From assembly GCA_963706025.1 (NCBI GenBank), contig CAVPLM010000003.1, forward strand, positions 416,001-480,000: a stretch of DNA of 64,000 nucleotides. Direction: 5' to 3'. A program made the position numbers and the translations under genes. The DNA comes from an uncultured Actinomycetes bacterium (GTDB lineage: Bacteria; Actinomycetota; Thermoleophilia; RBG-16-64-13). Below, piece by piece: positions 1-64,000 of the stretch. Numbering within the stretch: the first letter of the stretch is position 1; every line of letters starts with the position of its first letter. Below the pieces are notes generated by a model. It was given only the letters and a program-made list of their open reading frames with translations, was not told the origin of the DNA and searched no databases.

Positions 1-1
1 G

Positions 2-484
2 GGCTCACTGCCGGTATCACTCAACCTTTTCCTGAAGAGGATCGGAGAGCGTCCCTTCTGGAAGGGTGGCCGGATCCAGGATGACCTAATATGCCAGTCT
101 GCCGAGGACCTCGTGCGCGATTTCGATATTCGCACACCTACTGTGGAGACGCACTGCGGAGCGCTGTCCGGCGGCAACATCCAGAAGATGGTGTTGGCAA
201 GAGAGCTCTCCTTCGAACCCAAGGTGGTCGTCTACAACAAACCCACGTACGGACTTGACGTGAAGACCACCCGGGATATCCGGGAGAGGATACGCGAGCT
301 TTCCGAGAAAGAGGACGTCTCCGCGGTGCTCATATCCACCGACCTCGAGGAGCTGCTCGATCTCTGCGATCGCATCGGCGTTATGTTTCGCGGACGTCTG
401 ACGGGCGTTGTGGAGAATCACGGTCCCGGTGTCGAGACTCAGGTCGGCAAGTTGATGCTGGGCGGAAAGGGTGATTCCAGTTGA
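2..484 (+). CDS. ABC transporter ATP-binding protein, C-terminal part (nucleoside/sugar type), 5' end outside window
   Basis: Frame open from base 2; signature LSGGNIQK, PTYGLDV, LISTDLEEL. Confidence 0.9.
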   Translation, partial: GSLPVSLNLFLKRIGERPFWKGGRIQDDLICQSAEDLVRDFDIRTPTVETHCGALSGGNIQKMVLARELSFEPKVVVYNKPTYGLDVKTTRDIRERIRELSEKEDVSAVLISTDLEELLDLCDRIGVMFRGRLTGVVENHGPGVETQVGKLMLGGKGDSS

Positions 485-1665
485 GTGATCCTATCGGTCC
501 TATCGAGAGTGGGCTCGCCGCCGGTCCAGCAGACGGGTCGGCAGAGACCATCGGGAGCGCCGACGTTAGAGTCAGGACCATGGCCCGCAGCAGCTGGAAA
601 AGGGGCTCGGGTCAGGTCACTCGGGCCATCATCGCCATAGTCGTAGCTCTCATCGTCGGGGGGATCATCCTTCTGCTCTTGGGGCGCAACCCGCTCGCCT
701 TCTACGCCGACATCTTCAGGGCCGGTGTTCTGAACGGCGGCTGGCAGGATTCGATCACCCGCATGTCCGTCCTTCTGCTGATGGGCATGGGCTACGTCGT
801 CGCTTTCCGGGGAGGCATCTGGAACATCGGCGGTGACGGCCAGTTCCTGCTGTCCGCAGCTCTCATCGCTGGGGCAGGGCCCGCCTTGTTCGCGGTCATG
901 CCGCAGGGCTGGGCGCTCATCATCCTGGGCCTGATCGGCATCGTGGTCGGGGGCTCTTGGACTATCGTGCCCTCCTACCTGCGGGCCTCGTACGGGCTGA
1001 ATGAGATCATCACCTCGGTGATGATGTCCTTTCTCGGGATCTATCTCGCGAACATCTTGATCAAGGGGCCGTTCCGCAGTGAGGAGACCACGGTCCCGCA
1101 GACCGACGTTATGCCTTTCGATAAGCTGCTTCCGAAGATCCCGGGGACGACGATCCCCGTCGGTATCTTCGTCGCTCTGGCAGCCGTTGTCGGCCTGCAT
1201 TACGTGATGACCCGCACCTCGATCGGTCTGAGGCTGACAGTGATGGGCGCGAACGCTCGTGCGGCACTACATGCCGGCCTGAAAGTCAGGCGGCTCATCA
1301 TGGCGGCGTTCTTCGCGTCGGGTGCGTTCATCGGGCTCGGGGCCGCTATGGAGATCCTCGGGGTCTGGGGGTATATGCGCGCCGACTGGAATCCCAAGTA
1401 CGGGCTGACGCTTTTCGCGTTGGTGTTCCTCGCCCGTTTGAACGCCTTGGCAGTCATCCCCCTAACAGGCCTGTTCGCGGTTCTGACCATCGGTGGTCAC
1501 ACGGCCTCCAGGAACGCCGACCTGCCCAATGACTTCATGCTTCTGCTCGTCGGCCTCATCCTGCTGTTCATGACCCTTTCCGAGCTCATCAGCATCGGCA
1601 AGGCCAGACGCCGCGTCCTTGGTCAGCGGATCGTGCAGGCGCTTAGGTTGGGGAGGGAGCCATGA
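481..1665 (+). CDS. ABC transporter permease (nucleoside/BMP-associated type)
   Basis: Multiple TM segments; AFRGGIWNIGGDGQ and NEIITSVM motifs typical of this permease family; start uncertain. Confidence 0.88.
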   Translation: MSDPIGPIESGLAAGPADGSAETIGSADVRVRTMARSSWKRGSGQVTRAIIAIVVALIVGGIILLLLGRNPLAFYADIFRAGVLNGGWQDSITRMSVLLLMGMGYVVAFRGGIWNIGGDGQFLLSAALIAGAGPALFAVMPQGWALIILGLIGIVVGGSWTIVPSYLRASYGLNEIITSVMMSFLGIYLANILIKGPFRSEETTVPQTDVMPFDKLLPKIPGTTIPVGIFVALAAVVGLHYVMTRTSIGLRLTVMGANARAALHAGLKVRRLIMAAFFASGAFIGLGAAMEILGVWGYMRADWNPKYGLTLFALVFLARLNALAVIPLTGLFAVLTIGGHTASRNADLPNDFMLLLVGLILLFMTLSELISIGKARRRVLGQRIVQALRLGREP

Positions 1666-2588
1666 CCGTCGCTTTTTGGACGTCGCTTCTAAGCGGGATG
1701 GTCCTTGCCGGGATGCCGCTGCTTTTCACCAGCCTGGGCGAGACGATCTCGGAGCAATCCGGCATTCTCAATATCGGTCTCGAAGGCATGATGCTCGTAG
1801 GGGCGTACGCGGGATTTGTGGCCGCCTTGTACTCGCACTCTCCCTGGGTGGGTGTGATTGCAGGTATCGCAGCCGGAATGGTCATGTCGTCTATCATGGC
1901 CGTCTTCTGTGTGCGTTTGGGCTTGGATCAGATCGTGGTCGGTATCGCCATCTTACTTCTCGGCGAAGGTTTGACCAGCCTCCTTCATGGGGCCCAATTC
2001 GGTACTTCCTACCCTCGCCTTGAGGGGATGATGAGAATCGAGATCCCTCTTCTGTCGAAGATCCCGGTCATCGGCCCGAGCATCTTCAGCCAGCCCCTGA
2101 TCTTCTGGGTGGGAATCGCCCTGGTGATCGTCGTGCGCTGGGTGCTCAGGTCCACCAACTGGGGACTTAATATCCGCGCCGCGGGGGAAAAGCCCGGTGC
2201 GTTGGACGCTGCCGGGGTCAACGTCACCTGGACCCGGACGGCGGCCGTTCTTGCGACCGGTGGTTTCGCGGGCATCGGCGGTGCCTACATGGCCATCGTT
2301 GCGTCGGGGATCTTCGTGCCCTTCATGACCAACGGCCTTGGGTTCATCGCCATCGTGATCACCATGCTCGCGCGGGGCCGCGCCTTGTGGGCACTGGTTG
2401 GCTCGTTCCTGTTCGGCATCTGTCTGCAGATCGGGACCTCGCTGCAGGTGGCGGGGATCAATATCCCCACCGACGTCATCTTCATGCTGCCGTTCTTGGT
2501 GGTCATGATCGTCCTCATCATCTCCGCCCGCCAGGCTTATCTGCCGGCGGCTCTTTGTGTCCCCTACAAGCGCGGGCAACGAGGATGA
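1662..2588 (+). CDS. ABC transporter permease (second subunit)
   Basis: GETISEQSGILNIGLEGMM, IRAAGEKP..LDAAGVNV; ATGA overlap with upstream gene. Confidence 0.9.
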   Translation: MTVAFWTSLLSGMVLAGMPLLFTSLGETISEQSGILNIGLEGMMLVGAYAGFVAALYSHSPWVGVIAGIAAGMVMSSIMAVFCVRLGLDQIVVGIAILLLGEGLTSLLHGAQFGTSYPRLEGMMRIEIPLLSKIPVIGPSIFSQPLIFWVGIALVIVVRWVLRSTNWGLNIRAAGEKPGALDAAGVNVTWTRTAAVLATGGFAGIGGAYMAIVASGIFVPFMTNGLGFIAIVITMLARGRALWALVGSFLFGICLQIGTSLQVAGINIPTDVIFMLPFLVVMIVLIISARQAYLPAALCVPYKRGQRG

Positions 2589-2645
2589 GTCGCGGCGACC
2601 AGCTGGCGACCATCCCTCCTGGCCGAATGAAAGGAGTTGGTGCAG

Positions 2646-3821
2646 ATGCGCCCCGCTGATTTTACTGTGAGCGCAGGCCCCACCACGGTCTCGGCCGAGG
2701 TCATGGCGGCCATGGGTCAACCCATCATCTACCACTACGACCCCTCATTTCTGGAGACTTTCAAGAGAACCGTCGACAAGGCGGCCGAGGTCTTCGGGAC
2801 CAAAGAAGACGTGATACTGATGCAGGGAGAGGCGGTCGTTGGCCTCGAGGCCGCAGGCAGGGCTTGTGTCCGGCCGGGAATGAAGGTGGTCAACCTCGTT
2901 TCCGGGGTATTCGGCAAAGGCATGAGCGACTGGCTCAACATGTGGGGCGCGGACGTCATCGATATCACCGTGCCTTACAACGACGCCATAGCGCCCGAGG
3001 CCGTCGAGGAGGCTCTCAAGGAGCATCCCGACGTCGAGCTCGTGGCCATGGTGCACTCGGAGACGCCGTCGGGCACTCTCAATCCGGTGGCGGAGATCGG
3101 TCCGATGGTGCGGGCCCATGGGGCGGTCAGTATCGTAGACTGCGTCTCGTCGCTCGCCGGCATGCCGTTCCACCCGGATGAGTGGCAGTTGGACATCTGC
3201 GTCTCGGGGGCCCAGAAGTGCCTTTCCGGACCTCCCGGGATAACCCCGATGACTGTGAGCAAGCAGGCCTGGGCCCTCATCGACAAGAATCCGGCCGCGC
3301 CTCGCTGGTCTTTTGTGGCTCTGCTCGATTGGCGCGAGATCTATCTGAAGGGCGGTCGCTTCCCGTTTACCCCCTCGGTTTCCGACGTATTCGGACTGGA
3401 AGCCTGCCTCGACTGGGTGCTGGAGCAGGGCATCGACAATGCCATTGCCCAGCACACTATCGCCGCGGAGGCCTGCCGGGCGGGAGCGAAAGCCATGGGT
3501 CTCAAGCTGTGGGCCAGGAGCGAGGCCATTATGTCCACCTGCACCACGGCCATCACCGTTCCCGAGGGGTTGACCGACATCCAGGTGCGCAATCATGTGC
3601 GCGAGCGCTACGGGGTACAGATCTCAGCCGGCCAGAACGCCGGCAACCTGATCCGCATCGGCCACATGGGCGTCACCGCGCGGTCGCTGTACCCGGTCGT
3701 GGGGCTTTCCGCCGTCGGTCGCGGTCTCACTGACCTGGGGGCGAAGGTCGACGTGGGGGCTGGTGTCGAAGCTGCTCTCGAGATCATCAGCAGGGCTGCC
3801 GCACGAGGAGGTGCCAGTTGA
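2646..3821 (+). CDS. ppaT: Class V aminotransferase, pyridoxamine-pyruvate aminotransferase-like
   Basis: YDPSF, QGEAVVGLEAA, SGVFGKG, VPYNDAI, TPSGTLNP, IVDCVSS, QKCL (Schiff-base Lys), NPAAPR, FPFTPSVS, RIGHMG; these follow the Mesorhizobium loti PPAT sequence as I recall it; RBS AAGGAG upstream. Confidence 0.75.
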   Translation: MRPADFTVSAGPTTVSAEVMAAMGQPIIYHYDPSFLETFKRTVDKAAEVFGTKEDVILMQGEAVVGLEAAGRACVRPGMKVVNLVSGVFGKGMSDWLNMWGADVIDITVPYNDAIAPEAVEEALKEHPDVELVAMVHSETPSGTLNPVAEIGPMVRAHGAVSIVDCVSSLAGMPFHPDEWQLDICVSGAQKCLSGPPGITPMTVSKQAWALIDKNPAAPRWSFVALLDWREIYLKGGRFPFTPSVSDVFGLEACLDWVLEQGIDNAIAQHTIAAEACRAGAKAMGLKLWARSEAIMSTCTTAITVPEGLTDIQVRNHVRERYGVQISAGQNAGNLIRIGHMGVTARSLYPVVGLSAVGRGLTDLGAKVDVGAGVEAALEIISRAAARGGAS

Positions 3822-4228
3822 GCCACGTGGAGTTCGACAAGGACAAGTGCACGGACTGTCGCATGTGCATGCAGATCTGTTCGATGAACAAGCTGGGGCG
3901 GGTTACGCCGGCAGCGGCGTGCATCCAGATCGATAGGGAGCGCTCCAAGTACTACGGCGACATGGGCTGCCGGGTCTGCGACATGACCCACGAGCGGGCC
4001 TGCGTGGATGCCTGTCCGGTGGAGGCGCTGATCTACGAGCCGGATCTGGACGTGGTCCGGTTCGACGCCGAGTTGTGCACGGAATGCCTGGCCTGTCTGG
4101 ACGTCTGCCCGAATGTGGCGAGAGATGTGAGGTCCGGCCGGATAATGATCTGCGACCTTTGCGACGGCGACCCCTTGTGTGTCAAGTGGTGCCCCGAAGG
4201 CGCGCTCTCATGGGGGGCAGAGGCATGA
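3818..4228 (+). CDS. Multi-[4Fe-4S] polyferredoxin subunit (AOR partner)
   Basis: CTDCRMC..C, CRVC..C..CP, CTECLAC..CP, CDLC..C..CP; overlaps flanking genes. Confidence 0.9.
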   Translation: MSHVEFDKDKCTDCRMCMQICSMNKLGRVTPAAACIQIDRERSKYYGDMGCRVCDMTHERACVDACPVEALIYEPDLDVVRFDAELCTECLACLDVCPNVARDVRSGRIMICDLCDGDPLCVKWCPEGALSWGAEA

Positions 4229-6030
4229 AATACGGCGGATACATGGGCAAGTTCCTCACCGTCGATCTTTCGACCGGTGCCACCGGCACTTGGGACACCC
4301 CGGACGAAATGGCGGAGAAGTACCTTGGCGGCCGCGGGTTCATCGCCAAGATGCTCTACGATCGGCTGGCGCCGAAGATCGATCCCTTGGGACCCGAGAA
4401 CGTGATCATCTTCGCCACCGGCCCGGCGACGGGGACTCTGGTGCCCACCACAGGGCGGATCGCCATCGGCGTGAAGAGCCCACTCACCAACACCATCTCG
4501 GCAAGCTACCTGGGCGGCCACTTCGCCGGTCAGGTGAAGTACGCGGGCTACGACGGGATCATCATCACGGGGGTCTCGCCGACGCCGGTGACCCTGGTGA
4601 TCGATGACGACAGAGTCAGTCTGCGCGATGCCTCGGGCATCTGGGGCAAAGACACCAAAGAGTCGCAGGACATCCTGCGGGCGGAGTTGGGCGAAGGCTT
4701 CGAGATCGGCGCCATCGGCCCGGCGGGAGAGAATCTGGTGCCCATCGCCACCTTCATGCACGTGCAGAGAGCAGCCGGTCGTGGTGGGTCCGGAGCGGTG
4801 TTCGGCTCCAAGAAACTGAAGGCCGTGGCGGTGCGCGGCACGGGCGGCATCAGCGTGGGGACGCCGGCGAACGAGTTCATCCAGGGTTGCAAGGAGATGC
4901 ACGACATCATCATGGCCAACCCGGTGCGGCCCGCCTTCCGGTATGCCGGCACGACGGGCATGCTCCCGGTAATGAACGAGGTCGTGGGGTTGCCCTACAT
5001 GAACCATCAGGACGACAAGGCTCCGGATGTGAGCTTCATCCACAACGAGGAGATCTACAAGTACGTCAACAAGATCGAATCATGCGCCGGCTGCAATGTG
5101 TTCTGCGGCGCGGTGGTGGAGTTCGAGCGAGGTGGGAAGCGCTATCGCACCGAGCGCTTGGATCACGAGTCGACCTGGGCTCTCGGTCCCAACTGCGGGA
5201 TCGTCGATCTCCCGGCTCTCATGGAAGCCAACATGCTCTGCGACTATCTGGGCCTCGACACCATGAGCGCGGGCGGCGCGATCTCCTGGGCCATGGAGAT
5301 GACGCAGCGGGGTCTGCTCAGCAAAGAGGAGACGGACGGCCTGGACTTCAGTTTTGGCAACGCCGACGTCTTGGCCCCCGCCATCCGGAGCATGGCCGCC
5401 CGGCAGGGATTCGGCGATCTCCTGGCCCGAGGCAGCCGGGAAGCGGCCCGACTCGTCGGCCGGGGTGAGGAATACGCCATGCAGGTGAAGGGGCTGGAGA
5501 TGTCGGCCTATGCGCCCCGGGGCTTCACCGGCATGGGCTTGAGCTTTGCCACCACCAGCCGAGGAGCCGATCACAACAAGGCCTTCACGGTGGCGGCCGA
5601 GTTTCTAGGGGTGCTCGGGAACTACGACCGTTACGCGCTGGAAGGCAAGCCTCATCTGGTCAAGACCATGCAGGACAGCACCTGCATCATCGACTCGCTC
5701 ATCATGTGTATGTTCACCGTGGACCTAGGGATCGGCATCGATCTGTATGCCAAGTGCGCGGCTCTGCCCACGGGAATGAGGTTCACCGAAGAGGACGTCT
5801 ACACGGTGGGTGAGCGCATCAATACGGTCGAGCGCCTGTTCAACATGAACGAGGGGTTCACTCGCGCTGACGACAATCTTCCGCCGCGTTTTGCCAGAGA
5901 AGCGGCGCCGTCCGATCCGGGGCACCACACCTTGGACGTGACGGCCGTTATGGACGAGTACTACGCGGAGCGCGAGTACGACAGCGAGGGTGTGCCCACT
6001 CCGGCTCTGCTGGAGAGATTGGGTATCTAG
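4225..6030 (+). CDS. Aldehyde:ferredoxin oxidoreductase (W/Mo-pterin AOR family) no. 1
   Basis: YLGGRG, KSPLT, AAGRGGSGAVFGSKKLKA, CAGC..C, CDYLGLDTMS, RGADH; true start MKYGGYMG at 4225. Confidence 0.93.
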   Translation: MKYGGYMGKFLTVDLSTGATGTWDTPDEMAEKYLGGRGFIAKMLYDRLAPKIDPLGPENVIIFATGPATGTLVPTTGRIAIGVKSPLTNTISASYLGGHFAGQVKYAGYDGIIITGVSPTPVTLVIDDDRVSLRDASGIWGKDTKESQDILRAELGEGFEIGAIGPAGENLVPIATFMHVQRAAGRGGSGAVFGSKKLKAVAVRGTGGISVGTPANEFIQGCKEMHDIIMANPVRPAFRYAGTTGMLPVMNEVVGLPYMNHQDDKAPDVSFIHNEEIYKYVNKIESCAGCNVFCGAVVEFERGGKRYRTERLDHESTWALGPNCGIVDLPALMEANMLCDYLGLDTMSAGGAISWAMEMTQRGLLSKEETDGLDFSFGNADVLAPAIRSMAARQGFGDLLARGSREAARLVGRGEEYAMQVKGLEMSAYAPRGFTGMGLSFATTSRGADHNKAFTVAAEFLGVLGNYDRYALEGKPHLVKTMQDSTCIIDSLIMCMFTVDLGIGIDLYAKCAALPTGMRFTEEDVYTVGERINTVERLFNMNEGFTRADDNLPPRFAREAAPSDPGHHTLDVTAVMDEYYAEREYDSEGVPTPALLERLGI

Positions 6031-6073
6031 CCGGTTTTCGGATGCTTCTGGCCGAGGAAGAGGAGGAACGGCT

Positions 6074-6313
6074 ATGCGGGTGGAGGTAGCCTTGTTTGGT
6101 CAATACTCGCGGCTGCTCCCTCCGGAGAGCAAGAACGGGCGTGCGGCTCTCGAGGTGGATCAGGCGGCCACGGTCGGCCGAGTGCTGGACCGGCTCCAGA
6201 TACCTCCCGAGGGTCGGACCTACGTGACGGTGAACGACAAGCATGTCGGTCAAGAGACCGTCTTGTCGGAGGGCGACGAGATCCGGGTGATAGTCCCGCT
6301 CGGCGGCGGTTGA
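6074..6313 (+). CDS. MoaD/ThiS sulfur-carrier protein
   Basis: 79 aa ending in VPLGGG (C-terminal Gly-Gly); RBS AGGAGG; adjacent to AOR. Confidence 0.88.
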   Translation: MRVEVALFGQYSRLLPPESKNGRAALEVDQAATVGRVLDRLQIPPEGRTYVTVNDKHVGQETVLSEGDEIRVIVPLGGG

Positions 6314-6362
6314 TGGCCTGCCGGCGGGCGATGGCGAGCGAGGGCCCTGGGGAGCAGTGTGA

Positions 6363-7154
6363 ATGATCAGACAGGCGCGCAACAAAGGTATTCCGCTGTA
6401 CTACCAGGTGATGCGGAGCCTGAAGGAGGACATCCTTTCGGGACGCTGCGCCCCCGAGAAGCAGCTTCCTTCAGAGGCTGAGCTCACGAAGATCTTCAAC
6501 GTGAGCCGTGTGGTGGTGCGGCAGGCGCTCGAGATGCTGGAAGATGAGGGTCTGATCGTGCGAGTCCGGGGCAAGGGGACCTTCGTATCCAAAGACGCGG
6601 CGGCGGATGAAGCCCCCGTGCTCTCCGGCTATATCGAGGATTTCCTGCGCGTAGGCTGGGCCCTTGAGGTGAAGGTACTGGAGTTCGGGCTCGTCAAGGC
6701 CAGTCCCGATCTGGCTTCGGTCTTCAAAGTGGCGGAGGCCAGCGATCTCTTCCACGTGAAACGGCTCCGCCTGGTCGAGAGCCGGCCGTTCTCGGTCGTC
6801 GAGAACTACCTACCCTACGAGTTGGGAAGGCATATTCCCATGGCGCTTCTGGAAGACGAGCCGCTCATGACCCTGATCGAGAAGCATGTGGGGGTCTCCA
6901 TCGAATGGGCGTCCCAGGTCTTTCAGGCGGTCTCGGCCGACGCCGATCTGGCCGCTCTTCTGGATGTCGACGTCATGGCTCCCATCTTGAAGATGACGCT
7001 CACCGCATACACCGCGGAGAGCGAAGCGGTGAATTTCGCCAACGTCTACTACCGGTCCGATCGTTACAACCATCACGGCTACCTGCGCCGGCGGCGAACA
7101 AGCGACCATCTGACGTGGACCGCGGTCGAACGCATCCACGCGATGGGGGCTTGA
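6363..7154 (+). CDS. GntR family regulator, HutC/UTRA subfamily
   Basis: PLYYQV..LPSEAEL..VSRVVVRQAL..RVRGKGTFV plus C-terminal UTRA domain. Confidence 0.92.
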   Translation: MIRQARNKGIPLYYQVMRSLKEDILSGRCAPEKQLPSEAELTKIFNVSRVVVRQALEMLEDEGLIVRVRGKGTFVSKDAAADEAPVLSGYIEDFLRVGWALEVKVLEFGLVKASPDLASVFKVAEASDLFHVKRLRLVESRPFSVVENYLPYELGRHIPMALLEDEPLMTLIEKHVGVSIEWASQVFQAVSADADLAALLDVDVMAPILKMTLTAYTAESEAVNFANVYYRSDRYNHHGYLRRRRTSDHLTWTAVERIHAMGA

Positions 7155-7182
7155 GTCCAGACGATCTCAAAAGGAGGATGGC

Positions 7183-8220
7183 ATGCGGGCTTTACGTCTC
7201 ATGGCGGCGGGGGATCTCAGGGTGGACGACGTACCCGATCCCCAGATCAAGAACGGCAAGAACGCCGTCCTCGCGGTCACCAAGACCGCCATATGCGGAG
7301 CCGATCTCCTGCCCTATTGGGGCTATGTGCCGGGTTTCGAATGGGGCACCACAATGGGGCACGAGTTCGTCGGCGTGGTTAAGGAGGTGGGCGCGGCGGT
7401 CGCTCAGGTCAAGCCCGGTGACCGGGTCGTGTGCTCCTCGATGACCTCGTGCGGTGTGTGCTGGGCCTGCCGCCGTGGGATGCAGCCACAGTGCGAGAAC
7501 CGGGCTCTTTTCGGCTTTTCCGGGGCGTACCCGCGGTTGGACGGAGGCCAGGCCGAGCAGGTGCTGGTCCCCAACGCCGACCGCGACCTGTGGCTACTCC
7601 CGCCTGAAGTGTCCGATGATGCCGGGGTGTTCGTGGCCGACATTCTCTCCACCGCCTTTCGTGGGGTCGAGCAGGCCGACGTCAAGATGGGCGATACGGT
7701 AGCGGTGGTCGGATGCGGTCCTGTCGGTCTCATGGCCATCCTGAGCGCACGGCTCATCGCGGGAATGGTCATCGCCGTGGACACGGTCCCAGCGCGGCTC
7801 GAACAGGCTCAGGCCATGGGGGCGGTGACCATCGATGCCTCCACTCAGGATGCCGTGGCCGCTGTGATGGACCTCACCGGCGGACGCGGTGCCAAGGCGG
7901 TCATCGAGTGCGCAGGCGGAGTCCCTGCACTCACGTCCGCCATGCAGATGGTGCGGGTGCGGGGCACCGTGAGCGTTATCGGCGCTCACTTCGAGCCCGA
8001 TTTCCCCTTGGACGCGGGAGGCATGTTCGCCAAGGAAACCACCTTGAGGTTCTCGATCGGAGCTCCAACCGACGATCGCGAGACAGTGCTCGACCTGCTC
8101 CGGCTGGGCAGGATCGATCCCACGCCCACGATCTCCCATCACATGAGTCTGGAAGATGCGCCCGAGGCCTACAAGCTTTTCGAGGCTCGGGAGGCCACCA
8201 AAGTGGTGTTGACGCCCTAG
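7183..8220 (+). CDS. Zn-dependent (MDR) alcohol dehydrogenase
   Basis: ICGADL, GHEFVG, structural Zn CGVCWACRRGMQPQC, GCGPVG Rossmann motif. Confidence 0.92.
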   Translation: MRALRLMAAGDLRVDDVPDPQIKNGKNAVLAVTKTAICGADLLPYWGYVPGFEWGTTMGHEFVGVVKEVGAAVAQVKPGDRVVCSSMTSCGVCWACRRGMQPQCENRALFGFSGAYPRLDGGQAEQVLVPNADRDLWLLPPEVSDDAGVFVADILSTAFRGVEQADVKMGDTVAVVGCGPVGLMAILSARLIAGMVIAVDTVPARLEQAQAMGAVTIDASTQDAVAAVMDLTGGRGAKAVIECAGGVPALTSAMQMVRVRGTVSVIGAHFEPDFPLDAGGMFAKETTLRFSIGAPTDDRETVLDLLRLGRIDPTPTISHHMSLEDAPEAYKLFEAREATKVVLTP

Positions 8221-8261
8221 CCGGTCTCGGGGGCGTCCTCAAAGCGAGGCGAGACTCGAAT

Positions 8262-8286
8262 GATTACGTATAAATGTATTAGAATG
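8262..8286 (+). promoter_or_regulatory. AT-rich internal promoter/operator candidate
   Basis: Imperfect palindrome TACGTATAAATGTA followed by TAGAAT in an otherwise GC-rich operon. Confidence 0.35.
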
Positions 8287-8312
8287 ATGACAAGTTAGGA
8301 GGGCAGTACATC

Positions 8313-9461
8313 ATGGCGAACGCGCAGTTCTTTTTCTTGGGTACGAGGCTGGTTCACGGTCTTGGTGCGGTCGCGGGCCTCGCGGGGCACGTGAAGGCCC
8401 TGGGCGGTACCAAGGTCTTCTTGTGCACGGACAAGGGTCTCAGCAGCGCGGGGGTGACCGAGAAGGTCGCCGGCGTCTTGGCGGCGGATGAGATCCCGTT
8501 CGTGACTTTCGACGACGTGCCGGAGGATCCCGGGGTCGCGGTGGTGGATGCGGGGGTTAAGCTTTTCCAAGAGGAGAAATGTGACCTGGTCGTGGCTCTC
8601 GGCGGCGGTAGCCCGATGTGCGCGGGCAAAGGCATCGCCCTGGTGGCCATGAACGGAGGCAAGCTGACCGACTACGAAGGATTCAACAAGGCAGCCAAGG
8701 CTCCGTATCCCGTGATAGCGATCCCCACGACCGCCGGGTCGGGCACCGAGGTGTCGAAGGTCAACATCCTCACCGATGAGGCCCGCAACTTCAAGATGTC
8801 CTTCCTGGACGAACGGACCTTCCCGAAGATCGCTCTTCTGGACGGGGAATTGATGGCGTCGCTTCCGGCAAGACCGGCGATCGTGGCCGGCATGGACGCA
8901 CTGGCCCACGCTCTGGATGCCCTGTGGTCCGTCAACTCCACCCAGATATCGGACAGCCTGGGGGTCGCGTCCGCGGCCACCATCTTCGAGACTCTGCCCC
9001 GAGCGGCGTTCACCGGCGACCTGGCAGCCAAGCAGAAGATGCTGGAGGCCAGCTCGATTGCCAACATCGCGCTGGGGACGGCACTCCCCGGCTTGGCTCA
9101 CGTACTGTCGCAGCCCCTGGGCAGGTATCACATGGCTCACGGCCTGGCCACGGGCATCATGCTTCCCTACACCATGGAGTTCAACCTTCCCGTGGCCGCG
9201 GCCAAGATGGCGCCCATCGCCCGGCTGCTCGGCGAGAGCGGGAGCGACCGGGAGCTGGCTGAGGTGTTGCTCGAGCGGCTGTGGGGACTCATGGGCGAGT
9301 TGGACTTCCCCACCTTCCTCGACCCCGAAGTGGTGAAGGAAGAAGACCTGCCCGTCTTGGTAGAACAGTGCACCAAGGTCGTCAACTACCGCCTGAACGT
9401 GAGGTTTGCTTCTCCCGCCGACCTCACCGGCCTGTATCTGTGTGCACTCGGAAAGGAGTGA
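8313..9461 (+). CDS. Iron-containing (group III) alcohol dehydrogenase
   Basis: GGGS, IPTTAGSGTEVS, DALAHA, LAH, HG metal ligands. Confidence 0.92.
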   Translation: MANAQFFFLGTRLVHGLGAVAGLAGHVKALGGTKVFLCTDKGLSSAGVTEKVAGVLAADEIPFVTFDDVPEDPGVAVVDAGVKLFQEEKCDLVVALGGGSPMCAGKGIALVAMNGGKLTDYEGFNKAAKAPYPVIAIPTTAGSGTEVSKVNILTDEARNFKMSFLDERTFPKIALLDGELMASLPARPAIVAGMDALAHALDALWSVNSTQISDSLGVASAATIFETLPRAAFTGDLAAKQKMLEASSIANIALGTALPGLAHVLSQPLGRYHMAHGLATGIMLPYTMEFNLPVAAAKMAPIARLLGESGSDRELAEVLLERLWGLMGELDFPTFLDPEVVKEEDLPVLVEQCTKVVNYRLNVRFASPADLTGLYLCALGKE

Positions 9462-9463
9462 CA

Positions 9464-11345
9464 ATGGAGGCGACACCTCGTGGCTCCTGGTGGGGCAGGA
9501 GTCCTTTTCGTCGATGTTGGTACCGGCGAGACGCGGGAGGAAGCCCTGGACTGGGACGCGGCCCGCGATTTCATCGGCGGGCGCGGCCTCGGAGCCTACT
9601 ACCTCTTCAAGCATCTGGTGCCGGGCACCGACCCCTTGAGCCCGGACAACCCGCTGATCTTCGCGGGCAGCCCCATGTCGGGCACCTCCTGCCCCGGCTC
9701 GGCCCGGGGCGCGGTGGTGACCAAGTCGCCCCAGAGCGGGATCTACACGTTCGCGATCACCGGGGGCGAGCTGGGACCGGCCCTCAAGCGGTCGGGCTAC
9801 GACGTGATCATCCTCACCGGCAAAGCCGAGAAGCCGGTCTACGTGGAAGTGGGTCCGGACGGCGCAGAACTACGTGACGCTTCTCATCTCTGGGGCTTGG
9901 ACACACAGTCGACCCAGGAACTCATCAAGAAAGAGCGACGGGGTGAAGACCTGGCCATCACCTGCATAGGGCAGGGAGGCGAGCGGCTGGTGCCTTACGC
10001 CTGCCTGATCAACGAGCGTCGCGCTCTTGGCCGGGGCGGTCCGGGTGCTGTCATGGGCTCGAAGAACGTGAAGGCCCTTGTGATCAAGAAAGACGGACCC
10101 GCGGCGCCGCTCGCCGATCCGGCGGCGTTTCGCGAGGCTGCGCGAAACGCCACCTTCCAGTGCCGCGACAACCCCTTTACCTCGGGGCCACTGAAGACGT
10201 TCGGGACGGTGAGCACTGTGGCAGTCACCGTCAACGGGGCCATCATGCCGGCGGACAACTGGCAGCGCATGACCACTGTCGAGGAGGGCAAGAACCTTTT
10301 CGGCAACGTGCTCCGCGAGAAGTTCTTGGTCAAAGACGTGGCCAGCGGCGAACCCTGCAACATCAAGTGCTCGAAGATCACGGTGGTGAAGGACGGACCC
10401 TTTGCCGGCGCCTCGACGGAAGGACCGGAGTACGAGACCATCTATGCTTTCGGCACCGGCTGCGGCATCTTCGACTTCGCGCCCATCATCGAAGCCGACA
10501 GGATGTGTGACCTCTATGGCATCGACACCATGTCGGTGGGAGTGACCATCATGTTCGCCATGGAATGCTACGAGAAGGGTCTCATCACCAAGGAAGACAC
10601 CGGCGGCATCGACCTGCGTTTCGGCAATGCCGAGGCCATGGTGAAGCTGGTGCACGACGCTGCTTTCCGGCAAGGCTTCGGCGAGAAGATCGCCAGGGGC
10701 TGCCGCGCCCTGGCTGCCGAGATCGGGCAAGGCAGCGAAGCCTTCGCCATGCACACCAAGGGCGTGGAGGTCGGCGGGTACGACCCGCGGGGCGCCAAGG
10801 GCATGGCCCTGGTCTACGGTTGCGGCCCCCGGGGCGGCTGCCACCACGCCGGTGGCTACACCGTCCAGTTGGAGTTCACCAATCCCGATATCGACCGCTA
10901 TGCCGACTCGGGCAAAGTCCCCATCGTCCTCATGACCCGTAACCGCAGGGCCGCGGCAGCGGACTCGGGCGGTACCTGCGCGTTCCTCACGGTGGGCATG
11001 GACAACGACGTCCTCGCCGGCATGCTCTCGGCAGCCACCGGCAATCCGATGACGGTGCAGGACATGATGCTGGCGGGCGAGCGGATCAGCATGCTGGAGC
11101 GGGTGCTCAACGTGCGCGAAGGTCTGCGGGCTGCAGACGACGTTATTCCCCGGCGGCTGATCGAGGAGAGCGTCCCCGACGGACCGACCGCGGGACACAT
11201 GGTCGATTGGGATCTCATGCATAGGGAGTTCTATCAAGCCAGCGAACTGGACCCGATAACGTCGCTCCCCACCAAGGATAAGCTTGCGAAGATGAACCTG
11301 ACCTGGGTGCTCGACGATCCTGTGGTCGCGGCCCTGGCCGGCTAA
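9464..11345 (+). CDS. Aldehyde:ferredoxin oxidoreductase no. 2 (1-nt indel near 9500)
   Basis: ATG 9464 with RBS AAAGGAG gives MEATPRGSWWGR, which continues in another frame as VLFVDV; FIGGRGLG, GRGGPGAVMGSKNVKA, EGPEYET, RGGCH. Confidence 0.92.
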
Positions 11346-11354
11346 GGAGGAGAA

Positions 11355-12950
11355 GTGGCCTACTACCGCGACTTCAGGGAGTACGTCGCGAAGCTGGATG
11401 AGATGGGCCTGTTGCGGCGGGTCTCCACCCCCATCAACAAGGATACGGAGCTGATGCCGCTGGTCAGGCTCCAGTTCCGGGGACTACCGCCGGAACAGCG
11501 TACCGCCTGGGTGTTCGACAACATCCACGACGTGCTGGGCAAGAAGTACAACGGGTCTCTGGCCGTCTGCGTGCTCGGCGGAAATCGCGCGATCTATGCG
11601 GCAGCCCTGGGCTGCGAACCGGAAGAGATCAGCAAGAAGTGGGCCCAGGCCCACCAGAGCTGCATCGAGCCGAAGCTGGTCAAGGACGGGCCCTGCAAGG
11701 AAGAGATCCACGTGGGCGACAACCTGCTCGAGCACGACGGCATCCTGGAGTTCCCCCATCCCATATCGACGCCCGGCTTCGATCCCGCGCCCTTTTTTAC
11801 GTCGCCCTACTGGGTGACGAAGGACCCCGAGACCGGCCAGCGCAACATCGGCACGTACCGGGCCATGGTCAAAGGACCGGCCCGCACCGGGGTGATGGCC
11901 CACCAGTCGCAGCACATAGGTATCCACTTCCAGAAGATCCAGCGGCAGGGTGAGCATCGCCTGGATGCCGCGGTGGTCATCGGCTGCGCACCGGCCGTGG
12001 GTTTGTGCAGCGTGGCCAAGGTGCCGTACTCGGTGGACGAATACACGCTGGCGGGGGGTATCGCGGGCGAGCCCATCGAGCTGGTGAAGTGCGAGACTGT
12101 TGACCTGGAGGTGCCGGCGACGGCCGAGATCGTCATCGAAGGCTGGGTGGACACCACCTTCCGGGAGAAGGAAGCCCCCTTCGGCGAGTACACCGGGTAC
12201 ATGGGCGGCCGGGTGATCAACCCGGTCTTCAACGTGACCGCCATCACCCACCGTAAGAACCCCATCTATCAGGCGTTCCTCAGCCAGTTCCCTCCCTCAG
12301 AGAGCAGCCTCATCCGCAAGCTGGCCTATGACGCCGCCTATCTCAAATTCCTGCAGCACGACTGCAACATCCCAGGCGTGCTCGATGTGCAGTTGCATGA
12401 GTCCACCGGCAGTTACGGGCTGATGGTGATCCAACTCAATAAGACCCATCCGGCCCAGCCTTGGCAGGCTTTGAACGCGGCCGTGGCCTTCGATCCCACT
12501 ATCGGCAAGGTGATCGTGGCCGTGGACGACGACATCGATCCCAACGACGCCGACGCCGTGAACTGGGCCATGGCCTTCCGCATGCAGCCTCACCTCGACA
12601 CTCGGATCACCACCGGCAAGGCGTCCATCCTCGATCCCTCGTCGGCGCCGCCGGAGGCTTCGGTGGACGTGCAGCGCTTCCCGCCGCCGGTGGGGACGTC
12701 GTCTCTGCTCATCGATGCCACGAGGAAGTGGGGCTACCCGCCCACTTCGCTCCCGGCCAAGGAGTTCATGGAGGCGGCGCTCGAACGGTGGCAGGCGGAG
12801 GGCCTGCCGGCGCTCAGTCTCAAGAAACCATGGTTCGGCTACGAGCTGGGCCACTGGACCGACGAAGAACGCGAGGACGCCGCCAAAGCCATCCGCGGCG
12901 AGTACCTCGACACCGGCGAGAAGCTTCAACAACATCGCGAGGATCTGTGA
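11355..12950 (+). CDS. ubiD: UbiD-family prFMN-dependent (hetero)aromatic acid decarboxylase
   Basis: NIGTYRAM, VPATAEIVIEG, EAPFGEYTGY, VDDDID, LDPS, LIDAT. Confidence 0.93.
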   Translation: MAYYRDFREYVAKLDEMGLLRRVSTPINKDTELMPLVRLQFRGLPPEQRTAWVFDNIHDVLGKKYNGSLAVCVLGGNRAIYAAALGCEPEEISKKWAQAHQSCIEPKLVKDGPCKEEIHVGDNLLEHDGILEFPHPISTPGFDPAPFFTSPYWVTKDPETGQRNIGTYRAMVKGPARTGVMAHQSQHIGIHFQKIQRQGEHRLDAAVVIGCAPAVGLCSVAKVPYSVDEYTLAGGIAGEPIELVKCETVDLEVPATAEIVIEGWVDTTFREKEAPFGEYTGYMGGRVINPVFNVTAITHRKNPIYQAFLSQFPPSESSLIRKLAYDAAYLKFLQHDCNIPGVLDVQLHESTGSYGLMVIQLNKTHPAQPWQALNAAVAFDPTIGKVIVAVDDDIDPNDADAVNWAMAFRMQPHLDTRITTGKASILDPSSAPPEASVDVQRFPPPVGTSSLLIDATRKWGYPPTSLPAKEFMEAALERWQAEGLPALSLKKPWFGYELGHWTDEEREDAAKAIRGEYLDTGEKLQQHREDL

Positions 12951-12981
12951 GAACCATTGAAGGAATTGAAGGAGGGCACTG

Positions 12982-14208
12982 ATGGCCGATCTATCCGTCG
13001 ATTTTGCGGGTCTTAAGCTCAAGAACCCGTTCATCATCGCGTCGTCCGAGCTGACCAACAAGATCGACAAGATCAAGATCGCCGAGGAGCATGGAGCCGC
13101 GGCCGTCAGCACCAAGCTGACCTTCTTGCAGATCCCTCTGTACGCCCGTCCCTATCACATCATCGAAAAGGAGGGCGCCTTCTACTCGCCTTCCGGTGAG
13201 CGCATGCGGGTAGATCAGACCCAGCGACTCGTCCAGCAGTGCAAGGAGCAGACCGACCTCAAGGTCATCGCCAACATGATGGGTCCGGGTGAGGATCTGG
13301 AGGGCTGGGCGAAGCTGGCCCGCGCTCTGGAAGAAGCCGGCGCCGACATGCTGGAGCTCAACATGTCCTGCCCGAACCTGGGTCTGATGGCAAAGCAGAT
13401 GGGTGTGGACGAGGAGCCGGAGCTGGGGGCGACACTCGGCAAGGACCCGGTGCTGGCCGGGAAAGTGACCAAGGCCGTCACCGACGCCGTGAAGATCCCT
13501 GTCATGCCCAAGATGACCCCTGAGGCCAACACCATGATGGTGTCGAAGTCGGTCCAGAAGAACGGCGCCGCGGCCGTCTCGGCCATCAACTGCCCACAGT
13601 CGCTGCCCCCGCTGGACATCGACCACGGTGGCCGGCCGTTCTATCCCTCCACCGGCAACCAGTCCTACGCCGGCCTCTGCGGTCCTTGGATCCGGCCGCT
13701 GGCCTATCGGCACGTGGCTCAGATGCGCACCGTCTGCCCCGACCTGCCCATCGCCGGCGGCGGCGGGCTGATGAACTGGCGCCATTCGGTAGAGATGATC
13801 ATGTACGGCGCCACCGTGCTCACTTACTGTTCGCTGCTCTACCTCAAGGGCTACAAGGCCTTCACCAAGATAGAGCCGGGCATGCACAAGTTCATGGACG
13901 AGCACGGCTACAAGACCCTGGCCGACATGCGGGGGATCGCGCTCGAGTACATCGTCACCCCCAAAGAGGTGGACTACATACCGATGCTCCCGGAGTTCGA
14001 CCTGGAGAAGTGCAACGGTTGCGGGCTGTGCGCCGCGCCGGGGCATTGTGAGTGCATCGAGATCGTGGACAAGAAGGCCGTGCTGGTGCAACCGAAGGAA
14101 TGCTATTCCTGCGCCGTCTGCTACTTCCTCTGCCCGAAAGACGCGATCACCATGAAGAACGCGCCGATCGAAGAGACCCGGGCAGGTGTGGCGCTGATGG
14201 AGCAGTGA
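12982..14208 (+). CDS. Dihydropyrimidine dehydrogenase PreA-like FMN protein with C-terminal ferredoxin domain
   Basis: LKNPFIIAS, ELNMSCPN (catalytic Cys), PKMTP, AIN; C-terminal CNGCGLC..C and CYSCAVC..CP. Confidence 0.88.
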   Translation: MADLSVDFAGLKLKNPFIIASSELTNKIDKIKIAEEHGAAAVSTKLTFLQIPLYARPYHIIEKEGAFYSPSGERMRVDQTQRLVQQCKEQTDLKVIANMMGPGEDLEGWAKLARALEEAGADMLELNMSCPNLGLMAKQMGVDEEPELGATLGKDPVLAGKVTKAVTDAVKIPVMPKMTPEANTMMVSKSVQKNGAAAVSAINCPQSLPPLDIDHGGRPFYPSTGNQSYAGLCGPWIRPLAYRHVAQMRTVCPDLPIAGGGGLMNWRHSVEMIMYGATVLTYCSLLYLKGYKAFTKIEPGMHKFMDEHGYKTLADMRGIALEYIVTPKEVDYIPMLPEFDLEKCNGCGLCAAPGHCECIEIVDKKAVLVQPKECYSCAVCYFLCPKDAITMKNAPIEETRAGVALMEQ

Positions 14209-14233
14209 CCGGCTGCGGGAAGGAGTGTGAGGC

Positions 14234-15127
14234 ATGAAGGCTTTTGAATACCTGCGTCCGGCGTCGATCGAGGAGGCGTGCGCGCTCCTGGCCGCCGGTG
14301 ATGGCTCGGTGAAAGTCCTGGCCGGCGGGACCGACCTGCTTGTGCAGATGAAGCAGGGGAAGCTGCAGCCGGAAGCGCTGATCAGCCTTAGGGACGTCCC
14401 CGGGCTTTCGTTCATCCGGCTGGATGGTGACGGGGGCCTTTCACTGGGGGCGGCCACTCCTCTGGGGTCAGTAGAGAGGTCCCCCGAGGTGATCAAGGGC
14501 TTCCCGGCCATTGCGGAGGCGGCCTCATGGATCGGGTCCGTGCAGGTGCGCAGCCGGGCCACCGTGGGAGGCAACCTGTGCAACGCCGCTCCCTCCGCCG
14601 ACATGGCCCCCATCTTGATCGCATTCGGAGCTGAGGCGGTCATTGCTGACGGAGGCGCCGAGCGCACGGTGCCGCTCGAAGACTTCTTCACCGGACCGGG
14701 CCGGACGGCGCTCGGGCCGGGTGAACTGCTCAAGGCCATCAAAGTACCACCGGCGCCCGCCAGGAGTTTTGGAAAATACGTCAAGGCCTACCGGTCCGCG
14801 ATGGACCTCGCCACGGTGGGGGTGGGGGCGCTGGTGGTCTTCGCGCCTGGTTCCGCGCGCTCCCCGGGTGTCGTGGAGGACGTTCGCTTGGTCCTCGGGG
14901 CCGTGGCGCCCACGCCCATCCGTGCGCGCGAAGCCGAGCGGATGCTGACCGGTCACACGCTGGATGAGGAGGTGATCGCGCAGGCGAGCCGCAAAGCCGC
15001 GGAGGAAGCCCGGCCGATCACCGACGTACGCGCCTCGGCCGAGTACCGGACCACCCTGGTGGAGGTCCTGTCTCGCAGGGCTCTTCTTGCGGCGTACTCC
15101 TGGGCCGGAAAAGGAGGACGAGAGTGA
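14234..15127 (+). CDS. Xanthine dehydrogenase family FAD subunit
   Basis: AGGTDL, QVRSRATVGGNLCNAAPSAD, DVRASAEYR; no [4Fe-4S] insert. Confidence 0.92.
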   Translation: MKAFEYLRPASIEEACALLAAGDGSVKVLAGGTDLLVQMKQGKLQPEALISLRDVPGLSFIRLDGDGGLSLGAATPLGSVERSPEVIKGFPAIAEAASWIGSVQVRSRATVGGNLCNAAPSADMAPILIAFGAEAVIADGGAERTVPLEDFFTGPGRTALGPGELLKAIKVPPAPARSFGKYVKAYRSAMDLATVGVGALVVFAPGSARSPGVVEDVRLVLGAVAPTPIRAREAERMLTGHTLDEEVIAQASRKAAEEARPITDVRASAEYRTTLVEVLSRRALLAAYSWAGKGGRE

Positions 15128-15606
15128 AGAGAGAGCTGCACATAACGGTCAACGGCGATGAGTACCATCTGTTCGTCGATGTGCGCCGCACCCTCCTCGA
15201 TGTGATCCGGGAAGACATCGGTCTGACCGGCACCAAGAACAGCTGCGGCGCCGGTGAATGCGGCGCCTGCACGGTATTGCTCGACAACGAGCCGGTCAAC
15301 TCCTGCCTGGTGCTCGCTCACGAGGCCGATGGGCAGGACGTGGTGACCATCGAGGGCCTTGCCCAGGGAGGCGTGCTTCATCCGGTCCAGGAGGCCTTTG
15401 TGGAGCAGGGCGCCATCCAGTGCGGCTTCTGCACGCCGGGCATGGTCATGTCCACGAAGGCCCTGCTCGACCGGAAGCCCAATCCGACCCGGGACGAGAT
15501 CCTCCACGGGCTGAAAGGGAACCTCTGCCGGTGCACAGGCTACGTGAAGATCATCGACGCCGTCGAAGCGGCGAGCTGCCTGCTCGGGGAAGGGGAGTCC
15601 GCATGA
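15124..15606 (+). CDS. Xanthine dehydrogenase family [2Fe-2S] subunit
   Basis: CGAGECGAC..C, QCGFCTPG, NLCRCTGY. Confidence 0.95.
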   Translation: MKRELHITVNGDEYHLFVDVRRTLLDVIREDIGLTGTKNSCGAGECGACTVLLDNEPVNSCLVLAHEADGQDVVTIEGLAQGGVLHPVQEAFVEQGAIQCGFCTPGMVMSTKALLDRKPNPTRDEILHGLKGNLCRCTGYVKIIDAVEAASCLLGEGESA

Positions 15607-17885
15607 ACACCTGCGTGATCGGGAAAGGACTTCCGCGCATCGACGCGGTCCCCAAGGTGACGGGTGAGGCGCAGTACACCGTCGATCTCAAGATGCCGGG
15701 GCTACTCATAGGCAAGATCCTGCGAAGCCCACATCCTCATGCCCTGATCAAGTCCATCGACACCTCGGCCGCGAAGGATCTCAAGGGGGTGCGGGCGGTC
15801 ATCACGGCCGCGGACGTCCCCGAGAACCTCTTCAGCTTCTATCAATGGCTGGCCGACAAGAACATCCTGTGTCGCAGCAGGGTCCGGTACGTGGGTGACG
15901 AGGTCGCCGCGGTGGCGGCTGTTGACGAGGATACGGCCGAAGAGGCGCTCTCGCTCATCAAGGTCGAGTACGAACCTCTTCCCGCGGTCTTCACCCTGGA
16001 GGAGGCAATGCAGCCCGGGGCGCCCCTGGTGCACGAGGACAAAGAGAGCAACGCGACTTGGAGCGTTCAACGCCTGTTCGGCGACCCCGACACGGCCTTC
16101 GCCGAGTGCGACTACGTGATCGAAGGCACGTATGTCACCCACCAGGTGGCGCACACCTGCTTCGAGGTATCCAACTGCATCGCCAAGTGGGACGCCAAAG
16201 ACCGTCTGACCATCTGGACGAACACCCAGGCGCCTCACACGCAGAGACAAGAGGTGGCTCGGATCCTGGGCATCCCCAAACGCAACGTGCGCGTCATCAG
16301 CTCTTACATGGGCGGGGGCTTCGGCTCCAAGCTGGTCATGGACATGAAGCTGCCCATCGCCGCCGTTTTGTCGAAGATGTGCGGGCGCCCGGTGCGCATC
16401 GTGAACACCAGGAGCGAGGAGTTCACTACCGCGAAGACCCGCTATCCCTACACCATGTATCTGAAGACCGGGGCCACCAAAGACGGCCGGATCGTGGCCC
16501 GGGAGCTCAAGGTTCTTGCGGACGCTGGTGCATATCACGACAAAGGGCCCGCCACGATCAACTTCGCCAGCATGATGTTCGGCACCCTCTACAACGTGGC
16601 CAACATGCGCTTCGACGGTCAACTGGTATACACCAACAAGGAGATGGGCACTGCCTTTCGCGGCTTCGGGAATCCGCAGGTTTCCTTCGCCACCGAGACA
16701 CAACTCGACGAACTGGCCGAGAAGATGGGCATGGACCCGCTGGAGCTCCGGCTCAAGAACTCCAACCAGGCCGGTGTGGAGACCGCCTGCGGCGCCGAGG
16801 TCTGCGGGTGCGCGATGACCGAATGCATAGTGGCCGCGGCCGAAGGCATCGAGTGGGACAAGAAGAGGGGCAAGAAGGCGAACGGCAGGCTGCGCGGCGT
16901 GGGCATGGCCAACATGGTCCATACCGGTGGCGGCGGACGCTTCTACGGATACAACTCGGCGGAAGCCTTCGTGAAGCTCTCGGATGAGGGGACGGTGACC
17001 CTCATCACTTCCGCCCTCGACATGGGCCAGGGAGCGCATACGGCCATGGCGATGATCGTGGCCGAAGAGCTGGGAGTCAATCTGGGCGACATCAACGTGC
17101 TGTCCCACGACACCGACCTCACGCCCTACGACCTGGGCTCCTGGGGGAGCCGGGCCACGTTCATGAACGGCAACGCCGTTCTTGCGGCAGCCCGGGACGC
17201 GAGGAACGCGGTGGGAGAGGCCGCGGCCGAGATGTTGGAGGCCGACGCGAAGGACATTATCGTGGAGGGAGGCAAGGTCTGGGTCAGAGGCTCGGAAGAG
17301 AAGCACGACCTGGCCGAGATCGTCGAGCACGCGGTGAACGCCCATGGCTCTCCGCTCTCCGGGACGGGCAAGTTCGTCGACTCTCTGCCCGCGGGGTATA
17401 CGATCCCCACCGCCTTCATCAAGAACATCCCCTGCTTCTCGTTCGGCACCCAGGCGGCCGAAGTGGAGATAGACCCGGAAACCGGTCAGGTGAAAGTCCT
17501 CAAGGTGGTGGCCGCCCACGAGACGGGTACCACCATCAACCAGACCATGGTCGAGGGGCAGATCGAGGGCAGCGTGGCTCAAGGTGTGGGCTACGCTCTG
17601 GTGGAGCAGTTGATCCGCGATGAGAGCGGTAAGATCCTCAACGACAGCTTCCTCGATTACAAGATCGCCAACATCGGAGACATACCGGAAATCGTAGCCA
17701 TCGGGGTGGAGAGTCTGGGCACGAACGGCCCCTACGGCGCGAAGGGCATCGGAGAGCCGGGTCTGGTCCCGACTGCCCCGGCGATAGCCAACGCGATCTT
17801 CGACGCGATCGGGGTCCGGTTCTACGAATTGCCCATCACGCCTGACAAGGTACTGAGAGCACTGGAAGCGAAGAGATCGAAGTAG
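15603..17885 (+). CDS. Xanthine dehydrogenase family molybdopterin-binding large subunit
   Basis: KVTGEAQY, TQAPH, GGGFGSK, AFRGFGNPQ, MGQG, AKGIGEPG (catalytic Glu); true start MNTCVIG at 15603. Confidence 0.94.
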   Translation: MNTCVIGKGLPRIDAVPKVTGEAQYTVDLKMPGLLIGKILRSPHPHALIKSIDTSAAKDLKGVRAVITAADVPENLFSFYQWLADKNILCRSRVRYVGDEVAAVAAVDEDTAEEALSLIKVEYEPLPAVFTLEEAMQPGAPLVHEDKESNATWSVQRLFGDPDTAFAECDYVIEGTYVTHQVAHTCFEVSNCIAKWDAKDRLTIWTNTQAPHTQRQEVARILGIPKRNVRVISSYMGGGFGSKLVMDMKLPIAAVLSKMCGRPVRIVNTRSEEFTTAKTRYPYTMYLKTGATKDGRIVARELKVLADAGAYHDKGPATINFASMMFGTLYNVANMRFDGQLVYTNKEMGTAFRGFGNPQVSFATETQLDELAEKMGMDPLELRLKNSNQAGVETACGAEVCGCAMTECIVAAAEGIEWDKKRGKKANGRLRGVGMANMVHTGGGGRFYGYNSAEAFVKLSDEGTVTLITSALDMGQGAHTAMAMIVAEELGVNLGDINVLSHDTDLTPYDLGSWGSRATFMNGNAVLAAARDARNAVGEAAAEMLEADAKDIIVEGGKVWVRGSEEKHDLAEIVEHAVNAHGSPLSGTGKFVDSLPAGYTIPTAFIKNIPCFSFGTQAAEVEIDPETGQVKVLKVVAAHETGTTINQTMVEGQIEGSVAQGVGYALVEQLIRDESGKILNDSFLDYKIANIGDIPEIVAIGVESLGTNGPYGAKGIGEPGLVPTAPAIANAIFDAIGVRFYELPITPDKVLRALEAKRSK

Positions 17886-17906
17886 TCACGTGCAGTAGTC
17901 ACGTGC
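17881..17906 (+). repeat. 13-bp tandem duplication AGTAGTCACGTGC x2
   Basis: Exact duplication spanning the xdh stop and yqeC start. Confidence 0.85.
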
Positions 17907-19411
17907 AGGCCACCGCGCACGAAACTCTCTCCGGCGCCCTTGGTCTGGGGCGCCGGGAGTTGGTGGCGCTGGTTGGCGGGGGCGGCAAGACCGGCGCGCT
18001 GCGCCTTCTTGCCCGCGAGTTGACCGCGCCTGGGCGCCGCGTGGTGGCAACGACGACGACGGCCATGTTCCTCCGAGAGTTGAGCGAGGCCGGTCCGGTG
18101 GTCATGGGCGCGACCCTGCCCGACTTGCTGGCGGGCGTCGAAGAGGCTCTCGCGCAGGGAGCGGCGCAGGGAGCGGCGGTGGGGGCCGCGCGCATGCCTG
18201 TCGACCAGGACAAGGTGATGGGCCTTCCTGCCGACTGGGTGGATCGGCTCTGGGCGAAGGGCGCGGAAGGGCGCGACCCCTTGGAGATGGTCTGCGGAGC
18301 GGCTGCTCCAACGGTCGACTTTCCCGCCCCACTTGACTACCTGCTCGTCGAGGCCGACGGGAGCCGGGGAAGGCCGCTCAAGGCCTTCGGGGCTCACGAG
18401 CCCCAGGTTCCTGACGCGACGACCACCGTCGTGCAGGTCGCCGGATTGGATGCCCTCGGTGCCCCGCTGACCGAAGAGTACGTGCATCGCGCCGGTTTGC
18501 TTGCCTCCGCGTTGCGGGTGCCGGTCGGCTCGAAGATAACGGCCCCTGTCTTCGCGGGCTGTCTGCGCGAGCAGGTGCAGGTGATCAGGCGCCGCTGGCC
18601 GGATGTCCGGGTCGTCACCCTGCTGAACAAGGCCGAAAGGCCGGAGGATGAAGCCGCAGGACTGGAGTTGGCCGGGGAGTTGCTGGGGGCGCCTGTCGGC
18701 AATGGCGGGGGCGATGCCCGAGGCTACAGGCCGGACTCCGTCGTAGTGGGCAGTCTTCAGGAGAGGCGCTTCGTGCGCGCCCGAAAGAGCGTGTCGGTCG
18801 CCGCGATCGTGCTGGCTGCAGGCCTCGGGACCCGGATGGGAGGCCAGAAGGTACTGTTTCCCCTGGGGGAACGTTCATTGGTGCAATGGGTAGTGGATGC
18901 AGCCCTGGGCTCGGGGGCTGCCGAGACGATCTTGGTGGTGGGGCATGAGGCGGGATCGGTGGCCGACGCGGTGAAAGACCGGCCGGTGAACGTGGTGGTC
19001 AACCCTGATCACGCCGAGGGCATGAGTACTTCTCTTCAGGCCGGGGTGCGGGCCGTCCGGCCGGACTGCGACGCGGCCGTCTTCATGCTTGGGGATCAGC
19101 CGTTCGTCACGTCGGCGCTCGTGGATGGGCTGATCGAGCGGTTCGCCGAGAACGAAGCCTGGGTGGTCAGACCCGTTCTTGGGAACCGGCCTATCCACCC
19201 GGTGCTCATGAGCGCGGCGCTCTTCCCGGAGATCTTGAGTCAGCGCGGCGACATCGGCGGCCGCGAGATCGCCCGGCGTCATCCGGAGCGGGTCAGCCTG
19301 GTGCCTGTGGACGACAGTCGGTTAGACTTGGACGTCGATACGGGTGAGGACTACGAGGAGGCCCTTCGGATCCGGGGCTGCTCGGCGGAGCGAGTGGCAG
19401 GAGACCAATGA
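17903..19411 (+). CDS. yqeC: YqeC (selenium-dependent hydroxylase accessory) fused to MocA/YgfJ molybdenum cofactor cytidylyltransferase
   Basis: N-half LVGGGGKT, LVEADGSRGRPLKA..HEP; C-half VLAAGLGTRMGGQK, GMSTSL, LGDQP, HPV, DVDT. Confidence 0.87.
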   Translation: MQATAHETLSGALGLGRRELVALVGGGGKTGALRLLARELTAPGRRVVATTTTAMFLRELSEAGPVVMGATLPDLLAGVEEALAQGAAQGAAVGAARMPVDQDKVMGLPADWVDRLWAKGAEGRDPLEMVCGAAAPTVDFPAPLDYLLVEADGSRGRPLKAFGAHEPQVPDATTTVVQVAGLDALGAPLTEEYVHRAGLLASALRVPVGSKITAPVFAGCLREQVQVIRRRWPDVRVVTLLNKAERPEDEAAGLELAGELLGAPVGNGGGDARGYRPDSVVVGSLQERRFVRARKSVSVAAIVLAAGLGTRMGGQKVLFPLGERSLVQWVVDAALGSGAAETILVVGHEAGSVADAVKDRPVNVVVNPDHAEGMSTSLQAGVRAVRPDCDAAVFMLGDQPFVTSALVDGLIERFAENEAWVVRPVLGNRPIHPVLMSAALFPEILSQRGDIGGREIARRHPERVSLVPVDDSRLDLDVDTGEDYEEALRIRGCSAERVAGDQ

Positions 19412-20244
19412 GGAGACAGGAGCTATACGCGCAGATGGCCGACCTCACCGGACGAGGGGTGCCGTTCGTCCTTGCCACCATCATCGGGACTTCAGGCTCC
19501 AGCCCGCGCGGCGTGGGGACGAAGATGCTCGTCATGGGAGACGGCAAGACCGTCGAGACGATCGGCGGAGGAGCACTGGAGAAGCAGGTCATAGCCGATG
19601 CTCTGACCTGTCTTGTCTCCGGGGCGTCCCGCATCGAGCGTTACGAACTGCGCGCGCAGGGAGATCACGCTCTGGGTACTTTGTGCGGAGGGGAGGCTAC
19701 GGTCTTCCTGGAGGCGCACGTGCCGGATCGCACTCTTCTCATCGTGGGAGCCGGCCACGTGGGCCGTAGTCTCTGCCGGTGCGCCAAGCTGCTCGACTAT
19801 CAGGTGGTGGTGCTGGACCCCCGGGAAGACATGGTGACTCCGGAACGCTATCCCGAGGCCGACCGGTTGATCTGCGGCGATCCGGCGCAGACCGCGGACC
19901 TGTTCCCCATCTCGTCGACGACCCACGTGGTCATCGTTACCCACGGCCATCAGCTCGACAAAGACGCCCTGCTTTCGGTGATCGGTTCTCCCGCCGCCTA
20001 CATCGGGATGATGGGGAGCGCCACCAAAGTGCGGGCCGTTCTCGCTCAGCTCCGGGAGGCCGGGGTCGATCCAGGACTGCTCGACCGGGTTCATGCTCCC
20101 ATAGGTCTGGATATCGGGGCTGAGACCCCCGCCGAGCTGGCGCTTTGCATCATGGCCGAGATAGTGGCCGATGGCTACGGCAGGCTGAGCGGACTGAGAA
20201 ACGCAGCCGCTGAGACTGGAGTCCGGGAGGGGTGTGGGGAGTGA
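19408..20244 (+). CDS. xdhC: XdhC/CoxI family Moco chaperone
   Basis: GSSPRG, TIGGG, CGG, THGH..D, YIGMMGS, PIGLDIGAETPAELAL. Confidence 0.92.
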   Translation: MRRQELYAQMADLTGRGVPFVLATIIGTSGSSPRGVGTKMLVMGDGKTVETIGGGALEKQVIADALTCLVSGASRIERYELRAQGDHALGTLCGGEATVFLEAHVPDRTLLIVGAGHVGRSLCRCAKLLDYQVVVLDPREDMVTPERYPEADRLICGDPAQTADLFPISSTTHVVIVTHGHQLDKDALLSVIGSPAAYIGMMGSATKVRAVLAQLREAGVDPGLLDRVHAPIGLDIGAETPAELALCIMAEIVADGYGRLSGLRNAAAETGVREGCGE

Positions 20245-21095
20245 TGACGGTCTCCGCGCCCGTGACCCCCGTCAGTCCCAGCCGGCGGCCGGTGGCTCTG
20301 GTCAAAGGGGCCGGGGACCTGGCGAGCGGGATAGCCGTTAGGCTTCATCGGGCCGGGTTCGCGGTGGTGATGACCGAGATCGACCGTCCGACCGCGGTGC
20401 GCCGCACTGTGGCTTTCGCGGAAGCCGTCTATGAAGGGTCCGTGGAGGTGGAAGGCATCGAGGGAGTGAAGGCGCCGGACGCGGAAACGGTCCGGCGGCT
20501 CCTCGCGGCCGGGAAGATTCCCGTGATAGTCGACCCTGAGGCCCTCATCAGACGCGAAATCGCGCCACTCCTCGTGGTCGACGCCATCCTGGCCAAGCGC
20601 AACCTGGGCACCCGGATCACGGATGCCCCGGCCGTGGTAGCGCTGGGGCCGGGATTCGTCGCCGGAGTCGACGCGCACGCCGTCGTCGAGACGAAACGCG
20701 GCCATGCTCTGGGCAGGGTGATCTGGCGAGGGGAGGCCTACCCCGACACCGGCGTTCCCGGAGAGGTGGGCGGCTTTGGAGAGGAGCGCGTGCTTCGCGC
20801 GCCCGGACCGGGAGTGTTCGAGGGCACGAAGGAGATCGGCGCCATGGTCGCGGCGGGCGAGATCGTGGGCCAGGTCGGAGACGCTCCGGTCCGGGCTCGT
20901 CTGGACGGAGTGCTGCGCGGCCTGCTTCGCTCCGGATTGGAGGTGACCGGCGGGTCCAAGCTGGGCGATGTCGATCCCCGGGCCACCCGGGAAAACTGCT
21001 TTCTGGTCTCGGATAAGGCTTTGGCGATCGCGGGCGGAGTGCTTGAAGCCGCCTGTGGTCTTTTGGGCGGCGTGCGTTTCGTGGTCGATCGCTGA
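20244..21095 (+). CDS. yqeB: Selenium-dependent molybdenum hydroxylase system protein YqeB
   Basis: KGAGDLASG, AVRRTVAFAEA, DAILAKRN, LGPGF, ETKRGH, GDVDPR, SDKALAIAGGVLEA. Confidence 0.92.
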   Translation: MTVSAPVTPVSPSRRPVALVKGAGDLASGIAVRLHRAGFAVVMTEIDRPTAVRRTVAFAEAVYEGSVEVEGIEGVKAPDAETVRRLLAAGKIPVIVDPEALIRREIAPLLVVDAILAKRNLGTRITDAPAVVALGPGFVAGVDAHAVVETKRGHALGRVIWRGEAYPDTGVPGEVGGFGEERVLRAPGPGVFEGTKEIGAMVAAGEIVGQVGDAPVRARLDGVLRGLLRSGLEVTGGSKLGDVDPRATRENCFLVSDKALAIAGGVLEAACGLLGGVRFVVDR

Positions 21096-21113
21096 ATTAG
21101 AAGGAGGTTCATC

Positions 21114-22118
21114 GTGAAGTCCTACACTACTCTCATCAAGGGCGCCCGACTGGTCGTCGAGACCTGCTTCGCCGTGAAGGCCGGCGATGCGGTGCTCATC
21201 ATCTGTGACGAGGATCACCGGCGTGAAGCGGAGGCTATAGCCGGGGTGGCGGTGTCGCTGGGCGCCTATCCGGTGGTCGCCGACATCTCCCATCATGTCA
21301 GCTCGGCGCTCGCGTCGATGAAGGTTCCCATGGAGCCGGCCAAGAACCTGGCAGCCGCGATGGAGGCTTCGGACGTCATCATCATCACCACCAACCTGGA
21401 GTGGGCCAACCGCTTCGCCCACGTCAATCCTGTGGCCGCCAGCGTGAGCAAAGGGGCCAAGATCGGCTCGGTGGAAGAGGGCATGGCCGACTGGGATCTG
21501 ACCAAGGAGGAGATCGACCAGACCGTCGCCCGGGCAGAGAAGCTCATGGCCGCGCTTGAAGGGGTGGAGTGGGTGCGGGTGACCAACCCGGCCGGTACGG
21601 ACGTCAAGGTCTGCATCAAAGACCGTCCGCCCCTGAAGGTGGTGCCCATCAAGGGTGCGGGAGAGATGATGGGCCCGGTGCCCCTGTGGGGCGAAGTGGC
21701 CTATGCCGCGGTGGAAGACAAGACCGAGGGCGTGATAGTCGTCGATGGCATCATGCTGGGAGTGGGGGTCTTCGGCTCACTGCAGAACACCATCACGTGG
21801 GTCATCAAGGACGGCCGGGCGGTGGAGATCACCGGCGGAGCCGAAGCCGAGCGGCTGCGCAACGTGGTAGCCGGTTCGGACGAGAACGCCAATGTCGTGG
21901 CCGAGTTCGCCATGGGGACCAGCACCAAATCGCCGCGAGGCTCGGCGTCGGAGAAAGGGCTGCTCGGCACGGTGCATTTCGCCCTGGGTGACAACTCCCA
22001 CTGCTATCCCGGGGGCTGCAGCCACAGCAGTCTGCACCTCGACGGCAACCTGCTGAACGTGACGGTCGAGACCGGCGATGGCCGCGTGCTCATCAAGGAC
22101 GGGGAGTTGGTGATCTGA
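21114..22118 (+). CDS. M29 (aminopeptidase T/NicX-fold) metallo-amidohydrolase
   Basis: GTD, P.GEV, EGVIVVDG, AEFAMGT, EK..GTVHFALGDN, HLD. Confidence 0.8.
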   Translation: MKSYTTLIKGARLVVETCFAVKAGDAVLIICDEDHRREAEAIAGVAVSLGAYPVVADISHHVSSALASMKVPMEPAKNLAAAMEASDVIIITTNLEWANRFAHVNPVAASVSKGAKIGSVEEGMADWDLTKEEIDQTVARAEKLMAALEGVEWVRVTNPAGTDVKVCIKDRPPLKVVPIKGAGEMMGPVPLWGEVAYAAVEDKTEGVIVVDGIMLGVGVFGSLQNTITWVIKDGRAVEITGGAEAERLRNVVAGSDENANVVAEFAMGTSTKSPRGSASEKGLLGTVHFALGDNSHCYPGGCSHSSLHLDGNLLNVTVETGDGRVLIKDGELVI

Positions 22119-22550
22119 ATGGGTGAGGATACGGGGGACGGCGAGAAGAGAGCCGGCGGGATCAACGACGTCGAAAGCGCACTCGAGAAGATATGCGTGG
22201 TCGATCTCAGCGAGGGTAAACGGACCGACCTGCCCGACGGAAGCTGGGTGTGCGAATTGGTATCGAAGGCCTTGAACGGGGCGGAGGGCACCTGCATGGG
22301 CTTCTCCACGTGGAAGCCGGGGGCCTCGACGAAGCAGATGGTGCACGAGACCGAGGAGATGGCCTATATCGTCTGCGGCGAAGGTAAGCTCTCGGTCGGC
22401 GACAAGTTTGTCTCGTACAAGGCCGGCCAGGGAGTGCTCATCCCGGCGGGGGTCCCGCACGGAGTGGTCAACGATTCCGATGAGGATATGACCATGGTCT
22501 ACATCTTCTCCTATCCAGAGTACCCGCCGACGAAGGCGGCCGGAGAGTAG
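22119..22550 (+). CDS. Cupin domain protein
   Basis: VHETEEMAYIVCGEG ... IPAGVPHGV. Confidence 0.85.
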   Translation: MGEDTGDGEKRAGGINDVESALEKICVVDLSEGKRTDLPDGSWVCELVSKALNGAEGTCMGFSTWKPGASTKQMVHETEEMAYIVCGEGKLSVGDKFVSYKAGQGVLIPAGVPHGVVNDSDEDMTMVYIFSYPEYPPTKAAGE

Positions 22551-22665
22551 GGACGGTAGGGGCCGGGATCCGCCCGACGAGGGAGCCGGGCGCAGCCGCG
22601 CGAGGGGACGCCCGTCGGTGGCAGGACTGCGGACTGGGACGCCCGTCGGCTATGGGCTATGAGGC

Positions 22666-24151
22666 TCAGCTCCCGCAGGCGCGGATGATCACGTCCCGGT
22701 AGATCTCCACGCATCGGTGGAGATCGACGAGGGGCACGTGCTCGTTGGGCTTGTGGATGTTCCCCGCAGCCTGGCCGGGGCCGAAGACGATCGTGTCCAT
22801 GCCCGCTTCCCGGTAGACAGGGGCTTCCGTGGTACCGCTCTTCAGCTCCGGCTCCAGTGGTAGACCGCGCGTGCCCAACTCGACCATCAGCGCGGCCAGC
22901 ATGTCTGAGTCATCGACGGCCCGGAAGGGGGCGCTTTCGAGGATCCTCTCGGTGCCGAGCCTCAGACCCTCGCCGTGAGGGGGGCTCAGATCCTCCAGGG
23001 CTTTGAGCGCGGTTTCGTGGGCGTCGAGCATCTCGGTCGGCAACTCCCCCGGGACCGTCCTGACGTCGAGCACGTACGACAAACGGGCCTGGTCCAAGCT
23101 CACCAGTCCATTGTTGACGGTGCTGAACGGAGGATCGAATCCAGGTGCCTCGCAAGGCGCGCAGTCCTCGTTCCAGATCGCGGGTAAGAGAGTGGACAGT
23201 GAGGAGCAGCCTGGCGAGCTCTGGGGACCAGACTGCGTCCCCGGAGGGCACGGCAGGTTCAACGCTGCAACTGACGCCTGCCGCAGCTGCCGCGGGAGTC
23301 AGAAGGCTGCCCGCGTCAGGAGCGGTGCCGGCGACCACGACGGCCTCACACCGGGCGGCCACCTTGTTGACGGCGTCCCCGCCCCGGACTGAGACTATCG
23401 CGGGGACGTCATACGCACCGCTGCTCTCTGCCGCCCCGGTCAGAGACGCCAACGCATCGAGGCAGGCGGTGTTGGCCGAAGCCCCTCGGTGAGGCTGGGA
23501 CGAGTGCGCGGCGATACCCGCAAACACCAGGCGCCAGCAGGGCAGGGATGGGATTCGCAGCGGAGTCGGGTCACTGCCCTCGGTGCGGAACTCCAGGTAG
23601 CCCTTGTGCGCGGTACAGGGTCGTAGGCCCGTGGGCTCGCCTACCAGGACGCAGCGCGGAACGGCTCCGCTGCCGCGTACCTGCAACTCCCGCACCAGCA
23701 GCTTCGCGCCATAGCGGCCGGTCTCCTCTCCGTACGTGGCCGCCAGGGCCACGTTGTGGCGCAGATGGACGTCACGAAGCGACTCCAAGGCCAGCAGCTT
23801 GCAGAGCAGATCGAGCTTCACGTCGGCAGTGCCCAGTCCGTAGAGCAGGCCCTCGTGCTGGGTGAGGGAGAAGGGGTCACCCTCCGTGGCCGTCCACAGC
23901 GAGGCATCTCCCGGAGGCACGGTGTCGGTGTGGGTCGCCAGAAGAAGCGTGTCTCGGTCGAGTGGCCCGCGGGAGGCGAGCAGGTTGTACTGCTGCACCC
24001 CCCCTTGGGTCTCTTGTTGAAGTGAGGTCTCCAGACCGGCAAGTTGGCACAGGGGGATCAGGAACTCGATGAGCCCGATATTCGAGACAGCCGATCTGGT
24101 GTCGATGGCGATCATCCGTCGAGCGAGCGAAAGGAGATCGAGGGTCGTCAT
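22666..24151 (-). CDS. M20 peptidase / ArgE-like deacylase (indel near 23150)
   Basis: THTDTVP, GLGTADVK, GEETG, GEPT, AHSS in one frame; GTTEA, FGPG, HKPNE in the next frame. Confidence 0.82.
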
Positions 24152-24275
24152 CCGCGCCGTCCTTTCCGATCCGAAGCCGGGTGCTGTGTCTGTTCGGGGA
24201 GATCCTGGTCCGCGAACGTGCCGCGTGCTTGAATGTAGGCTGCAAGAGGGGGTTTTGCAAGACGGGAAAGAGGCT

Positions 24276-24941
24276 GTGAGGGGAAGAAGGGCTCGAGGGT
24301 CGAGATCGCGCTGGGTGGGCCTTGTGGTCGGAGGGGCGCTGGTCGCGGCCGTCGCCCTTGGCGGAATCGCCGGTGCTTCGGGCTGCGGCCCGGATCCGTC
24401 CGCCGGCGAAGCATCCGGACAAGCACCCGAGCAGACCTCAAGTTCCCTCAGCCCCATGATGCGGGCGTACTATGAAGCTCACCCCACCCTGGTCGACGGG
24501 CCCCTCCAGCCTGCTCCGACGCCGACCGACGAGATCGTGGCCGACATCCGGATGGGCCTCGAGGTCGGAGAGGACGTCTGGCTGCCCGATTATCTCCCTG
24601 CTGGTTTCGTGCTGGCCGCACCCTACAACGGCGACGGCAGCGGGTCGGCCTATCCAAATCCATACGCCGTCGGCAGGGGATACAGCGTCACCTACACCGA
24701 CGGTGTCGGCTATATCATGGTGATGAAAAACTCCGAAGACGACCTTTCGGGGGGCGAGTGGGTCCCCCTCGCCGAGACACTGGCCGGGCGGCGTCTGCGC
24801 CTGCTGCGGGACGCGGAGGTCACGTTGGTGGCGACAGTAGATGATGGGGAGGACAGCCTGCTGGTGGCGGGGGCGGGTTTTGGAGGCGAGCGATTGGCAG
24901 CGGAGTTGACCCGGGTTGCGGCGAGTCTATCGATGCGCTAG
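24276..24941 (+). CDS. Hypothetical secreted/lipoprotein
   Basis: Basic N-terminus, hydrophobic stretch, ASGC lipobox-like site, WLPDYLPAGF; start uncertain. Confidence 0.55.
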   Translation: MRGRRARGSRSRWVGLVVGGALVAAVALGGIAGASGCGPDPSAGEASGQAPEQTSSSLSPMMRAYYEAHPTLVDGPLQPAPTPTDEIVADIRMGLEVGEDVWLPDYLPAGFVLAAPYNGDGSGSAYPNPYAVGRGYSVTYTDGVGYIMVMKNSEDDLSGGEWVPLAETLAGRRLRLLRDAEVTLVATVDDGEDSLLVAGAGFGGERLAAELTRVAASLSMR

Positions 24942-25004
24942 GGGCAGAAGAACTCCCTGGAAATGAGCCTCTTTCCTCGACAGCTCGACGTCCATAGGCG
25001 GTCT

Positions 25005-25031
25005 GTGACAGGACTGTCCAGGTGATATAAT
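25005..25031 (+). promoter_or_regulatory. Extended -10 promoter for hdr-flx operon
   Basis: TGaTATAAT at 25023-25031; GTGACA 15 nt upstream of the -10. Confidence 0.55.
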
Positions 25032-25138
25032 TGCACGCTGGTGTGCCGCACCAGCCCGCCCGCCCGCTTTTCATTGATTGCCGCTGGTCGCGGCCGCGCG
25101 CACACCCCGGGCCGTCTTTCCCAGTGAGGAGGGTTGGT

Positions 25139-25846
25139 TTGATCCGATACGACGCAACACAGGCAGCGTTCTATCGGGAGAAGTTGATCAAGAGGGTCGA
25201 GGCGGACGTTCGAGACTGCTACCAGTGCGGCAACTGCTCCGCTGGCTGTCCGGCCGCTTTCACCTTCGACTACACTCCCAACCAGGTCATGCGGATGCTC
25301 CAGGTGGGCCTGGTCGACAAGGTGCTGGATTCCACGGCGGTGCAGCTGTGCGTCCAGTGCCTGACCTGCACGGCCCGCTGCCCGCGCGACATCGACATCG
25401 CCGGCATCTTCGAAGACCTGAAGACCATCGCCACCGCCCAGGAGCGCGAGGTCCCCGAGCATGCGAAGACCTTCAACAAGGCCTTCATGGGCGCGGTGGC
25501 CCGCTTCGGCCGGCTGCCCGAGCTCTACATGATGGGCATGTTCTACCTGGGCACCATGAACCCGAAGATGGCCATGGGCGACGTCGGTCTGGCGATCCCC
25601 ATGGTGACCAAGGGCAAGATGAAGTTCATCCCGCGCAAGGCCAAGGGCGCCGACGAGGTGGCCCGCATCTACAAGAAGACCATGGAGAAGGCCAAGGCGC
25701 GCGAGAAAGCCGAGGCGCGAGGCTCGAGAAGCCGCCGCTGAGGCGGCCAAGGCGGCTGCGGCGGCCAAGGCAGCAGCCGCGGCCGGGACGGCGCCGCCGC
25801 CCACGGGGCCTCCGCCCCTAACGCCGAAAGCGAGGTGGCCGAATGA
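25139..25846 (+). CDS. hdrC: Heterodisulfide reductase subunit C (indels in Ala-rich tail)
   Basis: CYQCGNCSAGCP and CVQCLTCTARCP; TTG start after GAGGAGG; end inferred at ATGA overlap with hdrB. Confidence 0.88.
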
Positions 25847-26884
25847 GCCTCGCCTACTATCCCGGGCTGCTCTCTGCGCCATTCCTCGGCCGAGTTCGAC
25901 GTCTCCACCCGCAAGGTGCTCGCCGCGCTGGGCGTGGAGTACAAGGAAGTGCCCGACTGGACCTGCTGCGGCTCCACGCCGGCGCACATGATGGACCACC
26001 TGCTGGCCCAGGCTCTGGCCGCGCGCAACCTGCGCCAGGCGGCCGAGGTGGGCGACGAGCTGCTGGCTCCCTGCCCCTCCTGCTATCAGCGGGAGAAGAA
26101 CGCCGAGCTCGAGATCCACAAGAGCGACGCCTTCCGGGCCGAGGTCAACGAGGTCCTCGACAAGCCCTACACGGGCCAGGTCAAGGTCTACGCGCTGCCC
26201 GAGTACCTGATGAAGTTCGTGGGCGAGGAGAAGATCGCCTCCCTGGTCAAGACCGACCTCTCCCAGCTCAAGGTCGTCCCCTACTACGGCTGCCTGCTCG
26301 GCCGTCCGAGCGAGCTGACCGGCGAATGCGACAACGAGCAGCCCATGATGATGGACCTGCTGCTGCAGGCCGCGGGCGTCGACGTCAAGTGGTGGAACTA
26401 CAAGACCGAGTGCTGCGGCGCCAGCGTGGGCATGCCCAAGATGGAGATCCAGCGGCGGCTGAGCGGCAAGATCATCGAGCAGGCGCTGGCCGCGGGCGCG
26501 GAGGCCATCGTGGTGTGCTGCCCGCTCTGCCACGTCAACCTCGACCTCAAGCAGGCCCAGATCAACAGCTTCCTGGGCACCGACTACAAGGTGCCCATCC
26601 TCTACCTGCCGCAGGTGCTGGGACTGGCCCTCGGGCCTGAGCGCCGACGACGTCATGCTGAGCAAGAACATCGTCGACCCCGAGCCGCTGGTCAAGAAGG
26701 CCATCGCCGAGGCCGCGGCCGTCAGGGCCGAGGAAGAGCGCAAGGCGGCTGAGAAGGCGGCCAAGGCGGCGGCGCGTGAGGCCAAGGCGGCGGCCGACGC
26801 AGAGGCCGCCGAGCCGGCCGCGACGGCCGCGACGGCCGCGACCGGCGCGACGCCGAAGCCGCGGACGCGGAGGCGCAGCCATGA
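25843..26884 (+). CDS. hdrB: Heterodisulfide reductase subunit B (several indels)
   Basis: YYPGC (after indel), WTCCG, PCPSC, YYGCLL, CCGAS, CPLCHVNLD: two CCG domains. Confidence 0.9.
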
Positions 26885-28850
26885 GGATAGGAGTCTTCGT
26901 CTGCCACTGCGGCAGCAACATCGCCGGCACGGTCGACGTGGCCGGCGTGGCCAAGCGGGCCCTCAGCCTCAAGGACGTCGTCCACGCCGAGAACATCATG
27001 TACACCTGCTCCGAGCCGGGCCAGGCCGCCATCCAGAAGGCCATCCAGGAGAAGAAGCTCGACCGGGTGGTCGTGGCGGCCTGCTCGCCCCACATGCACG
27101 AGGTCACCTTCCGGCGCTGCGTCGACAACGGGGGCCTCAACCCCTACCTCTTCGAGATGGCCAACATCCGCGAGCACTGCTCCTGGATCCACACCGACAT
27201 GCCGGTGGCCACCGAGAAGGCCTGGGACATCATCAAGATGTCCGTGGCCAAGGCCCGCCAACTCGAGCCCCTCTGGTCCAACGAGGTGGAGGTCAACAAG
27301 GACGTCCTCGTCATCGGCGGCGGGGTGGCCGGCATCCAGGCCGCTCTCGACCTGGCCGACGCCGGTCTCAAGGTGACCATCGTCGAGAGAGAGACCACCA
27401 TCGGCGGGGTCATGGCCAAGCTGGACAAGACCTTCCCCACCATCGACTGCTCGGCCTGCATCCTCACGCCGCGCATGGTCGACTGCGCCCAGCACGAGAA
27501 CATCGACCTCATGGCCTACTGCGAGGTCGACAAGGTCTCGGGCTACGTGGGCAACTTCACCGTCGATATCCGCAAGAAGGCGTCCATGGTCGACTGGACC
27601 AAGTGCATCGGCTGCGAGATCTGCGTGCAGAAATGCCCGTCCAAAGCCCCCGACATCTTCAACGTGGGGCTGGAGCCCACCAAGGCCATCTACATCCCCT
27701 TCCCGCAGGCGGTGCCCAAGCGGGCGGCCATCCAGGTGGACTACTGCCGCTGGTTCACCCAGGGCAAGTGCAGGGTGTGCGAGCGGGTCTGCCCGGCCGA
27801 CGCCATCGACTACGAGCAGAAGGAAGAGATCGTCCAGAAGCGTTTCGGCGCCATCGTGGTGGCCACCGGCCTGGACGTCTTCCCCTGGGAGGAGCACTAC
27901 CACGAATACGGCTCGGGCAAGATCAAGGACGTCATCTCCGGCCTTCAGTACGAGCGGATGCTGAACGCCTCCGGTCCGTACGGCGGCCACGTCCACCGGC
28001 TCTCCAACGGCGAGGACCCGAAGACGGTGGTCTTCATCCAGTGCGTGGGCTCGCGGGACGAGTCGGTGGGCCGGCCCTACTGCTCCAGCGTGTGCTGCAT
28101 GTACACGGCGAAGCAGGCGCTGCTGACCAAGGACCACTGCGGCATGGACACCGAGGTCTACGTCTTCTACATCGACATCCGCGCCACCGGCAAGGGCTAC
28201 GAGGAGTTCATCAAGCGGGTCCAGACCGAGTTCGGCGTCAAGTACGTGCGGGGCCGGGTCTCCAAGCTCTACGAGGAGGACGGCAAGGTCATGGTGCGCG
28301 GCATCGGACACCCTGCTGGGCGAGCAGGTGGAGATCGCCGCCGACCTGGTGGTGCTGGCGAGCGGCATCACTGGCCGCCGACGGCGCCAAGGAGCTGGCC
28401 CAGAAGCTCAACATCAGCTACGACGAGTTCGGCTTCATCAAAGAAGGCCATCCCGAAGCTGCGCCCGGTCGAGACCAACACGGCCGGCGTCTTCCTGGCC
28501 GGCGCCTGCCAGGCGCCCAAGGACATCCCGGCCACGGTGGCCCAGGCCTCCGGCACGGCCTCCAAGGTCATCGGCCTGCTGGCCAAGGACAAGCTCAAGA
28601 CCAGCCCGATGATCGCCGTCGTCGGCCAGAAGGACTGCGTGTCCTGCTGGAAGTGCATCGAGGTGTGCCCGTTCAGCGCTCCCGAGAAGCAGGAGGTGCG
28701 CCCGGGCGAGTTCAAGAGCCACGTGATCGAGACGGTCTGCCAGGGCTGCGGCGTATGCGTCGCCACCTGCCCGGTGAACTGCATCTCGCTCAAGGGATTC
28801 CCGACCGACGCCATCCTCGACCAGATCGAGGAAGTCCTCACTGGTCATAG
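26881..28850 (+). CDS. hdrA: Heterodisulfide reductase subunit A (local indels 28310-28450)
   Basis: MRIGVFVCHCGSNI, AACSP, NIREHCSW, GGGVAG, LDKTFPT.DC..C, QCVGSRD, YCSSVCCMY, PKDIP, C-terminal ferredoxin. Confidence 0.95.
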
Positions 28851-28863
28851 AAAGGCGGTGAAG

Positions 28864-29360
28864 ATGGCCGAAGCAACGACAACTCAAGCCAGCGGCGCCG
28901 CCTCCAGAGCGCCGCGCCCGGCGGCCGGCGCCGGCCGCCGCCGCGGCCGGCGACCGTCCGGTCAAGATCATCGGCATCGTCTGCAACTGGTGCAGCTACG
29001 CCGGCGCCGACACCGCCGGTGTGGGCCGCTTCAAGCAGCCGGCCAACCTCCGGCTGGTGCGCGTGCCCTGCACGGGCCGCATCGACCCGCTGTTCGCCCT
29101 CAAGGCCTTCGAGAAGGGGGCCGACGGCGTGCTCATCAGCGGCTGCCACCCCGGCGACTGCCACTACTCCGAAGGCAACTACTACGCCCGGCGCAAGTTC
29201 GAGCTGCTCGAGCGGATGATCCACCACCTGGGCATCCCCAAGGAGCGCTTCAAGTGGACCTGGGTCTCGGCTTCGGAAGGGCCAGCGCTGGCAGAAGGTG
29301 GTCACCGAGTTCGTGGCCGGGGTGGAGAAGCTCGGCCCTCGCGAGGGGAGGGCCCTGTGA
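28864..29360 (+). CDS. flxD: MvhD/FlxD [2Fe-2S] subunit (indels)
   Basis: IIGIVCNWCSYAGAD, RVPCTGRIDP, GCHPGDCHY, WVSASEG. Confidence 0.9.
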
Positions 29361-30329
29361 GCCGGCAAGACCACATCCGCGAGTTCGCCGCCGCTGCGCT
29401 GCGGCGACGGCCGAGTGGACTACTTCATCGGCTGGAAGCAGGGCCACAACTCGTCCGAGGTCATCCCGGCCTTCGTGAAAGACCCGGCCGAGGTCGACCA
29501 GCTCGTCTGGAACCCGCTCTGCCACCACAACCTGGTGACCTTCCTCAAGCGCAACATGCCCGACCCGGCCGGCGCCAAGATCGGCGTCTGCGTCAAGGGC
29601 TGCGACAGCCGCACCCTGGTGGCGCTGCTCCAGGAAGAGCTGGTCGACAAGGACAAGCTCTACGTGGTGGGCGTGCCCTGCGACGGCATCGTCGACCGGC
29701 GCAAGCTGGAGAAGGAGTTCGCCGACGAGATCGTCGACATCGCCTTCTCCGGAACGGCAAGGTGGCCGTCACCACCCGGCAAGGGAGCGGGAAAGAATTC
29801 GCCAAAGACGCGGTGCTGCTCGATGTCTGCGGCCGCTGCCGCTACCCCAACCCCGTCTACGCGGACGACACCGCCGGTCCGCTGGTAGACGGAGCCCGAT
29901 CGCAAGCACGCGGAGCCCGACTGGAGCGACATCGCCGACTACGAGAACCTCTCCGACGACGACAAGCAGGCCCTGCTGGAGCAGATCTACTCGACCTGCG
30001 TCCGCTGCTTCGCCTGCATCAACGTGTGCCCGGTGTGCTTCTGCTGGGACAAGTGCGTGAACCGCTCGCGCCAGCCCGAGCTGGTGAGCCAGAAGGTAGG
30101 GCCCAAGGAGAACCTGCTGTTCCAGATGGTGCACATGTTCCACGTGGCCGGCCGCTGCCCGTCGTGCGGCGCCTGCGACCGGGCCTGCCCGGTGGAGATC
30201 CCGCTCTACCTGCTGCACCGGAAGATGAACAAGGAGATCTACGACATGTTCGGATTCGAGCCGGGCACCAAGCTCGACGAGAAGCCGGTGTTCCAGGTGT
30301 TCGACCTCACCGACCAATTCGGCGACTGA
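29357..30329 (+). CDS. flxC: FlxC-like 4Fe-4S protein (indels)
   Basis: VKGCDSR, CVRCFACINVCPVCFC, HVAGRCPSCGACDRACP across three frames. Confidence 0.82.
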
Positions 30330-30340
30330 AAGGAGGGACG

Positions 30341-31495
30341 ATGGCGATCAAGTACTTGAGCGCAGATCAGCTGCCGGCCTTCCTGGGCTCTCTGGCCGAG
30401 AAGGCGCGCGTGGTGGCGCCGATCAAGACCGACGGCGTGGTGCAGTTCCAGCCCTGGGCGGCGGGCAAGGACGTGGAGCTCGACGTCCTGCTGGCCAAGC
30501 AGTCGCCCAAGGAGTACGTGTTCCTGCAGACCGAGACCTTTCTGAAGTTCGGGTACAGCATGGCCGCCGCCGCGGAGGACGCCGAGGGTGAAGCGGAGAA
30601 GGTTCCGAACCGGCGATCCCCTACGAGACGGTGGACGTCGAGGCTCTGAACGAGGCTCCGGCCCAGGTGATCTTCGGCCTGCGCCCCTGCGACGCCCGCG
30701 GCTTCGTGCAGATGGACAACGTGTTCGGCGGCTACGGCGGCTTCTACTTCGATCCGCTGTACAACGCGCGGCGCGAGGCGACCACCCTGCTGGCCGTCAC
30801 CTGCCGCGACCCCCGGTCCACCTGCTTCTGCACGGCCATCGGCGGCTGCCCGGCCGGCCACGAGGGCGTCGACGCGCTCTTCACCCAGGTGGAGGGCGGC
30901 TTCGCGGTCGAGGCCTTCACCGAGAAGGGCGAGGCGGCGACTCGCGTTCGCCGGCCTTGGCGACGCCAGCGACGCCCAAGCGAGCGAAGCGGCCGAGGTG
31001 AAGCTGCAGGCCACCGGGAAGGTGGACGTGCCCTTCGCCCTCGAAGGCATCCGCGACAACCTGCACGACAACATCGGGGGCGAGGGCTGGCACGACCTGT
31101 GCATGCGCTGCATCTCCTGCGGCACCTGCACCTACGTGTGTCCCAACTGCTACTGCTTCTCCATCAACGACGAGCTGGTGGAGAGCACCGGCGAGCGCTA
31201 CCGCGTCTGGGACAACTGCTTCAATCCCCTCTACACCGAGGAGACCTCGGGCCACAACCCGCGGGCGGCCAAGTCCAACCGGTTCCGCAACCGCTTCAGC
31301 CACAAGTTCTGGTACTACCCCGACAAGTACGACAGCCTGCTCTGCTCCGGCTGCGGCCGCTGCATCATGCACTGCCCGACGCGCATCGACATCCGCGAGG
31401 TGCTGCGGGTGATGGGGACGCCGGTCGGGACGGCTGCCGGCCCAGGCGATCGCCGCGCGCCGCGCCGCGGAGTGCCGGCCGCCGGTAGCGCCTAG
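30341..31495 (+). CDS. flxB: FlxB / AsrA-like 4Fe-4S protein (indels)
   Basis: SPKEY, GLRPCD, CFC, CISCGTCTYVCPNCYCF, RNRFSHKF, CSGCGRCIMHCP. Confidence 0.85.
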
Positions 31496-31530
31496 CCGCG
31501 CCCGCCTCGGCCGACGGGAAGGAGGCGTAG

Positions 31531-32439
31531 ATGGCTGACAACGGCAAGACCCGCCTCACCGCGGCCGACGTGGTCGCCGGCGCCAGCACGGCCCGCGCGG
31601 GCAAGCTGGGCGGCAACCCCTACCTGCCCGAGATCGCGACCGTCGATCGAGATCATCCAGGAGACCCCCAACATCAAGACCTTCCGCCTGCGGTTCGACG
31701 ACCCCGCCGTGCAGGAGAGCTTCAGCTTCCTGCCCGGCCAGGTGGGCCAGCTGGGCATCTTCGGCGTGGGCGAGTCGACCTTCGCCATCACCTCCAAGCC
31801 CTCCGAGAAGGAGTTCATCCAGTTCTCGGTCATGAAGGCCGGCGAGGTCACCAAGGCCATCCACAACCTCTCCGAAGGCGACAAGGTGGGCATCCGCGCC
31901 CCCATGGGCTGCGGCTTCCCGGTGGAGGCCTGGAAGGGCAAGAAGATCCTCTACGTCATGGGCGGCATCGGCTCGGCCGCGCTCAAGGCCACCATCGAGT
32001 ACACGCTGGAGCACCGCGCCGACTACGCCGGCATCACCATCCTCTACGGCGCCACCGCCCCGGAGAACTTCACCTACCAGGTACGACATCAGACGACTGG
32101 CAGAAGCGGGACGACTCGAACTCGTCCTCACCATCGACCGCGACTGTGACGGCTGGCAGTGCGACGTGGGCCTGGTGCCGCACGTGCTCGAGCGCATGAA
32201 CCCCGATCCCGGCCAACACCATCGCCATCACCTGCGGTCCGCCCATCATGATCAAGTTCGCCCTCATGAGCTTCCAGAAGCTGGGCTTCACCGACGAGCA
32301 GACCTACACCACGCTCGAGAAGCGCATGAAGTGCGGCATCGGCATCTGCGGCCGCTGCAACGTGGGGCCCAAGTACGTGTGCGTGGACGGGCCGGTGTTC
32401 TCGCTGGCCGAGCTCAAGGAGCTGCCGGACGAGTTGTAG
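31531..32439 (+). CDS. flxA: FlxA / AsrB-like FAD/NAD-binding subunit (indels)
   Basis: [44 protein letters not shown]. Confidence 0.88.
32317..32353 (+). repeat. 37-bp direct repeat, copy A (inside flxA 3' end)
   Basis: GAGAAGCGCATGAAGTGCGGCATCGGCATCTGCGGCC; 36/37 identical to 36254-36290. Confidence 0.92.
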
Positions 32440-32440
32440 G

Positions 32441-32544
32441 AGAGCCGCACCTGCCCGATGGCGCCGCCGCGGGGCGCGAGGCTGACCGTGGGGCTCTGGG
32501 CAAGATCTTGTTCGTTTTCTGTGGGGGGCGCCGGAAGGCGCCCC
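32441..32544 (+). repeat. flxA downstream segment, copy 1 (27-mer plus GNRA hairpin)
   Basis: AGAGCCGCACCTGCCCGATGGCGCCGC at 32441-32467; hairpin GGGGCGCC-GGAA-GGCGCCCC at 32525-32544 between convergent flxA and darG (terminator-like). Confidence 0.8.
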
Positions 32545-32568
32545 TCTTGGTTCGATTCTGAGCGGGGA

Positions 32569-33633
32569 CTAGCCCGCCAACACCTTGTCGGACTGCCGCT
32601 GAAGCCAACCTTTGTTCGTGAGCACATTGAAGGCCAACTCGATCTGCTCTTCTGAGAACTTGCGCTTGCGTTCATTCCAGGCATAGGTTCGCGTAATCAC
32701 TGAATTCAGATCATCCGCCGAATCGCGAGTCGCCACCCAGTGGACCGTTGCTAGGAGTTCTAGGCCAAACGGCGACTCGAAGCCTTGGACAAGATCGGCG
32801 ACTCGGTCGAACTTCGACCTGGTTTCTTCATCATCTTTAAGAGTCACCAGTGCATCTGAGACAGCTCCTGGGACGAGTTTTAGCTCGGTATTCGGAGCTT
32901 CATCACCCTGGACGAAGCCATCGACGAAGTACCCGTCGACTGCACGCAAGACGTGCCTCAGATTCTCAGCATACGGACCATAAAGGCCGGCCGCGAATCT
33001 GAGCCTGAGCGGCTGGGTCGCTTCCTGCATGAAGTAGAGGAGTTTGTGGACCTCAAGAAGCGAGACTGAAGGGTCCATCAACCCCGCGAGGTACCGGTCC
33101 ATCAGGGCGACGAGAGTGGCTCTTCCGGCAGTCATCTCGGGAGGCTTGCCGTGCCGAGTAGCCGGCTGTTCTTCCACTGCGTGAGTGGGTTCGAACACGA
33201 GGATGTCCACATCTGGAAGTGAACCGAGGGAAGCCTCGATTCTTGCTCGCACCACACCCCAACTCAACCCGCCCAACCCGCTGCCTAGCGGAGGGAGCGC
33301 GATAGACCTGATGCCTCTTGTCCGAATCTCCGCGACGAGCGCGTCGAGTCCAACCTCGATGTCTTCGATGCGACTCTTGCCACGCCAATGTCGTTTCGTC
33401 GGGAAGTTGATGATGTAGCGCGGATTTGTGAGGAGTCCCGTCTCGAACACGAACATGCGCCCCGGCTGCACGCCGCCACGATTGCAGGCAGCAACGTAGG
33501 CTTTGAAGTTCTCGGGGAAGGTTTCCTTGAACTGGAGGGCCACGCCGCGCCCCATCACCCCGACACAGTTGACGGAGTTCACAAGCGCCTCGCTGTCTTC
33601 AGCGAGAAGGTTTCCTTGCTTGTATCGGATCAT
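32569..33633 (-). CDS. darG: DarG antitoxin (macrodomain DNA ADP-ribosyl glycohydrolase)
   Basis: VNSVNCVGVMGRGVALQFK, IINFPTKRHWR, PPLGSGLGGL; C-terminal HKLLYF, YGPY, ELLATVHW; intact ORF. Confidence 0.92.
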   Translation of the reverse strand: MIRYKQGNLLAEDSEALVNSVNCVGVMGRGVALQFKETFPENFKAYVAACNRGGVQPGRMFVFETGLLTNPRYIINFPTKRHWRGKSRIEDIEVGLDALVAEIRTRGIRSIALPPLGSGLGGLSWGVVRARIEASLGSLPDVDILVFEPTHAVEEQPATRHGKPPEMTAGRATLVALMDRYLAGLMDPSVSLLEVHKLLYFMQEATQPLRLRFAAGLYGPYAENLRHVLRAVDGYFVDGFVQGDEAPNTELKLVPGAVSDALVTLKDDEETRSKFDRVADLVQGFESPFGLELLATVHWVATRDSADDLNSVITRTYAWNERKRKFSEEQIELAFNVLTNKGWLQRQSDKVLAG

Positions 33634-33649
33634 CCGCGCGCTCCTTTCG

Positions 33650-34297
33650 TCAATAGTACCAGTCGCGACGGACGGCTACTGACGGACGAAGGGCGGCCCC
33701 GGGGATCGCCAATCGGACCCGGTTCACTAGAGCGGCTGAATGCACGCCCACGACCTCCACGAGATCCCAAGGGAAGAACCTATCGACAAGGAACTCGGCC
33801 TGCTTGCCCTCCTTGATATCGGCATTGCGGAAGTCGGAAGCCACAACGGCGTCCGAGTTGATCTCGGCAAGATAATGAAGGCGGATGCGGAACTGAGCGT
33901 AGGCCGCTCCGGCATTCGACAGACTGAAGACCGAGCTGACTGCAGCTGTGTCGGCCCACCGGACTGCCTCATGCAGGTCGGCCTGCAAGTGAACAATCGG
34001 TTCTTGCCCTCCCCTGTACGTCAAGTCAGGGTGATTCCCGCACGAGATTACGTAGAGCATGATTGAGCGGGGGCAGAAGTAGAAGGGCACGAATTCTCCC
34101 ACGGTCTTGCCGGGATGGCAGCTGACTGGCAGGTGGAGTCTTCGCTCCTTGAGCGAAGACATCCCGATCACTGACGTTGCGCCTCCATGCTGCAACATGT
34201 GCGAGTCCGAGAAGAGACCGTCGGCTGAGACAATGCCGGCGAGATTGTCGACATGCGTGATGTGATAGATCTTCGGTTTGTCTGGATGGTTGCTCAC
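33650..34297 (-). CDS. darT: DarT toxin (ssDNA thymidine ADP-ribosyltransferase, DUF4433)
   Basis: IYHITHVDNL, VPFYFCPRSIMLY, SNAG, KQAEFLV (catalytic Glu), WYY; directly upstream of darG. Confidence 0.92.
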   Translation of the reverse strand: MSNHPDKPKIYHITHVDNLAGIVSADGLFSDSHMLQHGGATSVIGMSSLKERRLHLPVSCHPGKTVGEFVPFYFCPRSIMLYVISCGNHPDLTYRGGQEPIVHLQADLHEAVRWADTAAVSSVFSLSNAGAAYAQFRIRLHYLAEINSDAVVASDFRNADIKEGKQAEFLVDRFFPWDLVEVVGVHSAALVNRVRLAIPGAALRPSVAVRRDWYY

Positions 34298-34439
34298 CGT
34301 CTCTCGGCTCACCTCCCCAAGGTCTTGGTTGACTATCCTAGGATACGAGATTAGCCGAACCTGCATGAAGGACCTTCGCAGTGGTTGTTCGGCCGGGCCA
34401 ACACGACAACGCCAGCTCTTGGAGGGCGCAGCCGCCGTC

Positions 34440-34663
34440 TTCGGGGAAAGCGAACAGGGCAAGGAGGTTTTCGGAGAGTCCGCCCATCTTGATCAAGTGG
34501 TGCACGAGGCCGACCTTCAGGGGATGATTCTGATGCGCGGGTATGGACAGGCGCACGTCGCTGTGCTCCCTGCCGTAGATGTGGTGGCTTCCGCGAACAC
34601 GAGAAGGACCCGGCCCTTGCTCTCGAGCGCCTTGGCAAGTTCGCGGCCGGATACGACCTTCAT
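34440..34663 (-). pseudogene. hicA: HicA toxin, frameshifted (3' end approximate)
   Basis: [17 protein letters not shown] then, in another frame, RVRGSHHIY..SIPAH..LKVG; ATGA overlap with hicB. Confidence 0.78.
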
Positions 34664-34863
34664 ACCGCGATTTCCACGATCCGATCACGCTCGCCGGTTT
34701 TGACAGAACCGACGTCGACGGACAGGCAGCCTTCGACGGCCTCATAGATGTTCAGAAGCAACTGCTCGAAGGTCTCGCCCTGGGTGCAGCAACCGGGTAT
34801 GGCCGGAACCTCGGCCCAGAAGCCGCCTTCTTCCGCCTCGTGGACCACTACCGTGAGCTTCAT
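34660..34863 (-). CDS. hicB: HicB family antitoxin
   Basis: [47 protein letters not shown]. Confidence 0.88.
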
Positions 34864-34952
34864 GCCTCTCCCTCCAGCGGCTCGAGCTGCGATAGTCACA
34901 GTATAGCCCGGCCCTCATTTCCCGAACCAACAGGCCCGTAACACCCTGAGGA

Positions 34953-35112
34953 AGAGCCGCACCTGCCCGAGGGCGCCGCGCGGGCGGTTGTGTCCTGCCG
35001 CGGTGAACGGTGCGACACCCGGGGCAAGTCAGCGATCCGGGGCGGCGACGTCGACTGTCGAGGTTTCGTTCAGGAATGATCGTTTCCTCTGGGGGCGCCG
35101 AAAGGCGCCCCC
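34953..35112 (+). repeat. flxA downstream segment, copy 2
   Basis: AGAGCCGCACCTGCCCGAGGGCGCCGC at 34953-34979 (26/27 to copy 1); hairpin GGGGGCGCC-GAAA-GGCGCCCCC at 35091-35112. Confidence 0.8.
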
Positions 35113-35232
35113 ATCTCTGGGCCACTGGGTATCACTTTACAAGGGGCGAGTCGGCCGGCAAGCACGCTGTCAGCACAGTCCCCACATCTGTTACCATAAA
35201 AAAGGTTGGTTCCTGCCAATAATGAGGTAACT

Positions 35233-35790
35233 GTGCTGTCGTTGCTCGTAACATCCGCGGCGCGTCGCAAGCTTCTGGTGGGGTTCCTCACGCATCCTGG
35301 GGAGCGGTTCTACCTGTCTCAGCTCATCCGCGACCTGGAGATTACGTCGTCGGCGGCCCAGAAGGAACTCGCGCGCCTTACGGAAAGCGGGCTGCTCCTG
35401 AGCGAGCGCGAGGGTAATGTCCGCTTCTACACCGTGAACACGGCGCATCCGATCTACCGGGAGCTCAAGAGCATCGTATACAAGACGGAGGGGCTCGGCA
35501 GCGTGCTGATCGACTGTCTCCGGCAGGTTGCCGGCGTCACCGTGCTCTCAGCTACGGTTCGGTAGCTCGAAACACCGAAGACGCCATCTCCGACGTGGAT
35601 CTGCTTGGATCGTCGACGTGGAGCCCGCGGCCTGGATGGCGTTCTGCAGGCCGACAATCTTGAGCGTGACGTCGACGCTACCATCGACTGTGGCGAGTGG
35701 CCGACCGCGTGAATCGGCGACAGGCTTCGACTCGAAGTGCTGAATGGACCGAAGATCTTCCTCATCGGAGATGAAGATGGGCTTCGATGA
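35233..35790 (+). pseudogene. wHTH plus minimal nucleotidyltransferase (MNT) antitoxin, disrupted
   Basis: N-terminal wHTH (QKELARL..REGNVRFY), broken FGS..SDVDLL motif, C-terminal PKIFLIGDEDGLR. Confidence 0.72.
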
Positions 35791-36226
35791 GTTGGTTGGG
35801 AGGCGGGTCATCGAACCCAGCGATGTAGAGCCCGCTGAGATAGCTGGGCTGATGCGGGTAGCCCAGAGAGACATCGTGACTGCCTCGAGTCTGGTGCAGA
35901 CCGACCTCGACTGGGCATTCGCCGTAGCATACAACGCCATTCTGCAGAGTTCGGTGGCCTTCATCGCGAGTCACGGCTTCAGGCCGCACTCGCGCAACAA
36001 GCACTTCAACACCTTCCGCTTCATGTCCGCCGCGCTTCCCGATGAGAGCGACACCATTTCCCGGTTGCAGCGATTCCGAAAGAAGCGCCACGCGGCCGTG
36101 TACGAACAGCCGGGACTGATCAGCGCCCAGGAAGCACTGGACATCATCGAGTTCGCCGGACGCTACGTCGGGATGATCGAGGAACGGATGCCCCGAGAGG
36201 TGAGGGAGCGCCTGCGAGAGGGCTGA
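35777..36226 (+). CDS. HEPN domain protein (MNT-HEPN pair)
   Basis: AYNAIL..GFRP..H ... RKKRHAAVYE; overlaps the MNT stop. Confidence 0.75.
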   Translation: MGFDELVGRRVIEPSDVEPAEIAGLMRVAQRDIVTASSLVQTDLDWAFAVAYNAILQSSVAFIASHGFRPHSRNKHFNTFRFMSAALPDESDTISRLQRFRKKRHAAVYEQPGLISAQEALDIIEFAGRYVGMIEERMPREVRERLREG

Positions 36227-36253
36227 CGCCGGATCAGCGCACAGCCAACAGAG

Positions 36254-36290
36254 GAGAAGCGCATGAAGTGCGGCATCGGCATCTGTGGCC
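36254..36290 (+). repeat. 37-bp direct repeat, copy B (flxA fragment fused to intI)
   Basis: GAGAAGCGCATGAAGTGCGGCATCGGCATCTGTGGCC. Confidence 0.92.
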
Positions 36291-36940
36291 AGGTGATGAC
36301 CCGCGGTGAAGCACGCGACGTTCTAGGCCTACTCTACGGTGACAAGTGGCTCATCGCCTCTCTGCTCCATGGCTGCGGGCTGCGACTGCTGGAGTGCCTG
36401 CGGCTACGGATCAAGGACATCGATTTCTCATGGGGCGAGATCACGGTTCACGACGGCAAGGGCGGGAAGGACCGCGTGACCATGCTGCCCGCATCGCTTA
36501 CCACTCCGCTGCAGGAGCACCTGCGCTTGGTCAAGATCACCCATGACGGCGATCTCGCCGATGGCTGGGGCCGCGTCGTTCTGCCGGCCGCGCTGGACCG
36601 GAAGCACCCGAACGCGCCGGCCGACTGGCGCCGGCAGTGGGTCTTTCCTCAAGCCACGCGGTGGAAGAACAGAAGTACAGGCGAAGAGGGAAGGCACCAT
36701 GTTCACGAGACCCTGGTTCAGCGGGCGGTGAAGGAGGCCGTCGGCCGGGCGGGCATCGTCAAGCATGTGGGGTGCCATACCCTTCGGCATTCCTTCGCCA
36801 CCCATCTGCTGGAGGCGGGCTACGACATCCGGACCATCCAGGAGCTCCTCGGTCACAACGATGTGCGTACCACCATGATCTACACCCATGTGCTCAACCG
36901 GGGCGGACAGGTTGTCCCTAGCCCGCTTGACGCTCTGTAG
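36263..36940 (+). pseudogene. intI: Integron integrase, 5'-truncated (catalytic domain only)
   Basis: [20 protein letters not shown], IntI-specific insert [49 protein letters not shown]; N-terminal domain missing and first residues derive from flxA. Confidence 0.9.
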
Positions 36941-37110
36941 GGCTGCATATACAGTCTGCATATCCGCGACGCTCCGGGAGGCGTCTCAGACTCGCAAGGC
37001 TCTCGGCGAGGCATATCGGGGCCATCTTGAGTCTCGAAACTGGTGCTATACAGACAGCCCTATGCTGCGGCAGTTGGCTTGCGCAGAGTGGATAATCATT
37101 GTTAGCTTGC
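36941..37110 (+). mobile_element. attI region downstream of intI (recombination core G|TTAGCT at 37101)
   Basis: GTTAGCTTGC at 37101-37110 is the exact reverse complement of GCAAGCTAAC at 38642-38651; TATACAG repeats at 36948 and 37047; GC drops after 37101. Confidence 0.72.
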
Positions 37111-37207
37111 CAGAGCGCATCCTAAATATTCATGGTATAAGAAGAATCCTTCCGTATTTTGGTTCATCTTCAACCAGGTTGTTGACTATTATTCAGGAGA
37201 AAATACT

Positions 37208-38608
37208 ATGAACACAGAAAAACTGACCACACCAATTGGCGATTTTGATTTTGTGCTGGATGGTTATCCCACCAAAGAGACCGCCCAAAAACTGTTCGAT
37301 GCGCTTGATTTTCAGCGCGCCTGCCAGGCCTACCTTGACTTTATACCGGCAATGTCGATGTATTCATTGCTTGAGGGGCAGGAGAAAGGATTTGGGTGTA
37401 AGGAATGTTCCGACCTGGCTGTGGCCGCCGATTTGCTGGATGCGACACCCTATTTATTGACCGGCAATACAGAAAGCGTTTATTTTGCCGGTAATGTTGA
37501 CCTCAAGAAAGATGGCCCAACGGTGGTTGAAATCCCCCCGCAGGTTTTGGGCATGGCCAACGATGCCTATTTCCGGTATATCATTGATTTTGGCATGGTG
37601 GGTCCGGATCAGGGGCAAGGGGGAAAATACCTGCTGCTGCCGCCGGATTATGAAGGCGAAGTTCCCGAAGGGTATTTCGTCGCTCGTTCGCGCACCTACA
37701 AAGTGTGGATCATGGCCCGTGCCAGCCAAAAAATCAGCGGTATGGGCGAGCAGGCCATCAAATGGTATGGCGAGCATTGCGCGGTGTACCCGTTAAAGGG
37801 TGGAACCAGAAAGCCCAATATCATCAACGTCAGCGGTTTATCGACAGATGGCACCCACCCCAATGATTTCCAATATTTTGTCAATCTCGACAAGATGATT
37901 CAATACGAACCCACAGAGGCGTTTGACAAGGAACAATTGGGGCTGTTAAGAGCACTTGGCATCGAGAAAGGCAAGCAGTTTGACCCCGATGAGCGCATGC
38001 GGAAGATTCTCGACACCGCCGCCAAAACGGGTTTTGGCATGGCCCGGGCGATTGCCTATCAATCGCGCGAACCGGAAGCGAAAGTGTACCCGGATCGGAA
38101 TTGGGAATATATCTTTGTGGGCGGCAGCCATGAATTCTTGAAGAACGGCGTCCGCAACCTGGATGCCCGGACGCTCTTCCACTTCACCGCCATTTGTGTG
38201 ACCCCGGCCATGGTCAACAAAATCGTGGGCGCCGGGTCTCAATACCTGTGTGCCTATGTCGATGGGGATGGCGATTATCTGGATGGCGGCCAAACCTACC
38301 AGCTCCACCTGCCACCGAATATCCCCATCAACAACTTCTGGTCGGTGACGTTATATGATCCCAAGACGCGCTCGCTGCTGCAAAACGGCATGCCCAAGCC
38401 CAGCGTCAATAGCTTTGACGGGCCTGAACAGAATGTTGACGGTTCCTACGATGTCTTCTTTGGTCCGGAAGCGCCCGCCAGCAAAGAAAAGAACTGGATC
38501 AAAACCGTTCCCGGTAAGGGTTGGTTCACCTATGTCCGCTTCTACGGCCCGCTGGAGGCTTTCTTCGATCAGACCTGGAAGCCGGACGATATTGTCAAGA
38601 TTGGGTAG
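37208..38608 (+). CDS. DUF1254/DUF1214 domain protein (integron cassette 1)
   Basis: DLKKDGPTVVEIPP, GPDQGQGGKYLLLPPDY, GSQYL, FWSVTLYD, NWIKT.PGKGWF..RFYGP; visibly lower GC than host genes. Confidence 0.88.
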   Translation: MNTEKLTTPIGDFDFVLDGYPTKETAQKLFDALDFQRACQAYLDFIPAMSMYSLLEGQEKGFGCKECSDLAVAADLLDATPYLLTGNTESVYFAGNVDLKKDGPTVVEIPPQVLGMANDAYFRYIIDFGMVGPDQGQGGKYLLLPPDYEGEVPEGYFVARSRTYKVWIMARASQKISGMGEQAIKWYGEHCAVYPLKGGTRKPNIINVSGLSTDGTHPNDFQYFVNLDKMIQYEPTEAFDKEQLGLLRALGIEKGKQFDPDERMRKILDTAAKTGFGMARAIAYQSREPEAKVYPDRNWEYIFVGGSHEFLKNGVRNLDARTLFHFTAICVTPAMVNKIVGAGSQYLCAYVDGDGDYLDGGQTYQLHLPPNIPINNFWSVTLYDPKTRSLLQNGMPKPSVNSFDGPEQNVDGSYDVFFGPEAPASKEKNWIKTVPGKGWFTYVRFYGPLEAFFDQTWKPDDIVKIG

Positions 38609-38644
38609 TTGAATACTTGGTTTTGGTAGACTATCTAATAAGCA

Positions 38645-38766
38645 AGCTAACCCAGGCTGTAGCTGACCGGGGCTTTGCCCCGCGGGTAGGCGGCGCGCTT
38701 TTCAGCAATTCAATTCAAGCAAAGTCGCATTTTAGCGTCAACCCGCCCCGGCAGCTAAGCCCCGTT
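38645..38766 (+). mobile_element. attC site of cassette 1
   Basis: R'' AGCTAAC; arm GGCT[G]TAGCTG[A]CCGGGGC pairs with GCCCCGGCAGCTAAGCC, leaving two extrahelical bases; R' end degenerate (GTTCTC). Confidence 0.78.
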
Positions 38767-38842
38767 CTCGACGGGCTTCTGGCGCGGAGCCCCATGTCGG
38801 GCTGCCGCGAAATGTACGACATGGTTAAACGGCCGCTCGACG

Positions 38843-39165
38843 GTGGATTTGCGCCACAACCGCGACGACGTCGTCTGGATCACGATGAATCCGAGCGTCG
38901 GACACGAGCAGTCAGGTCGTCGGCCCGCCCTGGTCATCTCGCCCGGCTCCTACAATGGCAAGGTCGGCCTCGCCATCCTTTGCCAATCACCTGGCAGAGA
39001 ACGACGAACCGTACGCACGGATTCCGACGGGCTGCCGTCAGGGGTGGTGCCACGGATAGAAAGAGTCAGGACTAGAAGGCCCTAGGCGCGGAGTTCCTCT
39101 GCAAGGTGCCGCCCGACAGTACCGCAGCCGTCTTGCAGAGGTTGGAGAGGCTGGTGGCGCCGTAG
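38843..39165 (+). pseudogene. mazF: MazF/ChpA toxin, frameshifted; no antitoxin seen
   Basis: DVVWITMNPSVGHEQSGRRPALVISP.SYN.KVGLAILC, then frameshifts. Confidence 0.8.
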
Positions 39166-39172
39166 CCTGGGC

Positions 39173-39232
39173 GCCCAACCATGGCTTCTATCTGACTCGC
39201 TTCGCTCGCAGTCAAGCCAAAAGACGCTAGGC
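39173..39232 (+). mobile_element. attC site (60 bp, degenerate)
   Basis: GCCCAAC..GGCTT..CTGACTCGCTTCGCTCGCAGTCAAGCC..GCTAGGC (GTT to GCT); starts 7 nt after the mazF stop. Confidence 0.65.
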
Positions 39233-39298
39233 TCCACCCTTGGGAGGTGGACGCGCGAGCAGTGGTTGTTGGAGACCCTTCCGACTTGATCTAGCGCT

Positions 39299-39319
39299 GG
39301 TATGACGTAGCATCATACC
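39299..39319 (+). promoter_or_regulatory. Antitoxin operator palindrome
   Basis: GGTATGA-N7-TCATACC just before RBS GGAGG. Confidence 0.6.
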
Positions 39320-39332
39320 TGGAGGTACACTT

Positions 39333-39568
39333 ATGGGACGCTCAAGGATAGCATCACCCTGGAGAGGTCTGTCCGGTGAGTGGAGGGATTGTGGATAAGC
39401 GTGTCACCATAATCGACGGCGTGGCAGTCGAGGATGCCGTGACGAGAAGCTGGCAACGGTCGCGCCATCGTCTCGCGCAGGAGGGCGCCAAACTCGACCC
39501 CGACCACGAGCGGGCCTTGGCCGAGGAGGGTATTGGAGGGGAGATGGTTCGAGTGGCCCGAATACTGA
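39333..39568 (+). pseudogene. Ribbon-helix-helix antitoxin, frameshifted
   Basis: MGRS..IAITL-like start; C-terminal RLAQEGAKLDPDHERALAEEG..WPEY. Confidence 0.65.
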
Positions 39569-39891
39569 GGGGCGAGATCCGTTGGGCGGAAATAAAAAAG
39601 AAAAAAGAAAACGAGCAGTCGGGGAGGCGTCCCGTCCTCATACTGAGCGCCGATGTCTTCAACGAGCGCTCGGGCACGGTGATTGGCGTTGACCTGACCA
39701 GCCAGGCTCCCCGGGCCGGTTTTCCCTTGACCCTCGAGCTGGATTCCGCGAAGCTGCCGAAAGTATCCTGGGTGAAGATCAGCCAGATACGGACACTGTC
39801 CACGGAACGCATCGGCCGCAAGATCGGGGCGGTTTCCCCGGAGGAACTGACGCAGGTCATGGAGGGTCTCAACGAAATCCTGGGGGCCTGA
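39553..39891 (+). CDS. PemK/MazF family toxin
   Basis: RGEIRWA..EQSGRRPVLILS..FN..LTS..SQIRTLS.ERI; A-rich anomaly at about 39590-39611. Confidence 0.82.
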   Translation: MARILRGEIRWAEIKKKKENEQSGRRPVLILSADVFNERSGTVIGVDLTSQAPRAGFPLTLELDSAKLPKVSWVKISQIRTLSTERIGRKIGAVSPEELTQVMEGLNEILGA

Positions 39892-40176
39892 CAAGCCGTT
39901 CATCGGAATCCTTACTCAGCAGCTGAATTAACAGATTGGTCTTATGGGACGCTTCGGAACAAGTCGCTGCGCAAAGTCGCCGACAATCAATCTAGCGCTT
40001 TTGAGGGGGCTGTCGGGGACATCCCGATGAGTTCGCTACCGGCAGACTGAGGGATTCGCGGTCGGATCCGCGCAAAGATGGTGGCCAGGTTGGTCGCCAG
40101 TCTCCAACCAAGGTCGCGTCTTCGCCCCGGGGCGCTTCCGGAGACTCCGCGAAGCCCCATTCCTCCTCCATAGCGC

Positions 40177-40205
40177 TTGACGTATAACGCGGCACGTTAT
40201 AGGAT
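40177..40205 (+). promoter_or_regulatory. higBA promoter with operator
   Basis: TTGACG-17-TAGGAT overlapping palindrome TATAACG-N5-CGTTATA; TTG start 6 nt after the -10. Confidence 0.7.
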
Positions 40206-40211
40206 GACAAC

Positions 40212-40490
40212 TTGATCAAGACGATCGCCGACGCCGAGACCGAAAAGGTGTTCCGTCGCGAGTTCTCGCAGAGGCTGCCCGGCGACATCCAATCGGTCGC
40301 ATTGCGAAAGCTGCGGATGTTGACAACGCGCATCCGGTCAACGACTTCGCAGTCCCCCGGCCAACCGGCTTGAGAAGCTGACCGGACGGCGCGAAGGCCA
40401 ATACAGCATCCGCATCAACGACCAATGGCGGGAGTGCTTCGCGTGGCACGCGGCGATCCGATCGACGTCCAGATCGTGGACTACCACTGA
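40212..40490 (+). pseudogene. higB: HigB (RelE-like killer) toxin, frameshifted
   Basis: MIKTIAD.ETEKVF..ALRKLRML / PANRLEKL.G.REGQYSIRINDQWR / IVDYH in shifting frames. Confidence 0.82.
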
Positions 40491-40503
40491 GAGAAGGGTG
40501 ACC

Positions 40504-40829
40504 TTGGCCACAAAGAAACTCGTTGCCCGTCCACCCGGGCGAAGTGCTCTTGGAGGCGTTCCTCAAGCCCTCCGTGGTCAGCCAGACGGCTGCTCCACGG
40601 CGTGCCCCCGCGTCGGATCAACGAGATCGTTCTGGGCAAGCGTCGTGTGACGGCCGAGACTGCGCTCCGGCTTGCGCGCTATTTCGACACCACGCCGCAG
40701 TTCTGGCTGGGTCTCCAGGCCGACTACGACCTCGATGTTGCGGCGGACGCGCTCGGCGAACGCCTGGATCTTGAGGTTCAGGACACGGGCCGCGGTGATC
40801 TAGCCCAGGGGCCGGCGCGTTGGCTCTGA
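40504..40829 (+). pseudogene. higA: HigA antitoxin, disrupted
   Basis: PVHPGEVLLEAFLKP / VPPRRINEIVLGKRRVTAETALRLARYFDTTPQFWLGLQADYDL. Confidence 0.85.
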
Positions 40830-40960
40830 TGATCGCATGGAGCCGCTCGCCTACGGCGCGATCCGATCCCGACATTGCGCCGATGTTCGCAAGTACCTCG
40901 GCCTCGCATGGAAGGCTTCCTCGAGCCGGCTTCCCGGCCTGCTTCGTCGACTCATCGCCT
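40800..40960 (-). pseudogene. DUF1801/YdhG-like fragment
   Basis: EAEVLANIGAMSGSDRAVGERLHAIIRANAPA resembles the family N-terminus. Confidence 0.5.
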
Positions 40961-41184
40961 GCCTTGTTCGCGGCCACAGAGAGTCGCACCTAGCGTGTGT
41001 GGCCTGGGGGCTAACGCGCGGTCCGGCGCGAACCCTCGATTGGTTCGGCAACCGCATGACCTCGTGGCTGGTTCCGCCTACCCTAGCAACTGTCAGGCCG
41101 CACGGGCGAGGGTGACCGATGGTCACGGGCCATCATAACGGATCCGAGTCCACGAGTTCGCGCGTTAGAACCGCTTGTCCAATC

Positions 41185-41224
41185 TGCATCAATCGTACAT
41201 ACTAATACATACGATTCTGATGCA
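41185..41224 (+). promoter_or_regulatory. vapBC operator inverted repeat
   Basis: TGCATC-AATCGTA ... TACGATT-CT-GATGCA directly upstream of the vapB RBS. Confidence 0.65.
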
Positions 41225-41235
41225 GGAGAAGAGAC

Positions 41236-41427
41236 GTGAGAACAACATTGAACATCGACGAGGAACTCCTCGACCAGGCATCCAAGATGACCGGGGTACG
41301 TGAGAAGACGACGTTGGTCAGGCTCGGGCTGGAAGCGCTCATCGCACGCGAAAGCGCGAAGAAACTGGCCAAGCTGGGGGGCACGGAGAAGCAGCTGAAG
41401 GATGTGCCGAGGCCTCGAAACTCCTAG
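41236..41427 (+). CDS. vapB: VapB family antitoxin
   Basis: MRTTLNIDEELL..TG..EKT.LVR.GLEALI. Confidence 0.85.
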   Translation: MRTTLNIDEELLDQASKMTGVREKTTLVRLGLEALIARESAKKLAKLGGTEKQLKDVPRPRNS

Positions 41428-41802
41428 ATGGTTCTGGGCGACTGATCGGTCTGGATTTCTCATTTGCCGAACAGGCCCATCAAGGAGCTGGCTGAGCTAC
41501 TCAATGCCGGAGAGGTAGTCTGTCACCCATTTGTCATCGGCGAATTGGCCTGCGACAACCTCGCGAACAGAACCACCATCATCTCGCTGCTGGAAGCTCT
41601 GCCGCTGGCTTCTGCGGCGACCCCTGAGGAGGTACTGATCTTCATTGAAGCCCAGCACCTCATGGGCAAGGGATTGGGCTACATAGACGTTCACCTGCTC
41701 GCTGCCGCTCTTCTGAACGGGGTCTCTCTCTGGACTCTGGATCTGAGACTGGACAAAGCCGCCGGGCGGCTCGACTGCAGATACAGGTCTGCGGGGATCT
41801 GA
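41428..41802 (+). pseudogene. vapC: VapC PIN toxin with premature TGA at codon 6
   Basis: ATG 41428: MVLGD*SVWISHL..HPFVIGELAC..GYIDVHLL..LWTLD. Confidence 0.82.
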
Positions 41803-41981
41803 CCACGGCGAAATAGGCGTCCCGTCCGCCGTTCCACCTGCGATGGGTGTCACTGTTGGCATTGTGAGGGCCAGGACCGGAGACGTGCGTCTAGAGCCGT
41901 TCCCCCACATATCCAGCGCCTGAATCTACTCCGTATGAGATCGTCGACAAGGCAGGGCTCACCTACCCCAGATATGGGGAG

Positions 41982-42236
41982 TCAGTAGTGGTGCCGCAGC
42001 TGGGCGATCAAGAGGGAGTCGCCCTCCACCTTGTATACGATACGGTGCTCGTCAGTGATGCGGCGCGACCAGTAACCAGACAGCGAGTGCTTCAATGGCT
42101 CCGGTTTGCCCGGCCCCTCGAAGGGGCTGCGTTGAATCTCCTTGACGAGTGTGTTGATTCTCTCGACGATCTTGCGATCGGTCCTCTGCCAATAGAGGTA
42201 GTCATCCCAGGCGTGCGCTGAGAAGACGATCCTCAC
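41982..42236 (-). CDS. yoeB: YoeB/Txe toxin
   Basis: AWDDYLYWQ..GKPEPLKH.LSGYWSRRITDEHRIVY; intact. Confidence 0.93.
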   Translation of the reverse strand: MRIVFSAHAWDDYLYWQRTDRKIVERINTLVKEIQRSPFEGPGKPEPLKHSLSGYWSRRITDEHRIVYKVEGDSLLIAQLRHHY

Positions 42237-42484
42237 TCGGTAAGCTCCCTCTCAGTCCCTCCGCCGGCCTCCAGTTCCATGATCGATTCGAGCAGGCGGC
42301 GCGCGCTCTTGGGGCTGCGCAAAAGGTAGGATGTCTCTTCGAGGGCCTCGTAGTCATCAAGAGAGATCATCACCACAGACGACGACGCCTTGCGCGTGAC
42401 GATGAGCGGCGCGTGATCCTCGCAAACGCGGTCCATCTCGCGGGCGAGATTGCTGCGAAGTCTCGTGTAAGGGATGGCGTCCAT
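42233..42484 (-). CDS. yefM: YefM/Phd antitoxin
   Basis: MDAIPYTRLRSNL..MDRV..DHAP.IVTR..SLDDYEALEETSYLLRSP; RBS GAGGAGG. Confidence 0.92.
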   Translation of the reverse strand: MDAIPYTRLRSNLAREMDRVCEDHAPLIVTRKASSSVVMISLDDYEALEETSYLLRSPKSARRLLESIMELEAGGGTERELTE

Positions 42485-42503
42485 GCCTATCCTCCTCGCT
42501 ATA

Positions 42504-42521
42504 TGTACGGCTAATTGTACA
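42504..42521 (-). promoter_or_regulatory. YefM operator (paired TGTAC cores)
   Basis: TGTACG (42504) and TGTACA (42516) 12 bp apart, as in the E. coli yefM-yoeB operator. Confidence 0.7.
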
Positions 42522-42836
42522 TGTGTGCGGCTGCTGAGACAAGAGCCTCGGCCCAAGCTGGCCACCCGCTCTGATCTCCTCGTCATAAGGGCGTTCGTCG
42601 AGACACGCCAGGATCGGCTCTCGTAATCGGTGACATGCGACCAACCGGCGTGGTGCGGCCGTGGTGCGAAGTCACGACGCCCCTCGAGTCCGCGGCGGAG
42701 TGCTTCCCCCGCGGTCCCGCGGCTCGTTTCCAAGGCGCTGCTTCATCGAGAGGCCTCGGTAGGTCGTCCGCCGGGCAACGGTCCGTCGGTTGCGGGCCCT
42801 GACCCTTAGCGAGCACGGCGTGTCACTTTGGACTCG

Positions 42837-42940
42837 ATGAAGGCCGCCGTCAACACACGCTGCGGACCGCCGGACTTTGCGGAGATCCGGGACGTGCCGA
42901 AACCTCGGCCAGGCCGGGGCGAGGTCTTGGTCAAGGTCCC
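42837..42940 (+). pseudogene. N-terminal fragment of an MDR/NAD(P)-dependent oxidoreductase
   Basis: MKAAVNTRCGPPD..EIRDVPKPRPG.GEVLVKV, after which similarity is lost. Confidence 0.6.
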
Positions 42941-43092
42941 CCCGACGCGGGCGATGTTCCTGTTACCCGGCGCGTGTCCGGTCCACCAACATCAGACCAA
43001 CGTCAGACCTGGGCCGCCTCTCGTCACTGCAAGATTGTTGTGTTGCATCGTTTCGAAGGTTTGGCCAGCGTATCTTTTAGGATACAATACGT

Positions 43093-43383
43093 ATGATCGA
43101 GATCGGACAGACTATGGAATTCGTTAGGTGGTTTGAAGGGCTGACGGATCGTCAGACTCGGGCTTGCGTCCTGGCCCGTGTTCGCCGGCTATCGCTTGGC
43201 AACTTCGGCGACACGGTGCCGGTTGGGGAGGGAGTGCTCGAGTTGAGGATCCATCACGGGCCGGGATACCGTGTCTACCTCGCAAGGATGGAGGCGCGGG
43301 TGGTCGTTCTTCTTGCCGGTGGTGTCAAGCGAACACAAGACAAGGACATTCGAAAGGCCAAGGAACTGGCTAAGGGATTGTGA
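43093..43383 (+). CDS. RelE/ParE-like addiction module killer (HI1419 type)
   Basis: F.RW..L.D..RVRRLSLGNFGD..VGEGV.ELRIHHGPGYRVY..LLAGG.K.TQ.KDI. Confidence 0.88.
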   Translation: MIEIGQTMEFVRWFEGLTDRQTRACVLARVRRLSLGNFGDTVPVGEGVLELRIHHGPGYRVYLARMEARVVVLLAGGVKRTQDKDIRKAKELAKGL

Positions 43384-43393
43384 GGAGGGCACG

Positions 43394-43680
43394 ATGGCGA
43401 GAACAAGAACTCGTCTCTGGGATGCAGCAGAGTACCTTGAAACGGACGAGGATATCTTGGCTTACCTGGACACGCGTTGGAAGAGGGTGACGCGGCTCTG
43501 TTCGCAGCTGCTTGAGGAGACGTCGCGCGGGCGAAAGGCATGCAAGAGATCGCTCGGGAAACAGGACTAGGACGCGAGAGCCTTTACAAGGCGCTTTCTC
43601 CGAACGGAAACCGGGAGTTTGCCACGGTCTTGAAGGGTGTTGCGTTCGCTCGGCCTGAGCTGTACGCGGGAGTCAGGTAG
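43394..43680 (+). pseudogene. Addiction module antidote (HI1420 type), frameshifted
   Basis: WDAAEYLETDEDILAYL / ARAKGM.EIARETGLGRESLYKALS.NGN..F.TV. Confidence 0.8.
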
Positions 43681-43739
43681 ATCGCGTGGATCCGCCTTCT
43701 TACCAACGATCTAAAGGAGTGGCCACGAAAGAAAAGTCC

Positions 43740-44068
43740 TGCAAGATTCTGTACGGCCGAATGGAGCTTATTCGGTTTGAGGTATGTAGTAAGGTTAGGG
43801 GGTTTTCTCCGGGGTATCGACACGGACGTTCCCAGGGAGGCGGACCGGACCTGAACGTCGTCGACTCGTGTGGATCGGGCTCGAATACTTCGCGGACGGG
43901 CCGAACGCCGAGTTCTTTGCCGGAGCCATAGAGGCCACTGCGGAGCTTGCGGTGCCCACTATCAGCCGGTACGAGGTGTTCAAGCGCGTCCTCCAGCAAC
44001 GGGGTGAGAGTGCGTCTCTACATTCGATCGCGATAAAGAAGCAGGGTCCATGCAATCTCGGACCTTGA
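43740..44068 (+). pseudogene. Remnant AbrB/MazE antitoxin plus VapC fragment
   Basis: GIDTDVPREADRT* overlapping LNVVDSCG..EYFADGPNAEFFAGAIE..VPTISRYEVFKRVLQQRGE. Confidence 0.65.
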
Positions 44069-44096
44069 AGAGCTGCTTTGCACTTCTCCCGAATCC

Positions 44097-44825
44097 CTAG
44101 ATCGATAAGCGTTTGTGCGTCGGCCCCTGCGACGTCGGCCATGAATGAAGCAACGGTAAGTCGGGCGCCACGCCGCTGTTCGGCGCTGAGCCCCTCAGGA
44201 AGCTCGCTATCGACGACTTGAGTTGCCCGAATATCCTTTCATCGGTCACGCCGAAGTGCAGCATATTGGTTGGGCCGAAGAACACCAGTCTGCCATGCAT
44301 CACGGACGCATACATGGCGTAGGCCATGCCGATGGCCTCATCTGGGTCCGGATGTCCGATCTCCTCCCGATGCGCGGCGAGCACCGCGGCCAGGGCGCGC
44401 CTACGCTCCTGGTTGATCTGCTCCCCTTTCCGGCGCATCACCGGATCGAAGGCCGATAGCATCATGAAGGCCCGGGACAACTCGCGTTCGCTCAGCACGT
44501 GCTCTACGAGGATGCCGAATCCGTGATCGACCGCTTCCTCCAGAGACTCCTCGACTTGCGCCTGGGCTTCCAGCGCGGCCAGGATGGACGGCTCCAGGCG
44601 GTCGTGTAGGCGCGCCTGGACCGTGTGCAGCAGTGCGGTCTTACCGGGGAAGCGGGAATAGAAGGCCCCGACGGAGAGGCCGGTGCGGTCGAGCACGCTC
44701 TGGATAGTGAACAGGTCCAGCTCTTCTTCGCGGAGCTGGTCCTCTGCCGCCGCCAGCATTCTCTCCAGAGACGCGTGCCCCGGTCTACGGCGAGGAGGGT
44801 GATATGTGCTCTGTTCTCGTTCCAT
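44097..44825 (-). CDS. TetR/AcrR family regulator
   Basis: [36 protein letters not shown]. Confidence 0.9.
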
Positions 44826-44855
44826 GAGGCAAGTATAGACCATTCCAACCCGTTA

Positions 44856-44909
44856 GAAGAATCCTAGTTCTGTTATCCTTGCAATATGATAACAGAATCG
44901 TTATTCTGT
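44856..44909. promoter_or_regulatory. TetR operator candidates in divergent intergenic region
   Basis: Palindrome ACAGAAT-CGTT-ATTCTGT (44892-44909), IR TTCTGTTATC..GATAACAGAA, related half-degenerate copy AGAATCCTAGTTCTGT. Confidence 0.65.
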
Positions 44910-44998
44910 CAGAGGAACGAGGGGAAAGCGGCTCTCTTCTATCCGGGCAGTGGAGCGAGCGCTCCGTTGACAAGATGAGGATCTGGAGGAGGACAAGG

Positions 44999-46224
44999 AT
45001 GAAAAGATGCATAGCTCTACTGGCGATTATCGCAGTCGCGTCGGCCCTGGTGCTGGTAGCCTGCGGCTCGGAGCCGGAAGAGTCGACGACCACCGGAGCA
45101 CCGACCACCGGGGCGCCCACTACCGCGGCGCCTACGACAGGGGCACCGACGACCCAGGCGCCGTCGGGCGAGAAGGAGGTCCTCGGGGTATGCCTGCCGG
45201 CTCTGGACAACCCCTTGATGATCGAGATCCAGGATACCTTCGTGAAAACTTCGGAGAGACGTATGACGTTCAGGTCTCCAGCGCCGACGGCAACCCCAAC
45301 ACCCAGGCCAGTCAGGTCGAGAACTACACTGCCATGGGAGCCAAGTTCATCTGCGTCATGGCCGTCGAGGCGACGAGCCTGCTGCCCAAGCTCGAAGCTG
45401 CCCGCGAAGCGGGAGTCCTCGTCATGGTGATCGGCGGTGAGCCCGGCGAGTCGGGCCGCGACGCGGTCATGAAGATGGACCAGTTCCTTGCCGGCGAATA
45501 CTGCGCTTTCATGGGCAAGAGCTGGGTGGAGAAGACCTTCCCAGATGCCGCCCCGGGCTCGATCGAGACCGCGGTTCTCACGTCTTCACTGACCACCGAA
45601 TCGGTGCAGCGCTCCAACGGCTTGCTGATGATCAGTGAGCCCTACCTGAAGAACTCCGAGGGGGCGTACATCGACGCGAGTGGGACGCCCATCTCGGATG
45701 CCAAAGGGGCGTACGTAGCTGGTAAGTCGGACGCCGATAGGGTGGCGAACCCAGTCTTCTGCCCGGCCGTCAAGATCGTCCAGACGCCGCCGGCCGAGAT
45801 GTTCCAGGCCGGTCAGACCGCCATGCAGAACATCCTCACGACCAACCCGAACGTGCAGCTGGTCCTCGCCTATGCCTCCGACGGCGGCAATGGCGCCTCC
45901 CAGGCGATCATGGATGAATTCGGCAAGGGCTCCAGCAGTGTCGTGAAGGACCTGGCCAAGATGGCCGTCTTCGGCGTCGGGATGTTCGGCCCCGAGGGCG
46001 ACGCGATAGTCGCGTCCGGCCAGGGCAAAGGGGTCTTCCGGGGCGCGATCGCGTTCGGAGGCGGTGATCTGCCCGGCAAGACCGTCGGTATCGCTACCCT
46101 GATGCTTAACGGCGATGACTACCCGGAAGTCACTTGGGACGAACTCGCGCTGGCAACCCTCGTCGACGGGAAGCTCGTTATGAAGCCCATGGCCAACTCC
46201 GGCGTGGTCGTCATCTCGGAGTGA
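44999..46224 (+). CDS. Sugar ABC transporter substrate-binding lipoprotein (indel near 45250)
   Basis: Lipobox LVAC, TTGAP linker, PALDNP, then SADGN..Q..QVENY in the next frame. Confidence 0.85.
45087..45162 (+). repeat. 15-bp-period imperfect tandem repeat encoding (TTGAP)-like x4 linker
   Basis: TTGAPTTGAPTTAAPTTGAPTTQAP. Confidence 0.75.
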
Positions 46225-46294
46225 CCGAGCAGGGATGACCGCGGCGACCCGCGAATAGTGGCCTTGTAGGTCGAACCCCCTTACGGTCGGACCG

Positions 46295-46339
46295 CAGGGC
46301 GGGGGCCTCGGCGATCGTCGCCGAGCCGCCCCCGCCCTG
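46295..46339 (+). terminator. Strong intercistronic hairpin after SBP gene
   Basis: CAGGGCGGGGGC-CTCGGCGA..TCGCCGAG-CC-GCCCCCGCCCTG; no U-tract, so possibly an mRNA stabiliser. Confidence 0.55.
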
Positions 46340-46377
46340 GGTCCGGCTTGTCGGCCAAATCTTGGTGGATCGGGAGT

Positions 46378-47166
46378 ATGGAAGAAGACTACATCGTCGA
46401 GTTGAAGGGCATATCCAAGCGCTTCGGCGGCATACACGCCCTCAAGGACGTCGACCTCGAACTGAGGCGCGGCGAGATCATGGGGATCGTCGGCGACAAC
46501 GGTGCCGGCAAGTCCACCCTGATGAAGATCCTCTCCGGCGCCTACATCGCCGACGAGGGCGAGATCTGGGTGAACGGCAAGAAGGCCCACATCCGCGATC
46601 CGCAGGACTCGACCGACCTGGGGATCGGGATGATCTATCAGGACCTGGCTCTGTTCAACAACTTCGATGTGGCTAAGAACATCTTCGTCGGTAGGGAGTG
46701 CACCCGCGGCCCGTTCAACCTCGTGCTGGACAAGAAGCGGATGTACAAGCAGGCGGAGGACCTGATCCGGGAACTGAAGGTCGACATCAAGTCGCCGAGA
46801 CAGACGGTGTTGACCATGTCCGGCGGTCAGCGCCAGATGGTGGCTTGCGCGCGCGCCATCGCGTTCGAATCGAAGATCCTCATCATGGACGAGCCCACAG
46901 CCGCCCTGGGAGTGACCGAGGCCAACAAGCTGCTCAGCCTCATAAGGAATCTGGCTGACGGCGGGCTTTCGATCCTCCTGATAACCCAGCGCATCCCCGA
47001 CATACTGGCCATCGCCGACCGGGTCTTCGTGCTCAAGGGTGGCATGAGGCAGGGAGTCCTCAACGTCGGCGAGGTGTGTCTCGACGACGTCGTGACGATG
47101 ATCGTCAAAGGTAAAGACCGTTCCGAGTCCGAGCCGCCGAACGTCGAGTACAAGTCGTTCGGGTGA
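46378..47166 (+). CDS. Sugar ABC transporter ATP-binding protein (single domain)
   Basis: GDNGAGKST, MSGGQRQ, ILIMDEPTAALG. Confidence 0.93.
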   Translation: MEEDYIVELKGISKRFGGIHALKDVDLELRRGEIMGIVGDNGAGKSTLMKILSGAYIADEGEIWVNGKKAHIRDPQDSTDLGIGMIYQDLALFNNFDVAKNIFVGRECTRGPFNLVLDKKRMYKQAEDLIRELKVDIKSPRQTVLTMSGGQRQMVACARAIAFESKILIMDEPTAALGVTEANKLLSLIRNLADGGLSILLITQRIPDILAIADRVFVLKGGMRQGVLNVGEVCLDDVVTMIVKGKDRSESEPPNVEYKSFG

Positions 47167-47173
47167 GAGTGCG

Positions 47174-48178
47174 GTGAAAATGAATCAGGACCAGACTCCG
47201 GATCAGAAGAAGAACCCCTTCGCGCGGGCCGATCTAGGCGTGCTGAGGAAGTACGCGGTCTTCTTCGTCCTTCTCGGCTTGGTCGTGCTCTTTGCGATAG
47301 TCAACCCGCAGTTTCTCACTGTGCGCAACCTCACCAACATCGTCACCCAGAACACCTACTTCATCATCGTGGCTATCGGCCTTGCGTTCGTGCTCATCTC
47401 CGGAGGCATCGACCTCTCCGTCGGCTATCAGATGTCGCTGGTCGGCGTGATCATCGCCATGATGATGACGGAATATGGCCTGCCGGTATGGCTGGCGATC
47501 GTCACCGGCCTCGTTCTGGGAACGTTCTTGGGATTGATCAACGGGTTGATCGTGACTCGGATACGAACGTTCCCCCTGATCGTGACCCTGGCCACAGCCG
47601 TGATCTTCCAAGGCATCTCGTACATCGTGTCTCAGGCACGCACGTTCCGGGACTATCCGGAGTCGTTCCAGGCGATAACCAAGACCCGGATCTTCGGTAT
47701 CCCGCTGGACGTGTACCTGACCATAGTCGTCGTGCTGGTAGCCTCCTTCATCTTCTACCAGACGAAGTGGGGCACGAGGGTGGTCGGGCTCGGAGGCAAT
47801 GAGGAGGCCTTGCGGCTGTCCGGCGTCAACACCCGGCGCTTGAAGACCATCGTGTACACGACCTGCGGGTTCTTCACCGCCATCGCCACGATAGTCATGG
47901 TCTCCAAGGCCAACTCGATGCAATCGTCGTTCGGGCCGGGGACCGAGTTCACCGCTCTGACCGCGGCCATCGTCGGGGGCGTCAGCTTCCTCGGGGGCGA
48001 GGGGAACATACCCGCGCTGGTTGCCGGCGTGTTCGTACTGGCGGTGCTGGGCAACGGCATGCAGCTGGCCGGTTGGAGCACATATGCACAGTACATCGTC
48101 CGGGGCATCATCCTCCTGGCTGCTGTCGCCTTCGATGAGTACCAGAAGAACGCGAGACTCAAGACCAAGACGAGGTGA
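47174..48178 (+). CDS. Sugar ABC transporter permease (RbsC type)
   Basis: VLISGGIDLSVG, PLIVTLAT, GGNEEALRLSGVN, AAIVGGVSFLGG.G. Confidence 0.92.
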   Translation: MKMNQDQTPDQKKNPFARADLGVLRKYAVFFVLLGLVVLFAIVNPQFLTVRNLTNIVTQNTYFIIVAIGLAFVLISGGIDLSVGYQMSLVGVIIAMMMTEYGLPVWLAIVTGLVLGTFLGLINGLIVTRIRTFPLIVTLATAVIFQGISYIVSQARTFRDYPESFQAITKTRIFGIPLDVYLTIVVVLVASFIFYQTKWGTRVVGLGGNEEALRLSGVNTRRLKTIVYTTCGFFTAIATIVMVSKANSMQSSFGPGTEFTALTAAIVGGVSFLGGEGNIPALVAGVFVLAVLGNGMQLAGWSTYAQYIVRGIILLAAVAFDEYQKNARLKTKTR

Positions 48179-48184
48179 TACCCC

Positions 48185-49172
48185 GTGGACCTCTCTGACA
48201 GACCTCCGTTGCCCTTGAGCGAAAGACCGCAGGGCCCGTCGTCCGGGGCCCCTCTTTTTGGGGGTCCGCTTCCCGGCGGCCGGCCGATGGGGCCGCCTCC
48301 CGAAGGCTTCCAGATACCGGAAGCGGACGTGTCCCACGTCCGCCGCAAGTGGCTGGACATTCCCTACGCGGGCCTCTCCCCGGCGCAGGCAGCTCGACCT
48401 CTATCTGCCCGAAGACCGGCGACGGGCCGTTCCCGGTCATCCTCCATATCCACGGGGGAGCCTTCGCCATCGGCGACAAGCGGGACATACACGTCGGCGT
48501 GTGGCTGCGCGGACTCGAGCGCGGCTATGCCGTGGCGGGCCTCGAACTATCGCCTGAGTGGAGAGGCGGTGTTTCCGGCCGGGCTGCAAGACGTCAAGGC
48601 TGCCATCCGCTGGCTGAGGGCGCATGCCGGGGACTACGGCCTAGACGCGGGTCGGATCGCCGCATGTGGGGGCTCATCGGGCGCCAACTACGCGGCGATG
48701 ATGGGCGTGACCGCCGACGCCGACATCTTCGACGACCCGAGACTCGGCAACGCGGAGTGCTCCTCCGAGGTCAACGCCGTGGTCGATTGGTTCGGGCCCA
48801 CCGACTTCCTCAAGATGGACGAACAGCTTGCCGAAAACGGCCTGGGCCCGAGTGATCACAGCCAGGCCGACTCTCCCGAATCGAGATACCTGGGCGCGCG
48901 GGTCACGGAGGTACCCGGAGAAGGTCCGGCTCGCCAGTCCAATGACGTACGTTCACGAGGGCATGGCCCCCATCCTCATCCAGCACGGGAGCGCGGACTG
49001 CCTGGTACCGGTGCAGCAGTCCCTCGAGTTCGCCCGCGTGATCGAAGAACGGGTCGGGCGCGACCGCTTCGAATTGGACATCTTCGAGGGCGCCGGCCAT
49101 GACGACCCGGTATTCGAGACGCCGAAGAACCTGACCAGGGTGTTCGATTTTATCGACCGGCATCTGAAGTAG
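48185..49172 (+). CDS. Alpha/beta hydrolase (HSL-like esterase), three indels
   Basis: LDLYLP, HIHGGAF, NYRLS, GGSSGA nucleophile elbow, HGSADCLVP, GAGH distributed over frames. Confidence 0.82.
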
Positions 49173-49434
49173 CGTCATCGCGAGGTGGCCGACGGGGAGG
49201 CTCTTTGCGGTAGCGTAAGCGAGTCTCGCAGTCGAGCCACGATGCTCGCGAACGCCATGGCGGGCGTGACCAACCCGTGTGGGGGCTTGGGCGTGGGTCG
49301 CGCGCGAAGCCTGCCCCATCTTCCCTTCATCCGCCCCCATCGCAGTAGACCTGCCCCTTCCTGAAAGTGAGACGTCATTCTTCTCAGAATGCAATCCAGT
49401 GATTTAAGAAGCGGGGCAAGCTGAGGGGATGGTA

Positions 49435-49464
49435 TTGACCACTTTGCGTAAGCAGCGTTACAAT
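49435..49464 (+). promoter_or_regulatory. Sigma70-type promoter of hydantoinase cluster
   Basis: TTGACC-18-TACAAT. Confidence 0.6.
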
Positions 49465-49518
49465 CAGTGGGATGTCAGTCACTTGCCAGCGGCCAACACT
49501 CACTTGATCGGGGGAAGG

Positions 49519-51643
49519 ATGAGGTATAGGGTCGGCGCAGATGTCGGCGGCACCTTCACTGACCTTGTAGCCATGGATGAAGAGGGCAGGGTCACTGTGG
49601 CCAAGGCCCCCACGACCCCGGAAGATCAATCTATAGGCGTTCACGACGCGATCAAGAAAGCCGGCATCGACCTGGGCGAGGTCGGCTTCTTCTCTCACGG
49701 CACCACGGTCGGGGTCAACGCGGTCATAGAGAACAAGGGCGCAAGGGTGGCCGTAGTCACGACCAAAGGCTTTCGGGACATCCTGGAGCTGCGGCGTGGC
49801 CAGAGAGTCATCGAGAACCCCGATGATATGTACAACTTGCAGATGGATCTGCCCCAGGACTACGTAGGAGGCTACGATCCGCTCGTCAAGCGGCCGCTGA
49901 GGTTCGAAGTCCCCGAAAGGCTCGATTTCCGCGGGAACGTCTTGACGCCCCTGGATGAAGAAGCGGTGAGACGGATAGCGAAGGAGATGCTGGGCCAGAG
50001 CGTAGAGGCGGTCGTCGTTTGTTACCTCTTCTCGTTCATGAACCCTTCGCACGAGCAGCGCACGGCGGAGATCATCCGCGAGATGCTGCCTGGAGTGGAT
50101 CTTTCGGTCTCCAGCGAGATCCTGCCTATCATCCGCGAATACGAGCGGCTGAGCACGGCCACTGTGAACGCCTACGTCATGCCCATCATGCGGTCGTACT
50201 TGGGGAAACTGCGCGACACGCTCAAGGCCGGCGGCTTCCAGAAGGACTTCTACCTGATGCAGTCGAGCGGCGGCATCATGTCCGCGGAGGTCGCCGCCCA
50301 CCGACCTGTCTACACTATCGATTCGGGTCCGGCGGGAGGCGTCACCGCCGCCGCCCAGCTGGGGATGTCGCTCGGATACCCCGACGTGATCTCTTTCGAC
50401 ATGGGGGGCACGACGGCCAAAGTCTGTGTCGTCCGCGACGGCACGCCTGAGGTGACCACACGGTTTTGGGTCGGGGGCAGATACTTCATCGGGGCGCCGG
50501 TCATGGACATGGTGGAGATCGGCGCTGGGGGCGGGAGTATCGCCTCGATCGACAAGGGCGGCGGGGTCCATGTGGGGCCGAGGAGCGCCGGCTCGGTCCC
50601 GGGACCGGTCTGCTATGCCAAGGGTGGCATGGAGCCGACGGTGACCGACGCGGACCTGGTCCTCGGCTATATCAACGCCGACTACTACCTTGGCGGCGAC
50701 ATGACCGTGGACGTCGAAGCTGCGAGGGCGGCCATCAAGGAGAAGATCGCCGACAAGCTTCGCATGAGCACGGCCGAGGCGGCACACGGCATATACCGGC
50801 TGGTGAACGCCAACATGATCGGGGCGACCAGGGTCACCACCATCCAGAGGGGTCACGACCCTCGGGACTTCAGCCTGGTGGTCTCCGGCGGGACGGCCGC
50901 CATCCATGCGATCCGCATGGCCCAGGAGCTGCGCATCCCGCGCGTGATAGTGCCTCTCAACGCAGGCGTGTTCTCCGCCGTGGGCCTGATCACCGCCGAC
51001 GCCCGGTATGACGTCCACCGCTCGTACGTCGCGCGGGGCTCCCAGGCTGATCCCGAGCGCATGCAGACCATCTTCGAGGAGATCTCTCAGGAGGCCGTCT
51101 CGAAGATCGAGGAGCTGGGGTTCACTCCGGAGCAGATCGTCGATGCGCTATGAGATCGACATGCGCTACCTGGGGCAGGCGCACGAGGTACCGGTCGAGA
51201 TCCCGAGTGAACTGGTGCGGGGGATGACCGGAGAGACCCTCAAGGAGCTCATTGACCTGTTCCATGAGAAGCATCTCCACCTGTTCGGGCACGCGTCACG
51301 GGATTCGGAGATCGAGTTCATGACTTTGACGGTAGCGGCCATCGGTCCCATGGACCGGGGGGAATTGTTGGAGATAGAGGCGGGCACGGCCGATGCGAGC
51401 TCCGCCTTCAAAGGCACGAGGAAGGTGTATTTCGAAGAAGCCGAGGGTTACATCGACTGCAACACATATGAGCGCTCAGGGCTGAAGGCGAACAACCTCA
51501 TCACCGGTCCCGCGATCATCGAGCAGATGGATACCACCACGGTCATACCCCCGGGAGAAACGGCTGAGGTCGACAAATACGGGACCTTGATAGTGGAGCT
51601 GGCCACGAAGGCAGAGACCAACGACGCGCCCGCGGAGGTATGA
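49519..51643 (+). CDS. hyuA: Hydantoinase/oxoprolinase subunit A (ATP-binding; indel near 51143)
   Basis: DVGGTFTD, HGTT, REYER, SGPAGG, DMGGTT, GAGGGSIA, PTVTDA, DMRYLGQ, GPAIIEQ. Confidence 0.92.
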
Positions 51644-53496
51644 AAGTGGCCGGAAAGACGGCAAATCAAGACGCCTTCACCCTCGGGGTCCTGCGCAGCC
51701 TGATGGAGTCGATCCCGTTGGAGATGGCCGAGGTGCTCAAACGTACCTCGTATCACCCCATTTTCAACGAGGTCCTCGATTTCTCCACGGCCCTGCTTGA
51801 TAGCGAGGGGCGTCTCATCGCCTCCTCGATGGGGGTGGCGGTTCACCTGGGGGCGCTCGAGCTCAGCGCCAAGGCGATCGTCGGCCACTTCGGCAAGGAG
51901 AACCTGAAGAAGGGCGACGTGCTAATCCACAACAACCCCTTCCCCGGCGGCACGCACCTGCCGGACGTGGACGTGATAACGCCCGTCTATCACAGGGGCG
52001 AGTTGGTCGCCTACTCCGTGTCCCGAGGGCACCACGGCGACATCGGGGGCATGCATCCCGGCAGCTTCGCCGGGGACACCGTGAGCATCTTTCAGGAGGG
52101 GGTGCGCATACCGCCGATCAAGCTGTACGACCAGGGTGTCCTCAACGAGGGGGTGAAAGACCTCTTCCTGGCCAACGTCCGGGTGCCTCAGTTCTCGTGG
52201 GGCGATCTTCAAGCGCAGGTGGCCGGCTGCCGTCTGGGCGAGAGGCGCATCGAGGAGCTGTTCGAGAAACACGGCGCAGACTCCATGAGGGCGGCCATGG
52301 AGTGGGCCATGGACTACTCCGAGCAGCTGATGCGCGCCGAAATCGAGAGGATGCCCGACGGCACCTACACCTTCGAGGACTTCCTGGACAACGACGGCAT
52401 CGACAAGGATCGGCCGGTCAAGATCCACGTGCGGGTCACCATTGAAGGCAGCGACATCACCATGGATTTCAGCGGCTCCGACGCTCAGGTGAAGGGACCT
52501 GCCAACTGCGTCCTCGGGGTCGTGTACTCGGCCACCTACTGCGCCATGTTCAACTTGACCGATCCCGCTATCCCCAAGAACCACGGCTGCTACCGTCCTA
52601 TCACCATCATCGCCCCTGAGGGCCGGGTAGTGAACGCCAGATTCCCGGCGCCGGTGGTGAGCGGCAACACCGAGACCTCGTTGCGGATAATCGACACCAT
52701 CAGCGGGGCTCTGGCCCGGGTCATCCCCGAGAGAGTGATCGGGGCGGATTCGGGCACGGCGACGGCTCACATCGCCGGCGGCTTCGATCCGAGAACGGGC
52801 GATTACTACGCCTGGTATCTGGGCTCCGATCCTACCGCCTGGGGCGCGCGGGCGACCAAGGACGGCTTCGAGCTGGCCGGGGGGCCGCGCATCGGCGGTA
52901 GCGTCTCGCAGGTGGCCATGGAGGTGTTCGAGACCAGGTATCCCTTCTTGGTGGAGGAGTACTCCTTCTATCCCGATTCGGGCGGACCGGGCAGGTTCCG
53001 GGGCGGCATGTCGGGGGTGACCATCATGCGGCCGGTGGATCACGAGTGTGAGGTAGGCGGGTGTAACGATCGCTGCGTCATCCCGCCGTACGGCATCTTC
53101 GGCGGCATGCCGGGGCTGCACGGTGAGAACAAGATCATCCACGTTGATGGCAGTGAGACCCCCATCGACAGGGCCGGCGGCGAGATCGCTCGGGACGGCG
53201 ACATCCTGTACTTCAGGGCTCCGGGAGGGGGCGGTTACGGCGATCCTCTCGACCGTGATCTCGACTACCTGCAGCACGACATGGATATCGGCCTCGTGTC
53301 CAAGGAGAGCGCCTGTAGAGACTATGGTGCCGTTCTCGACGAGGCCACAGGAGCGATTGACCGCCAGGCTACTGAAGCAAACCGCGCCAAGCTCAAAGGA
53401 GAGTGGAACCGCGACCGGATCTTCATCGACCAGAAGACGAAGCCGTTCGCCCGGGAGGCATTCCGCATCGTGGAGATCGACGAGCAGATACCGTGA
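51640..53496 (+). CDS. hyuB: Hydantoinase/oxoprolinase subunit B
   Basis: DFS.AL, VHLG, NNPFPGGTHLPD, HHGDIGG..PGS, FQEG, DSGGPGRFRGG, GGGGYGDPL. Confidence 0.93.
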   Translation: MKVAGKTANQDAFTLGVLRSLMESIPLEMAEVLKRTSYHPIFNEVLDFSTALLDSEGRLIASSMGVAVHLGALELSAKAIVGHFGKENLKKGDVLIHNNPFPGGTHLPDVDVITPVYHRGELVAYSVSRGHHGDIGGMHPGSFAGDTVSIFQEGVRIPPIKLYDQGVLNEGVKDLFLANVRVPQFSWGDLQAQVAGCRLGERRIEELFEKHGADSMRAAMEWAMDYSEQLMRAEIERMPDGTYTFEDFLDNDGIDKDRPVKIHVRVTIEGSDITMDFSGSDAQVKGPANCVLGVVYSATYCAMFNLTDPAIPKNHGCYRPITIIAPEGRVVNARFPAPVVSGNTETSLRIIDTISGALARVIPERVIGADSGTATAHIAGGFDPRTGDYYAWYLGSDPTAWGARATKDGFELAGGPRIGGSVSQVAMEVFETRYPFLVEEYSFYPDSGGPGRFRGGMSGVTIMRPVDHECEVGGCNDRCVIPPYGIFGGMPGLHGENKIIHVDGSETPIDRAGGEIARDGDILYFRAPGGGGYGDPLDRDLDYLQHDMDIGLVSKESACRDYGAVLDEATGAIDRQATEANRAKLKGEWNRDRIFIDQKTKPFAREAFRIVEIDEQIP

Positions 53497-53507
53497 CGGG
53501 AGCGCAC

Positions 53508-53915
53508 ATGAAGAAGAAGACCTATCCCCTGTACTACGCCGGCCAGAAGCAGAAGTTCGCCCGCTCGGTGGTCATTGGCGACCTCGTCTTCCTCTCCGGC
53601 ATGAGTGGCCGCACCATGGAGACCGGCGACGTCTCCTCCGACGACGTCAAGGAGCAGATGATCGTTGCTCTCGACAAGGTCCGCGCCGCCCTGGAAGAAG
53701 CCGGCAGCTCGATGGACCACATCGTCAAGACCGTGATCTATCTCAAGGACGTCAAGGACTACGATCTCATGCGGGCCACGGAGTGGGAGTACTACCGGAA
53801 GTACGCCCCCGGCTTGATCGAAGAGCCTCCGGCCAGCACCTTCATGCAGCCTGCGTCGCTGGCGCGGCCGAGCATGCTGGTCGAGATCGACGTCGTTGCC
53901 TGTCTTAAAGACTGA
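53508..53915 (+). CDS. Rid (YjgF/UK114) family protein no. 1
   Basis: VFLSG, LEEAGSS..IVKTVIYL, PPAST, LVEID. Confidence 0.88.
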   Translation: MKKKTYPLYYAGQKQKFARSVVIGDLVFLSGMSGRTMETGDVSSDDVKEQMIVALDKVRAALEEAGSSMDHIVKTVIYLKDVKDYDLMRATEWEYYRKYAPGLIEEPPASTFMQPASLARPSMLVEIDVVACLKD

Positions 53916-53928
53916 AGGAGGCTTCTCA

Positions 53929-54783
53929 GTGAAACTGTACGTTCTCGACTGCGGCCAGATCTGGGTGGAGGAAGCGTTCCTCTGGCACTTCGGCACCCAG
54001 GACTGTACCGGCAAGGACTACTGCGCGTCGCCCTTTCCCATCCGCAATGTCCAGTGGTACATCGACCACCCCAAAGGCAAGATCCTCTTCGACCTGGGGT
54101 TCCAGTACGACTTCTTCAAGAAGTTCGTCGGCTTCCCCCATCGGACCGGCCCCGAAGGCACCCACGTCAAGCAGGCGCCCGACCAGAATCCCATCGCGCA
54201 GTTGGCCAAGATCGGGGTCAAGCCCGAGGACATCGACTACGTGGTCATCTCCCATCTCATGAGCGAGCACGCGGGCTACCTGCCGCATTTCGCCGGCACC
54301 AAGGCCAAGATCGTGGTGCAGGAGGACGAGCAGGAATACGCCACCCGCATCGGGGTGCCGCCCCGCCCCGGGGACGAGCCGGCGGTAGAGCAGTTCCACT
54401 CCTGGATGTACGTACGCGAACTGTTTGAAGTGCCCGGTCTCGACTACATGTACATCAAAGGGGACTACGAGTTGGTGGGCAAGGACGTGGAGATCCTTTC
54501 TCTCCCCGGCCACACCCCCGGCTTCCAGAACATGATGGTTCGCCTGCCGAAGACCGGCCCGGTGTTCCTCTCGGCCTGCGAGCACCGCGGGATGTACTAC
54601 GACATCCCTGTCAACGGCTATGCGCCGGGGATTCCGCATGCCTTCACCTGGTCGGCCGCCGGAGAGTTGCACAGCTTCAAACGGGTCCGGGACCTGGTGG
54701 AGAAAGAAGAGGGCCAGATCTTCTTCGGTCATGACCAGGAGCAGTTCCTTACCTTGAAATCCGCGCCGGAGTGCTACGAGTGA
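53929..54783 (+). CDS. AHL-lactonase-like metallo-beta-lactamase fold hydrolase with atypical metal motif
   Basis: KLYVLDCG, ILFDLG, DIDYVVISHLMSEH, PGHTPG, FGHD. Confidence 0.8.
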   Translation: MKLYVLDCGQIWVEEAFLWHFGTQDCTGKDYCASPFPIRNVQWYIDHPKGKILFDLGFQYDFFKKFVGFPHRTGPEGTHVKQAPDQNPIAQLAKIGVKPEDIDYVVISHLMSEHAGYLPHFAGTKAKIVVQEDEQEYATRIGVPPRPGDEPAVEQFHSWMYVRELFEVPGLDYMYIKGDYELVGKDVEILSLPGHTPGFQNMMVRLPKTGPVFLSACEHRGMYYDIPVNGYAPGIPHAFTWSAAGELHSFKRVRDLVEKEEGQIFFGHDQEQFLTLKSAPECYE

Positions 54784-54888
54784 GCACCAGCCGACCGTCA
54801 CGAGGGGAGGGTGATTGGGCAGTCGACATGGGAACGGGCAACGAGAAAGGAGCAGGAAGTGAGCAACGGAGGGGGAGGATCGAACGAC

Positions 54889-56337
54889 GTGAAAGATGAC
54901 ACTGGGAAAGCGGCGGACGCCGGGATCAGCCGGCGGGAGTTTCTCAAGATCGCAGGGGTTGCCGGCGCCGCTGTAGGGCTGAGTGCCGGCCTGGGCGGGC
55001 TGCTCGCCGCCTGCGGAGAAGAGGAGACCACTACAACATCCGGGGCGGTGACAACTCAGGCGACGACCGCGACCACGGCGGCGGCCAGCACGACCACAGT
55101 GAGCGTCGCGGCGGAGATGGGGCGCGAGATCAAGGTAGGCTGCGTGATGCCCAAGACAGGCCCCCTGGCGGCCTTCGGTCCGGCGGACGAATGGGCCGCC
55201 GGGTTGACGGCCGAGGTGGTAGGGGACGGGATCATCCTTGGTGACGGTAAGAAGCACCCGATCACTTTTGTGCTGAGAGACTGCCAATCCGACTCCAACA
55301 GAGCTGCCCAGATAGCGGGCGACCTCATCAACAACGACAAGGTCGACATACTCTTGGGCTCGGTGACTCCCGACGTCACGAACCCGGCTGCGGATCAGGC
55401 CGAGGCCATGGAGACACCTTTCCTTACCAGCTACGCTCCGTGGCAGGCCTTCGTGTTCGGGCGGGGGGCGGATCTGAACACCGCTTTCAAGTGGACCTTC
55501 GCCCATTCGATGGGCACGGAGCAGATGGGATACAGCATCATCGGGGCCGTAGATCAGATTCCCAACAACAAGATGGTTGCACTTATCACCATGAACAATC
55601 CCGACGGCAATGCCTGGCTGGACGAGCAATTCGGGACCCCGGTAGCCCTGCGAGAATATGGCTACGAGTTGGTCGCCACCGCCCAGTTCAACCTGGGCTC
55701 CGAAGACTTCACCAAGGAGATCGCCACTTTCAAGAAGGCGGGCGCCGACGTACTGATCGCCGCAATGCAACCGCCGGATTTCACCAATTTCTGGAAGCAA
55801 TCGATGCAGCAGGGGTTCACTCCCAAGATACCGAGTGGAGGGCTGGGTATCACGATGCCCCCGGGTGTGAGCGGCATCGGCCCGCAGGCCGTCGGCCTGA
55901 TCATCGAGCACGGGTGGACTCGGGACTATCTCTACATCGATCCTCTCACCGGGATGAATTGCCCGCAGTTGGCTGAGCGATGGGAGAAAGACACCGGCCT
56001 CCAAGAGCAATTGTCCATCGGCTTCCTGGACAAGTTCGCGTGGACCATCGACGTCCTCAAGCGCACCAAGGACCCGGACGACAAGGAGACGATCCTCGAG
56101 GCCATCAAGACTACGAAGATGGAAAGCATAACGGGTCCCATCGACTTCACCGCCCCGATCGACGCCGATCCGACCACAACGGACAGCTTCCGGCCGCATC
56201 CCAATGTCTCGAAGCCTGTGTGGACCGGTGCGCAATGGATCAAAGGGACGAAATACCCGGTCGACGCGGCGACTGTCAACAACGTATTGGCGCCGACGGT
56301 TCCGACGGTTCCGACGGTCCCGTACGTGTACTCGTGA
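54889..56337 (+). CDS. Tat-exported ABC substrate-binding lipoprotein (LivJ-like); no permease in window
   Basis: ISRREFLK twin-arginine, LAAC lipobox, Thr/Ala linker, P.TGPLA.FG, D.QSDSNRA; alternative start 54859. Confidence 0.85.
   Translation: MKDDTGKAADAGISRREFLKIAGVAGAAVGLSAGLGGLLAACGEEETTTTSGAVTTQATTATTAAASTTTVSVAAEMGREIKVGCVMPKTGPLAAFGPADEWAAGLTAEVVGDGIILGDGKKHPITFVLRDCQSDSNRAAQIAGDLINNDKVDILLGSVTPDVTNPAADQAEAMETPFLTSYAPWQAFVFGRGADLNTAFKWTFAHSMGTEQMGYSIIGAVDQIPNNKMVALITMNNPDGNAWLDEQFGTPVALREYGYELVATAQFNLGSEDFTKEIATFKKAGADVLIAAMQPPDFTNFWKQSMQQGFTPKIPSGGLGITMPPGVSGIGPQAVGLIIEHGWTRDYLYIDPLTGMNCPQLAERWEKDTGLQEQLSIGFLDKFAWTIDVLKRTKDPDDKETILEAIKTTKMESITGPIDFTAPIDADPTTTDSFRPHPNVSKPVWTGAQWIKGTKYPVDAATVNNVLAPTVPTVPTVPYVYS
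56293..56322 (+). repeat. 9-bp tandem repeat (CCGACGGTY x3) encoding PTVPTVPTV
   Basis: Seen directly at the SBP 3' end. Confidence 0.7.
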
Positions 56338-56367
56338 GTCAATCAGTAGATACCTGACCCCGTTGAA

Positions 56368-56406
56368 GGGCCGCTCCGCAGTCTAAGGACGGTTGCGGAG
56401 CGGCCC
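56368..56406 (+). terminator. 13-bp-stem hairpin after SBP gene
   Basis: GGGCCGCTCCGCA ... TGCGGAGCGGCCC. Confidence 0.6.
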
Positions 56407-56447
56407 AAGAGTTCCGAAAGCGGGACGTCGAGAGAAGGGTGGAATGC

Positions 56448-57332
56448 ATGCATCGAGTGCTTTTGCCGTTTGAGTTCGCCGAGCCCGCAACGGTGGGCGA
56501 AGTGAGTTGAGCTGGTCGACGGTCGAAAAGCCAGGGTGCTTGCCGGGGGCGTGGATCTGGTTTTGAAGATGAGGCTGCGTGAGATCCTGCCGGAGAAGGT
56601 GGTCAGCCTTCAGAAGGTGTCCGGCCTGGACTACGTACAAGGGAACGGGTCTGGGTTGAGATTCGGCCCTCTGGCGAGCCTGAGGCAGATCGAGCTGTCG
56701 TCGGTCGTGCGCGAGGGTTGGCCCCTTCTGGCCGAGGCCTTGGGCTCGATCGTCTCCGTGCAGACCAAGGTCATGGGCACGGCCGTCGGCAATCTCTGTG
56801 TGGGCACTCCTGCATCCGACGTGGCTCCCGCACTCTATGCCCTGGGGGCCAGAGTGAGAGATCACGGGAGTCGATGCCGTACGGGAGATCCCCATCGAGG
56901 AGTTCTTCGTCGACGTGGGCAAGACGGCAGTCGGCCCCCACGAGATCGTCACCGAGATCTTCATACCGAGACCACCGGCAGGGTCCAGCGGGGCCTATGT
57001 GAAGCTGTCGAAGACCTCGGAGGACATCGCCAAGGTGAACGCCGCCGTTGCGCTGACGATCGCAGACGGCGTGTTCACGGACGCGAAGATCGCTCTTGGC
57101 TCCGTGGCCCCGACCCCGATCCGAGCAATGGAGGCCGAGCAGTTGCTGCGAGGCAGGGGAATGAGCGCCGGGGCGATCGCGGAGGCGGCGGAAGCGGCTG
57201 CTGAAGCCGCCACGCCGATATCCGACGTTCGCTCGACCGCGGCGTATCGCAAGGAGATGGTCAGGGTCTTGGTCAGAGACGCGCTCGACAAGGCAGTCTC
57301 GAGGGCTGTCGGCAGGAGGGGGGAGATCATGA
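56448..57332 (+). CDS. Xanthine dehydrogenase family FAD subunit no. 2 (indels)
   Basis: PFEFAEPAT / VLAGGVDL..GTAVGNLCVGTPASD / LGSVAPTP..DVRSTAAYR. Confidence 0.85.
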
Positions 57333-57817
57333 CTAAGCAGATTGCAGCCTTCACGGTGAACGGCGGCGAATACGAGGTCATCATCGAGCCCCACATGCTC
57401 CTGATCGACGTGCTGAGGGACAAGCTGGGCCTCACGGGGACGAAGTATGCCTGCGGCGCCGGCGACTGCGGCGCCTGCACGGTCTTGATCGACGGCAAAC
57501 CCTCGTTCTCCTGTCTGACTCTGGCGGTCACCGCTGTTGGCAAGAGCATCACGACCATCGAAGGACTGGCCGACGGGGCCGAGCTGCATCCGATACAGCA
57601 GGCCTTCGTGGATAAGGGCGCGATCCAGTGCGGTTTCTGCACGCCGGGCATGATCCTCTCGACGAAGGCGCTGCTCGACGAGAACCCGGCGCCAACGCGC
57701 GACGAGATCAAGAGCGCTCTGGCCGGCAACCTTTGCCGGTGCACGGGCTACGTGAAGATCATCGACGCGGTCGAGGTCGCGGCCGGAATGATGAGAAACG
57801 GGGGTCAAGGATCATGA
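57329..57817 (+). CDS. Xanthine dehydrogenase family [2Fe-2S] subunit no. 2
   Basis: CGAGDCGAC, QCGFCTPG, NLCRCTGY; own RBS AGGAGG. Confidence 0.93.
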   Translation: MTKQIAAFTVNGGEYEVIIEPHMLLIDVLRDKLGLTGTKYACGAGDCGACTVLIDGKPSFSCLTLAVTAVGKSITTIEGLADGAELHPIQQAFVDKGAIQCGFCTPGMILSTKALLDENPAPTRDEIKSALAGNLCRCTGYVKIIDAVEVAAGMMRNGGQGS

Positions 57818-60123
57818 CCGAGAGTCTTCACTACGTCGGAAAGAGACTGACGCGGCCGGATGTCGCGGCCAAGGCGACCGGTGCCGCCATGTATGGAGCA
57901 GACCTGGCGCTTCCGGGCATGCTTATCGGGAGGATCCTGGCCAGCCCCCATGCGCACGCGAACATCGTCAGCATCGACACCTCCAGGGCCAGGGCCCTTC
58001 CGGGGGTCGCGGCCGTGATCACCCACGCAGACGTACCCAAGCGGAACTTCACTCGATCGGTGATGGCGGAAGGCATGCCTCCGTTCGCCTACGAAGGAGA
58101 GAATCAGGACCAGTTCATTCTCTCGGAGAAGGCGCGCTATGTGGGCGACTGGATCGCCGCCGTTGCCGCTGTTGACATCTACACCGCTGAAAAGGCGCTG
58201 GATCTCATCGAGGTTGTGTACGAACCCCTGCCCGCGGTGTTCGACCCCGAGGAGGCCTTGAAGCCGGGCGCGCCGGTGATCCACGATCGGTGGCAGGGTA
58301 ACGTGGCTGCCGTCATAGAGCATCCTTTCACTCGGGGTGACCTGGAGAAGGCCCTGGCGGAATCCGATCACGTGGTCGAGTTCAGTGGCCGAAACTCCCG
58401 GCAGAAACAGGCTCACATGGAACCCGATGTGGCTCTGGCCCGCTGGGATGAAGAGGGAAGGCTCACCATCTGGTCTCCCAACCAAAACCCCCATCTGGCT
58501 AAGAAGACCATGGCTCGTAGAGTATTCGGCATCGGAGAGGGCAAAGTACGCTGGATCTCCACCATCGTGGGGGGCGGTTTCGGAGCCAGGATGAGCTTCG
58601 GCGTCGAGCCCGTGTGCGCGCTCCTGGCCAAGGTCACGGGCAAACCGGTCAAGGTGGTCGTCACCAGAGAAGAGGACTTCTCGGGATACAACAGCCGGAC
58701 CGAACAGCGTCAGACGATACGACTGGGCGTGACCAAAGACGGCACGGTGACGGCCATCGAGCAGACCATCCTGTCGGATTCCGGCGCTTACTTCTCTCAC
58801 AGCGGCTCGATCTCGGCCGTCAACATGCAGGCGACTCTGGGCCTGCTGCGGTCCCCGGTCGTCGCCGGCAAGGCCACCGTCGCCTACTCGAACAACCCCA
58901 CGTCGAGCGGCATGAGGGGGTACGGGAACCCCGAAGGCTCCTTCGTCCTTCAGCAGGCCATCGACATGGCCGCTGAAAAGTGCGGGATGGACCCGGTCGA
59001 GTTCCGGTTGAAGAACGCGAGGGGGGTCGGCGAGCCCAGCATGTGGGAGCCCGTGGTCCTGGATAGCTGCAACCTGGACCGGTGCATCAAAGTAGGCGCG
59101 GAAAGGATCGGTTGGAAAGACAAGTGGCAGGGCTGGGGGAAGAAGAAGGAAGGGCGCTTCAGGCGCGGCGTTGGCATGTCCATCATGACGCATGCCAGCG
59201 GCGCGGGCGGCTTTCTGCTCGAACACTCCAACGCCATCCTCAAGCTCCATGAAGACGGATCCGCTCAACTCACGGTGAGTCCCTGCGAAATGGGCCAAGG
59301 GATCCTGGGGGTTCTCGCTCAGATCGCCGCGGAGGCCGCGGGACTGAGGTATGAGGATATCCACGTCATGAGCGGAGATACCGACATCACCCTGTTCGAC
59401 ATCGGTTCCCATGCCAGCCGGTCCACGTATGTCGTCGGGAACGCGGTGGTGGACGCCGGTCTCAAGGTCAAGGAGATCCTGCTGGCACGGGCAGCCAAAC
59501 GGCTGGACACGACCGCAGGCGAGTTGGAGGTCGAAGACGGTCAGGTCTACCTGAAGGCGGACCCGGCGAGAGCGGTCAGCGTGGCCGAGCTATCCCACGA
59601 TGCCATATATGAGTACGGCACCGACGGGCAGCACATCACGGCCACGGGCACGTACCAATCGGTCACGCATTGCCCGAATTTCCAGGCAGGTTTCGTCGAG
59701 GTAGAGGTGGATACCGAGACCGGCGTGATCAAGGTCCTTCGCTTCGTGATCGCCCATGACATCGGCAGGGCCATCAATCCTCAGAACGTCGAAGGGTGTT
59801 TGCAGGGTGGGGCCGCTCAGGGGGTCGGCTACGCCTTGAGCGAGGATCTGGTGATAGATGACAAGACCGGGAAGGTCGTGAGCGACAGCTTCGCCACCTA
59901 CAAGATGCTCTCGACGCTCGACATGCCGGAGGTGGAGATCATCCTCGTTGAGGAACCCGCCCCCACAGGTCCCTTCGGGGCCAAAGGTGTGGGCGAGCCG
60001 GGGATGACCAACGTGGCTCCGGCGATCGCGAACGCCCTCTATGACGCGGTCGGCATCAGGATCCATTCCCTGCCCATGACGCCCGAGAAAGTCCTCGAAG
60101 CCCTACAGAGCAAGAGGACGTGA
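57814..60123 (+). CDS. Xanthine dehydrogenase family molybdopterin large subunit no. 2
   Basis: NQNPH, GGGFGAR, GMRGYGNPE, EMGQG, AKGVGEPG. Confidence 0.94.
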   Translation: MTESLHYVGKRLTRPDVAAKATGAAMYGADLALPGMLIGRILASPHAHANIVSIDTSRARALPGVAAVITHADVPKRNFTRSVMAEGMPPFAYEGENQDQFILSEKARYVGDWIAAVAAVDIYTAEKALDLIEVVYEPLPAVFDPEEALKPGAPVIHDRWQGNVAAVIEHPFTRGDLEKALAESDHVVEFSGRNSRQKQAHMEPDVALARWDEEGRLTIWSPNQNPHLAKKTMARRVFGIGEGKVRWISTIVGGGFGARMSFGVEPVCALLAKVTGKPVKVVVTREEDFSGYNSRTEQRQTIRLGVTKDGTVTAIEQTILSDSGAYFSHSGSISAVNMQATLGLLRSPVVAGKATVAYSNNPTSSGMRGYGNPEGSFVLQQAIDMAAEKCGMDPVEFRLKNARGVGEPSMWEPVVLDSCNLDRCIKVGAERIGWKDKWQGWGKKKEGRFRRGVGMSIMTHASGAGGFLLEHSNAILKLHEDGSAQLTVSPCEMGQGILGVLAQIAAEAAGLRYEDIHVMSGDTDITLFDIGSHASRSTYVVGNAVVDAGLKVKEILLARAAKRLDTTAGELEVEDGQVYLKADPARAVSVAELSHDAIYEYGTDGQHITATGTYQSVTHCPNFQAGFVEVEVDTETGVIKVLRFVIAHDIGRAINPQNVEGCLQGGAAQGVGYALSEDLVIDDKTGKVVSDSFATYKMLSTLDMPEVEIILVEEPAPTGPFGAKGVGEPGMTNVAPAIANALYDAVGIRIHSLPMTPEKVLEALQSKRT

Positions 60124-60133
60124 CCGGATCCCC

Positions 60134-60574
60134 ATGAAGACCACGAAATACCCCGCCAGATACCCGGTGAAGGTGCGCTTCAGCCGTTCGGTCGTCGTAG
60201 GTGACTATGTGTTCGTGTCGGGATGCAGTGGTCAGACTCTCGAGACCTTCCACGCCTCTTCGGATGATGTAGCAGAACAGACGGAGGTCGCTCTCGACAA
60301 GGTCAGGGGAGCGATCGAGGAAGCTGGGGCCTCCCTGAACGACCTGGTCAAGAGTGTCATCTATCTCACCCGGATAGAGGACCAGCGGGAGGTGGAAGAC
60401 AGGATTCAGGACTACTACCGGAGGTACGCGCCTGGTCTGATAGAGGAGCCGCCGGCCGAGACCCTGGTCTGCGTTCCGGGGCTGCACGAACCGGATCTGT
60501 TGGTAGAGATCGACAGCGTTGCCGTGATTCCGGATGCAACGCCGCGAATGAAGAACACTAAGGAGTCCAAATGA
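60134..60574 (+). CDS. Rid family protein no. 2 (paralog of no. 1)
   Basis: FSRSVVVGDYVFVSG, YYRRYAPGLIEEPPAET, LVEID. Confidence 0.87.
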   Translation: MKTTKYPARYPVKVRFSRSVVVGDYVFVSGCSGQTLETFHASSDDVAEQTEVALDKVRGAIEEAGASLNDLVKSVIYLTRIEDQREVEDRIQDYYRRYAPGLIEEPPAETLVCVPGLHEPDLLVEIDSVAVIPDATPRMKNTKESK

Positions 60575-61365
60575 GGATTATCGACCCCCATCTCCATCTT
60601 GACCGCATGAAGGGCAAGGATGTAGAGACCCTTTCCATTGCCGGAGTCGAGGGCGCGGTCCTTCCGACACCCCACATGCTGCAGTGGATGGTCTCCGCGG
60701 AGACGCTCTTCAGAATGTGGCGCATGTTCCTCGACTTCGAAGTCAAGCATTCCGAGTCACTGGGTATCAAGGTCTTCGTGACCCTCAGCGTTCCCTTCTA
60801 CGGACTGGATACCGAGTCGGTGGCCGAGGCCCTGAAGCAGATGCCGGAATACCTCGATCATCCCTCCGTCGTGGGATTGGGGGAGATCGGCATGGATGCC
60901 GGGATCGCGGATGAAGAGAAACTGTTCCGCAGTCAGCTGGCCATCGCCAAGGAACACAACAAGCCGGTCATCGTTCACACTCCTACGCCCCTGGAGCCCC
61001 AAGCGGTGGACGTCTGCCGCCAGATCATCAAGGTCATCGAGAGCGAGCGTTTTCCTATGGATAGGGTGGTGTTCGATCACACCGGCAAAGAGAGTCTCAA
61101 GGATCGTTTAGATACCGGAGCCATGGTCGGGCTGAGTCTTTGCTACGACAAGCTGCGGCCGGAAGATGCAGCCGAGATAGTGGCGGAGAATCCGGAGTAC
61201 CGGAGCCAGCTCCTCGTCAACTCCGAGTTCGGTTACGCGGGAGAAGGGTATTTCTCCGTGCCTCGCTCGGTCCTTTCCATGCGCAGGCTGGGACTCAAGC
61301 GAGACGTGATCGAGGGCGTCACCTGGGACAACCCGAAGAGGTTCTTCGACCTTGCCATCGACTGA
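60571..61365 (+). CDS. TatD-related TIM-barrel metallohydrolase
   Basis: IDPHLH, LGEIG, VIVHTP, FDH, VNSE, DNP.RFF. Confidence 0.85.
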   Translation: MRIIDPHLHLDRMKGKDVETLSIAGVEGAVLPTPHMLQWMVSAETLFRMWRMFLDFEVKHSESLGIKVFVTLSVPFYGLDTESVAEALKQMPEYLDHPSVVGLGEIGMDAGIADEEKLFRSQLAIAKEHNKPVIVHTPTPLEPQAVDVCRQIIKVIESERFPMDRVVFDHTGKESLKDRLDTGAMVGLSLCYDKLRPEDAAEIVAENPEYRSQLLVNSEFGYAGEGYFSVPRSVLSMRRLGLKRDVIEGVTWDNPKRFFDLAID

Positions 61366-61405
61366 CGCACATCCGGTTCACCCCCTCATAAGGAAGTAGC
61401 ACGGC

Positions 61406-62162
61406 ATGATCCAGGTATTGGCCAAAGGACTGGAGGTGATCTCACTATTCGATGTGCTCCGCCCGGAGTGGACGATCGAGGAGATCTCTGAGGCGACCGG
61501 CTTCCCCAGGATGACCGTGTATCGTCTCGTCAAAACCATGGAGAGCTTGGGCTTCCTCGTCTGCGATCCGACGAATCGGTATCACTTGGGTCCGGGCCTC
61601 ATGGCGGCGGGTCGCCAGTTGTCGGAGCGCTATGCCGATCTGGTCAAGGTCGCCCGCCCGTACATCGAGGACCTTGCCTCGCAGACGCAGGAGATGGTGA
61701 CCCTTGCGGTGGAAGTCGACGGAGTTCCGGTGGAGGTCGATGAGATCTTCACCTCCCGGCCCTTCACGCGACCGCACGCCATCGGCCGGGTCTTTGGTTA
61801 TACGAACACCGCTCACGGGAAGGTCTTCATGGCCAGCAAGTCGCCCGCCGAGCGCGAGAAGATCCGGTTTGAGGTGACGACCCCGCAATCTAACGTCGAT
61901 CCCGAGGTCTTGTCCGCAGAGTTGGAGCGGGTAACGCAAGAAGGAGTCGCCTTACAATTACCAGGAGCGAGACATAGGGATATGCGCCGTCGCTGCTCCG
62001 GTCCGCGACCAAGCCGGGAAGGTCGTGGCTTGTATCGCCGTGCTGGCGCCTCCCGGCCGGTTCGGGGTGGAGCAGCGAGGATCACATGCCGAGGCGGTCA
62101 AAGCCACGGCCGCATCGCTATCGGCTTTCCTCGGGTACCTCGCCACCCGCCCGGAGGGTTGA
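61406..62162 (+). CDS. IclR family regulator (indel near 61953)
   Basis: KGLEVI..EISEATGFPRMTVYRL..YHLG; TAHGKV; continues GICAVAAPVRD in the shifted frame to TGA 62160-62162. Confidence 0.87.
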
Positions 62163-62816
62163 ACATTCACGCCCGGAGGCCACTAGGCCCTGGCAGATAC
62201 GCACTCCTTCCGACGCGTCCGTGCTCCACGAGTCGGCTCCACAGTACTGGCATATCCGGCCATCGATGATCGCTCCGCCCAGGACGACCGGAGGGCGATA
62301 GCCGAGTTCCGCCTCGTGAGCCCGTAGGAGCGCCACTGTCCCCTTCATACTCTCGAACGCGACCATTATCAGCCCCGACAGGCAGACCACCTCGGGTCGG
62401 GACCGCATGACCTCCTCAAGGAACCTCTCGGGAGCCACGTCGACACCAAGATCGATGACGTTGAAGCCGGAGCTTCGGAGCGAGGTGCCGAAGAGGTTCT
62501 TTCCGATGTCGTGGATGTCGCCGGCCACAGTCCCAAGAACGATTTTTCCCGACGACTCCCCCGGAGGGGTCAGCTGGTATTGCGGCTGCACCAGGTCGAT
62601 CACTTCTTTGAAGATCTCGCCTGCCATGATGAGGCCTGAGATGTAGTACTCCTGCCGCTCGTATCGCTCCCCGACCACCTTCAGCGCCTGCTGGCAGGTA
62701 TTCAGGATCGACAGCGGCGTCACCCCGCCCTCGGCCAAGAGCTCTCGCGTAAGCTCAAGGGTGCGGCCTTCATCCAACTCGATCAGGGCCGTTCGCAGTT
62801 TCTCGAGGGTCGCCAG
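62118..62816 (-). CDS. Cobalamin-binding (corrinoid) protein
   Basis: VGERYE..Y..LIMAGE cap, GTVAGDIHDIGKN (DxHxxG), DLGVDV, SGL, LGG; start CTG 62816 or TTG 62777. Confidence 0.88.
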   Translation of the reverse strand: MATLEKLRTALIELDEGRTLELTRELLAEGGVTPLSILNTCQQALKVVGERYERQEYYISGLIMAGEIFKEVIDLVQPQYQLTPPGESSGKIVLGTVAGDIHDIGKNLFGTSLRSSGFNVIDLGVDVAPERFLEEVMRSRPEVVCLSGLIMVAFESMKGTVALLRAHEAELGYRPPVVLGGAIIDGRICQYCGADSWSTDASEGVRICQGLVASGRECSTLRAGGEVPEESR

Positions 62817-62839
62817 TGGTTCCTACCTCCGTCCCTATC

Positions 62840-63613
62840 CTATTCCGGTCCCAAGCGCGCCCTGAGCCGGAACAGCTCCGCGCGCATGATGAACCAGCCC
62901 CAGCTGACCGGAGTGCGGTCGCTCTGCTGGAAGACATGCTCCAGACGCAACGCCAAGGCCCCCTCGGATTCCCCGAGAGCCTGGGCGCTCTCACCGTCGA
63001 GGTTCACCGCCGTCAGAGTGAGCTCGCCCAACGGGAATCTGTGCGCTCTGCCGGAGTCCAAGAACGCATGGAGAGAAGTCAGCTGCAGTTGGGATTCCAC
63101 AAGCGGGCGGCGCGGGTCGTAGACGATGTACTCCGTGTGGTACATCGCCGGGTTGCCGTCGTAGAGCACCAGGCGCCGCAAGAATATGACGCGTTCACCC
63201 GGCTCCACGCCGAGCATGGCCGCGACTCTCTCGTCCGCCCTGCTCATCGAGGCCGAAAGCAGGCGGATCTCTGCCGATTCGTCCAGCCAATCCCCGGTGA
63301 GCGAGTCCAGCCTGAAGACCGAGTCGCTCAGATCGATAGAACGCGCGAACGTGCCCCGCCCTCGCATGCCGGAAACCAGTCCCTGGTCCTGGAGGATCGT
63401 AAGCGCCCTGCGCACGGTCATCGGACTCACCCTGAACTCGGTGCAGAATTCGGACCCAGAAGGGAGACGGCTGCCCGCGGGATAGACGCCAGAAGTGACC
63501 CGGTCGGCCAGGGTCTCGGCGATCTGAAGGTAAGCGGGCGATCTCGTCTCCTCAACCCGGCCCGGAGGCGAGCCCTCCCGCGAGTCCCGATCTGTCAGCG
63601 CTTGTAGGTTCAT
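62840..63613 (-). CDS. GntR family regulator, HutC/UTRA subfamily
   Basis: PAYLQIAE..RLPS..VSPMTVRRAL..RGRGTF plus UTRA. Confidence 0.9.
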   Translation of the reverse strand: MNLQALTDRDSREGSPPGRVEETRSPAYLQIAETLADRVTSGVYPAGSRLPSGSEFCTEFRVSPMTVRRALTILQDQGLVSGMRGRGTFARSIDLSDSVFRLDSLTGDWLDESAEIRLLSASMSRADERVAAMLGVEPGERVIFLRRLVLYDGNPAMYHTEYIVYDPRRPLVESQLQLTSLHAFLDSGRAHRFPLGELTLTAVNLDGESAQALGESEGALALRLEHVFQQSDRTPVSWGWFIMRAELFRLRARLGPE

Positions 63614-63741
63614 CCCGGACGTTCCCAACACGCGAAATGGCTTAGCGTCGGATGCCGATCAAGGGACGGATAGATACAGTATTTACGCTCCATACGCCTG
63701 CACAACTCTCTAGCTATTTCCTTGCCAATACCATACCATAT

Positions 63742-63751
63742 TGTCTATACA
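63742..63751. promoter_or_regulatory. HutC-type operator candidate TGTCTATACA
   Basis: Matches GT-N-TA-N-AC palindrome between the divergent gntR and corrinoid gene. Confidence 0.55.
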
Positions 63752-63832
63752 GGTGGATTGCATTGCTTCCCACAGTTTAGTAGAATTGGGACGCGATTGG
63801 ACCACGGTGCTTTGTGGACGAAAGGAGCCCAG

Positions 63833-64000
63833 ATGGCCCACGAACTGATCGAAGCCATGGCCAACATGAAGGAGCAAGAAGCCCTTAAGATCGTGGACGA
63901 CATGCTGGCCCAGGGAGAGGACCCCGGCAAGATCTTAGATCTCTCTTCAGAAGCCATGCAGGTGGTGGGGGAACGCTACCAGGAAGGCACCTACTTCCTG
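63833..64000 (+). CDS. Corrinoid methyltransferase protein, N-terminal cap (runs off window)
   Basis: MAHELIEAMANMKEQEALKIV..GEDP..IL..AMQVVGERYQEGTYFL; RBS AAAGGAG. Confidence 0.82.
   Translation, partial: MAHELIEAMANMKEQEALKIVDDMLAQGEDPGKILDLSSEAMQVVGERYQEGTYFL

Follow-up and report, generated by a model that had tools for sequence, protein, structure and literature searches.

A PPAT-like class V aminotransferase in a predicted vitamin B6 gene cluster with aldehyde:ferredoxin oxidoreductases in an uncultured Actinomycetota

The window analysed here, a 64,000-nucleotide stretch of DNA from an uncultured bacterium of the Actinomycetota, encodes a class V aminotransferase of 391 amino acids (P0001) at 2646-3821(+), and both LMQGEAVVGLEAAG and QISAGQNAGNLIRIGHMG lie within its translation. 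By consensus, the start is the ATG at 2646, since homologues share the same first residue; a TTG at 2637 is an unlikely alternative because it abuts the Shine-Dalgarno-like site. The genes around the aminotransferase are all on the same strand, as follows.

2..484, + strand: ABC transporter ATP-binding protein, C-terminal end, with its start 5' of the window (upstream part L093:16835-17998; partial, NF047930 481.8 bits, cut-off 670)
481..1665, + strand: ABC permease, "putative B6 ABC transporter permease subunit 2" (NF047929 412.2 bits, above the cut-off of 400; Pfam BPD_transp_2)
1662..2588, + strand: ABC permease, nearest to "putative B6 ABC transporter permease subunit 1" (NF047928 424.8 bits, just below the cut-off of 465; Pfam BPD_transp_2)
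2630..2636, + strand: Shine-Dalgarno-like AAAGGAG, 9 nt 5' of the ATG, from direct reading of the sequence
2646..3821, + strand: PPAT-like class V aminotransferase P0001, 391 aa, from homology, alignment, model and tree
3818..4228, + strand: polyferredoxin with several 4Fe-4S motifs (Pfam Fer4 families); its start codon, TTG, shares bases with the stop of the aminotransferase gene (TTGA)
4225..6030, + strand: aldehyde:ferredoxin oxidoreductase (AOR) family protein AOR1 (Pfam AFOR_N 250.6 bits, AFOR_C 393.3 bits); its start codon, ATG, shares bases with the stop of the ferredoxin gene (ATGA)
5990..6313, + strand: ThiS/MoaD-like small protein, start uncertain (Pfam ThiS, E 3.2e-10)
6363..7154, + strand: GntR/UTRA regulator (profile match)
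7183..8220, + strand: Zn-dependent alcohol dehydrogenase (profile match)
8313..9461, + strand: Fe-dependent alcohol dehydrogenase (profile match)
9480..11345, + strand: second AOR-family protein, AOR2 (profile match)
11355..12950, + strand: UbiD-family decarboxylase (Pfam UbiD; TIGR00148 255.7 bits, cut-off 244.85)
12982..22550, + strand: same-strand block with a PreA/DHOD-like flavoprotein, XDH-family FAD and Mo subunits, YqeC/MobA, XdhC, YqeB (TIGR03309 353.7 bits, cut-off 220), an M29-like protein and a cupin (profile matches)

The stop/start overlaps TTGA and ATGA join the aminotransferase, polyferredoxin and AOR1 genes and point to translational coupling. About 4 kb upstream in the window's own genome lies a gene for a 4-pyridoxolactonase (NF047925, 380.1 bits, above the cut-off of 325); the same genome encodes a B6 substrate-binding protein (NF047927, 356 bits, below the cut-off of 400), and between the two is a conserved gene, L093:14827-15561(+), whose product had no NCBIfam match. 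The vitamin B6 context is independent of the aminotransferase itself. The earlier note had made the aminotransferase gene the main anchor for assigning the substrate, but it is not the strongest one: the aminotransferase falls short of the curated cut-off of its family model (432 against 600 bits), whereas the lactonase (380 against 325) and a permease (412 against 400) exceed theirs.

The only Pfam family seen in P0001 is PF00266 (Aminotran_5; 83.7 bits). When the protein was compared with PDB sequences using HMMER, the top solved match was M. loti PPAT (2z9u, 365 bits, E 3.9e-108), followed by PucG (3isl, 151 bits; 3nnk, 150 bits). An AlphaFold model (pLDDT 94.8) was likewise closest to 2z9u_A in a Foldseek search (TM 0.94, rmsd 1.5 A, 43% identity). 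PPAT (M. loti/japonicum, EC 2.6.1.30, PDB 2Z9U-2Z9X) also gave the best NCBIfam model, NF046070, at 432.4 bits, with the runner-up at 210 bits; overall identity to PPAT is ~43-45%, and to three alphaproteobacterial proteins (L094, L095 and L096) it is 44-45%. Two of these three exceed the NF046070 cut-off (L094, 645 bits; L095, 640) and the third falls just under it (L096, 589.6), while all eight of the tested members from Actinomycetota, Chloroflexota and outlying branches scored 364-510 bits. Because its score is below 600 bits, we file P0001 as a variant and not as an NF046070 equivalog; judged by its sequence, it is a divergent relative of PPAT.

The residues that bear on this likeness are encoded at the following positions.

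2823-2825, + strand: Gln60 codon, from a codon check
2826-2828, + strand: Gly61 codon, from a codon check
2829..2831, + strand: Glu62 codon (GAG); the residue pairs with the HGE glutamate of 2z9u (alignments)
3216..3218, + strand: Lys191 codon; in the 2z9u alignment the residue falls at K197, the lysine with which PPAT forms the Schiff base
3633..3635, + strand: Gln330 codon, at a column that is Arg in canonical PPATs; the loop that follows is 2 residues shorter (alignments)
3654..3656, + strand: Arg337 codon; the residue lies in RIGHMG and is the Arg that class V enzymes conserve for carboxylate binding (alignments)

Translation confirms that the gene encodes QGEAVVGLEAA, the motif that the earlier note had pointed out and that carries Glu62, and the M. 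loti strings given there, HGEPVLGLEAA and SGRG, both appear in the 2z9u alignment. In that alignment, "vilhgepvlgleaa" of 2z9u stands against "vilmqgeavvgleaa" of P0001, and "fssgrgetlgkltrighmg" stands against "isag..qnagnlirighmg". The comparison with the PPAT structure that the note had proposed thus places Glu62 opposite the 2z9u Glu, and the modelled fold agrees. The residue opposite Glu62 we take to be PPAT Glu68, standing in for the small phosphate-binding residue; Arg337 presumably corresponds to PPAT Arg345, which would bind the substrate carboxylate, and the column of Gln330 is, we assume, that of PPAT Arg336, which would help to bind it. Where a 2022 review treats the PPAT active site, it assigns the Schiff base to K197 and the contact with ring N1 to D171 (PMC9309667). 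K191 and D165 of P0001 align with these two residues. The two proteins thus have in common the phosphate-site Glu, the Schiff-base Lys, the N1-pairing Asp, an aromatic residue that covers the ring, the arginine of RIGHMG and the segment "FPFTPSVS". They differ at Gln60, Ala63 and Phe89 of P0001, where PPAT has His, Pro and Tyr, and at the second PPAT arginine (SGRGE), which is Gln330 in P0001 and is followed by the shortened loop.

Columns of a 121-row alignment (4 canonical PPATs, 106 other PPAT-like proteins and an outgroup of 11 ordinary class V representatives) separated the PPAT-like proteins from the outgroup. Position 62 is E in 4/4 canonical PPATs and in 104/106 other PPAT-like rows (D in 2), giving 108/110 PPAT-like rows against 0/11 in the outgroup. 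The small-residue phosphate motif that the earlier note ascribed to ordinary class V enzymes is indeed what the outgroup has: S8/T2/P1 at position 62, G in 11/11 rows at position 63 (A or P in PPAT-like rows) and T7/R2/S2 at position 64 (V or I in PPAT-like rows). Position 239 is F in 100/110 PPAT-like rows and T, Y, S, F or H in the outgroup. K191 is kept in 105/106 other PPAT-like, 4/4 canonical and 11/11 outgroup rows, and D165, T140 and R337 are likewise conserved. The Glu motif is also frequent among close relatives: in a separate set made up of P0001 and its best 120 database homologues (62-96% identity), a regular expression found [MLF]QGE in 112/121 sequences, the other 9 giving no match to the pattern. 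At least 3,518 database proteins matched P0001 at E<=1e-20 among 8,000 candidates scored. In an IQ-TREE quick tree of 53 rows, P0001 belongs to a 24-row clade of Actinomycetota and Chloroflexota (SH-aLRT 98), which is sister to a 6-row clade with the canonical PPATs (support 100; joint clade 99), and the entire Glu clade is split from the ordinary class V rows at support 97; FastTree on the 121 rows gave a grouping that agrees. The phosphate-site Glu is therefore a trait of the clade and not a product of chance.

The same data bear on whether P0001 is instead an ordinary PLP-dependent enzyme of the alanine-glyoxylate or serine-pyruvate type, as might be thought from the sole Pfam match to Aminotran_5, the presence of the catalytic Lys, Asp and Arg, and the name "alanine--glyoxylate aminotransferase family protein" that NCBI gives to P0005, P0034 and P0071. 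These enzymes and PucG do share the fold and the catalytic triad with P0001 (110-151 bits; TM 0.86-0.92). However, ordinary class V enzymes retain an S/T-G-T(H) phosphate cradle, with T or Y at the position of Phe239, where P0001, like PPAT, has E-A-V at 62-64; AGT-type structures reach 110-140 bits where PPAT reaches 365; and the gene context is one of vitamin B6. We consider this assignment very unlikely. A PucG-like ureidoglycine-glyoxylate aminotransferase of purine breakdown would fit with the second-best solved match (TM 0.91) and with the XDH-family, cupin and M20 hydrolase genes in the window, but the PucG motif reads "dgtsragiea", its scores are more than 200 bits behind that of PPAT, the transporter and lactonase match curated B6-specific models, and allantoin-pathway models had no match among the cluster proteins scanned; we give this reading almost no credence.

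The earlier note was right that the second PPAT arginine is missing from the SAGQN segment, where Gln330 and the shorter loop are found, but its proposal of an altered keto-acid preference does not follow. Only the 4 canonical rows, all alphaproteobacterial, have Arg here, as opposed to 0/106 other PPAT-like and 0/11 outgroup rows (Q5/L4/M2 in the latter). Because of this restriction, its absence is more plausibly ancestral, with a 2-residue deletion added to it, and therefore allows no definite prediction on keto-acid preference. The second arginine would then be a lineage-specific addition and no requirement of the family, a point relevant to annotation rules. The deletion, in turn, is derived and marks the subclade of P0001. 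It could be argued from the Arg336 column and this deletion that PPAT-like chemistry is here directed to another amine or partner, for instance a B6 analogue that is changed at the 5' position or elsewhere, or a non-pyruvate oxo acid. Paralogues within single loci (three in L004; two each in L047, L053, L055, L057 and L076, the last a low-GC locus with ORFs taken by longest-ORF calling) carry differing loops, among them "GQGAGNL", "GYGELKEKL" and "SDGEHGDMT"; two or three paralogues per locus would be odd if all catalysed one reaction, and this counts against the PPAT-type reading. Against a different substrate, the Arg is equally absent from ordinary class V enzymes whose substrates include pyruvate or glyoxylate. 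Moreover, two short-loop orthologues, L087 (58.5% identical to P0001) and L051 (56.7%), adjoin genes for a pyridoxal 4-dehydrogenase (381 and 374 bits, cut-off 325) and a 4-pyridoxolactonase (389 and 372 bits, cut-off 325). Because these neighbours match at equivalog level, pyridoxal is the probable product of the short-loop subclade, and we regard a different substrate for P0001 as improbable. A further neighbour of L087 and L051 had FHMPC dehydrogenase as its best match (398 and 413 bits, below the cut-off of 500).

Neighbourhoods of relatives more broadly share the B6 theme. Across 82 loci with PPAT-like genes, permeases were found in 64, the binding protein in 57, the lactonase in 17 and an SDR homologue in 17; the M29-like protein and the cupin each adjoin PPAT-like genes in 34 of the 82. 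In PPAT neighbourhoods, too, a lactonase and a GntR regulator accompany a BMP-type B6 ABC transporter, and on a Rhizobium daejeonense plasmid a PPAT named by PGAP lies near a BMP ABC transporter of the same type. A class II aldolase near the orthologues was not used as specific evidence for a B6 pathway, its match to the M. loti decarboxylase Mlr6791 (2z7b) being weak (66 bits, sixth of 13 matches). The coupling to ferredoxin and AOR, in which P0001 differs from PPAT with its NAD-dependent pyridoxal dehydrogenase, recurs in a separate branch of the Glu clade, 35-37% identical to P0001, whose members precede ferredoxin and AOR1 genes in three other genomes (L114, L115 and L117).

The homology, residues, fold, clade structure and gene neighbourhoods observed here lead us to conclude, with a probability of roughly 75%, that the open reading frame encodes a PPAT-type aminotransferase for which an unphosphorylated B6 vitamer would be a substrate and not a bound cofactor. 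This agrees with the earlier note, which had proposed a PPAT-type enzyme acting on the free vitamer; independence from PLP we infer from Glu62. Weighing against the conclusion are the score under the PPAT cut-off and the missing second arginine with its shortened loop. The operon is one of vitamin B6 uptake and conversion, built of oxygen-sensitive enzymes. We hypothesize that the adjacent BMP-type "B6" ABC transporter imports pyridoxamine, which would enter the cofactor pocket of the aminotransferase, with its ring nitrogen paired by Asp165 and its ring stacked by Phe89, while Arg337 would hold a small 2-oxo acid, with pyruvate and glyoxylate as the most likely candidates. The amino group would pass to the oxo acid, and the resulting pyridoxal would form a Schiff base with Lys191 and then leave. 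Glu62, together with Ala63, Val64 and Phe239, would fill or remove the phosphate-binding site, such that PLP and PMP would not be retained. The freed pyridoxal is a likely substrate of the cotranslated polyferredoxin and tungsten-type AOR1, which would yield 4-pyridoxate and so open a variant of B6 conversion that does without oxygen. Which oxo acid takes part, what the AOR acts on and in which direction flux runs we likewise infer.

Vitamin B6 degradation pathway I employs PPAT, pyridoxal 4-dehydrogenase, 4-pyridoxolactonase, 4-pyridoxate dehydrogenase, FHMPC dehydrogenase, HMPDC decarboxylase, MHPC oxygenase and AAMS hydrolase. The pathway, of M. loti and Pseudomonas MA-1, is set out in outline in PMC6253932. 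Its entry aminotransferase and 4-pyridoxolactonase are likewise found in the window's own genome, and genes for an SDR pyridoxal dehydrogenase, an FHMPC-DH-like protein and a class II aldolase occur in orthologous loci. Its NAD-, FAD- and O2-dependent steps are without counterparts in the window, which has instead two AOR-family enzymes, two alcohol dehydrogenases, a UbiD protein, a selenium-linked Mo hydroxylase set and a PreA-like reductase; this set may stand in for the pathway I steps.

A literature search, mostly outside subscription journals, returned no PPAT relative outside M. loti-type bacteria, no AOR-based or anaerobic B6 route and no biochemistry for any member of the P0001 clade. 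To our knowledge, PPAT is the only characterised aminotransferase family with a free vitamer as substrate. In its account of the enzyme, the 2022 review names one sequenced bacterial source and calls the biological role unclear (PMC9309667). The Glu signature marks a far larger, mostly uncultured group than the known PPAT, a group now misnamed "alanine-glyoxylate aminotransferase family" or lying below the cut-off of the PPAT model.

No PdxS, PdxJ, PdxH or PdxK-type kinase was found in the window's own genome (92% complete), so a purely catabolic role for the imported vitamin is not self-evident. PdxS was also missing from 3/3 genomes of the same genus. Among 201 genomes of the window's class, each at least 90% complete, 22 carried a PPAT-like gene and 23 lacked PdxS; the PPAT-like gene was present in 15 of the 23 without PdxS, compared to 7 of the 178 with it. 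AOR or Hdr-like neighbours accompanied PPAT-like genes at 11/13 loci in PdxS-lacking genomes, compared to 0/7 in PdxS-carrying ones. Since genomes with this type of cluster, unexpectedly, mostly lack PdxS, the cluster might serve salvage instead of breakdown. The same chemistry would then interconvert imported pyridoxamine and pyridoxal to provide a B6-auxotrophic cell with its cofactor, and the AOR may run reductively, turning 4-pyridoxate, formed from 4-pyridoxolactone by the lactonase, into pyridoxal; AOR-family enzymes can reduce acids using reduced ferredoxin. However, coupling the aminotransferase to an aldehyde-oxidising enzyme would be counterproductive if pyridoxal were wanted, the search of the genome turned up no pyridoxal kinase with which to complete salvage, and the downstream UbiD protein, Se-dependent Mo hydroxylase set, PreA-like reductase and hydrolases resemble ring degradation. 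The association with PdxS loss may reflect few events, because the PdxS-lacking genomes are close kin, mostly of one family, and a good importer may simply have permitted the loss. We therefore hold salvage to be a tentative reading, unlikely but with some weight.

With the aminotransferase again taken as a PPAT-type enzyme of B6 conversion, a more speculative and rather doubtful proposal is that it acts as the entry/exit valve of a ferredoxin-linked, oxygen-independent B6 module in anaerobic Actinomycetota that have lost PLP synthase. The tungsten-type AORs, alcohol dehydrogenases and UbiD would then run reductively and might rebuild 4-pyridoxolactone, 4-pyridoxate and perhaps the dicarboxylate into pyridoxal or pyridoxamine; if so, this would be an undescribed salvage route for oxidised vitamin B6. 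In a weaker form of the proposal, the same genes would together form a pathway of anaerobic B6 degradation, the first of its kind. The AOR coupling and the association with PdxS loss raise a testable question: how vitamin B6 is acquired or disposed of in anaerobes without a PLP synthase or known pyridoxal kinase. A Peptococcaceae locus combines two PPAT-like genes with an ECF vitamin-type transporter and an AOR.

P0001 is a 391-codon open frame (window 2646-3821, forward strand) with high third-position G+C content (0.79, measured on the frame-spanning ORF called from TTG 2637). We place its start at ATG 2646, since AAAGGAG lies 9 nt upstream and homologues begin at the same residue. Pfam reported only a class V aminotransferase domain, and the top NCBIfam model was NF046070, the pyridoxamine-pyruvate transaminase (PPAT) equivalog, at 432.4 bits, far above the second model (BhcA, 210 bits) but short of the 600 bits that the curated cut-off requires. 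The best solved structure, by a wide margin, was M. loti PPAT (2z9u), with an E value of 3.9e-108 and 365 bits (PucG, 151 bits). An AlphaFold model built from a 23-sequence alignment (pLDDT 94.8, pTM 0.92) was closest to 2z9u_A (TM 0.94, rmsd 1.5 Å over 384 columns), with PucG second (TM 0.91), so the comparison with the PPAT structure suggested in the earlier note favored 2z9u by alignment and by model.

Residues 58-71 of P0001 read LMQGEAVVGLEAAG, and residues 325-342 read QISAGQNAGNLIRIGHMG. The translation and the 2z9u alignment both confirm the QGEAVVGLEAA of the earlier note; in that alignment "qgeavvgleaa" pairs with "hgepvlgleaa" and "sag..qnagnlirighmg" pairs with "ssgrgetlgkltrighmg," so the PPAT strings given there (including SGRG) were correct, as was the statement that P0001 lacks the C-terminal SGRG arginine. 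With published PPAT numbering taken as 2z9u chain numbering + 1, Glu62, Phe89, Thr140, Asp165, Lys191, and Arg337 of P0001 correspond to PPAT Glu68, Tyr95, Thr146, Asp171, Lys197, and Arg345. In the 2008 PPAT structure paper, Glu68 is said to block the phosphate, and Arg336 and Arg345 reportedly bind the substrate carboxylate. In PPAT, according to a review (PMC9309667), K197 forms the Schiff base with pyridoxal and D171 contacts N1.

Is the Glu a peculiarity of P0001 or of its clade? We aligned 121 rows (P0001 itself, 91 aminotransferase genes drawn from 85 genomic loci, and 29 representatives supplied by an all-against-library search), comprising 4 canonical alphaproteobacterial PPATs, 106 other PPAT-like rows, and 11 ordinary class V representatives. 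The last group has the small-residue phosphate motif that had been ascribed to such enzymes.

Residues at five alignment positions
Position 62: E in 4/4 canonical and 104/106 other PPAT-like rows (D in 2); ordinary class V, S8, T2, P1
Position 63: A or P in PPAT-like rows; ordinary class V, G in 11/11
Position 64: V or I in PPAT-like rows; ordinary class V, T7, R2, S2
Position 141: P in 106/110 PPAT-like rows; ordinary class V, S in 10/11
Position 239: F in 100/110 PPAT-like rows; ordinary class V, T, Y, S, F, or H

Since these positions differ clade-wide, the PPAT-style remodeled phosphate cradle is a trait of the whole clade and involves more than one substitution. The Glu was present in 20/20 aminotransferase genes taken from the class sample described below, and among P0001 and its 120 closest database relatives (62 to 96% identity), a regular expression for [MLF]QGE matched 112/121 and the lysine motif 119/121. 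The Arg336 column has Arg in the 4 canonical rows only; the other 106 PPAT-like rows have Q50/Y26/E9/L4/I3 and others, and the 11 outgroup rows have Q5/L4/M2. Because Arg is so confined, the Arg-less state, the commoner one in the alignment, is probably also the older. What is derived in the subclade of P0001 is a 2-residue deletion directly after this column, giving the loop S[AGS]GQ[GN]AGNL. Six loci (L004, L047, L053, L055, L057, and L076) each carry 2 or 3 PPAT-like paralogues with differing substrate-loop sequences.

FastTree (121 rows) and IQ-TREE (quick search, site-mixture model; 53 rows) gave concordant trees. The ordinary class V rows were separated from all Glu-bearing rows, with support of 96 and 97, respectively. 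P0001 falls inside an Actinomycetota/Chloroflexota clade (24/53 rows; SH-aLRT, 98) whose sister, a 6-row clade (100), includes the canonical PPATs; support for the two clades together is 99. On NF046070, canonical rows L094 and L095 pass at 645 and 640 bits, L096 lies narrowly below at 589.6, L086, which belongs to the sister clade with the canonical rows, reaches 510, and the clade of P0001 scores 429 to 453. Within the reach of sequence, fold, phylogeny, and context, assignment of P0001 as a PPAT-type enzyme is supported. It is predicted to work like PPAT and, because it scores below the curated cut-off and lacks the second arginine, is best seen as a variant.

The surrounding genes include the following.

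Upstream of window, opposite strand: 4-pyridoxolactonase (380.1 bits; equivalog cut-off, 325; passes)
L093:14827-15561 (own-genome locus), forward, ~0.4 to 1.2 kb upstream of window start: conserved 244-aa gene, no match in an NCBIfam search
Upstream of window: BMP-type binding protein (356 bits; cut-off, 400)
Beginning upstream of window: ATP-binding protein (481.8 bits for the portion seen)
Directly upstream of P0001: two permeases, NCBI "putative B6 ABC transporter" models (412 bits versus 400, passes; 425 versus 465)
Window 17903-21095, forward: YqeC/MobA fusion, XdhC, and YqeB (TIGR03309, 353.7 bits versus 220), adjoining Mo-hydroxylase subunits

The 244-aa gene, which separates the lactonase gene from that of the binding protein, is 86% identical in L001 and 73% in L018 and contains HxH and other motifs resembling those of metal hydrolases. 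The P0001 stop overlaps the polyferredoxin TTG start (TTGA), and the polyferredoxin stop overlaps the ATG of AOR1, an aldehyde:ferredoxin oxidoreductase (ATGA). There follow ThiS/MoaD-like, GntR/UTRA regulator, Zn- and then Fe-type alcohol dehydrogenase, AOR2, and UbiD decarboxylase genes and, beyond these, a PreA-like flavoprotein, a xanthine dehydrogenase (XDH)-family enzyme with YqeB/YqeC/XdhC maturation genes, an M29-like protein, and a cupin. Since the maturation genes adjoin its subunits, this enzyme is suggested to be a selenium-dependent molybdenum hydroxylase; the top model for its large subunit, 4-hydroxybenzoyl-CoA reductase alpha, scored 670 bits, under the cut-off of 995.

The full arrangement recurs in close relatives (L001, L002, L016, and L018). 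In three further genomes (L114, L115, and L117), another Glu-clade branch, only 35 to 37% identical to P0001 and forming its own clade (100) outside the PPAT/P0001 group, takes the same position between a B6-type transporter and ferredoxin-AOR1, and a Peptococcaceae locus combines an AOR with two PPAT-like genes and an ECF transporter that has two S components. The recurrent association of Glu-type aminotransferases, which would convert an amine to an aldehyde, with aldehyde oxidoreductases is the strongest ground on which we infer that pyridoxal passes from the former to the latter.

Neighbor counts over 82 related loci are lower bounds, as many loci are shorter than the intended 10-kb flanks.

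Neighbors of PPAT-like genes
Two permeases: at least 64/82 each
Binding protein: at least 57/82
FAD subunit of XDH-family enzyme: at least 50/82
Class II aldolase: at least 36/82
M29-like protein: at least 34/82
Cupin: at least 34/82
Luciferase-like oxidoreductase: at least 32/82
Lactonase: at least 17/82
SDR homologue: at least 17/82
FHMPC-dehydrogenase-like gene: at least 13/82
Ferredoxin and AOR: at least 5/82 each

The aminotransferases of L087 and L051 have the short loop of P0001 and adjoin pyridoxal 4-dehydrogenase (381 and 374 bits) and 4-pyridoxolactonase (389 and 372 bits), all above the equivalog cut-off of 325; hence, the short-loop, Arg-less subclade occupies the place of PPAT in the classical pathway. 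The neighborhood of a PGAP-named PPAT on a Rhizobium daejeonense plasmid likewise includes a BMP-type B6 transporter, a GntR regulator, and a lactonase-family gene. The M. loti ring-opening enzymes were not seen in a Pfam scan of five related loci or among the window's cluster genes, and the lower pathway in M29-like/cupin/XDH-family clusters may differ from that of M. loti. In the window, the M29-like protein (weak Pfam match; no NCBIfam family) and small cupin lie at 21114-22550 (forward); they accompany PPAT-like genes in at least 34/82 loci each, usually with an XDH-family enzyme.

Models for PdxS, PdxJ, PdxH, and PdxK found no match in P0001's own genome (92% complete, 7% contamination), where Phos_pyr_kin, which passes in 14/14 control genomes, gave partial subthreshold matches only. 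No convincing PdxK/ThiD-type kinase was found in five further genomes of the main PdxS-lacking family. Among 201 genomes of the class (≥90% complete), 22 carried a PPAT-like gene (E ≤ 1e-80) and 178 carried PdxS (PLP synthase), which was present in only 7 of those 22; the PPAT-like gene occurred in 15/23 PdxS-lacking versus 7/178 PdxS-carrying genomes. This association rests on few independent events, because most PdxS-lacking genomes fall into a single family or a few genera of a second one. AOR or Hdr-like neighbors occurred at 11/13 loci of PdxS-lacking genomes versus 0/7 of PdxS-carrying ones, 3/7 of the latter being of the luciferase-like/M29-like/cupin type. The importer may have allowed PLP synthase to be lost; the cluster could be a device for salvaging vitamin B6, which we consider unlikely; or these organisms may degrade a vitamin that they cannot make. 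Catabolism is the leading interpretation, because the aminotransferase is translationally coupled to the AOR and the downstream genes look degradative.

A Fer4/CCG-domain/HdrA-like trio lies 3 kb past the cluster (window 25031-29478, forward); such a trio is directly 3' of a PPAT-like gene, without AOR, in four related genomes (at 11100-14800 in L017 and L019). The window also contains a distant metallo-beta-lactamase-fold lactonase-like gene (53896-54783, forward; 27% identical) and a second XDH-family large subunit (57628-60123, forward), 30% identical to that of L087. At 32569-34462 (reverse), a gene for DarT, a single-stranded DNA thymidine ADP-ribosyltransferase, adjoins a macro-domain gene in the usual DarTG toxin-antitoxin layout.
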